Sequence record: SRR31156797_5759 | DNA: 33,308 bases | Strand: one strand, 5' to 3' | In this document: in pieces, positions 1 to 33,308 of the stretch | How the letters are laid out: every line of letters starts with the position of its first letter | Position numbering within the stretch: position 1 is the stretch's first letter | Made by a program: the position numbers and the translations under genes | Notes under the pieces: generated by a model | Seen by the model: the letters and a program-made list of their open reading frames with translations, nothing else | Databases searched by the model: none | What the model was told of the DNA's origin: nothing

Positions 1-1
1 A

Positions 2-1531
2 ATGGTGTTTACCAATGTGTTTAATCCCAGGGCTCATATCAGGCGAATGGATGAGGCAAAGCCGACCTTGGTTAAAAAAGGGGCTAGTTTGGGGGCAAAT
101 TGTACTATTGTTTGTGGTGTAACAATTGGAGAATATGCATTTGTTGGTGCTGGCGCAGTTGTTACCAAGGATGTTGCCGATCATGCCTTGGTTATAGGGA
201 ATCCTGCCCGGCACACCGGCTGGGTTTGTGAGTGCGGAGAAAAATTAAATCCTGAATTTACCTGTCCTAAGTGTAAGAAAAAAATAACATCGGATAAAAA
301 TTCTTTTCAAGAACAAATTAATGTTAAATTTGAGGCATCTAAAACAGAAATGACTTCTAATCAGCAATCTTTAAGGTTTATTGATCTGGCAGCTCAACAG
401 AAAGAGATTCGATCCCAAATTGAGAAGAGCCTCCATAGAGTTTTAGATCATGGGAAATATATACTGGGGCCAGAAGTTCAGCTATTTGAGGAAAAACTTG
501 CTGATTTCGTTGGAGTAAAACATTGTATTGGTGTTTCCAATGGTACGGATGCATTGTTAATGTGTCTAATGGCCCAGGGAATCGGTCCAGGTGATGCTGT
601 TTTTACAACACCCTTTACATTTGTTGCTACTGCTGAAGTTATTTCACTGCTTGGTGCGTCCCCTGTTTTTGTTGATATTGATCCGCATACTTTCAATCTT
701 GATCCCGTTCAGCTTCGACTGGCTATCGAAGCCGTTAAAAAAAATGATGCAACTATTTATCCTATCCCAAAAGATAACTCAGGGGCTCCCCTCAAACTCA
801 CGCCAAAAGGTATTATTCCTGTGGATTTGTTTGGATTACCTGCTGAGTATGACGATATCATGTCTATTGCAAAAGCTGAAAATCTGTTTGTTCTTGAAGA
901 TGCGGCTCAGGGATTAGGAAGCGATTACAAGGGCCGTAGGGCCGGCAGTCTTGGCCATATGGCAACGACGAGTTTTTTTCCTGCTAAGCCTTTGGGTTGC
1001 TATGGAGATGGTGGCGCTATTTTTACAAATGAAGATACACTTGCTGATATTGTTCGTTCCATCCGTATCCATGGCAAAGGAACGGATAAGTATGATAATG
1101 TGCGGATTGGTTTGAATGGCAGGCTTCATACCATTCAGGCGGCTGTTTTATTGTCCAAATTAGAAATTTTTCCAATTGAAATTGAGGAAAGACAACGTGT
1201 GGCCAATCAATACACTGACAAATTAAAAACTTCGAATCTTATCACACCAACTGTCCCTGAAGGGCTAAAGTCTGTGTGGGCACAATACTCTTTGATAAGT
1301 GATGATCGTGATGCCATTCTTTCATATTTAACGGAACAAAATATTCCAACCGCAGTTTATTATAAGAAACCGCTTCATTTACAGCCAGCTTATACCAGCC
1401 TGAATTATTCCTTGGGGGATATGCCGCATTCCGAAAATATTTCGCAAAAAATTTTTAGTTTACCAATGCATCCTTATTTAACGACATCAAATATTGAAAT
1501 GATAGTAAAAGCGATACTTGAGGGCCTTTAG
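2..1531 (+). CDS. 5'-truncated fusion: C-terminal part of a WbpD-like hexapeptide (LbH) N-acetyltransferase plus a WbpE-like DegT/DnrJ/EryC1/StrS PLP aminotransferase
   Basis: N-part VFTNVFNPR...[32 protein letters not shown]...GNPAR..GWVCECG..CPKC is WbpD-like. From FIDL onward there are DegT motifs: [35 protein letters not shown] (PLP lysine), LSLPMHP-like end. No stop between the two parts; the true start is upstream of the window. Confidence 0.88.
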
Positions 1532-1575
1532 GCATACTTGTCTGATAATATTCAAAATATGGGAACATCAATCTT

Positions 1576-1980
1576 TTGTCTGAGTTGAAAAAACATATTA
1601 AAACAGAAATTGGGTCTGAACGGTGGTTTGGAATCGTTTTTGCCGCTATTTTTTTAGGCGGTGGTGTGTATCCTCTTTTCAAAGGGGAGGATATGCATTT
1701 ATGGTTTTTGGCTGGTGCTGTTGTTCTTTTATTGATTAGTGGTTTCGCTCCAACAATATTGTCTGGACCCAATAGGCTGTGGTTTAAGTTTGGCATGTTA
1801 CTTGGTGCCATTGTTTCTCCCGTTGTCATGACATTGATTTATTTTATGGTTGTTGTGCCTACTGGAGTTGTTGTCAGGATAATAGGAAAAGACCCCTTGC
1901 GCTTGAAAATAGATAAATATACTGAATCATATTGGGTTAGTCGTCCTCAGGAAGATTCTTCAATGAAAGATCAGTTTTAA
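1576..1980 (+). CDS. SxtJ-family small membrane protein
   Basis: 134 aa with 2-3 hydrophobic segments; motifs ERWFG, W.KFG.LLG.IVSP, YF...VPTG, KDPL, SYW and terminal QF. Sits next to a carbamoyltransferase. TTG start is uncertain. Confidence 0.8.
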   Translation: MSELKKHIKTEIGSERWFGIVFAAIFLGGGVYPLFKGEDMHLWFLAGAVVLLLISGFAPTILSGPNRLWFKFGMLLGAIVSPVVMTLIYFMVVVPTGVVVRIIGKDPLRLKIDKYTESYWVSRPQEDSSMKDQF

Positions 1981-1990
1981 GGACTATTCG

Positions 1991-2140
1991 ATGTCATTTT
2001 TAAAAGAGTTTTACCGTTTTTTAATGGTGAGAAAAAAATTTTGGATGGTACCTATTTTGTTAATGCTGGTACTTTTTGGAGGTCTAATTGTGCTGACCCA
2101 AGGTTCAGCAGTCGCCCCGTTTATTTATACTTTATTTTAA
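1991..2140 (+). CDS. 49-aa single-TM peptide, SxtK/DUF5989-like (absent from the ORF track)
   Basis: Manual translation MSFLKEFYRFLMVRKKFWMVPILLMLVLFGGLIVLTQGSAVAPFIYTLF*. AAGGA RBS at 1979-1983; fills the gap between the SxtJ-like gene and the carbamoyltransferase; RKK.W..P and SA.APFIYTLF are typical of the family. Confidence 0.88.
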   Translation: MSFLKEFYRFLMVRKKFWMVPILLMLVLFGGLIVLTQGSAVAPFIYTLF

Positions 2141-2159
2141 AGAGGATGATTTCGATTAA

Positions 2160-3995
2160 ATGACTGCAATTTTGGGAATATCGGCTTTTTACCATGACAG
2201 CGCAGCAGCCCTTATAATCAATGGGGAAATTATTGCTGCTGTACAAGAAGAGCGGTTTTCTCGAAAAAAACACGATGCCCGATTCCCATGTGATGCGATA
2301 AAATACGTCCTTTCCGAAGGCTGCTTAACATTGGGGCAAATCGATTTTGTTGTTTTTTATGATAAACCCTTTTTAAAATTTGAAAGATTGCTTGAAACAT
2401 ACGTGGCAACTGTTCCAAAAGGATTGAGATCCTTTTGTATGGCTATGCCGATCTGGCTTCGGGAAAAACTTTTTTTGAAGCATCAGCTTGTTAAAGAATT
2501 AGAACTCATTGATAAAAAATTTGATGTCAACTGCTTGAGATTCAGTGAACATCATTTTAGTCATGCCGCCAGTGCTTTCTATCCATCTCCATTCGAAGAC
2601 GCTCTTATTTTAACCCTTGACGGTGTCGGTGAATGGGCAACAACAACGGTTTCCATTGGAAAGGGATCTAAACTCAAGATTGTCAGGGAAATTAGATTCC
2701 CGCATTCACTAGGATTGCTTTATTCTGCATTCACTTATTACACAGGATTTCGGGTAAATAGCGGGGAATACAAACTTATGGGATTAGCGCCTTATGGGAA
2801 ACCAAAGTACGCAACCCTTATTTTAGATAAGCTTGTTGACCTAAAAGAGGACGGGTCTTTTTGGTTAGACCAATCGTATTTTAATTATGCCACTGGGCTT
2901 ACAATGACCAATAAAAAATTTTCCCGATTATTTGGTCAGTCTGTACGAAGGCCTGATTCAGATAGTTTAGAACAATTTCACATGGATATTGCTGCTTCTG
3001 TTCAGGCCGTGACAGAGAAGATAGTGCTAAAGATGGTTCGCTCCCTTTCTAAGGAGTTCGAGATCCCCAATCTTTGCATGGCGGGTGGTGTGGCGCTAAA
3101 CTGTGTTGCAAATGGAAAAATTTTAAACAAACAATATTTTCAGGACATCTGGATCCAACCGGCAGCGGGTGATGCCGGAGGGGCTATTGGCGCTGCTTTG
3201 GCGTTGTGGTTTGATGAATTGGAAAATACCCGCATTATTAAAAAACATGATTCAATGCGGGGGGCTTATCTTGGCCCTTCCTATGATAGAGAGTTTATTG
3301 AAAAAAGCTTTAGTTCAGCAGGGGCAAAATTTAAAATCCTTACCGATGAAGAGGTGCTGGAGCAAACAGCACAAGCCCTCAACCAAGGAAAAGCAATTGG
3401 CTGGTTTCAGGGGCGAATGGAATTTGGGCCCCGTGCACTTGGAGGGCGTTCCATTATAGGTGATCCTCGCTCAGAAACCATGCAGAAAATTCTTAATCTT
3501 AAGGTTAAGTATCGTGAAAGTTTTCGTCCCTTTGCCCCGTCTGTTCTGAGAGAAGATCTCTCAGATTGGTTTGAGCTTGATTATGATAGTCCGTATATGC
3601 TGTTGGTCGCAGGTGTTAAAGATAGCAAATGTTATCAGATGACTGCAGAGGAAAAGGCATTGTTTGGTGTTGATAAACTAAATATCAAAAGATCAGAGAT
3701 ACCGGCAGTGACACATGTGGATTATTCGGCACGTGTTCAGACCGTGCACAAGGAAACCAATCAAAAATATCATGCACTCATTAGTAGATTCAAAGAAAAG
3801 ACGGGCTGTCCGGTTATTGTGAATACCTCATTCAACGTACGCGGAGAGCCGATAGTCTGCACCCCTGAGGATGCATTCCGATGTTTCATGGGGACAGATA
3901 TTGATATGCTGGTGGTCGAAAATTTTGTTTTACAAAAAAATGAGCAAGATCAATCCTTGTCCTGTAGTTATAAAAATAAGTATGAGTTGGACTAA
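2160..3995 (+). CDS. O-carbamoyltransferase, NodU/CmcH/TobZ (SxtI-like) family
   Basis: ILGISAFYHDSAAAL, QEERFSR.KHD, EHH.SHAASAFY, DGVGE, GEYKLMGLAPYG, AGGVALNCVANG, QPAAGDAG, GRMEFGPRALG.RS, K.RE.FRPFAP, HVDYSARVQTV, NTSFNVRGEPIV. Confidence 0.95.
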   Translation: MTAILGISAFYHDSAAALIINGEIIAAVQEERFSRKKHDARFPCDAIKYVLSEGCLTLGQIDFVVFYDKPFLKFERLLETYVATVPKGLRSFCMAMPIWLREKLFLKHQLVKELELIDKKFDVNCLRFSEHHFSHAASAFYPSPFEDALILTLDGVGEWATTTVSIGKGSKLKIVREIRFPHSLGLLYSAFTYYTGFRVNSGEYKLMGLAPYGKPKYATLILDKLVDLKEDGSFWLDQSYFNYATGLTMTNKKFSRLFGQSVRRPDSDSLEQFHMDIAASVQAVTEKIVLKMVRSLSKEFEIPNLCMAGGVALNCVANGKILNKQYFQDIWIQPAAGDAGGAIGAALALWFDELENTRIIKKHDSMRGAYLGPSYDREFIEKSFSSAGAKFKILTDEEVLEQTAQALNQGKAIGWFQGRMEFGPRALGGRSIIGDPRSETMQKILNLKVKYRESFRPFAPSVLREDLSDWFELDYDSPYMLLVAGVKDSKCYQMTAEEKALFGVDKLNIKRSEIPAVTHVDYSARVQTVHKETNQKYHALISRFKEKTGCPVIVNTSFNVRGEPIVCTPEDAFRCFMGTDIDMLVVENFVLQKNEQDQSLSCSYKNKYELD

Positions 3996-4068
3996 GGCGC
4001 ATTTATCTGAGGAATAGAGGGCGATTTTTGGGATAGACTCTTGTTTATATGAGGAAACGTATAGCATA

Positions 4069-4968
4069 ATGAAAAAAAGATTTTGCTTAATGTGTGGCCA
4101 AGCTGTTTTAAACACGGGTAATTATTGCGGAGACGCTCAGGAAATATCTGTAGGAAAATGTGCCGGATGCGGCCTTGTTCAACTTATGGATTTTTCCCAT
4201 GTGTCATTGGATTATTATGCCAGCGATGATTATTTTCCCGTTGATACAGAGCTTGTTTGGGAGAGGGAGTCACATTGGAATACCAAAAGGATTTCTATTC
4301 TTGAACAGGCACTACCTAATCCGGAAAGTCGTCGTATACTTGATTTTGGTTGTGGTATTGGTGGGTTTCTTAAAAGGGCACAAAAAAAGTTTAAATTCGT
4401 ATGCGGTTATGATTTATCCGCTAAAGTTGTAAAACAACATATTGAGGACGGTTTCCCTTGTTTCTATAACCTTAGTGCAGTTCCAAAAAATATTGATACC
4501 ATCGTACTTTTTCATGTTCTTGAACATGTTGAGCGGCCTTGGGGGCTACTTAAAGAACTCAAAATTGGTTTTCCGAGTGTTGATCGTTTTATTATTGAGA
4601 CTCCATGCAATGAAGAATCTCTTATAAGTTTATTTGAAAATGAGGAATATTCAAGAAATCATTACAGCGTTGGACATCTATATTATTTTTCGAATGAAAC
4701 CCTTTCAAAAGTGGCCCAAAAAGCTGGCTTGAATGTGATTTTCAACTCTCAACTACAGCGTTATACGCTTGGAAATACATTGGGGTGGTTGCAAAATGGG
4801 CAAGGTGGTGGTCAAAATAAATGGTCAATTTTCAATTCAATAGAATTTCATTCTGTTTACGAGAAAATACTAGTGGAAGAAGGTGTTGCAGATTCCGTTT
4901 TTTTGATTTGCACACCAGAAAATAGTGCAAAATCAATTTGTTCTACGAAATCTGATAGTTTGCTTTAA
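4069..4968 (+). CDS. Class I SAM-dependent methyltransferase with an N-terminal Cys4 (zinc-ribbon-like) motif
   Basis: CLMC...CAGC, motif I ILDFGCGIGGFL, FHVLEHV..P, H.YYFS..TL. Confidence 0.85.
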   Translation: MKKRFCLMCGQAVLNTGNYCGDAQEISVGKCAGCGLVQLMDFSHVSLDYYASDDYFPVDTELVWERESHWNTKRISILEQALPNPESRRILDFGCGIGGFLKRAQKKFKFVCGYDLSAKVVKQHIEDGFPCFYNLSAVPKNIDTIVLFHVLEHVERPWGLLKELKIGFPSVDRFIIETPCNEESLISLFENEEYSRNHYSVGHLYYFSNETLSKVAQKAGLNVIFNSQLQRYTLGNTLGWLQNGQGGGQNKWSIFNSIEFHSVYEKILVEEGVADSVFLICTPENSAKSICSTKSDSLL

Positions 4969-5040
4969 TAGGGTTAAAAAGGTTTTCTACATTATGGATC
5001 TGGTGATTCAAGGAAATTTACTTGGCAAAGAGAGTCAAAT

Positions 5041-6054
5041 ATGAAAAATAGTTCATTTAAATTCAGGACGTTTTTAATAGCAGAGATGGCGTGTTCACAT
5101 GAAGGTGAAATGCAATTAGCAAAGGAAATTATTGATGCCGCTGCAGAAGCCAAGGCCGACGCCATTCAGTTTCAAATATGGTCTGTCGAGCATATGATGG
5201 CTCCCCAAAGGAAAGAGTTCAGCCTTCTGAAAAAAATAGAGTTTTCTAAAAAAGAGTGGATACATCTAAGAGACTATACTCGGTTGAATTTCCCCGAGAT
5301 GAAACTTTATGTTTGCGTATATGAACATAATAGCATTGATTTTATAGATAGCCTTGGTGTGGATGGTTATAAACTAAATTCATCTGATCTTTCCAATCCG
5401 CTTGTATTAAGTAAAATTGCAAAAACAGGAAAACCAATAAATTTAAGCGTTGGAGCTTCAACTCTTGGTGAAATACAAGCTGCGGTTGAGCAAATTCAAA
5501 AGATTTCTAACTCTAAGATAACATTAATGTATGGGCATCAAAGTTTCCCAACAGAACCACGCAATGTCAATTTAAGTTATCTCCCTAAAATAAAAAATCT
5601 TTTTGACTTGCCTGTGGGATATCAAGATCATTGTGCTGGAGATAAGGACTCGGCTTTCTGGCTTCCCGCTGTCAGTATGGGAATGGGAGTTGAGGTACTT
5701 GAGAAGCATATTACCCACGATAGGAGTCAAAAAGGCATTGATCACGAATCCGCACTTAACCCCGATGAATTTATCCAATTTGTTCAAATGGTTCGTCTTA
5801 TTGACATTGCCAAAGGTTGCTCAACACCCAAAGCTTTTTCTGAGGATGAAAAAAAATATAGGTGTTTTCAGAAAAAGAGTATCGTTACAGTTCAAGATCT
5901 TAAAAAGGGGCATATCCTTGAAGAAGGAAATCTTACATTCATGAGGGCTGAAAAATTAGGATTGTCTCCTGATCAAATTGGTGAAATTCTTGGTAAGAAA
6001 CTTAAATTAAATATTGGTGCATATGAAATTTTGAATCAAGGAGATTTGCAATGA
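5041..6054 (+). CDS. Divergent N-acetylneuraminate synthase (NeuB/SpsE) family protein with C-terminal SAF domain
   Basis: IAE...SHEG, ADAIQFQ, YKLNSSDL, GYQDH, EKHIT, GIDH..AL.P.EF, C-terminal KKSIV...DLKKG SAF-like region. Confidence 0.85.
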   Translation: MKNSSFKFRTFLIAEMACSHEGEMQLAKEIIDAAAEAKADAIQFQIWSVEHMMAPQRKEFSLLKKIEFSKKEWIHLRDYTRLNFPEMKLYVCVYEHNSIDFIDSLGVDGYKLNSSDLSNPLVLSKIAKTGKPINLSVGASTLGEIQAAVEQIQKISNSKITLMYGHQSFPTEPRNVNLSYLPKIKNLFDLPVGYQDHCAGDKDSAFWLPAVSMGMGVEVLEKHITHDRSQKGIDHESALNPDEFIQFVQMVRLIDIAKGCSTPKAFSEDEKKYRCFQKKSIVTVQDLKKGHILEEGNLTFMRAEKLGLSPDQIGEILGKKLKLNIGAYEILNQGDLQ

Positions 6055-6803
6055 AGTCTGCGATATTAATTACTGCAAGGTTAAAGTCGACCCGCCTTCC
6101 TTTAAAGGTTATCAAACCTATTCATGGGCGTCCAATGATTCGACACATGCTGGATAGATTGAAACTTGCAAAAATACCGGAAAAAATTATCATTTGTACA
6201 TCACCTGTTGCACAAGATGACCCGTTGGAAGAAATAGCAATTCAAGAAGGTGTTGAATGCTTTCGGGGAGATCCAGAAGATGTCCTTTTGCGGCTGAAAG
6301 ATGCAGCTGAAAAGTATGGTGTTGATACAATAATTAACTGTACTGCGGATAATCCCTTTGTCGATCCAGATTATATAGATAAGCTTTACGAGTTCCACGT
6401 AAACAAAAAGAATGATTTTACAAAGATAAACGGTCTTCCTTTTGGTGTTTTTTCATACGCGATTTCATTTGATGCAATGGTTAAAGCTTGTGAAATAAAA
6501 AATGAAAATGATACTGAAGTTTGGCACGGTTATTTTATGGATACAGGTTTTTTTAAATGGAGCGCTCTTGAGGCCTCGGATCCGTCTGTTGTGTGGCCTG
6601 ATCTTCGCCTTACTGTTGATACACCGGAAGATTTTGCAATGGTCACAAAGATTTTTGATGAATTGTACAACCCCGGATGTGTTTTCCCTTTAACTGAGAT
6701 AGTTAAACTGTGCCGCAATAAACCTGATATTCCAGCGATGAATAGTGAAATAATTCAGAAAAAAGGTCTGCCGATTAAAATTAAGGAAGTAAAAAATGAC
6801 TGA
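6051..6803 (+). CDS. Cytidylyltransferase, SpsF/CMP-Kdo/CMP-NeuAc synthetase-like
   Basis: ITARLKSTRLPLK, DDPL, FRGDPEDVL.R, TADNPFVDP, LRLTVDTPEDF. ATGA overlap with the upstream gene. Confidence 0.87.
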   Translation: MKSAILITARLKSTRLPLKVIKPIHGRPMIRHMLDRLKLAKIPEKIIICTSPVAQDDPLEEIAIQEGVECFRGDPEDVLLRLKDAAEKYGVDTIINCTADNPFVDPDYIDKLYEFHVNKKNDFTKINGLPFGVFSYAISFDAMVKACEIKNENDTEVWHGYFMDTGFFKWSALEASDPSVVWPDLRLTVDTPEDFAMVTKIFDELYNPGCVFPLTEIVKLCRNKPDIPAMNSEIIQKKGLPIKIKEVKND

Positions 6804-7851
6804 TCACATCTCTATTTTTGGTAATAAAATAGGCCCTGGTAGGCCTGTTTTTATTATTGCCGAAATTGGGGTGAACCATAACGGTAATATTGATTTGGCA
6901 AAGAGGATGATTAGAAAAGCTATCCAGTGCGGTGCGGACTGTGTTAAGTTTCAAACGTTTAAAGCGGACCAAGTTGTGACAGAAAATGCACCCAAAGCTT
7001 ACTACCAGCTTCAGACAACCTCTCCAGAGGAATCTCAACTAAAAATGCTCAAAACCTTGGAGATGTCTTTTGACGATTTCGCTGAAATAATAGATTATTG
7101 CCATAAGCATAAAGTTTTGTTTATGTCTACACCCTATAATCAAGAGGATGTCGATTTATTGGACAGATTGGGTGTTGAAGCATTCAAATTAGCGTCGATC
7201 CATGCAGCAGAACCCTCATTTGCAAAATATGTAGCTCAAAAGGGGAAACCTTTAATCATGTCAACTGGAATGGCAACCTTATCAGAAGTTGATGAAGCTG
7301 TTTGGGCTATGCGGGAGACCGGGAATAACGATATCGCGCTTTTACAATGCACCACTAACTATCCATCACTGCATGAAGATGCGAATCTACTCTCCATGAA
7401 GACGATGGGAGATGCCTTTGATGTGATTGTGGGCTATTCTGACCATACTGTTGATGACATTGCCTGTATTGCTTCAGTTGCTTTGGGTGCAAGTATTATT
7501 GAAAAGCATTTTACCTTGGACAAGTCATTACCTGGGCCCGATCAATCCACATCAGCCAATCCTGAAGAGTTCAGTAGAATGGTCCGAAATGTACGTAAAG
7601 CAGAATTGGTACTCGGTTCAAAAATAAAAGGCCCTTGTAAAATCGAAAAAGAGAATGCTTTAGGGATGCGCCGTAGCATTGTTGCTGGAGTTGATATACC
7701 GAGGGGTAAGATTTTAGAGTCAAATATGTTGGCTTTTAAAAGACCGGCCTCAGGGATTCCGGCTAAATTTATTGATACAATATCAGGAAAAAAAGCTCAA
7801 AGAGACATTGAGGCTGGGATGATACTTAACTGGGCCGATATTGGGGATTAA
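6796..7851 (+). CDS. neuB: N-acetylneuraminate/nonulosonate synthase (NeuB family) with SAF domain
   Basis: FIIAEIGVNHNG, GADCVKFQTF, STPY, LQCTTNYP, GYSDHT, IEKHFTLD..LPGPD, RRSIV, KRPASGI. Confidence 0.93.
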   Translation: MTDHISIFGNKIGPGRPVFIIAEIGVNHNGNIDLAKRMIRKAIQCGADCVKFQTFKADQVVTENAPKAYYQLQTTSPEESQLKMLKTLEMSFDDFAEIIDYCHKHKVLFMSTPYNQEDVDLLDRLGVEAFKLASIHAAEPSFAKYVAQKGKPLIMSTGMATLSEVDEAVWAMRETGNNDIALLQCTTNYPSLHEDANLLSMKTMGDAFDVIVGYSDHTVDDIACIASVALGASIIEKHFTLDKSLPGPDQSTSANPEEFSRMVRNVRKAELVLGSKIKGPCKIEKENALGMRRSIVAGVDIPRGKILESNMLAFKRPASGIPAKFIDTISGKKAQRDIEAGMILNWADIGD

Positions 7852-8483
7852 TGGCACGTTATAAATCTTTGATCATTATTGGTGCTGGTGGCCATGCCCG
7901 GGTAATTGCCGATACCGTTCTTGCAATGGGAATATTTTTAAAAGGAATTATAGATATTGAATACCATGGGCAAAAAGAAAGGATCATGGGATATCCAGTG
8001 CTTGGAGGATTAGACTACCTTGGACAGTTTGGATCAAATGAACTGGCTTTAGCAATTGCCCTTGGAGATAATGAAAAACGGAACCATTATTATACCTCAT
8101 TCAAGGAAAAGGGCTTTTCTTTTCCACCCATTATCCATCCTACGGCAACAATATCAAAATTTTCAACCATAGGTGAAGGAACCTTTATTAATGCGGGTGT
8201 GATTATCAATTCTGGTGTGGAATTACATCCAAATTGTATAGTTAATACTGGTTCCATTCTTGATCATGAAGTATCTGTAGGTATGAATTGTCATATTGCT
8301 CCTGGGGTAAAGATTGGAGGAAGAGTTGTGATAGGGAAAAATTCTTTTATTGGTATGGGAGCAAGTATCATAGACAGTATAAAAATAGGTCAGTCTGTTG
8401 TCATTGGCGCTGGTAGTGTTATCATAGACAACATTGAATCGGGCTCGACCTATGCAGGTGTTCCCGGAAAAAGAATCAAATGA
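7851..8483 (+). CDS. NeuD/PglD-family sugar O/N-acetyltransferase
   Basis: IIGAGGHA, ALGDN..R, IIHPTA, hexapeptide repeats, NTGSILDHE, GAGSVI, GVPGK. Confidence 0.9.
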   Translation: MARYKSLIIIGAGGHARVIADTVLAMGIFLKGIIDIEYHGQKERIMGYPVLGGLDYLGQFGSNELALAIALGDNEKRNHYYTSFKEKGFSFPPIIHPTATISKFSTIGEGTFINAGVIINSGVELHPNCIVNTGSILDHEVSVGMNCHIAPGVKIGGRVVIGKNSFIGMGASIIDSIKIGQSVVIGAGSVIIDNIESGSTYAGVPGKRIK

Positions 8484-9334
8484 TTTATATTTCGTCATCA
8501 TGTATAAAAACGGATCTGATAAAAGATGCGGTTATGGTTCTTGCCCGAGAAGGCTTTAGAAATATTGAGCTGTCTGGGGGAACAAAATATTATTCTAATT
8601 GGGCAGACGATCTTAAAGAATTAAAAAGAGAGTTTGATTTAAATTATTTGGTTCATAATTATTTCCCTCCTCCTAAAAAAGACTTTGTTCTAAATTTGGC
8701 GTCAATGGATGAAAATATTTATACTAAAACCCTGGCCCATCTTGAGGCCGGTTTAAAATTCACACAAGTTTTAGGGGCGAGACAGTTCAGTTTGCATGCC
8801 GGGTTCTATGTCGACCGGCCTGTCTGCGAAATAGGGCGGGTATTTTCTCACTCAAGTTTATATGACAGGGAAAAAACCTTTGATCTTTTTTGCAAAAGAT
8901 TTGATTTTCTTAGCAACAAATATAATGACATTGAAATTTACATAGAGAATAATTGTTATTCTAGTTCCAATTTTTCAGTATATGGTCGTAAAATCCCTTT
9001 TATGCTTTTAGATTCCGAAGACTATTATGAGTTGAAAGCGAAAACTAATTGTAATCTTCTACTTGATCTTGGTCACCTGATTGTTAGTGCAAAGACATTA
9101 GGATTAGACTTTGAAAAAGAGTTTGAACTTTTATTTGAGGAATCAAATTACATTCATCTCAGTGATAATGACGGATTCCATGATATGAACCTTGGTTTTT
9201 CAGAATCATCTGATTTGGCTAAGTTTTTAAAAAAATTTAATTGGTGTAATAAAGTTACCACTTTGGAAGTTTATGAGGGAATTGACAAGCTGAAAGAAAC
9301 CTATAATGCAGTATTGAGCATAAAAGAAAAATAG
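8480..9334 (+). CDS. Xylose-isomerase-like/AP-endonuclease-2 TIM-barrel protein (putative sugar isomerase/epimerase)
   Basis: Metal-ligand pattern IELSGG, VHNYFP, LHAG, YIENN, LLDLGHL, IHLSDNDG..D, TLEV. Confidence 0.72.
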   Translation: MIYISSSCIKTDLIKDAVMVLAREGFRNIELSGGTKYYSNWADDLKELKREFDLNYLVHNYFPPPKKDFVLNLASMDENIYTKTLAHLEAGLKFTQVLGARQFSLHAGFYVDRPVCEIGRVFSHSSLYDREKTFDLFCKRFDFLSNKYNDIEIYIENNCYSSSNFSVYGRKIPFMLLDSEDYYELKAKTNCNLLLDLGHLIVSAKTLGLDFEKEFELLFEESNYIHLSDNDGFHDMNLGFSESSDLAKFLKKFNWCNKVTTLEVYEGIDKLKETYNAVLSIKEK

Positions 9335-9339
9335 ATATT

Positions 9340-10809
9340 ATGAGCAACGATTTTATGAGCATGAAGGAAAACGTTCCGAATCTAACGTTACCAGACACCA
9401 GCCCGGTACGTGATGTCTTAAAGACAATTGATAGAGGCGGTTTAGGGGTTGCGTTGCTTGAAGATGCTGACACATGTTCTTTTCGAGGGTTGGTAACCGA
9501 TGGTGATGTGAGACGAGCATTGCTTCAAGGGATCGATTTGAATTCTCCGGCATCAGCCGTATCACATCCTGAAACGGTGACTGCGGGTATTGATACCCCA
9601 ATTGATGAAATAGCAAAAAAATTCACGGAAAAAGTGCGTCTTATCCCGCTTTTGAACAAACAAAACAGGGTCGTGGATATTTCTGTTTTTGATTATAAAA
9701 TGCATATTCCAGTGGCATCCCCCCTATTCTCTGGGAATGAATTAAAATATGTGAGTGAATGTATACTGACCGGATGGGTTTCCTCAACTGGGAAATATGT
9801 CTCCGAATTTGAACATGTATTTGCCAAATTTTGTAATACAAACTTTGCTGTTGCAACAAGTAGCGGTACAACGGCATTGCATTTGGCATTATTGGCCATA
9901 GGAGTTGGCCCTGGTGATGAGGTCATTGTTCCTTCGTTCACGTTTATTTCCACTGCCAATGCTGTTAGATTTGCCGGGGCTACTCCAGTTTTTGTTGATT
10001 GCGAAAGTGCAACATGGAATATTGATCCCTTGGGATTTAAAGATGCCATTACCGAGAAAACAAAAGCAGTTATTCCAGTTCATCTATATGGCCATCCTTC
10101 AGACATGGACCCAGTAATCGAGATTGCCCAAGAGAATAATATTAAAATAATAGAGGATGCTGCTGAAGCCCATGGGGCGTTATATAAAGGTAGGAAAGTA
10201 GGATCCCTTGGTGATATAGGGATTTTCAGTTTTTATGGAAATAAAACCATAACCACTGGTGAAGGTGGAATGGTAGTAACGGATGATCAATACTTGGTTG
10301 AAAAAATACGTATTCTCAGAGACCATGGAATGGATCCCAACAAAAGATATGAACACTCCGTTTTAGGTTATAATTATAGAATGACCAATATCCAAGCCGC
10401 ATTGGGAGTGGCACAAATGGAGCAAATTGACCAAATAATAGATCAGAAAAGAAAGAATGCCTCACTCTATAAAAAAGGACTGGAAACAATACCAGGGATA
10501 ACGCTTCCTCCTGAAAAAAAATGGGCAAAAAATATTTTTTGGTTGTATTCAATTTTAGTTGATGAGAATGAATTTGGAATGTCGGCATCTGAACTTGGGA
10601 ATCAGTTGTTAAAGATGAATATCGACACAAGGCCTTTGTTCCCACCTATTCACCACCAACCTATTTATGATACCAAACAATCCCTACCCGTCTGTGAAAT
10701 GCTATCTTCCAGAGGGCTAAGCTTGCCTTCTTCGGTTCGTTTGGCCAAAAATGAAATAGAATCTGTTGTGGTAGCTATTAAGTCGATATGTAAAGCAGGA
10801 GAGAACTAA
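9340..10809 (+). CDS. CBS-domain pair fused to a DegT-family (perosamine-synthase-like) PLP aminotransferase
   Basis: N-terminal ~120 aa with GLVTDGDVRRALL and LIPLLN...VVDI (CBS). Then HIPVASP, GWVSS.G, SSGTTALHLAL, VHLYGHP, EDAAEAHG, FSFYGNKTITTGEGG, GYNYRMTN, LSLPS. Confidence 0.88.
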   Translation: MSNDFMSMKENVPNLTLPDTSPVRDVLKTIDRGGLGVALLEDADTCSFRGLVTDGDVRRALLQGIDLNSPASAVSHPETVTAGIDTPIDEIAKKFTEKVRLIPLLNKQNRVVDISVFDYKMHIPVASPLFSGNELKYVSECILTGWVSSTGKYVSEFEHVFAKFCNTNFAVATSSGTTALHLALLAIGVGPGDEVIVPSFTFISTANAVRFAGATPVFVDCESATWNIDPLGFKDAITEKTKAVIPVHLYGHPSDMDPVIEIAQENNIKIIEDAAEAHGALYKGRKVGSLGDIGIFSFYGNKTITTGEGGMVVTDDQYLVEKIRILRDHGMDPNKRYEHSVLGYNYRMTNIQAALGVAQMEQIDQIIDQKRKNASLYKKGLETIPGITLPPEKKWAKNIFWLYSILVDENEFGMSASELGNQLLKMNIDTRPLFPPIHHQPIYDTKQSLPVCEMLSSRGLSLPSSVRLAKNEIESVVVAIKSICKAGEN

Positions 10810-10842
10810 AAATGGACACCAGCTCATTTTTTTTAAAGTAAA

Positions 10843-12081
10843 ATGGAAGAATATCCTATCGTGAATAAAAGTTTTGTAGACATGAAGAAATTGCGTATTT
10901 CCAAAAATGCTATAAATGCCTTTTTTGTTATTTCAGGGTTACTACTTATCCACCAGTTTCTTTTCGAGGGTTGGCTTCCCGCAATTACCATCCTATTTTT
11001 TACTTTTATTGCATGCCTTTTATTGCAAAAATTTATTTTTGATAGAGATGTAATTCTGATTGTTTCTATGTTTAGCGTTTTTATATTATTTCTAATCATC
11101 CGAATTGAGCCTGTTTTTTATGATAACATCACTTATCTAAAATTGAAGCCAAAAGTAAATATAATAGTTTCTTCTCTATTATATTTTTCCACCTTTTTCT
11201 TTGCGTATATTTATGGGTATAAAAATAAGCATCTTTTTAAATTTTCAGGATACTTAAGCCTGTTTTACATGTGTGCATTCACAGTTCGAATTTTAAGTGA
11301 TTTCTTAACAATAAGGAATGGAAATAACTTATGGAGCGGTTTTCTTGTAATGATGACGACCCCCTTTATGTTGTTTGTTTTCAGAGAAAAACGTACTTAT
11401 GTACCATTCCTTTTTTTGTTTTTTATGGTTTTTACGTTTTCAATAAGTTCACGAGGAACTTTTCTAAGTTTAGCAGTGTTTTTTTTATCGTACTGCCTGT
11501 ATCCTTTTTTTGTAAAACATAAACGTCTGTATCAACTTATCTTCCCGTTTTTTATCCTATTTATTGGCGGTGGGATGTTGATTTATATTATTTCTTTTCA
11601 ATATCAATGGGGGCACACTCTCGATGAGTTAAGTCGTAGTGTTTTTGATAAATCGCTTTATTCTGGCCGCCATTATATGTGGAAGGAATTGTTAGAAATT
11701 ATAAACGAAAAACCCTTGGTGGGGCACGGTGCGTTCCAATTAAGTCAATATTTTGTCTCTCCTTCACATGATTGGAGAAACCTCAGCTCCCATAACTTGT
11801 ATTTAGAGATACTCGTGAGAGGCGGTGTTGTTGGTTTGTCTTTGTTATTAATCGTTTTTTACATGCTCTGGATAAAGCTTTATGATCATAATTGTTCTTT
11901 TTATGCCAGAGTAGGGGCCGCTTCATTGCTAGGCCATTTGTTCCATAATTTTTCAGTGCAATACTTATTAACTCAAAATATGGTCGGCAATACGCTAATT
12001 TGGTTTTTTTGGGGAGCATGTTGCGGGCATGTTAGTTCATATAAACTTCAGCAAAAAGTCAAAATGAGATCCTTCCTTTAA
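10843..12081 (+). CDS. O-antigen ligase/polymerase (Wzy_C/WaaL/O-OTase) family membrane protein
   Basis: About 10-12 hydrophobic segments; SSRGT; periplasmic-loop signature SGRHYMW.....I.EKPLVGHG...SHNLYLEILVRGGVVGL. Confidence 0.8.
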   Translation: MEEYPIVNKSFVDMKKLRISKNAINAFFVISGLLLIHQFLFEGWLPAITILFFTFIACLLLQKFIFDRDVILIVSMFSVFILFLIIRIEPVFYDNITYLKLKPKVNIIVSSLLYFSTFFFAYIYGYKNKHLFKFSGYLSLFYMCAFTVRILSDFLTIRNGNNLWSGFLVMMTTPFMLFVFREKRTYVPFLFLFFMVFTFSISSRGTFLSLAVFFLSYCLYPFFVKHKRLYQLIFPFFILFIGGGMLIYIISFQYQWGHTLDELSRSVFDKSLYSGRHYMWKELLEIINEKPLVGHGAFQLSQYFVSPSHDWRNLSSHNLYLEILVRGGVVGLSLLLIVFYMLWIKLYDHNCSFYARVGAASLLGHLFHNFSVQYLLTQNMVGNTLIWFFWGACCGHVSSYKLQQKVKMRSFL

Positions 12082-12230
12082 CGAGGGCATGGCGGGCTAA
12101 TACGAATGGTTCAATAGAGCCAAGAACAAAACGATCTGGGTTCCAGAATCTACAGACATAGATTTATAAATAAGTTTAATTTTGAGAGTGATAAGGTTAA
12201 TTTAAAGCCTTTTTCGTTTAAAGGATTGCT

Positions 12231-13379
12231 ATGAGTTCCTTTTCTGCGTTATCGAGTAAAGCTAAATTGCTGGTAATTGTTTTTTTCCTCGTGGTAGGTA
12301 TTTGTACCGTCGATATGTTTTACATTCTTTATAGATTTTACGATATAAATACAAATAAAGAACGAGTGCAGTTTTTTAATGAGTTAACTCATCATGAGTA
12401 TATCCCCGCTTCGTCATTTGTAAAGCAACCATCAAATGGTGATACTTACGAACCTGTACGCGTTGACATTAACAGTTTGGGGATAAGAGGGCCGGAACTC
12501 GGGGAAAAGAAAACATACCGGGTTTTAATGCTTGGAGATTCTTTTGTTCAGGCAGATGAAGTTCGATTTGAAGATACTTTCGGAGAACGGCTTAACAAGA
12601 AGTTCAAGGGGAAGATAGAATTTATTTCTCACGGCATTGGCAGTTGGTCTCCAACTACAGAATTGTCCTGGCTCTACCATAGGGGATTGCTTCTAAAACC
12701 TGATGAGGTTAATCTTTTCCTTTGTATCAATGATTTTGGAGGGGACACCAAATATAGGAACTTGGCGACATTCAATGGTGATGGGATTCCGGTTAGGTAT
12801 GACATAAGTAAAGAGGCAACTTCCATGAATCGGGTACTACGAGATAGCTCTATAATATACTCGGTTTTTACTTTTGCCAAATCCTTTTTTAAAAAGAAAC
12901 AAAAAGTGACAGGTGAAAGAAGAACTTTTTCTGATGATATTTTACTCTTTTGTACGAATGAGAAAGGAAAATGGCCTGATAATTATAGAGCATGGTATGG
13001 GAACACAATTAAATCACTTGTTGGTATGCACTCCCTTTTAAGCAAAAATCATATTGAATTGAATGTTTATTTAGTTCCCATGGGGTATTCTTGGACTGAT
13101 GAAATACTCCTAATCCGAAATCATCACGAAGAATATAAGAAGCTGAAAGATTGGGCTATATCCCAAAAGAAGCTTGAAGAAATATTGTATAACGACTTAA
13201 ACGAGTTAGGTATTAATTTCATAAAATTGGAATACCTTTTTGATAGCTTCAAAAAACGGTTCAAAAACCAGAAACTTTTTAATGGTTCTGATGGGCATTG
13301 GAATAAAAATGGGCATATGGTCCTTTCCCAGTTTTTTGAAGAATACTATAATACCAAGAATAGATTATCAGAAAGATAA
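12231..13379 (+). CDS. Membrane-anchored SGNH/GDSL-fold protein (AlgJ/AlgX/SxtL-like)
   Basis: N-terminal TM LLVIVFFLVVGIC, INSLGIRG, block I LGDSF, block II GIGSWS, block III CINDF, block V DGHWNKNGH. Confidence 0.82.
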   Translation: MSSFSALSSKAKLLVIVFFLVVGICTVDMFYILYRFYDINTNKERVQFFNELTHHEYIPASSFVKQPSNGDTYEPVRVDINSLGIRGPELGEKKTYRVLMLGDSFVQADEVRFEDTFGERLNKKFKGKIEFISHGIGSWSPTTELSWLYHRGLLLKPDEVNLFLCINDFGGDTKYRNLATFNGDGIPVRYDISKEATSMNRVLRDSSIIYSVFTFAKSFFKKKQKVTGERRTFSDDILLFCTNEKGKWPDNYRAWYGNTIKSLVGMHSLLSKNHIELNVYLVPMGYSWTDEILLIRNHHEEYKKLKDWAISQKKLEEILYNDLNELGINFIKLEYLFDSFKKRFKNQKLFNGSDGHWNKNGHMVLSQFFEEYYNTKNRLSER

Positions 13380-14426
13380 ATGATGAAATATATATTCTGT
13401 CAGTCGTATCTTCATCTTGCTGGAGGGCTTTCGATTATTGAAAAAAGTCTTCAGGAAAATAGAGAAGATTTTATAGTTGTTACCGCGAACAGGGATATTA
13501 TTACACTCATAACTCAACTATATGGGAGTAACAAAATCTATCAGATTCCTTCATACAGCATGTGTACGCCAATATCAAAAAGGTTTGCCTTATTTTTCCC
13601 TTTAATTTTATTCTGGAGGTTAAAATTTAAATTTTTGGCTCGCAGGATAACCGGAGACGAAATTTATTTTTTTATTGAAGGTGGGGCGTATATTATGCTG
13701 TCATTTATAAAAGAACTCAGCAAGAATAATTCGGTGGTGTATCATCGTTGCAATGAAGCCGTTTACACTCTAACTAAAGAAAATTTAAGGCAAAGGTTAA
13801 ACCGGTTCATTATTAAAAACTTTCATTCTGTAGATGTTGAATTTGTAGCATTAGGAAAATCTAGAGGTTTTCGGCCAACACGGAGATACTTTAAAGATAT
13901 ATCTGCTCATGAGAAAGAAATACCGGTGCAGTATCCTTTGATTTCTAATAGAATTTCACAATGCGGTATGGTAGGTGCAGATATATTACTATTGGGATCG
14001 AAAATGAGTATTGAAATTTTTTGTAAAATTGAAAAGAGTATTAAACTCTATAATTCCCTTTTAGTAAAATTTAATGAATACGATGTGAAGATAAAACATC
14101 ACCCAATGCATAACATGAGGTTGCCTATAGAAGAAAAGTATGAAGAAATACCGCCTTACTTTCCAGGGATGTTTATAATGGGATTATTCAGAATCGTTGT
14201 TGGCTATGCATCTGCTGCCCTATATGAAGCCGCAAATATTGGATGTGTTGCTATTTCTCTCTTGAACTACTTACCAGCGAATGATGAGAATGAAAAACAA
14301 GATAGAAGAATATATCTGGAGGCAAATCTTAATGAAGGGAAAATGATTTATTATCCGGAGAGTATGGGTGAAATATTGAAATTATGTAATACTCATCTGA
14401 TAGATAATTTTGAAACAAAAAACTGA
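13380..14426 (+). CDS. Hypothetical protein, possible nonulosonate (sialyl-type) glycosyltransferase
   Basis: N-terminal YIFCQSYLHL, central FFIEGG, C-terminal IKHHP and VVGYASAALY resemble the HP and S-S/T-A-L motifs of bacterial CMP-sialic acid transferases; nonulosonate genes are nearby. Confidence 0.45.
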   Translation: MMKYIFCQSYLHLAGGLSIIEKSLQENREDFIVVTANRDIITLITQLYGSNKIYQIPSYSMCTPISKRFALFFPLILFWRLKFKFLARRITGDEIYFFIEGGAYIMLSFIKELSKNNSVVYHRCNEAVYTLTKENLRQRLNRFIIKNFHSVDVEFVALGKSRGFRPTRRYFKDISAHEKEIPVQYPLISNRISQCGMVGADILLLGSKMSIEIFCKIEKSIKLYNSLLVKFNEYDVKIKHHPMHNMRLPIEEKYEEIPPYFPGMFIMGLFRIVVGYASAALYEAANIGCVAISLLNYLPANDENEKQDRRIYLEANLNEGKMIYYPESMGEILKLCNTHLIDNFETKN

Positions 14427-14636
14427 ACGAAAATAGCAATGAGCAAAGATGTAGCTTATACAATGCCAATCTCAACGATGTTGGAAAGGGCATTTGCTTT
14501 AACGGTATTGAAATTTATTCAATCTAACGAAGGCAATATTTAACACATGGATGGAAATCACTATCTTACCTATACACAAAGATATAATTAGAAAAATGTA
14601 GCTTAAAATGTCTTCAGTCTTTCGGGATTCATAATA

Positions 14637-15914
14637 TTGGCAAAAGTATTACTAATAAGTGCAAGTGATTTTAATGGAGCTGGAATTGCAACTTACCGAT
14701 TCCATAAGAATCTTCAGAATAGCGGATTCAATTCTAAAATGCTTGTAATCAATAAACAGCGCGATGATAAGAGTGTTGTAAAAATTGAAGTAAATGATCA
14801 ATTTTCCTGGTTCAGGCATAAATTCCGTCGCATCCAAGAAGAGTTAGGTTTCTTTTCAAAAAAGTATGTGTTCAGAAAAAATAAAAACCCATTTATTAAA
14901 GAATTATTTCAATTAGAAAAGTATATTGATGAAGTTCCTGATATTATAATTTTAAATTGGATATCTGGAGTGTTGAGTCTTGATTTGGTCTCAAAATTAC
15001 AGGAAAATTATAAATCTAAGATGTTTTGGTTTATACATGACATGGCACCATTAACAGGTGGTTGCCATTGTGCATGGGACTGTAATGGGTACAAATCCGA
15101 GTGTAAAAAATGCCCGGCAGTTATATGGTTTTATAGAAAATTGCCTAATAGTACGTTAAAAAAGAAAAAAGCATTGCTTGAAAAAAGTAGTTTCCAGCTA
15201 TTGACACCTTCCGAAAAGCTAAAAGAGTGTGTTAAAGAGTCTTCGTGTTTCAAAGGTAGACGGGTTGACACTCTTATTCATGGTATTAATAAAGATGTTT
15301 TTTGTCCTGTTAATGAAGATAAAATAAAAAACTTGCGAAAGAAATATGGTATTCCGTTAAATAAAAAAATCATCATGTTTAGCGCTGTTAATGTTTCTGG
15401 AAAGCACAAAGGGGGAGAGATCCTTAAAAAAGCTTTTGAATTAATCTCACGGAATTTTTTGGTTAATGCAAGAGATGTATGTCTAATGACCGTGGGAAAT
15501 AACTCTATGTTCGATAGTAGAACTGGAACGGTTTTTGGTTTCGATTATTATCATTTGGGTTTTTTCCACGTTGACCAAATGCACGAAACATATCAGATGA
15601 GTGACTTGTTTGTATGCCCAACCTTGCAAGATGTCGGCCCAATGGTGGTTAATGAAGCTCTTTTGTGTGGTATTCCTGTGGTCGGTTTTGACACGGGCGC
15701 AATATCAGAACTAATTGTTACAGGAGAAAATGGGGTTGTCGTTTCTGAAAAGAACGCCAAGGAACTCGCTGTCGGGGTAACAGACCTTTTGCTGTTGAGT
15801 GAAAATAAATTTGACATATACAAAAAAAAAGCAAGACAAGTAGGAGAAATAAAAGCTTCAAATGTTTCCCAAATGAAAACTTTTGCGGAAATAATTAATA
15901 AATGTGATCGTTAA
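14637..15914 (+). CDS. Glycosyltransferase family 4 (WcaC-like)
   Basis: GAGIA..RFH, HDM.PLTGGCH...C...C..CP, KGG, DLFVCPT.QD..P..VNEALLCGIPVVGF..G...ELI..GENG. TTG start. Confidence 0.88.
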   Translation: MAKVLLISASDFNGAGIATYRFHKNLQNSGFNSKMLVINKQRDDKSVVKIEVNDQFSWFRHKFRRIQEELGFFSKKYVFRKNKNPFIKELFQLEKYIDEVPDIIILNWISGVLSLDLVSKLQENYKSKMFWFIHDMAPLTGGCHCAWDCNGYKSECKKCPAVIWFYRKLPNSTLKKKKALLEKSSFQLLTPSEKLKECVKESSCFKGRRVDTLIHGINKDVFCPVNEDKIKNLRKKYGIPLNKKIIMFSAVNVSGKHKGGEILKKAFELISRNFLVNARDVCLMTVGNNSMFDSRTGTVFGFDYYHLGFFHVDQMHETYQMSDLFVCPTLQDVGPMVVNEALLCGIPVVGFDTGAISELIVTGENGVVVSEKNAKELAVGVTDLLLLSENKFDIYKKKARQVGEIKASNVSQMKTFAEIINKCDR

Positions 15915-15952
15915 AAACTTATCAATAATATAGAAATTAGGAAAAAGAGAAA

Positions 15953-16954
15953 ATGAGAACTTTTCTTAGCAGTATTTTAAATAGTCTTTTCAAAAACGAT
16001 TTTTTTCATAAAACATATCGTAGAATTGGAATCGTTTCTGGAACTTATGACGGTCATTTGCAGTGCTCTCAGGTATTTAAGGACTACCTGCTCAAAAACG
16101 ATATGGAAAAAATACTATCTAACTTAAAAAGAGGGCTAGACGAAGTATCCAAGGAATGTGTGGATACTGCCGTCCAAAGATTGATGCTATTTCCTCCTAA
16201 CAAGCTGAAAGGATCGCAATTATTCGAACGAGAAAAGTATCTTACTCAAGAAGAGAAGAATCTACAGGATATTCCTTCAATAGAATTGCGTAAAATAGAA
16301 GAGTTATGCGGTGTTACTATCCCATCACACAGCGTTGTCCTTTATTCTCATTTTGGCTTGAAATTTTTAAACGATGCGTCCATTGAGTATATGAGGGATA
16401 AGGACTTCATTGATGCCGGAGCATGGATTGGAGACTCTGCAATTATTTTTCAAAAACACTACAGCCCTCGAAAAGTATATTCGTTTGATATTTCAAAAGA
16501 TAATTTTCAAAAATATGAAAAGAATATGCATAGGAATAATATTCCCACCTCGAAATATGAGCAAATCCCAAAAGCATTAGGTGGTGAGGACAAAAAAATA
16601 CATATTTCTTTGGCCGATGATGAGACTCCTTCGCATATGTTGAACATATACTCAGAAGGAGACCTGGAATTGGAGCAAATAACTATTGATTCTTTTGTGG
16701 AAGATACTGAGTTGAATGTTGGCTTGATAAAAGCCGACATTGAAGGTGCTGAACTCGATATGATTAAAGGAGCAAAAAAGACTATCTGCAACCAGAAGCC
16801 GATTCTTGCAATTTCAATATACCATAAACCAGAGCATTACTTTGAATTAAAAAGCCTTTTAGATAGTTGGAAGATCGGGTACAGATTTATGATCCGACAG
16901 ACTCTCCCTCTAAATATTGATGAGACAATGCTGCTTGCATTCCCCGAGTTATAG
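15953..16954 (+). CDS. FkbM-family methyltransferase
   Basis: FIDAGAWIGDS, TIDSF, IKADIEGAELDMIKGA..TI...KP.LAISIYH. Confidence 0.88.
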   Translation: MRTFLSSILNSLFKNDFFHKTYRRIGIVSGTYDGHLQCSQVFKDYLLKNDMEKILSNLKRGLDEVSKECVDTAVQRLMLFPPNKLKGSQLFEREKYLTQEEKNLQDIPSIELRKIEELCGVTIPSHSVVLYSHFGLKFLNDASIEYMRDKDFIDAGAWIGDSAIIFQKHYSPRKVYSFDISKDNFQKYEKNMHRNNIPTSKYEQIPKALGGEDKKIHISLADDETPSHMLNIYSEGDLELEQITIDSFVEDTELNVGLIKADIEGAELDMIKGAKKTICNQKPILAISIYHKPEHYFELKSLLDSWKIGYRFMIRQTLPLNIDETMLLAFPEL

Positions 16955-18754
16955 ATGAATTCTACAATACAAGTATTAAAGGAGTTGCTCTCAATACTTG
17001 ATATTGAACAGCGCCGAAAGCTTGCCTATATACAATTTTTGCTTATTGTTATGGCTTTTGCTGAGATGCTTAGCCTTGGATTGGTTATACCCTTTGCCAC
17101 CTTTGTCATGCAGGCAAGTAAGATAAATGATTTTAAATATTTGGTAGATTTTTTCTCTTTTTTCGGAATTACGTCAGAAAAGCAAATTGTTTTATCAATA
17201 GGACTTGCAACTGTATCTGGTTTTATTTTTAGCAATATATTTCTTATATATGCAAATAGAGTATCATTATTTTTTTCACAAAGAGTTGGGGCTGAAATAG
17301 CTGTAAAGCTCTATAAAAATTATTTAGAAAAGAATTATATTTATCATACGCTTAACAACCCGGGAGAACTTAGCTCAAATATTCTATTGGAGGTAAACAG
17401 AATAACTCACGGTTTTATTTTACCGATATTGAATTCAAATCAACGTATTGTTCTTATTTTGGCCATTTCTGCCATCATACTAATCACTTACCCTTTATTT
17501 GTGTTGATTGTTGGGAGTGTTGTTTCTCTTGCATACTATTTTGTTTATAAGACTGTAAAAATAAGGGTAAGTAGGGATGGGAAGATCATAACTGTAAATA
17601 ATCCAGAGCGTGTTAAATTGTTGAACGAAGGGTTTGGTGGGATAAAAGATTTAAAAATGCAACATAAAGAGGGTGTTTATATAAATGCCTTTAAAGAGGC
17701 TGCTTACACTACAGCGACGGCGCAAGCTTCAATAGGATTCTTAGGTGTTTTACCAAAGTATTTGTTTGAAATGCTTTTCTTTATTAGTGGAGTGCTATTT
17801 ATTTTATATAAATATATGGCTACAACGGATAGTATTGTCGCAATTATACCTTTTCTTTCATTTGTTGGTATGTGTGCAATCAGATTGCTACCCTCGTTTC
17901 AACAAGTATATGCCTCCGTAACTCAAGCAAGAGGAAATGTTAGTGCTTTATGGAAAGTTAGTAATGAGCTCAGACAAAATGATTCTATCGATCAATCTGT
18001 AATATTAGAAAAAAAAGATTTCACTTTTAATACTCTTAGAGTAGAAAACCTATCTTTTTCTTATTTTGGCGAGAATAAATTAATACTCGATAATTTAAAT
18101 TTTAAGATCAAAAAAGGTTCCTCCATTGGCTTTGTAGGAACTTCAGGCTCGGGAAAAACGACATTGATGAATGTTCTCACAGGTCTGATAGAGCCGGATA
18201 GTGGAACAGTATATCTCGATAACCTAAGAGTGGAAACATCAATAAGTAAATCAATATGGTCAAAAGGTATAGGATACGTATCTCAGGATATATACCTTGC
18301 CGATCGTTCAATAGCGCAAAACATTGCTTTTGGAATACCTTCAAATGAAATCGATATGGAAAAGGTTAATGTATGCTCACGGAAAGCTCATATTGATAGT
18401 TTTATAAATTCCCTTGATGATAAATATGACCAGATGGTTGGTGAACGCGGTATACAGCTTAGTGGGGGGCAGCGCCAGCGGCTTGCTATTGCTAGGGCCT
18501 TGTATAACGACCCACAAATTATCATATTTGATGAAGGTACCAGTGCTCTGGATAATATAACAGAAAAAAAGATAATAAGCTCACTTGAGTTGTTAAGAGG
18601 GGAGGTAACAGTTCTTCTTGTTGCTCACCGCCTGAGTACCGTCGAACGTTGTGACAATATATTTATGTTACACACAGGGAAAATAATTGCGTCAGGAACT
18701 TATGAGGAGCTTATTAATTCAAATGAAGAATTTAAGAAAATGGTGAATACATGA
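16955..18754 (+). CDS. ABC transporter, fused permease/ATPase (PglK/MsbA-like glycan flippase)
   Basis: N-terminal TMD with RLLPS.Q; Walker A GTSGSGKT, signature LSGGQRQR, Walker B IIIFDE, AHRLST. Confidence 0.9.
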   Translation: MNSTIQVLKELLSILDIEQRRKLAYIQFLLIVMAFAEMLSLGLVIPFATFVMQASKINDFKYLVDFFSFFGITSEKQIVLSIGLATVSGFIFSNIFLIYANRVSLFFSQRVGAEIAVKLYKNYLEKNYIYHTLNNPGELSSNILLEVNRITHGFILPILNSNQRIVLILAISAIILITYPLFVLIVGSVVSLAYYFVYKTVKIRVSRDGKIITVNNPERVKLLNEGFGGIKDLKMQHKEGVYINAFKEAAYTTATAQASIGFLGVLPKYLFEMLFFISGVLFILYKYMATTDSIVAIIPFLSFVGMCAIRLLPSFQQVYASVTQARGNVSALWKVSNELRQNDSIDQSVILEKKDFTFNTLRVENLSFSYFGENKLILDNLNFKIKKGSSIGFVGTSGSGKTTLMNVLTGLIEPDSGTVYLDNLRVETSISKSIWSKGIGYVSQDIYLADRSIAQNIAFGIPSNEIDMEKVNVCSRKAHIDSFINSLDDKYDQMVGERGIQLSGGQRQRLAIARALYNDPQIIIFDEGTSALDNITEKKIISSLELLRGEVTVLLVAHRLSTVERCDNIFMLHTGKIIASGTYEELINSNEEFKKMVNT

Positions 18755-18908
18755 AAATTGAGGCTATAGTTTTGAATGTAGTTGCTTTTGCTCATCGTCG
18801 GAGCCGATTTTCGGCTTGATAAAAAAAGAACGATTTTTCTTCAACAGTTAGATTTGTGCTGTTCGAATAAAATACCGCAATGGATAGAAAAAACATTGGA
18901 ATGTTATT

Positions 18909-20123
18909 GTGAAATCAATGAATTTGTCAAAAAACATTGTAATAATTGAATTTTATGCTCATGAATCATATTTGAGGTCTCTTTTGGAAATATTCAGAAA
19001 TGATGATGTAACATTGATGGTTTCTGAATATTTCCATGAGAAATTTATCAGGGACCCTGAGTATTATAGTAAAGTAAAAATAATAGTTAAAAAGGATACT
19101 CAATCTCCCCAGTCCTTTTTCAAAAATAACCGTAAGATTATACAGATGGCGGATATCCTTTTTTTGAATACATTTTGTCGTGAGTATACGTACATTGAGG
19201 AGTATCTTAATAGAAAAAATGTGATCTTAACGTTGCATAATTTGAATGATTTTTTTGGTAATTATAATTTAACATATGGAAAATACCTTTCCTGTACCAT
19301 TGAGGAGAAGTCAAAAAACGCCTTGTTTTTATTTGGTCGCTATTTGATCCATTGTTTAAAAGGGGGTGTTTCAATAATAAGAGAAGCGAAGTATAAATAT
19401 AAAGCTGTAAAATTAGCATCAATTTTTTGTGTATACCACCAAAATATGGCTGGTAAAATAACAAAAGCCTATCCCAAGATTCAACAGATTATTTTACCCT
19501 TTAAATTACCTGATAAACATATTCCCCCTCCATCGCTTGAGCCTTGCCCCTTAGGACTGGCAATGATCGGAAATGTTGACCCGACAAGAAAGGATTACTC
19601 GGGTGTTATAGACGCTCTTGAAAAGGCAGAATTACAAGGACCGGTCAAGCTCTCTATTTTGGGCCGGTGCGAAAAAAGAGAGTTTGCCAAATTATTACAT
19701 TCAAAAATTAATGGGTTAAAAAATAAAAATCTTGAAGTCTGCTTTGAAGATCCCATAGAAAGGATACCTGACGATGGAATAAAGGCCAGGATGAGGAATA
19801 TTCATTATTTAGTCGCTGCCACAAAAATAGAGATAAAGGTTCGATTATCCTTAGAGAGGTATGGCGAGACAAAGGCCACCGGCTGTGATTTTGATGCCCT
19901 GTCATTTAATCGAATTGTTTTGAATAATGATAAATATGAACCCGTAAACTATCTGTCCGATTTTACACTTAGTTATTCAGATTATGATCATTTTGTAGAG
20001 TTAATAAATTCTTCTTTTTGTAACAATTTTATAAAAAAACAATATGACAGGATAGAGAATATTTGTGTGGATTCTCTTAAGAAATCTTTTAGAAAAGAGG
20101 TCTTTAAGAAAGTCAAGATATGA
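18909..20123 (+). CDS. Hypothetical protein, probable divergent GT-B glycosyltransferase
   Basis: 404-aa soluble ORF; TLHN in the N-half, MIGNVDPTRKDY (GT4-like G...RK), YGETKATG. Operon context. Confidence 0.5.
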   Translation: MKSMNLSKNIVIIEFYAHESYLRSLLEIFRNDDVTLMVSEYFHEKFIRDPEYYSKVKIIVKKDTQSPQSFFKNNRKIIQMADILFLNTFCREYTYIEEYLNRKNVILTLHNLNDFFGNYNLTYGKYLSCTIEEKSKNALFLFGRYLIHCLKGGVSIIREAKYKYKAVKLASIFCVYHQNMAGKITKAYPKIQQIILPFKLPDKHIPPPSLEPCPLGLAMIGNVDPTRKDYSGVIDALEKAELQGPVKLSILGRCEKREFAKLLHSKINGLKNKNLEVCFEDPIERIPDDGIKARMRNIHYLVAATKIEIKVRLSLERYGETKATGCDFDALSFNRIVLNNDKYEPVNYLSDFTLSYSDYDHFVELINSSFCNNFIKKQYDRIENICVDSLKKSFRKEVFKKVKI

Positions 20124-21058
20124 CAATGAATAAGTTTTTAGATATGACAAAGAATGAATTTTTAGATAAATTGCAAATACGTATCGAAGCCTTTTTTGAA
20201 ATGCTAAAGTTTACCGGTTCAAGTAAAAGAAATCTGAATTTCTGTGAGTTTAAAAGGCTTCTAAAAGATTCTGATACATTTCCTCCTGTTTTTTTCCTTT
20301 CGACCGGCCGTTGTGGGACTAAGTTTTTTACAAATTTGTTAAGGACACATCCTCTTTTTGATGTCCATCATTCAACACAGCCAGAGTTAATCTGTGAGAG
20401 TAGGGATGCCTATTGCCTGTATAAAAGAAATGGGATGCAAGATCAAATAGTCAACCAAGCCTTGTCTTCTGTAATAAGTGCATCACGGGATAAACTTTTA
20501 TACTCAGCATGTAGACACAATAAAGTGTATATTGAAACGAACAATAAAGTTGCTTTTTTAGCCCCTGCTTTGAGAGCATATTTTCCCCATGCAAAGTTTG
20601 TTCATATTTATCGTCATCCCGGTGAATTCATTCGGTCCGGTATTAGACGTGGTTGGTATATTAGTGAGTCAATACACGAGTTAGGAAGGATCATTCCAAC
20701 AGAAAAGGATCATGTTGCATTCTCAAATTGGAGGGATTATGGACAATCTGAAAAAATTGCATGGCTATGGTTTGAAACAAACCGGTTTATCGAAGACTTT
20801 TTATCTATCATCCCAAGTGACTCGTATTTTAAATTTAATTTTAGTCAGATAACGGATGTTCAAAAAACATTAGATCTTTTGACATTTTGTGGGGCTGACG
20901 ATTTTTACAAAAAGAAATTGCAGAGTGCCACTCTCAAGCCTGTTAATGTTCAAAAAGAAGGTTCTTATCCTCTGTATGAGAACTGGGATCAAACTGAAAA
21001 AGATAAGATTTTAAAGATATGTGGTGGGCTTTCAATGAAATATGGGTTTCAATTATAG
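20120..21058 (+). CDS. PAPS-dependent sulfotransferase family protein
   Basis: 5'-PSB-like VFFLSTGRCGTKF and 3'-PB-like FPHAKFVHIYRHPGEFIRS. Confidence 0.78.
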   Translation: MTMNKFLDMTKNEFLDKLQIRIEAFFEMLKFTGSSKRNLNFCEFKRLLKDSDTFPPVFFLSTGRCGTKFFTNLLRTHPLFDVHHSTQPELICESRDAYCLYKRNGMQDQIVNQALSSVISASRDKLLYSACRHNKVYIETNNKVAFLAPALRAYFPHAKFVHIYRHPGEFIRSGIRRGWYISESIHELGRIIPTEKDHVAFSNWRDYGQSEKIAWLWFETNRFIEDFLSIIPSDSYFKFNFSQITDVQKTLDLLTFCGADDFYKKKLQSATLKPVNVQKEGSYPLYENWDQTEKDKILKICGGLSMKYGFQL

Positions 21059-21082
21059 CTTGCCTGACTGGTAAACACTTGT

Positions 21083-22468
21083 ATGCAGATTATTGAATAT
21101 AAGGCTTTTCGGTATTATCGCCAGGATAACGCTTTTTTAAGTGTAAAAGAAGTTACATATTCTCTTAAACGATTTTGGTGTTTGGTGGGAGGAGGGGGGG
21201 ATTGGAAAGGCTCTCCGGTTATAAATTTTTTATCAGTGTCTAAAAATTCAGTTCAGGAAATGCTTGATTTGTCGAACAACTCTCTTTCTTGGGTCCCTAT
21301 GAGTTTTGCCTTTCCTGGGGGGAACAATGTCTTTGATTGTGATAGGTATAAGTTACCATCAATTTGTAGGATAGCTAATGATAGTGAAATGCAATGTGAT
21401 GAAGTGGCTTTTTTCCCTTTAGATTTAATATCGGCAACCTTTTTTATGTTGTCCAGATATGAAGAGTATTGCCATGATGGTGAAACCGATATCCATGGCA
21501 GATTCCGACTTGAGGATAGTTTTGCCTATAAGCAAAATTTTCACCAGAGACCCATAATTGATGAATGGGCCTTAGCTGTGAGAAAATGGTTGGCTTTTTT
21601 ACATCCTCAATGGGAGCCAATAATACCTAATCATCAACCTTTTATAACTCACGATATTGATATTCCCATTAGATATTCATCGGTGAGATATATTTTAAGA
21701 GCCATTGGAGGGGAGTTAATACAAAGAAGTCGTAATCCCATAAAGGCATTGGGTGTTTTTATAGAAGGGGTTACCTCGCTTTTTAACGTTTATAAAGATC
21801 CGTATGTTCGTAAATTAAAAGAATTGCTATATCTGGAGCAGTTATATAAATATCACTCAGCGTGTTTTATTATGGCTTCGGAGCCCGGTAAGTTTGATAG
21901 AGGCTACCGTTGTGATGACCCCAAAGTAAAGGTTGTCCTGGAAATAATTGATGGTATGAAAGCAGAGTTAGGCTGGCACCCAGGGTATAGAACTTTTAAT
22001 AATGAAGAAATTTTTCAAACTGAAAAACACAAAATGGATGCAGTGCTCGAAATTGACAGATATGGCGGGCGCCAGCATTATTTGCGTTGGAAAGCTGGTG
22101 TTAGCTGGGAGACTTGGGAAAAGTACGGATTAATTTATGATTCAACATTAGGCTGGGCAAACTCTATTGGATTTAGATGCGGAACCTGCCATCCATATCC
22201 ATGTTTTTCGATTAAAGAACAAAGGACCCTATCTTTAATTGAACGGCCCTTGATTATTATGGATACAGCAGCGGTTCAAACTTCTGATACAATGGACGGG
22301 ATTGAAAAATCTATTATTGATGTTCTGCAAAGGGTTCGACTGGTAAACGGAGAGGCGGTAATTTTACTTCACAATAGTTTTCACAATAATTTTGTTGAAG
22401 AAATTATATATAAAACTCTTGGTATGTCTGAAATTCACTTAAGATACAAAAATACGAGGGTTATATGA
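21083..22468 (+). CDS. Polysaccharide deacetylase (NodB-like fold) domain protein
   Basis: D...ATFFMLSRYEE, D.HGRF, RPIIDEW, ITHDID, ELGWHPGY, GGRQHYLRW, YDSTLG, GFRCGTC.PY, PLIIMD, LLHN. Confidence 0.8.
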   Translation: MQIIEYKAFRYYRQDNAFLSVKEVTYSLKRFWCLVGGGGDWKGSPVINFLSVSKNSVQEMLDLSNNSLSWVPMSFAFPGGNNVFDCDRYKLPSICRIANDSEMQCDEVAFFPLDLISATFFMLSRYEEYCHDGETDIHGRFRLEDSFAYKQNFHQRPIIDEWALAVRKWLAFLHPQWEPIIPNHQPFITHDIDIPIRYSSVRYILRAIGGELIQRSRNPIKALGVFIEGVTSLFNVYKDPYVRKLKELLYLEQLYKYHSACFIMASEPGKFDRGYRCDDPKVKVVLEIIDGMKAELGWHPGYRTFNNEEIFQTEKHKMDAVLEIDRYGGRQHYLRWKAGVSWETWEKYGLIYDSTLGWANSIGFRCGTCHPYPCFSIKEQRTLSLIERPLIIMDTAAVQTSDTMDGIEKSIIDVLQRVRLVNGEAVILLHNSFHNNFVEEIIYKTLGMSEIHLRYKNTRVI

Positions 22469-23070
22469 TTGCTATAGCTGATTATGGATTAGGAAACTTG
22501 AAATCCATATATAATATGTTCAAAAAAGTTGGGGTTGAGTCAATTATCACCTCGGATGTTAGAGAAATTCAAAAAGCGAATAAATATCTGTTACCAGGTG
22601 TGGGAGCATTTGATCATGGAATACGCAATTTAAAGGGCTCACCTTTTTTTAATCAATTAAAGGAAGAGGTCCTGGTAAATCAAAAGCCTATCTTAGGTAT
22701 ATGCCTTGGTATGCAGTTGCTTACCTCTTCGAGTGAAGAGGGACAAGAAAGGGGTCTCGGATGGATTGAGGCAAAAACGGTGAAATTTGACATTGCAGAT
22801 AACGATTTTTCTATCCCGCATATGGGGTGGAATCAAGTGAACCCTGCACAACAAGACAAATTGTTCAGAAAACTTGATGATAACAGATTTTATTTTGTTC
22901 ATTCTTATCACGTTGTTTGTCGTGATGAAAAGGCTGTTTTAGCAACAGCAGACTATGGGAATAAATTTATATGTGGGATTCGTAAAGATAATATATTCGG
23001 GGTGCAGTTTCATCCCGAGAAAAGTCATAAGTTTGGAATGCGGTTGCTAAAAAATTTTGGAGAAATGTAA
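22465..23070 (+). CDS. hisH: HisH-like class I glutamine amidotransferase (WbuY-type glycan-locus paralogue)
   Basis: DYGLGNL.S, LPGVGAF, GICLGMQ (catalytic Cys), PHMGWN, FYFVHSY, QFHPEKS. Confidence 0.92.
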   Translation: MIAIADYGLGNLKSIYNMFKKVGVESIITSDVREIQKANKYLLPGVGAFDHGIRNLKGSPFFNQLKEEVLVNQKPILGICLGMQLLTSSSEEGQERGLGWIEAKTVKFDIADNDFSIPHMGWNQVNPAQQDKLFRKLDDNRFYFVHSYHVVCRDEKAVLATADYGNKFICGIRKDNIFGVQFHPEKSHKFGMRLLKNFGEM

Positions 23071-23831
23071 TGCTTCAAAAAAGAGTAATTCCATGCCTTC
23101 TCTTGCACAAAGGAGGGTTATATAAGACTCAATGCTTCAGAAAGCCAACATATATAGGCGATCCTATAAACGCTATTAAGATTTTCAATGATAAGGAAGT
23201 CGATGAGCTAATATTTTTAGATATAGATGCAACCGTAAAGAAAAAAGAACCTAACTATAGCTTAATTGAAAATATTGCTGGTGAGTGCTTTATGCCTCTT
23301 TGTTATGGAGGGGGCGTGAAAACAATAAAACAGATGAAACGAATATATGCTTTGGGGGTAGAGAAGATATCTCTAAGTTCTGCGGCTTTGGAGAACCCTC
23401 ATATTATTGCTGAGGCTGCAGCTGTTTTTGGAAAGCAAAGTGTCGTGGTAACCCTCGATGTTAAAAAAGATTTTTTCAGACGCAAAAAAATTTTTGTGAA
23501 CAACGGAAAAAAAAACACAAAACAGGATGTTTTAGAATTTGTGGGGCTCATACAGGAATTAGGAGCGGGAGAGCTTGTTATAAACTCTGCTGATAATGAT
23601 GGATTAATGACTGGTTATGACATAGAACTTTTGAAAGCCGTTAAAAAGCATGCAAAAGTTCCTGTTATTGCGTTAGGTGGTGCCGGTAATCTTGATCATA
23701 TAAAAGCCGTTTTTGACGTTGCTAAAGTAGATGCTGTAGCATGTGGTAGTATGTTTGTATATCAAGGGGCGTTAAAAGGGGTTTTGATTAACTATCCTCC
23801 ATACGGAAAAATGCAGGATTTTTTTAAATAA
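23070..23831 (+). CDS. hisF: HisF-like cyclase-fold protein (WbuZ/AglZ/HisF2 type)
   Basis: KRVIPCLLL, YIGDPINA.KIFNDKEVDEL, ECFMPL.YGGG, GAGEL, DG.M.GYD, ALGGAG. Lies in a glycan locus rather than a his operon. Confidence 0.9.
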   Translation: MLQKRVIPCLLLHKGGLYKTQCFRKPTYIGDPINAIKIFNDKEVDELIFLDIDATVKKKEPNYSLIENIAGECFMPLCYGGGVKTIKQMKRIYALGVEKISLSSAALENPHIIAEAAAVFGKQSVVVTLDVKKDFFRRKKIFVNNGKKNTKQDVLEFVGLIQELGAGELVINSADNDGLMTGYDIELLKAVKKHAKVPVIALGGAGNLDHIKAVFDVAKVDAVACGSMFVYQGALKGVLINYPPYGKMQDFFK

Positions 23832-23840
23832 AGGTAAATC

Positions 23841-24971
23841 GTGGACAACAAAGAAAACATAAAGGTTTGTAGGCGATGCGTTATGGACTCAACAATAAAG
23901 GTTATTGATTTTGATGAGGATGGCATTTGCAATTACTGTAAGGGATATCTTCAGAGATCATCATCAGAACTCTTAAAAACGCCGAAAAGGGGAGAAAAAC
24001 GCAATGACCTTATTAAAAAAATAAAAAGAGATGGAAAGGGCAAGAAATATGACTGTATCATCGGCGTTAGTGGAGGAGTTGATAGCAGTTATGTTGCTCA
24101 CCTCGTTAGAAAGTTTGAACTGAGACCATTGGCATTGCATTTAGATAACGGATGGAATAGTGAATTAGCTGTAAAAAATATAGAGCAGTTACTCGAAAAA
24201 TTAGATATCGACTTATATACACATGTTATAGATTGGGAAGAGTTTAAGGACTTGCAGAAGGCTTTTATAAGTTCATCCTTAGAGAATATAGAGATTGCGA
24301 GTGATCACGCAATTAATGCTCTTTTGCTAAAAACTGCAAATAAATATGGAATTAAATACATTTTAAACGGGAGTAATCTTGTAACAGAAGGGATTTTGGC
24401 TGTTCAAGGAGGGAAAGATGTTGACTATAGGCTTTTAAAGGACATACATCGGAAATTCGGAACGAAAAAACTAAAAACTTACCCATCAATAAGCATTTGG
24501 CACTTTGCTTACTTAGTGTTGGTTAAAAAAATAAAATTTATACCTTTTTTAAATTATGTCGATTACGACAAAGAATCTGCGATGGAGCTTCTGGAAGATA
24601 AATATTCTTGGAGAAGGTATGGGGGAAAACATTACGAGTCTATTTTTACAAGGTTTTTTCAAGGATATATACTACCGACGAAATTCAATTATGATAAGCG
24701 TAAATCGCATCTTTCCACAATGATAATGTCAAATCAGATCAGTAGAAAAGAGGCTTTCGAAGAATTAGCTAAAGATCCATATGAAAATGAAAGTTTGTTG
24801 TTAGAGGATTTGGAGTTTTTTCTAAAGAAACTTGAATATTCAAAAGAAGAATTTCAGCAAATAATGTCACAAAAGCCTGTTGAACCAACAGAGTATAAAT
24901 CCTATGAAAGAATGTTTGAAATTTTAAGTCCATTAGTATTTAAGGTAAAAGAGTATGCGAAGGGGAACTGA
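23841..24971 (+). CDS. N-acetyl sugar amidotransferase (WbpG/WbuX family)
   Basis: CRRCVMD...GICNYC, YDCIIGVSGGVDSS (PP-loop), H.DNGWNSELA..NI, YGGKHYES.FTRF.Q, DKRK.HLS. GTG start. Confidence 0.92.
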   Translation: MDNKENIKVCRRCVMDSTIKVIDFDEDGICNYCKGYLQRSSSELLKTPKRGEKRNDLIKKIKRDGKGKKYDCIIGVSGGVDSSYVAHLVRKFELRPLALHLDNGWNSELAVKNIEQLLEKLDIDLYTHVIDWEEFKDLQKAFISSSLENIEIASDHAINALLLKTANKYGIKYILNGSNLVTEGILAVQGGKDVDYRLLKDIHRKFGTKKLKTYPSISIWHFAYLVLVKKIKFIPFLNYVDYDKESAMELLEDKYSWRRYGGKHYESIFTRFFQGYILPTKFNYDKRKSHLSTMIMSNQISRKEAFEELAKDPYENESLLLEDLEFFLKKLEYSKEEFQQIMSQKPVEPTEYKSYERMFEILSPLVFKVKEYAKGN

Positions 24972-26099
24972 TTGAGTAATTGTAATTTACATATTTACCC
25001 TAGTGATATGCTTTTGGAGAGTCGAATATTTAAAGAGGCAAGCTCAATAATATATAACTTGGGCTTCGAGAAAGCCGTTTTGCTTGGTATTTGGGAAAAT
25101 GGTCTACCAAAAGAAGAACAATTGGAGAGAAATATAGAAATAAAAAGAGTTTATTTATTTGATGTTCAAAAGAGATCTATTTTATATTTATATTATTTTC
25201 TATATTCTTTTTTTTATATTCTATTTGTTAGGCCCCAAATGATTAATATCCACACACTGGAGTTTTTACCGTTATGTTTGATTGGCAAATTATTAAATTT
25301 AAAAGTAGTTTATGATACTCATGAGTTAGAAACGGAGAAATGCAATTTACATGGCTTCAGAAAAAAGATATCGAAAATTATAGAGCGTTTGTTTATAAAA
25401 AAAGTTGACTTGATATTTGTTGTTAGTGAAAATATTTCGAAGTGGTATGCCAATGAGTACAATATTCCCAAACCAAAAGTCGTTTTAAATGCACCTAAAC
25501 TATTCGCTCATGGAAAAAGAGATTTGTTCAGACAAAAATTAGGGATAAGGCCAGAATCAAGAATTGTTTTATACCAGGGAGGACTAGCAAAGGGAAGAGG
25601 AATTGAACTCTTAGTTGAAGCATTTAAAAAAAGAATAGAAAATAATTTGGTGGTAGTTTTTATGGGGGCTGGAGAATTAAGTGACGAAATCAAAGAAGCC
25701 TCTAATTTATATAGCAATATCTACTACTATGATGCTGTAAGTCCAGAGGTCGTTTTAAACTATACTTCTTCTGGTGATATCGGGATCTCTCTAATTGAAA
25801 ATGTCTGTTTGTCTTACTATTATTGCATGCCAAATAAGTTATTTGAGTATGCTATGGGTGGACTTCCGGTTGTTGTATCAAATATGAAGGAAATGAGACG
25901 GGGGGTTTTAGACTATAACATGGGAATTGTTGTAAAAAATAATACGGTAGAAGATTTAAATAATTCGTTGGATGAGCTTTTAACTTTGAATTTAGACGAA
26001 ATGAAAGAAAACGCAATAAAGTTTGCCCGGGATAATTGTTGGGAGATTCAAGAAGAAAAAATGCTTAAAAGTTATAGCTATCTATTTCCTTTTTTATAA
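24972..26099 (+). CDS. Glycosyltransferase family 4
   Basis: SRIFKEA, VYDTHEL, YQGGL..GRGIE, PNKLFEYAM.GLPVVVS. TTG start after AAGGGG. Confidence 0.88.
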   Translation: MSNCNLHIYPSDMLLESRIFKEASSIIYNLGFEKAVLLGIWENGLPKEEQLERNIEIKRVYLFDVQKRSILYLYYFLYSFFYILFVRPQMINIHTLEFLPLCLIGKLLNLKVVYDTHELETEKCNLHGFRKKISKIIERLFIKKVDLIFVVSENISKWYANEYNIPKPKVVLNAPKLFAHGKRDLFRQKLGIRPESRIVLYQGGLAKGRGIELLVEAFKKRIENNLVVVFMGAGELSDEIKEASNLYSNIYYYDAVSPEVVLNYTSSGDIGISLIENVCLSYYYCMPNKLFEYAMGGLPVVVSNMKEMRRGVLDYNMGIVVKNNTVEDLNNSLDELLTLNLDEMKENAIKFARDNCWEIQEEKMLKSYSYLFPFL

Positions 26100-26110
26100 A
26101 AGAGAGCATC

Positions 26111-26477
26111 TGATACTGTGAAATAATGGATACTTATTTAAGAGTAGAATTAATCATTCAGGAGGTGTTTCGATCAGCGAATTATCACCTGCAAATGCTG
26201 TGTCGATTCAGTCAGAGTTTAAATGCCTTCGGATAGAAAATAAAAAATGATCCCATAGATATAGGGCTCGAATTTTAATAAAACAGACCGACTCTTTTAG
26301 AATTATAAAATACCAGAAGACGCAAGAATAGATTATGTTTGATTACATCAAAGTTATTTATAATAATAAAAGGTGACATTCCTATCTGGGGAAACATCAG
26401 CCCAAAAATGTATGAAAAATTGTGGAATTTGATGAAGGTAGCATAGGAAAAGTGTCCATTTTCATTTGACCATATCA
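26111..26477 (+). mobile_element. Decayed, internally deleted IS3-family element (~367 bp) retaining both terminal inverted repeats
   Basis: Left end TGATACTGTGAAATAATGGATACTT (26111-26135); reverse complement of right end (26450-26477) TGATATGGTCAAATGAAAATGGACACTT; TG...CA termini. GGAGG at 26161. OrfA-like relic SEFKCLRIENKK* (26212-26250). OrfB C-terminal relic YKIPEDARID/MFDYIKVIYNNKR*HSYLG/NISPKMYEKLWNLMKVA* (26304-26446) with frameshifts and an internal stop. Confidence 0.82.
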
Positions 26478-26494
26478 AATTCAAAGCTTTTAAT
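26466..26494 (+). promoter_or_regulatory. Candidate sigma70-type hybrid promoter (-35 in the IS right end, -10 in flanking DNA)
   Basis: TTGACC (26466-26471), 17-nt spacer, TTTAAT (26489-26494), upstream of the ATG at 26510. Confidence 0.35.
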
Positions 26495-26509
26495 CTTTAA
26501 GGAAATAAT

Positions 26510-28330
26510 ATGTGCGGGATTTTTGGTCAGATTTCAATCTCAAAAATAAATAAAGAGAATCTTATTCAGTTAGTTAAACACTCCGAGCAGAGGGGGAAGG
26601 ATTCAAGCGGATTAGTTTATTACGATAATTTTGCTTATAAAGTAAGTCGAGCGGATTATAAAATAGAAAAACTGTTGAATAAAATTAAGCCCTATGATTA
26701 CCGAGTTATTTTAGGGCATAGCAGACTTATTACAAATGGTCTTAGCGATAATCAACCAGTAGTTCGCGGAAATATATGTGCTATCCATAATGGAATAATT
26801 GTAAATGAAGATGACGTATGGAAGACCATCACAGAAGAAAAAAAACTTCAAATTGACTCGGAAGTAATTGTTGCAATAGCAAAGGAGCATTTATCAAAAG
26901 GGGGGGAAGTCTCCGCTATACCCCAAAAGGTCCTAACTCTCTGCAAGGGAATTATAGCCTGCGCATTGGTTGTTCCTGAGAAGGGGAAGATTCTTCTTTT
27001 TTCAAACAATGGAAGTTTATATTTAGGACACAGTGACTCTGGGACCTATTTTGCGTCAGAAAACTATGCACTAACTCAAATCGGATGCGAAGATATTCAG
27101 CAGATAAAAGATGCTCTGTTAATCGATATCCCGCCCTCTAATGATGACATTATTGTGGATGACGATTCTGGTCGAAATGAAAATTTGATCCCTGCTATGA
27201 AATTTAATAAAGACGAAGAGGATCTGCTTGAATATCATACACCTGAACTGAGGCGTTGTACTCGATGTATTCTTCCTGAAACGATGCCATTTATAAAATT
27301 TGATTCGGAAGGTGTATGTAATTATTGTCATAGTTATACATTGAGAAATAACCCAAAGCCGAAAGAGGAATTATTTAGCATAGTCGAACCATTTCGTCGT
27401 AAATTTGAAAATGATTGTATTGTTCCGTTTTCAGGCGGACGAGATAGCTGCTACGGGCTGCATTTGATAGTAAATGAACTAAAAATGAAGCCAATAACAT
27501 ATACCTATGACTGGGGGATGGTGACAGATTTAGGGCGACGTAATATAAGCAGAATGTGTGCGGAACTTGGAGTGGAGAATATCATAGTAGCAGCAGATAT
27601 CTCCAAGAAGAGAAGAAATATTGCTATGAACCTTAAGGCCTGGTTAAAGTCCCCGCATTTAGGTATGATCAGCATCCTCACCGCAGGAGATAAACATTTT
27701 TTCCGTTATGTGGAATCTGTGAAGAAGCAGACAGGCATAAGCTTGAATCTATGGGGAGTCAATCCCTTGGAAGTAACTCATTTTAAAGCGGGATTTCTTG
27801 GAATAAAGCCGGACTTTGAAGAAAAGAGGGTTTATTCCCATGGGGTATTAAAGCAGTTGAAGTACCAAACTCTTAGATTTAAAGCTATGTCAAAAAGTCC
27901 CGGCTATTTTAACAGTTCTCTTTGGGACACTCTTTCTGGCGAATACTATCGTAGCTTTACTAAAAAAACTGATTATTATCATATTTTTGATTATTGGCGA
28001 TGGGATGAGAAAATTATTGATGATACTCTTGATGCCTATGACTGGGAACGGGCTGTCGATACAAATGCGACATGGCGGATCGGTGATGGAACGGCCGGAT
28101 TCTACAATTATATTTATTATAATGTCGCAGGGTTTTCCGAACATGATACGTTTAGGAGTAACCAGATTCGAGAAGGAGAAATAACCAGGGACGCCGCTAT
28201 GACGCTGGCCAGAGATGAAAATAGACCACGATATTCAAATATTCGGTGGTATCTCGATGCTCTAGGAATGGATTTCAAAGAAGTTATTAAAATTGTCAAT
28301 GCCATACCAAAGCTTTACAAGGTAGATTAG
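26510..28330 (+). CDS. Class II (Ntn) glutamine amidotransferase domain fused to a WbpG/WbuX-like N-acetyl sugar amidotransferase domain
   Basis: N-terminal MCGIFG (catalytic Cys), RGKDSSG, GHSRL.T, NQP, HNGII.N, DSE; then CTRCILP...GVCNYC, PFSGGRDS (PP-loop), RSNQIREG.ITR..A. Confidence 0.85.
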   Translation: MCGIFGQISISKINKENLIQLVKHSEQRGKDSSGLVYYDNFAYKVSRADYKIEKLLNKIKPYDYRVILGHSRLITNGLSDNQPVVRGNICAIHNGIIVNEDDVWKTITEEKKLQIDSEVIVAIAKEHLSKGGEVSAIPQKVLTLCKGIIACALVVPEKGKILLFSNNGSLYLGHSDSGTYFASENYALTQIGCEDIQQIKDALLIDIPPSNDDIIVDDDSGRNENLIPAMKFNKDEEDLLEYHTPELRRCTRCILPETMPFIKFDSEGVCNYCHSYTLRNNPKPKEELFSIVEPFRRKFENDCIVPFSGGRDSCYGLHLIVNELKMKPITYTYDWGMVTDLGRRNISRMCAELGVENIIVAADISKKRRNIAMNLKAWLKSPHLGMISILTAGDKHFFRYVESVKKQTGISLNLWGVNPLEVTHFKAGFLGIKPDFEEKRVYSHGVLKQLKYQTLRFKAMSKSPGYFNSSLWDTLSGEYYRSFTKKTDYYHIFDYWRWDEKIIDDTLDAYDWERAVDTNATWRIGDGTAGFYNYIYYNVAGFSEHDTFRSNQIREGEITRDAAMTLARDENRPRYSNIRWYLDALGMDFKEVIKIVNAIPKLYKVD

Positions 28331-29557
28331 ATGAGAATTTGGTGTATTTCGAAATATGCAGGTGTGTCAAAGTACGGGGCACCTGCCAGGCTCTTTTTTT
28401 TAACAAAGGAATTTATTAAATTAGGGCATGATGCTGTTCTAATAACATCTGATTCGAATCATTTTGCTGACTACCCCGAGACGGAAAGCCGATACAATTT
28501 CGAAATAATTGATACGGTTCCAGTTTATTGGATAAAAACAAAAAAGTATAAAAAAACAGCATCCGTATCACGGATACTAAGCTGGTTCGACTTTGAACGG
28601 TGGCTGTTTTTATTTCCGAAGAAAACAATTGAATGTCCAGATGTTGTTGTAATTTCTTCGTTGTCGATTTTTTCAATTATTTTTGGTTATTATCTTAAGA
28701 AAAAATTTAATGTAAAATTGATTTTCGAGATCCGTGACATTTGGCCATTGACAATGACCGAAGAAGGCGGATTCAGCAAATATCATCCATTAGTCTTGTT
28801 TATCGGGTGGATCGAAAAGATAGGATATAAGGTATCTGACTTAATTGTAGGAACAATGCCCAAATTGGATGCCCATGTTGAAAACATATTAGGGTATAGG
28901 CGGCCATTTTTCTGTTCTCCTCTTGGTTTTGAATTTGATAATTTTAGAGGGGCGCAATTGGATGAGAATCCTTTTAGTAAGATTTTTCCTGATGACAAAG
29001 TCATTATCGGATATGCTGGAAGTATGGGGATTACAAATGCCTTAGAACCATTTATAGATTCAATAAAGCTCTTAAGGAATAATAGAAAAATACATTTCAT
29101 GTTAGTTGGCAGTGGAGATTTAAAAGAGCAATTTGAGAAAAAACTCAAAGATTGCTCGAACGTCACCTTTCTAAAGAGAATGGAACAAAAGCAAGTCCCA
29201 TTTTTTTTGGAACAATGTGACATTCTATATTTAGCCACAAAAGATTCACGAGTGTGGCAGTACGGTCAGTCGATGAATAAGGTCGTTGAATATATGCTTT
29301 CCGGAAAACCAATACTCGCTAGTTATACAGGCTATCCTTCTATGATAAATGAAGCAAACTGTGGCAAATTTATTAAATCTAAGGATCCCGAAGATCTAAA
29401 AAATGCAATTATAGATATGGCATATATGAAAGGCTCGGAGAGGGTTAAACTAGGACAAAACGGTTTAGACTGGATACTTGCCAATAGAAAATATTCTGAG
29501 TTGGCAAAAGAATATATTCTTCAAATGGGTATGTTAATTGAGAGAAGGGTATTATAG
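28331..29557 (+). CDS. Glycosyltransferase family 4 (WbuB-like)
   Basis: FEIRDIWP, YAGSMGITNAL, VGSGDLK, S.NKVVEYMLSGKPI. Confidence 0.9.
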   Translation: MRIWCISKYAGVSKYGAPARLFFLTKEFIKLGHDAVLITSDSNHFADYPETESRYNFEIIDTVPVYWIKTKKYKKTASVSRILSWFDFERWLFLFPKKTIECPDVVVISSLSIFSIIFGYYLKKKFNVKLIFEIRDIWPLTMTEEGGFSKYHPLVLFIGWIEKIGYKVSDLIVGTMPKLDAHVENILGYRRPFFCSPLGFEFDNFRGAQLDENPFSKIFPDDKVIIGYAGSMGITNALEPFIDSIKLLRNNRKIHFMLVGSGDLKEQFEKKLKDCSNVTFLKRMEQKQVPFFLEQCDILYLATKDSRVWQYGQSMNKVVEYMLSGKPILASYTGYPSMINEANCGKFIKSKDPEDLKNAIIDMAYMKGSERVKLGQNGLDWILANRKYSELAKEYILQMGMLIERRVL

Positions 29558-29591
29558 TGGGCCCAGAAAGCAGAATATTATACTAACGATT

Positions 29592-30233
29592 ATGCAGCCT
29601 TATACTTATAGAAAACGCGCATTTGATGTAATAGTATCTCTGTTGGGGCTATATATACTATCCCCGGTTTTTTTGATTATAGGGGGGCTGGTTCGAAGAA
29701 AAATTGGGTCGCCTGTTTTATTCCGGCAACAGCGGCCTGGATTAAACGGAAAACCTTTTACGATTCTCAAATTCAGGACAATGACCAATGAGCTTGGTAC
29801 CAGCGGTGAATTACTCTCCGACGAGAGACGTATGACGGGTTTCGGGAAATTTTTGAGATCTACATCAATTGATGAACTCCCTGAATTGATAAATGTTTTG
29901 AAAGGGGAGATGAGTTTTGTGGGGCCGCGTCCACTACTCATGCAATATCTTGAAAGATATTCGCCCGAGCAGGGCCGGCGGCATGAGGTAAAGCCGGGAA
30001 TAACTGGTTGGGCCCAAATTAATGGGCGTAACGCCTTGAGCTGGGAAGAAAAATTTATGCTGGATGTGTGGTATGTAGACAACCAATCTTTTTTGCTAGA
30101 TCTGAAAATAATTTTAAAAACTTTTGTCAAAGTCGTTAAGCGTGATGGGATCAATGCCGACGGTGAAGCAACAATAAAAGAGTTTAAACCTCAAGCTGCC
30201 AACGTGAGAGAAGAGCATGTCAAGCAGATTTGA
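29592..30233 (+). CDS. Monotopic phosphoglycosyl transferase (PglC-like initiating sugar transferase)
   Basis: KRAFD, LSP, GSPVLFRQ.RPG..GKPF...KFRTM, STSIDELPEL.NVLKG.MS.VGPRP, KPGITGWAQINGRN, DVWYV. ATG at 29592 preferred over the track start at 29538, which overlaps the upstream gene. Confidence 0.92.
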   Translation: MQPYTYRKRAFDVIVSLLGLYILSPVFLIIGGLVRRKIGSPVLFRQQRPGLNGKPFTILKFRTMTNELGTSGELLSDERRMTGFGKFLRSTSIDELPELINVLKGEMSFVGPRPLLMQYLERYSPEQGRRHEVKPGITGWAQINGRNALSWEEKFMLDVWYVDNQSFLLDLKIILKTFVKVVKRDGINADGEATIKEFKPQAANVREEHVKQI

Positions 30234-30618
30234 TAATTGGCAATATCCTGACATTGAAGATGGGAAGCCAACCAAATATAATTGGATCGTTCAAAATGTG
30301 GAAGGATTCAGACTTGGTTATAAAACGGATATTGGCGCTTTTTCATATATCAATGCAAAATTTGGTGTTCATATTGAAGATTTTGTTCAAATCGGATCCC
30401 ATTGTTCTATTTATTCTCTTTCAACCATTGATGACAAATCCGGCCTGGTGACTCTGAAGAAAAATTGCCGAATAGGTACACATAGTGTCATAATGCCAGG
30501 TGTAACGATTGGTGAGAATGCAGTCGTAGGTGCTTTTAGTTTTGTGACCACAGATGTATTACATGATACTGTCGTTGTCGGGGTTCCTGCAAAAATACTA
30601 AAGAGGTGTGATGAGTAA
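30217..30618 (+). CDS. Short hexapeptide-repeat (LbH) acyltransferase
   Basis: IGAFSYI, IEDFVQIGSHC, IGTHSVIMPGVTIGENAVVGAFSFV..DV....VVVGVPAK. Confidence 0.85.
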   Translation: MSSRFDNWQYPDIEDGKPTKYNWIVQNVEGFRLGYKTDIGAFSYINAKFGVHIEDFVQIGSHCSIYSLSTIDDKSGLVTLKKNCRIGTHSVIMPGVTIGENAVVGAFSFVTTDVLHDTVVVGVPAKILKRCDE

Positions 30619-31825
30619 CAAGCGGATATTTCTTTCTCCGCCCCACCTGGGTGGGAGGGAGAAACAATTTGTCGAAGATGCTTTTGCCAGTAATTATATT
30701 GCTCCACTCGGCCCCCAGGTGGACGCTTTTGAAAAGGAGTTTTCAGAATATACAGGCATTCGGTATTGTGTTGCACTTTCAAGCGGCACCGCCGCAATGC
30801 ATCTGGCCCTAAGGGGGATAGGGGTCGGCCCGGGGGATGATGTTATTGGCTCGACTCTGACCTTTGTCGGTAGCATAAGTCCCGTTCTTTTTCTGGGTGC
30901 AAATTTGGTCTTTGTGGATTGTGACCGCGAATCATGGAATATGGATCCTTACCTATTGGCTGAAGCGCTGAAGGATGCTAAAAAAAGAGGGCAGCTTCCC
31001 AAAGCAGTTATCCCAACGGATCTTTATGGGCAATGTTCCGATTATGATAAAATTTTTGATGTTTGCGACTCATATGGAATCCCTGTTATCATTGATGCCG
31101 CCGAAGCCATGGGGGCAACTTATCATGGCGATAAAAAATCGTCCGGATCTCTACCAAATTTACCCCTCCATGCTGGTAAAGGTGCCAAGGCTTCTGTGTT
31201 TTCATTCAATGGGAACAAGATTATAACGACCTCAGGTGGTGGGATGTTGGCTTCTGATGATAAGGGGGTGATTGATCGTGCCCGCTTTTTATCACAGCAG
31301 GCGCGCGACCCCTTCCCCTATTATGAGCACTCCGAAATAGGCTACAATTACAGGATGAGTAATATCTTGGCAGGTATTGGACGGGGTCAACTCAAAGTTT
31401 TGGATGAAAGAGTATTGCAGAAAAGAAAAATTTTTGAGTACTACAAAAATGCTTTTACCGGCATTCCCGGTATTGAATTGATGCCTGAAGCTAGTTATGG
31501 GGAATCTAACCGTTGGTTAACGGTTATTTTGATCTCCTCTGAAAAATTTGGAGTGGACAGTGAGGTTCTCAGAATAGCCTTGGAAGATGAAAACATAGAA
31601 TCTCGGCCCATTTGGAAACCCATGCATTTACAGCCTGTGTTTCAGAAGGGTGAGAGCAAAGTTCATGGAAAAAGAGTCGGAGAAAATTCAATCCGAGTAA
31701 TCGGTGGGTCTGTGAGTGAGGATTTATTTGCTCGGGGATTATGTTTGCCTTCTGGAACAGCAATGTCGCATACAGATTTGGACAGGGTTATTGATATTCT
31801 ATTGAAATGCCGGGTTAATAAATGA
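30608..31825 (+). CDS. DegT-family aminotransferase, PglE/EpsN-like
   Basis: IFLSPPH.GG.E, SNYIAPLGP.VD.FE, SSGTAAMHLAL, DAAEAMGA, SFNGNKIITTSGGG, GYNYRMSN, ESRP.WKPMHLQPVF, GLCLPSG. Confidence 0.92.
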   Translation: MMSNKRIFLSPPHLGGREKQFVEDAFASNYIAPLGPQVDAFEKEFSEYTGIRYCVALSSGTAAMHLALRGIGVGPGDDVIGSTLTFVGSISPVLFLGANLVFVDCDRESWNMDPYLLAEALKDAKKRGQLPKAVIPTDLYGQCSDYDKIFDVCDSYGIPVIIDAAEAMGATYHGDKKSSGSLPNLPLHAGKGAKASVFSFNGNKIITTSGGGMLASDDKGVIDRARFLSQQARDPFPYYEHSEIGYNYRMSNILAGIGRGQLKVLDERVLQKRKIFEYYKNAFTGIPGIELMPEASYGESNRWLTVILISSEKFGVDSEVLRIALEDENIESRPIWKPMHLQPVFQKGESKVHGKRVGENSIRVIGGSVSEDLFARGLCLPSGTAMSHTDLDRVIDILLKCRVNK

Positions 31826-31907
31826 AAAATTGTACTGAGTTGATTGCTTCTTTTGCATGGATGCTTTGCTATTCATTAAATCCTGTTTTGGTAAAGAGGT
31901 TTTTTAC

Positions 31908-33308
31908 ATGAAGATAAAGGTTTCCAGAAATTTATTCATTGTTTTATGTCTTGATATCATTTTATTGAGTGGGGCCTTTTATTTTTCACATTTAATACGA
32001 TTTGATTTTACTCAGAAGAGTTGGTTTTATACCAGTTTTTTACATTTACTTCCCTATGTCTTAGGGTGCAAGGTTCTTTGTTTTTTTGTTTTCGATTTGT
32101 ATAAGGGGATGTGGCGTTATACAAGCTTAAACGACTTAATTGCCATACTAAAAGCGTCGCTTGTTGGGACCTTTATCATCGTTACCTTGGTTTTGTATAA
32201 AACCAGATTCGATGATATCTCTAGATCTGTTTTTGTTATTGACTGGTGCTTAACCGTTTTGACCATTAGTAGCTTGAGAATCTTTGTCCGCTTATGTTTT
32301 GAAGAATTTAAAGAAAAAATAACACTTAGTGATTTAAAATCCGCACTCCTGAAAATATTTCGAAAAAATATTGGGAAAGGGAAAGGTGCTCTTATTATCG
32401 GGGCTGGTGATTACGGACAAAAGATTTGCCGAGAGTTTAATGAGAACCCTTCCGTACAATCCCATGTGTTAGGGTTTCTAGACGACGATCTTTCTAAACT
32501 CGGCAGGAAGATTCATGGTGTCTCTGTCCTGAATGTTATTGATAAATTGGAACATATGGTAAAAACCACAGGGGCCGAGGATGTCATTATTGCTATACCA
32601 AGTCTGGCTCCAGATAAGATGAGGCATATCGTGGAGTTGTGCAAAAAAGCTGATGTTAACTTTAAAACGATACCTAATTTGGGAGAGCTGATCAACGGGA
32701 AAATTGATATCACCTCCATTCGAAATGTTGAATACCGAGACCTTTTAGGAAGAGAACCTGTTACGTTAGATAAAGAAGAAATTGGAAAATATCTCGGGAA
32801 GAAACGGGTCCTTGTTACAGGGGCTGGCGGATCTATCGGAACGGGGTTGTGCCGGCAAATATGTAGGTACGCACCTGAAAGAATAATTCTTTTTGAAAGA
32901 GCTGAAAGTCAGCTTTATGAGATTGATATAGAGCTTAAGAAAAGCTTTCCAAATATTAAGGTGGTACCTGTTTTAGGAGATATCCAGAATAAAAGCGAGT
33001 TGTACAAAGTGTTTGAGCAGGTTAAACCTGATATCGTTTTTCATGCTGCGGCTTATAAGCATGTACCAATGCTGGAGGGGCATCCGTGGAAGGCAGTTGA
33101 AAATAATGTGTATGGGACTAAAAATCTCATTGAGGTTACCGGGGATTTTGATTGTGAGAAATTTGTTTTTGTCTCTACGGATAAAGCGGTTAACCCCACC
33201 AATGTGATGGGAACCAGTAAGCGGATTTCTGAGTTATTGGTTCAGGAAATAAGTTGCAAAAGCACTACAGCCACCTCCTTTATGACGGTGAGGTTTGGGA
33301 ACGTAATA
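31908..33308 (+). CDS. PglF/CapD/WbpM-like membrane-anchored UDP-GlcNAc 4,6-dehydratase, 3'-truncated by the window edge (absent from the ORF track)
   Basis: AGAGGT RBS then ATG MKIKVSRNLFIVLCLD...IRFDF; TM region with LYKGMWRYTSLNDL; LIIGAGDYG, GFLDDD, DLLGREP, VLVTGAGGSIG, HAAAYKHVP, STDKAVNPTNVMG.SKR, VRFGNV in frame at the last bases. Confidence 0.92.
   Translation, partial: MKIKVSRNLFIVLCLDIILLSGAFYFSHLIRFDFTQKSWFYTSFLHLLPYVLGCKVLCFFVFDLYKGMWRYTSLNDLIAILKASLVGTFIIVTLVLYKTRFDDISRSVFVIDWCLTVLTISSLRIFVRLCFEEFKEKITLSDLKSALLKIFRKNIGKGKGALIIGAGDYGQKICREFNENPSVQSHVLGFLDDDLSKLGRKIHGVSVLNVIDKLEHMVKTTGAEDVIIAIPSLAPDKMRHIVELCKKADVNFKTIPNLGELINGKIDITSIRNVEYRDLLGREPVTLDKEEIGKYLGKKRVLVTGAGGSIGTGLCRQICRYAPERIILFERAESQLYEIDIELKKSFPNIKVVPVLGDIQNKSELYKVFEQVKPDIVFHAAAYKHVPMLEGHPWKAVENNVYGTKNLIEVTGDFDCEKFVFVSTDKAVNPTNVMGTSKRISELLVQEISCKSTTATSFMTVRFGNVI

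What the first reader, a model, noticed from the sequence alone, without database searches (positions are those of the whole stretch)
1576..13379. Candidate MBOAT-independent trans-membrane carbamoyl relay: NodU carbamoyltransferase, SxtJ-like membrane protein, Tyr-shuttle peptide and SGNH transferase
Seen: SxtJ-like gene (1576-1980), 49-aa peptide ending FIYTLF (1991-2140), cytoplasmic NodU/CmcH carbamoyltransferase (2160-3995) and a membrane-anchored SGNH protein with GDS...DxHW (12231-13379) in one glycan operon; no MBOAT in the window. Known: in Dlt (DltB/DltX/DltD) and Alg/Pat-type acylation systems, a membrane component loads a tyrosine in a C-terminal F-x-Y-x-x-F motif, which passes the group to the Ser of an extracytoplasmic SGNH enzyme that modifies the polymer. 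NodU/TobZ enzymes need ATP and carbamoyl phosphate, so they act in the cytoplasm. Inference: these four genes form an analogous relay that carbamoylates a glycan after export, with SxtJ in the role of the MBOAT. This would also give a function to the poorly characterised sxtJ/sxtK/sxtL genes of saxitoxin clusters.
Basis: partly seen in the sequence, partly recalled or inferred. Interest (0 to 1): 0.88.

Follow-up and report, generated by a model that had tools for sequence, protein, structure and literature searches.

The report
Tyrosine-tailed microprotein carbamoyl relay module
A 49-residue membrane protein ending in an invariant tyrosine motif travels with a carbamoyl-adding enzyme, a small membrane protein and an esterase-fold enzyme, and probably passes carbamoyl groups to a surface sugar chain outside the cell membrane, a route not yet described.

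Summary
Window 1576-1980 is SxtJ (PF19588), 1991-2140 is DUF5989 (49 aa, ends FIYTLF), and 2160-3995 is a two-domain carbamoyltransferase. 12231-13379 is an N-terminally anchored SGNH protein with GDS and DGHW. No MBOAT is among the 30 ORFs.

- DUF5989 keeps a C-terminal FxYxxF, the DltX/PatA acyl-shuttle motif: 121 of 121 close homologues and 122 of 150 cluster representatives.
- J-K-CT is a fixed module: J in 73 and CT in 77 of 80 loci.
- An AlgJ/PatB1-like SGNH is its commonest neighbour, in 29 of 80 loci. The four genes stay together in at least five gene orders.
- In two genome samples this SGNH type was found almost only where DUF5989 or an MBOAT is present. K-/MBOAT-: 0 of 239 and 4 of 158. 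K+/MBOAT-: 9 of 31 and 16 of 25.

Not shown: carbamoyl-tyrosine, how the group crosses the membrane, any catalytic role for SxtJ (no conserved His or Cys), and the acceptor.

I found nothing in print linking DUF5989/SxtK to tyrosine shuttles. Earlier notes of this scan describe soluble phage versions on other DNA.

The parts
1576..1980 (+). SxtJ-family small membrane protein (J), 134 aa. It has three hydrophobic stretches (about 17-36, 39-65 and 68-105) and a conserved C-terminal tail ...YW...QF.
   Evidence: PF19588 E 4.5e-11. Hydropathy. Conserved residues S14, F18, G19, L62, N66, W69, G73, P82, P95, D106, Y119, W120, Q133, F134 in 50 sequences, with no conserved His or Cys. Present next to K in 73 of 80 loci.
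1991..2140 (+). DUF5989 / SxtK-like microprotein (K), 49 aa. It has a basic amphipathic N-segment, one TM helix and an uncharged tail ...QGSAVAPFIYTLF whose last six residues match the FxYxxF acyl-shuttle motif (Tyr46).
   Evidence: PF19451 E 2.8e-25. Sequence. F44, Y46 and F49 invariant in 119 of 119. 122 of 150 cluster representatives end in FxYxxF. N-segment has 4.8 K/R against 0.01 in the tail. Motif definition from PMC12148441.
2160..3995 (+). Soluble two-domain O-carbamoyltransferase (CT) of the NodU/CmcH/TobZ/SxtI type, 611 aa.
   Evidence: PF02543 E 9.5e-110 and PF16861 E 3.3e-76. No TM-like window. 73% identical to the CT of the Desulfospira joergensenii J-K-CT-SGNH cassette. The NodU equivalog model is not reached: 150 bits against a cut-off of 1000.
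12231..13379 (+). N-terminally membrane-anchored SGNH-fold protein, 382 aa. Putative triad Ser104 (GDSF), Asp354 and His356 (DGHW), with block III N167-D168. It is the proposed extracytoplasmic carbamoyl acceptor and transferase.
   Evidence: Alignment A1 invariants. Model pLDDT 87.6 with helix 9-41. Best solved structure CgnD 8a2n, Z 21.6, against about 14 for generic SGNH. A1 profile hits AlgJ 4o8v E 2e-4 and PatB1 5v8e E 6e-4. The nearest relative (47% identity) lies 30 nt after CT in L044. Its tree neighbours are all K-adjacent.

Best explanation
The four genes encode one machine that puts carbamoyl groups on an envelope glycan. Here that glycan is probably the nonulosonic-acid-containing polysaccharide made by this cluster.

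Step 1 (known family chemistry). The soluble carbamoyltransferase makes carbamoyl-adenylate from carbamoyl phosphate and ATP in the cytoplasm.

Step 2 (inferred). CT is held at the membrane by SxtJ. It carbamoylates Tyr46 in the C-terminal FIYTLF tail of the DUF5989 microprotein. This microprotein is built like DltX and like the last two helices plus tail of PatA/AlgI-type MBOATs.

Step 3 (inferred). The tail, on the outer face of the membrane, gives the group to Ser104 of the membrane-anchored SGNH protein.

Step 4 (inferred). The SGNH protein transfers it to a sugar hydroxyl.

What is shown is the functional coupling of the four genes, by genomic association. None of the chemical steps, and not the way the group crosses the membrane, has been shown. 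The tail may have to reach the cytoplasmic enzyme through SxtJ. Alternatively it may be loaded before its short C-tail is translocated.
For: Motif and build of K
- Invariant FxYxxF at the exact C-terminus: 121 of 121 sequences and 122 of 150 cluster representatives, with 17 more carrying it internally.
- The same motif is the acyl-Tyr shuttle of DltX and PatA. NgPatA ends FIYANF (PMC12148441 passages).
- MBOATs lying beside trios end ...SQGSSAxFIYFDF, against K's ...TQGSAVAPFIYTLF.
- hhalign of K against the last 60 residues of 21 MBOATs aligns TM helix plus tail in register: E 4.6e-4, probability 33%.
- Basic N-segment and uncharged tail indicate N-in/C-out.

Module
- J is in 73 and CT in 77 of 80 K loci, in the order J-K-CT.

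SGNH coupling
- The largest neighbour cluster of the trio is this SGNH type: 24 ORFs in 20 loci. SGNH or GDSL genes lie within a few kb in 29 of 80 loci.
- Contiguous four-gene cassettes occur in the orders J-K-CT-S, S-J-K-CT, CT-J-K-S and CT-S-K-J. There is also K'-S-MBOAT beside J-CT with no other K.
- The window's SGNH has its closest relative directly after CT in L044. It clusters with K-adjacent SGNHs.

Profiles
- 401 genomes: SGNH+ in 35 of 75 K+ against 11 of 326 K- genomes, and 0 of 239 K-/MBOAT- genomes.
- 251 genomes: 42 of 54 against 12 of 197, and 4 of 158 K-/MBOAT- genomes.
- In K- genomes the SGNH sits next to an MBOAT in 15 of 16 loci fetched.
- No MBOAT was found in 3 of 5 whole genomes carrying J-K-CT plus SGNH.

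Family of the SGNH
- It is related to the MBOAT-partner transferases AlgJ and PatB1.
Against: - No chemistry was tested.
- CT is cytoplasmic while the tyrosine is predicted to lie outside. No conduit is evident. SxtJ has no conserved His or Cys, and its model with K had pTM 0.42.
- 51 of 80 K loci show no SGNH within the fetched flanks. 40 of 75 and 12 of 54 K+ genomes gave no SGNH hit. In this window the SGNH gene lies 8.2 kb from CT.
- K+ genomes are enriched for MBOAT (odds ratios 3.9 and 4.7). 26 of 35 and 26 of 42 K+/SGNH+ genomes have one.
- One genome (G055) has two K' genes, an SGNH and an MBOAT, but no J or CT was found. K-type peptides may therefore also serve MBOAT systems.
- The closest solved structure, CgnD, was reported as a hydrolase. 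SxtL is annotated as a decarbamoylase.
- The association statistics are not corrected for phylogeny or genome size. The genome search scored only 4 to 7 candidates per genome and missed known cases such as G005.
- The window's own genome could not be searched for an MBOAT.
Confidence: 0.5

Rival explanations
1. Membrane scaffold only. SxtJ and DUF5989 tether or activate the carbamoyltransferase at the inner face of the membrane. There it carbamoylates a lipid-linked or nucleotide sugar directly. The SGNH protein is an unrelated glycan O-acetyl esterase or transferase.
For: [quoted passage not shown] CT is soluble and needs ATP. SxtJ has no catalytic-looking conserved residues. 51 of 80 K loci have no SGNH nearby.
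Against: It does not explain an invariant C-terminal FxYxxF on the predicted outer face. It does not explain K'-SGNH sub-operons or four-gene cassettes in shuffled orders. It does not explain the near absence of this SGNH type from genomes lacking both K and MBOAT: 0 of 239 and 4 of 158.
Confidence: 0.2
2. The shuttle is real but the SGNH is a hydrolase. K carries carbamoyl on its tyrosine, or the glycan is carbamoylated by another route. The SGNH protein removes carbamoyl groups as a decarbamoylase or editing enzyme, as annotated for SxtL.
For: SxtL, a GDSL lipase next to sxtK, is proposed to be a decarbamoylase. The closest solved structure, CgnD (Z 21.6), acted as a slow hydrolase in a pathway that also has a carbamoyltransferase. 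The SGNH fold is mostly hydrolytic.
Against: The sequence profile links the protein to AlgJ and PatB1, which are transferases paired with MBOATs. In K- genomes the same SGNH type sits beside MBOATs in 15 of 16 loci. A futile add-and-remove pair conserved as one operon across phyla is less economical.
Confidence: 0.15
3. MBOAT-dependent acylation. The SGNH protein, and perhaps K, belongs to an ordinary MBOAT-SGNH O-acetylation system whose MBOAT lies elsewhere in this genome. Its link to the carbamoyltransferase reflects only shared glycan loci.
For: MBOATs with their own FxYxxF tail lie in the same clusters in L001, L046 and L084-L089. G055 has K', SGNH and MBOAT, but no J or CT was found. K+ genomes are enriched in MBOAT. 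The window's genome could not be searched.
Against: No MBOAT was found in 3 of 5 whole genomes with J-K-CT plus an adjacent SGNH, nor in 9 and 16 K+/SGNH+ genomes of the two samples. In Desulfospira the single MBOAT is on another contig while the SGNH follows CT by 30 nt. K is tied to J-CT in 73 to 77 of 80 loci.
Confidence: 0.1

Closest known systems
DltB-DltX-DltD (teichoic acid D-alanylation) and PatA-PatB, AlgI-AlgJ/X (MBOAT-SGNH acyl-tyrosine shuttles)
   Same: There is a single-TM element ending in FxYxxF at the extracytoplasmic C-terminus, free-standing as in DltX. There is a membrane-anchored SGNH partner with Ser/His/Asp. The locus context is an envelope-glycan locus. The SGNH is sequence-related to AlgJ and PatB1.
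   Different: No MBOAT is in the window. The donor module is a soluble ATP-dependent carbamoyltransferase plus a 134-aa SxtJ protein without a conserved His. The group would be carbamoyl, not acyl. No tunnel across the membrane is known. K belongs to Pfam DUF5989, and homology to MBOAT tails is only weakly supported (hhalign E 4.6e-4).
sxtI-sxtJ-sxtK(-sxtL) of cyanobacterial saxitoxin clusters
   Same: The same three Pfam families are present, with nearly the same sizes: published sxtI 1839 bp, sxtJ 405 bp, sxtK 165 bp. A GDSL-type gene, sxtL, is listed next to them (PMC2679770 table and passages).
   Different: The sxt substrate is a small alkaloid, not a glycan. The published gene order is I-J-K-L against J-K-CT here. 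SxtL is annotated as a decarbamoylase. No sxt sequence was compared here.
CgnD (PDB 8a2n), SGNH-type hydrolase of the crocagin pathway
   Same: It is the best structural match of the window's SGNH model: Z 21.6, rmsd 3.1 A over 242 residues, against about 14 for generic SGNH esterases. The crocagin cluster also encodes a carbamoyltransferase, CgnI (PMC10070186 passages).
   Different: CgnD is soluble and was shown to cleave a leader peptide slowly. Sequence identity is 15%. No SxtJ or DUF5989 is reported there.
NodU / CmcH / TobZ O-carbamoyltransferases
   Same: There are full-length matches to both family domains.
   Different: It is not an equivalog of NodU: 150 bits against a cut-off of 1000. 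Here the enzyme is always coupled to J and K.

Membership tests
MBOAT-SGNH acyl-tyrosine shuttle systems (Dlt, Pat, Alg) | An MBOAT protein with the catalytic His that loads the tyrosine | tested here: not met
   No PF03062 hit among the 30 window ORFs at E <= 0.01. The rest of the genome is not available.
MBOAT-SGNH acyl-tyrosine shuttle systems (Dlt, Pat, Alg) | FxYxxF hexapeptide at the C-terminus, after a TM helix, with an invariant Tyr | tested here: met
   K ends FIYTLF. Tyr is invariant in 119 of 119, and 122 of 150 representatives end in the motif. The motif is as defined in PMC12148441. The outside location is inferred only from charge distribution.
MBOAT-SGNH acyl-tyrosine shuttle systems (Dlt, Pat, Alg) | Extracytoplasmic SGNH partner with a Ser nucleophile, genetically coupled to the tyrosine carrier | tested here: met
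   GDS(104), D354 and H356 are invariant. N-terminal anchor. Coupling.
MBOAT-SGNH acyl-tyrosine shuttle systems (Dlt, Pat, Alg) | Covalent acyl-Tyr and acyl-Ser intermediates | not testable with these tools
   This needs mass spectrometry or radiolabelling.
SxtI/SxtJ/SxtK-type carbamoyltransferase module | PF02543+PF16861, PF19588 and PF19451 genes adjacent in one orientation | tested here: met
   All are above the Pfam cut-offs. Gaps are 10 and 19 nt. The same arrangement occurs in 73 to 77 of 80 loci.
NodU (NCBIfam NF041651 equivalog) | Score over the equivalog cut-off | tested here: not met
   150.2 bits against a cut-off of 1000. It is a family member, not a NodU ortholog.
AlgX/AlgJ/PatB1-type SGNH-like O-acyltransferases (Pfam PF16822 ALGX) | Match to PF16822 or to solved members | tested here: inconclusive
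   The window protein itself has no Pfam hit at E <= 0.01. By my count 26 of 60 homologues carry PF16822. The A1 profile hits AlgJ 4o8v E 2e-4, PatB1 E 6e-4 and AlgX E 0.24. These do not appear in the structural rows shown.
SGNH hydrolase superfamily | SGNH fold with block I GDS, block III N and block V D-x-H | tested here: met
   Model pLDDT 87.6. Foldseek gave 106 PDB matches at E <= 0.001, all SGNH/GDSL. Invariant residues.

The most novel reading that the evidence does not exclude
DUF5989/SxtK is a free-standing tyrosine shuttle that carries carbamoyl, not acyl, groups from a cytoplasmic NodU-type carbamoyltransferase docked on SxtJ to a periplasmic SGNH transferase. This would be an MBOAT- and AT3-independent third route for decorating envelope polymers after export. 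It is present in about a fifth of the genomes sampled in two bacterial groups. It would also give a function to the unexplained sxtJ/sxtK(/sxtL) genes and their soluble phage and natural-product relatives.
Probability: 0.45. Interest if true: 0.9.

Novelty: new variant of a known kind. Interest (0 to 1): 0.8.

Why it matters
Post-export acylation of bacterial surface polymers is so far known to run through MBOAT or AT3 membrane enzymes that load a tyrosine. A tyrosine-tailed microprotein served by a carbamoyltransferase would extend that logic to a new chemical group and a new donor enzyme.

It would explain how an ATP-dependent cytoplasmic enzyme can modify a polymer outside the membrane.

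It would assign a role to two widespread families of unknown function. DUF5989 was found in 75 of 401 and 54 of 251 genomes sampled.

It also gives testable predictions:
- +43 Da on Tyr46.
- Loss of the modification in the Y46F mutant.
- An O-carbamoyl-FIYTLF peptide acting as donor for the SGNH domain.

Finally, it would reopen the roles of sxtJ, sxtK and sxtL.

Tried and rejected
- Complex prediction of the SGNH protein with K (collected) gave 'no answer': ipSAE 0.11 and 0.10 against a mark of 0.34. The controls were not run and my alignments were not used. This is neither for nor against binding.
- An AlphaFold2 model of a natural J-K fusion ORF (L027, 197 aa) gave pTM 0.42, so the J-K arrangement could not be read. 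I ran no fold search on it.
- The ESM Atlas search for SxtJ returned only SxtJ clusters.
- Whole-genome search of the window's own genome was impossible because none is held.
- Schultz et al. 2023 (PMC10664464) is not held. What I say about DltX rests on passages of PMC12148441.
- The SGNH tree (53 rows, quick method) is deep and poorly resolved: 12 of 50 inner branches are starred. K- and MBOAT-linked SGNHs separate only partly. I use it only for the window's nearest neighbours.
- Several 'J-K fusions' among the cluster representatives read ...QFW... at the junction. They look like TGA read-through by gene callers, so I do not count them.
- AlgJ, AlgX, PatB and DltD do not appear in the structural match rows shown.
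- I considered K as a RiPP precursor, because of the CgnD and crocagin link. I rejected this because K is a conserved TM microprotein, 73-92% identical among the 120 listed homologues, some of them named Alphaproteobacteria or Pelagibacter.
- Supplementary files of papers were not consulted.


Full report
**What is in the window**

All long ORFs lie on the + strand and make up a surface-polysaccharide cluster. It encodes:
- DegT-type aminotransferases, two NeuB-like synthases, a CMP-sugar-type cytidylyltransferase and PglD-like acetyltransferases.
- A Wzy_C protein, glycosyltransferases, an ABC exporter and a sulfotransferase.
- A HisH/HisF-like pair, a Bac_transf initiating transferase and a Polysacc_synt_2 dehydratase.

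The four genes of the finding are confirmed.
- SxtJ (1576-1980): PF19588, E 4.5e-11.
- DUF5989 (1991-2140): PF19451, E 2.8e-25.
- A two-domain carbamoyltransferase (2160-3995): PF02543 E 9.5e-110 and PF16861 E 3.3e-76.
- An SGNH protein (12231-13379).

The SGNH protein has no Pfam hit of its own at E <= 0.01. It has 60 homologues, and by my count 26 carry PF16822 ALGX. In the alignment G102-D103-S104-F105, N167-D168, D354, H356 and W357 are invariant. It has one N-terminal helix. Its model has an SGNH fold at pLDDT 87.6.

No MBOAT or AT3 domain was found in the 30 ORFs. The window's own genome is not held, so an MBOAT elsewhere cannot be excluded.

**The microprotein**

K reads MSFLKEFYRFLMVRKKFWMVPILLMLVLFGGLIVLTQGSAVAPFIYTLF.
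- A word-indexed search found 3565 relatives at E <= 0.001. The best 120 are 73-92% identical.
- All 121 sequences, query included, end in F-[IV]-Y-x-x-F. F44, Y46 and F49 are invariant in the 119 that are 49 residues long.
- In the 50%-identity library 3050 representatives match at E <= 0.001. Of the best 150, 122 end in FxYxxF and 17 have the motif followed by an extension. The other 11 lack it; most of them match K only up to residue 45-48, and one ends MIYTMF.
- The N-segment carries on average 4.8 Lys/Arg and the 14-residue tail 0.01. This predicts N-in/C-out.

The literature passages I read (PMC12148441) define FXYXXF as the 'acyl shuttle' of DltX and of the C-terminus of PatA-type MBOATs. 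The tyrosine is acylated and then donates to the Ser of the SGNH partner. N. gonorrhoeae PatA ends FIYANF.

PatA's last elements are a peripheral cytoplasmic helix, a TM helix and then the motif. K has the same build.

MBOATs that lie beside K loci end ...SQGSSAxFIYFDF. The last 60 residues of 21 MBOATs all end FxYxxF. A profile-profile comparison of K with these tails aligns 30 columns in register, at E 4.6e-4 and probability 33%. That is suggestive but not proof of homology.

**The trio is a module**

A scan of one genome per species with a K alignment gave 586 confirmed places, and the best 80 were kept. J is next to K in 73 loci and CT in 77, almost always as J-K-CT. [quoted passage not shown]

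**The SGNH link is the new part**

I clustered 772 neighbour ORFs of the 80 loci. The largest cluster is this SGNH type: 24 ORFs in 20 loci, mostly directly adjacent. Adding profile hits and two Lipase_GDSL_2 clusters gives 29 of 80 loci with such a gene within a few kb. The other 51 have none in the fetched flanks.

The window's closest SGNH relative (47% identity) follows CT by 30 nt in Desulfospira joergensenii (L044). The cassette there is J-K-CT-SGNH and sits behind a similar nonulosonic-acid gene set. CT is 73%, K 73% and J 43% identical to the window's.

Thirteen further regions were chosen because K and SGNH hits were close. All 13 show a K hit within about 2 kb of an SGNH hit, and J and CT are present in 11 of 13. 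Ten regions from the second sample, chosen the same way, are all contiguous cassettes.

Gene orders seen:
- J-K-CT-S
- S-J-K-CT
- CT-J-K-S
- CT-S-K-J
- CT-S-K
- In three genomes, K'-S-MBOAT next to J-CT with no other K.

Clustering that survives this much shuffling argues for a shared function. K' being co-transcribed with the SGNH rather than with J-CT ties K to the SGNH specifically. These regions were selected for proximity, so they show architectures, not frequencies.

**Phylogenetic profiles**

Counts are SGNH+ genomes out of all genomes in each class.

| Sample | K+ | SGNH+ (profile of A1) | MBOAT+ | K+/M- | K+/M+ | K-/M+ | K-/M- | K vs SGNH odds ratio |
|---|---|---|---|---|---|---|---|---|
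| 401 genomes, class of handle G005 | 75 | 46 | 131 | 9 of 31 | 26 of 44 | 11 of 87 | 0 of 239 | 25 |
| 251 genomes, phylum of G001 | 54 | 54 | 68 | 16 of 25 | 26 of 29 | 8 of 39 | 4 of 158 | 54 |

The first sample comes, the second. One of the 401 genomes (G037) is flagged unpublished. It enters only as one K-/MBOAT+/SGNH- count.

By my reading of the place tables, K and SGNH hits lie within 5 kb on one contig in 13 of 35 and 18 of 42 K+/SGNH+ genomes.

In K- genomes the SGNH lies next to an MBOAT in 15 of 16 loci fetched.

Of five whole genomes with J-K-CT and an adjacent SGNH, three show no MBOAT. In the other two it lies elsewhere.

Caveats:
- There is no correction for relatedness or genome size.
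- Genome completeness is unknown.
- Only 4 to 7 candidates per genome were scored. G005 was missed, although its locus L078 has two weak SGNH hits.

**What argues against the reading**

- MBOATs are enriched in K+ genomes: odds ratios 3.9 and 4.7.
- MBOATs with their own tyrosine tails share clusters with the trio: L001, L046 and L084-L089.
- One genome has two K' genes, an SGNH and an MBOAT, but no J or CT was found.

'MBOAT-independent' is thus true for some carriers only. K-type peptides might also serve MBOAT systems.

SxtJ shows no conserved His or Cys, so nothing supports a catalytic MBOAT-like role. I read it as an adaptor. Two table-11 J-K fusion ORFs (L027, L119; both from metagenome assemblies, and possibly errors) would place the J C-terminus and the K N-terminus on the same side.

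How a group made by a soluble ATP-dependent enzyme reaches a tyrosine predicted to be outside is unexplained. This is the weakest step.

**The SGNH protein**

- By sequence profile it is nearest to AlgJ (E 2e-4) and B. cereus PatB1 (E 6e-4), both partners of MBOATs.
- By structure it is nearest to CgnD of the crocagin pathway: Z 21.6, rmsd 3.1 A over 242 residues, against about 14 for generic SGNH enzymes.
- CgnD was reported as a slow leader-peptide hydrolase, and that cluster also has a carbamoyltransferase (PMC10070186 passages).
- In saxitoxin clusters a GDSL gene, sxtL, is listed right after sxtK and is annotated as a decarbamoylase.

So carbamoyltransferase plus this SGNH branch recurs in soluble settings too. 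Earlier unchecked notes of this scan describe phage versions with soluble tyrosine-tailed micropeptides. This keeps open that the SGNH is a hydrolase, and that the pairing is about two-step carbamoyl transfer rather than about the membrane.

In the tree the window's SGNH pairs with L044 (support 100), inside a five-row group whose other members are all K-adjacent.

**Chemistry (established knowledge, not tested here)**

Aryl carbamates are good carbamoyl donors to serine hydrolases, so transfer from Tyr-O-carbamate to Ser is plausible. Turnover of a carbamoyl-serine enzyme to a sugar hydroxyl is less certain.

**Novelty**

These searches found nothing relevant:
- 'DUF5989': 0 papers.
- 'carbamoyltransferase' with 'acyl shuttle': 0 papers.
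- 'DltX' with 'carbamoyl': 8 papers; none of the 5 listed is relevant by title and abstract start.
- SxtJ / membrane protein / carbamoyltransferase / SGNH: 3 irrelevant papers.

The library lacks most subscription journals, and Schultz et al. 2023 could not be read.

**Verdict**

The four-gene functional module is well supported; I put it at about 0.85. The tyrosine-carbamoyl relay to an extracytoplasmic SGNH transferase is the best explanation, at about 0.5. It is a new variant of the tyrosine-shuttle/SGNH kind, with a different donor enzyme and a different group.

Noticed in passing
L084 (G055:C22), 9075-12671: Two tandem copies of a divergent DUF5989-like peptide (tails ...QGTAWSPFLYAVF) are followed by an SGNH gene and an MBOAT that keeps its own FFYFDF tail. 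No SxtJ or carbamoyltransferase was found in that genome.
   Followed up: partly
L085, L086, L087 (G305, G310, G202): A variant layout in which the DUF5989-like gene heads an SGNH-MBOAT operon. SxtJ and the carbamoyltransferase form a separate adjacent operon without a peptide gene between them.
   Followed up: partly
L027 9557-10150 and L119 10861-11448: Single ORFs under table 11 that fuse SxtJ to DUF5989. Both come from metagenome assemblies, so sequencing errors are possible. Some database 'fusions' read QFW at the junction and look like TGA read-through.
   Followed up: partly
L071 and L080 (Pelagibacteraceae loci): An SGNH gene and a second unannotated 323-338 aa gene (cluster c19, no Pfam hit) are inserted on the opposite strand between SxtJ and DUF5989.
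   Followed up: no
many Pelagibacteraceae loci, e.g. L008, L013, L019-L021, L024: The J-K-CT trio sits among housekeeping genes (TPP enzyme, transhydrogenase PntAB, EF-P, TerC) rather than in a glycan cluster. The acceptor there may be something other than an O-antigen or capsule.
   Followed up: no
window 13380-14426 and 18909-20123: Two ORFs of 348 and 404 aa inside the polysaccharide cluster have no Pfam or NCBIfam match.
   Followed up: no
window 20120-24971: The cluster also holds a sulfotransferase, a DUF7033/VimE-like deacetylase, a HisH/HisF-like pair and a PP-loop protein. The glycan is probably heavily decorated beyond any carbamoyl group.
   Followed up: no
window 12231-13379 (model m4b4a166c4af7): The closest solved structure is CgnD of the crocagin pathway, well above generic SGNH enzymes. 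That pathway also contains a carbamoyltransferase, so this SGNH branch and carbamoyltransferases may be partners more generally.
   Followed up: partly

Follow-up and report, generated by a model that had tools for sequence, protein, structure and literature searches.

DltX and PatA carry their acyl-shuttle motif, FXYXXF, at the C-terminus, and an acetylated tyrosine has been demonstrated in PatA (both according to the available part of PMC12148441). In the D-alanylation of teichoic acids, the microprotein DltX works with the MBOAT DltB and the SGNH-like protein DltD, and the accessible text of PMC13653941 describes binding of the DltX tail to DltD. The MBOAT-SGNH pairs PatA-PatB and AlgI-AlgJ/AlgX likewise combine a terminal FxYxxF with a TM-anchored SGNH enzyme, the tail in PatA and AlgI being part of the MBOAT itself and the donor acyl-CoA. 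The class III carbamoyltransferases TobZ, GdmN, NovN and NodU act on soluble or cytoplasmic acceptors. Enzymes of this class convert carbamoyl phosphate and ATP to carbamoyl-AMP. Helix 1 (E85-E98) forms the wall of the GdmN acceptor pocket, His27 serves as the base, and activity requires a loop of the partner monomer and a conserved Tyr hydroxyl (PMC9633730, in the portion available). The cyanobacterial saxitoxin cluster contains a carbamoyltransferase gene together with genes for SxtJ, SxtK and a GDSL/SGNH protein (sxtI-sxtJ-sxtK-sxtL); J and K are of unknown function in the accessible parts of the reports on it (PMC2684587, PMC2679770, 10.64898/2026.06.11.731795, PMC12300590). SxtL has been proposed as a decarbamoylase (PMC2679770, available part), and an SxtI/J/K complex has been postulated in this literature, the accessible parts of which give no shuttle role.

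The same four gene types, CT, SxtJ, SxtK and GDSL/SGNH, occur in a stretch of 33,308 nucleotides from sequence record SRR31156797_5759, referred to here in its full length as the window. The window is a surface-glycan cluster with all genes on the plus strand: nonulosonic-acid, amidotransferase, glycosyltransferase and Wzy_C genes, together with ABC-transporter and initiating-transferase genes. It differs from the saxitoxin cluster in being a glycan locus, with matches to other toxin-pathway Pfam families in 0/30 proteins scanned; no MBOAT was found by Pfam among the 30 window proteins scanned. Between sxtJ (1576-1980), encoding a membrane protein of 134 aa (PF19588, 43.8 bits), and the gene for a 611-aa class III (TobZ/GdmN/NodU-type) O-carbamoyltransferase (2160-3995; PF02543 and PF16861; CT below), a reading of the sequence alone had placed an unlisted ORF of 49 codons at 1991-2140. 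This ORF is real. It runs from ATG to TAA, is preceded by a Shine-Dalgarno-like AAGGA (1979-1983) that overlaps the sxtJ stop codon and lies 7 nt 5′ of the start, and its product, the SxtK/DUF5989 microprotein K, matches PF19451 over residues 1-49 of 49 (88.5 bits vs. a cut-off of 27). Relatives of K numbered 3565 among 3572 candidates. A search of the ESM Atlas returned no usable K matches outside PF19451, a PDB sequence search with K gave no match, and a scan for promoters and terminators gave a result at chance level.

K consists of an amphipathic helix (residues 2-13, hydrophobic moment 0.59), the basic triplet R14-K15-K16, a hydrophobic helix (17-36, with a Kyte-Doolittle peak of 2.66 over residues 15-45), the linker QGSAVAP (37-43) and the tail FIYTLF. 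The tail and stop codon occupy 2120-2140, with the Tyr46 codon at 2126-2128. The triplet, helix, linker and tail are all where the sequence-only reading had put them, and the amphipathic helix was absent from it. The N-in orientation claimed for K is supported by the clustering of basic residues before W18 (a mean of 4.5 K/R before W18 vs. 0.1 after T36 in 78 sequences), and the C-terminus may lie on the outer face. An F-x-Y-x-x-F ending is found in 1 of the 901 stop-to-stop frames of at least 20 aa in the window, namely K, and in 156/23,571 frames from the collected loci. Nine of these 156 frames, 7 of them MBOATs, lack the K-type P-F/M-I/V-Y tail.

Alignment of DUF5989 tails bore out the motif, the Tyr at -4 from the stop being invariant and the terminal Phe nearly so. 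Both residues were present in 121/121 sequences (the best 121 of 3565 relatives) and in 80/80 GTDB loci, two sets that were each picked by score. In the Desulfobacterota sample, 41 match rows correspond to 40 K genes in 38/151 genomes; Tyr46 is present in 40/40 of these genes and the Phe-stop ending in 38/40, the two exceptions being a tandem paralogue that ends in Val and one frameshifted copy. The Acidobacteriota sample yielded 56 K matches in 48/121 genomes, and in all 50 of the 56 that were inspected, including 20 weaker ones, the residue at -4 is Tyr and the last residue is Phe. The Tyr was also present in 150/150 listed cluster representatives (of 5379), of which 118 stop at the motif. 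A further 30 continue into C-terminal extensions unrelated to one another and the tail is altered in 2; we read the extended and altered tails as probable sequence errors. The only invariant columns in an alignment of 78 K sequences are P21, P43 and Y46, and position 17 mixes F, Y and W freely. DUF5989 and SxtJ also occur in SAR11 and Sinorhizobium.

Three further observations concern K itself. One locus carries tandem K paralogues (L114, 6436-6852, minus strand), of which the second retains the Tyr and ends in Val. Longer K 'fusions' (57 matches) were rejected as real fusions: they are mostly single-contig records with the look of read-through or chimeric sequences. One apparent Tyr-to-Phe tail proved to be a non-K frame of a control locus.

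The likeness to DltX and to AlgI-type MBOAT tails that the sequence-only reading had pointed out stood in part. Our comparison sets were 12 MBOAT tails and 36 DltX-type ORFs taken from metagenomes (80 listed loci), PF12459 being confirmed for 8/8 of the DltX-type ORFs checked. In hhalign, K and DltX aligned in register over 36 columns with a probability of 67% (vs. 22% for MBOAT tails against DltX), and K and the MBOAT tails with one of 78-79%. When the hexapeptide was masked, these values collapsed to 13% against DltX and 5% against the MBOAT tails, compared to 6% for an unrelated TM segment. K therefore resembles DltX in motif, register, size and layout, a likeness that does not demonstrate homology. 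PF12459 matched 0/78 K members among the families listed (25 of 28), and K is not a DltX family member. Both proteins have about 49 aa, a basic N-terminus, one TM helix, a 7-residue linker, a terminal FIYxxF and an SGNH partner gene. K differs in being hydrophobic at -3/-2, where DltX has N-E, in its extra amphipathic N-terminal helix and in having no MBOAT; the donor enzyme of its system would be a soluble carbamoyltransferase with SxtJ. In contrast to PatA and AlgI, the K tail is on a separate microprotein and the group carried would be carbamoyl.

CT, which has Kae1-like and YrdC-like domains and lacks a signal or TM segment, shares fold and catalytic residues with TobZ, GdmN, NovN and NodU. 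Of its His base and Fe ligands, the residues checked, H12, H131, H135 and D154, are kept in 94/94 members of its clade. In the 80 GTDB K loci, J was found in 77 and CT in 76. CT scores are bimodal in the Desulfobacterota sample, and K occurs in 34/36 genomes with a CT of at least 263 bits (hand count); the two high-scoring-CT genomes without K have an assembly gap or contig end at the expected place. The K-linked CTs form one clade (SH-aLRT 99 in a quick tree of 43 rows), whereas J, K and SGNH are all missing from the K-less CT relatives in Desulfobacterota, as is the conserved amphipathic helix of the pocket. This clade-specific helix (CT residues 67-84, encoded at 2358-2411) aligns roughly to GdmN acceptor-pocket helix 1. 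Among K-linked CTs the acceptor pocket is 78% identical where the rest of the protein is 45-55% identical, and at 35-45% identity of the rest, pocket identity is 61% for K-linked CTs vs. 28% for K-less pairs (25 pairs each). Over the same 27 loci, mean identity is 0.66 for CT, 0.67 for K, 0.37 for J and 0.19 for SGNH. The conservation of K and the CT pocket, while the SGNHs diverge, is consistent with one unchanging acceptor for CT and final acceptors that vary.

Two candidate findings on CT were discarded. CT residues 67-108 are not an insertion absent elsewhere, since they align to GdmN pocket helix 1, and a CT found without J and K in one genome (G036) is no real evidence of their absence, because an assembly gap comes next. 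The K-less CTs are often located beside Kdo/WaaP-type kinases, glycosyltransferases or PMT_2 genes (L131-L150). In one genome (G078), J is about 120 kb away from K and CT, and in two others (G118 and G043; L154, L156) the contig that carries K is not the one with the CT-J pair.

Modelled together with iron, CT, J and K gave a complex score of 0.79 in three runs, compared to 0.01 for the best of 3 controls and 0.00 when CT was replaced. At least 97% of contacts agreed between runs, with a partner pLDDT of at least 79, K included. The score mark applied is reached by 51/78 solved complexes and 2/108 mismatched pairs, counts that are only approximate for a model with a ligand. The models support the binding of CT, J and K as a membrane complex. 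In this predicted complex, K contacts CT residues 71-108 and J residues 10-22, 66-100 and 132-134, the best-defined contacts being those of its N-terminal helix and TM segment to CT and J. K docks on the CT helix that aligns to GdmN helix 1, so that the pocket wall is predicted to face K and the membrane. No CT active-site residue is among the K contacts in the model, which thus does not place Tyr46 in the CT site.

The J segments that contact K would lie on the cytoplasmic side. Two loci encode short SxtJ proteins of 76-83 aa without the first two TM helices (L228, 7022-7249, and L244, 1501-1749, both on the minus strand). These variants retain no more than an amphipathic helix and a single hydrophobic segment flanked by basic residues, which we read as defining the J core. 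The tail had a pLDDT below 50 in a J-K read-through model. With CT and J contacts that are probably cytoplasmic and a short J core, the K tail may fold back on J into the inner leaflet and be structural. A tail folded in this way would have easier access to CT, with C-out a putative orientation of K.

As in the tyrosyl shuttles, K appears from its gene neighbourhoods to be accompanied by a membrane-anchored SGNH enzyme with catalytic Ser and His. In the window, an SGNH gene (12231-13379) directly follows a Wzy_C O-antigen ligase/polymerase gene (10843-12081, assigned by Pfam) and encodes a protein with a TM segment at residues 3-36, S104, N167 and D354-x-H356. It has no Pfam match and a weak SGNH/GDSL match in NCBIfam, and is 10 kb from K. 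We consider it the likely partner of K and CT because a 47%-identical relative directly follows the CT gene in Desulfospira joergensenii (L043).

SGNHs were found in 46/80 GTDB K loci (31/44 full-length loci), using a profile built from these 80 loci themselves, and MBOATs in 3/80. Of the 46 SGNHs, 44 lie no more than 700 nt from the cassette, and 38 share its orientation. In the separate Desulfobacterota sample, an SGNH lies no more than 3 kb from 19/29 K-linked CTs vs. 0/20 K-less CTs (Fisher p 2e-6, for loci that are phylogenetically non-independent, the K-linked CTs being one clade). Pfam confirmed an SGNH in 15/16 candidates of this sample, with ALGX hits among them, and identified one in 0/59 neighbours of K-less CTs (59 of 79 listed neighbours). 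Ser and His are kept in 77/77 aligned SGNHs (Gly-x-Ser, with a column identity of 10%), an N-terminal hydrophobic segment is present in 74/77 and the D-x-H dyad in 53/77. No nearby SGNH copy was seen in 34/80 loci, at 10/29 K-linked CTs and in 11/20 weaker Acidobacteriota loci; MBOATs were near 0/34 and 0/20 further K loci. K and SGNH also occur together without an adjacent CT in three loci (L054, L055, L215), the last of which (5582-7421) is a J-K-SGNH arrangement on a Planktothrix agardhii plasmid with no CT within 6 kb. In another locus (L113), what looked like a CT-SGNH fusion turned out to be two genes with a frameshift.

A model of the window SGNH (pLDDT 86) had CgnD as its closest solved fold in VIA-align (Z 21.1, rmsd 3.6, 244 aligned residues); the next fold had a Z of 15.0, and PatB a Z of 12.3. 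CgnD is reported to be a slow hydrolase, and its cluster includes a carbamoyltransferase (PMC10070186, accessible part).

We consider it probable that these components form an MBOAT-free tyrosyl-carbamate relay, in which a carbamoyl group would pass from CT to the K tyrosine, then to the SGNH serine and on to an extracytoplasmic acceptor. CT would make carbamoyl-AMP from carbamoyl phosphate and ATP, as is established for the family, and would carbamoylate the invariant Tyr46 of K. The K tail would move between the membrane faces, J taking the part of the MBOAT funnel by thinning the membrane, and would present the aryl carbamate to the serine of the membrane-anchored SGNH. Acting as a transferase, the SGNH would carbamoylate the periplasmic surface glycan of this locus, to judge from the genomic context. 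Serine hydrolases readily accept carbamoyl groups from aryl carbamates, but carbamoyl-serine is usually slow to turn over, a difficulty for the SGNH step. The idea of K as a shuttle, put forward in the sequence-only reading, thus gains from the SGNH acceptor enzyme and the predicted CT-J-K complex, but not from the position of Tyr46, which the model does not put in the CT site. The wider claim, that CT-SxtJ-SxtK-SGNH is a widespread MBOAT-free trans-membrane relay with variable SGNHs carbamoylating extracytoplasmic glycans or exported metabolites and J ferrying the tail, seems to us evenly balanced between true and false.

It is also conceivable, if rather unlikely in our judgement, that J and K only anchor and activate CT at the inner face, where CT would itself carbamoylate either a small molecule or a sugar linked to a lipid; the tail would then be structural and the SGNH a separate hydrolase (decarbamoylase or esterase). 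The prominence of the N-terminal helix and TM segment among the best-defined K contacts to CT and J, the location of Tyr46, the many K loci without a nearby SGNH and the hydrolytic activity of the nearest solved SGNH fold, CgnD, are all consistent with such an anchor, and both an SxtI/J/K complex and a hydrolytic SxtL have already been postulated in the available parts of the saxitoxin literature. An anchor would, however, leave unexplained why the exact shuttle motif stands at the C-terminus with a Tyr that is never replaced by Phe, why the CT pocket is constant across very different hosts when the SGNHs are not, and why K and SGNH are paired in L054, L055 and L215, where CT is not adjacent.

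An essential Tyr that is never carbamoylated, completing or gating the CT pocket from the membrane side or lining a J/K conduit through which a small carbamoylated carrier would pass, appears improbable. The docking of K on the CT pocket helix in the model would suit this role, as would the partner loop and Tyr hydroxyl that dimeric GdmN needs (PMC9633730, in the part available), but the tail residues do not touch the active-site residues in the model, and the free C-terminal position is kept in 38/40 and 50/50 genomic copies. We give very little credence to K shuttling acyl groups in general for an MBOAT, in the manner of DltX, with an incidental link to CT. MBOAT genes do lie near K in 3/80 loci, but these MBOATs bear an FxYxxF tail of their own, 0/34 and 0/20 further loci have one nearby, none is among the 30 window proteins scanned, CT is present in 76/80 loci, and the complex score falls to 0.00 once CT is replaced.

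Within a literature search that reached only a minority of subscription journals and did not extend to the work of Schultz et al. (2023) on the DltX mechanism, we found no papers on DUF5989 and no shuttle proposal for SxtK/DUF5989. The K family itself is a known one, and we found no description of a carbamoyl relay route in the literature. If the relay is correct, it would provide a function for DUF5989 and SxtJ, two families without a known one that occur in 38/151 Desulfobacterota and 48/121 Acidobacteriota genomes sampled. Tyrosyl-shuttle chemistry would then include carbamoyl as well as acyl groups, and a group could cross the membrane with neither an MBOAT nor an AT3 domain. The relay would also recast the SGNHs beside K cassettes, SxtL included, as transferases rather than hydrolases, and could account for the joint occurrence of sxtI, J, K and L. 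Lastly, the relay predicts O-carbamoylated surface glycans in many environmental bacteria.

The glycan genes of the window show several features of their own. Regions 5041-8483 and 22465-28330, taken together, contain a cytidylyltransferase gene with a NeuB paralogue on either side, as well as a HisH/HisF-like pair accompanied by two amidotransferase-like genes; we read the NeuB and amidotransferase genes as indicating a heavily decorated nonulosonic-acid glycan. The gene at 2-1531, whose 5′ end lies beyond the window edge, joins the C-terminal part of a left-handed beta-helix acetyltransferase in frame with a DegT aminotransferase, and the gene at 9340-10809 encodes a DegT aminotransferase fused with a CBS-domain region. 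Two ORFs of 348 and 404 aa (13380-14426 and 18909-20123) have no Pfam match.

SGNH, J, K and CT genes are also found together on pSymB of Sinorhizobium meliloti 1021, near 482-486 kb (L213, 6794-10996), where the CT gene may be SM_b20472. SM_b20472, called arcB2, is a hit in a symbiosis TnSeq study, according to the accessible part of the report (PMC7268258).
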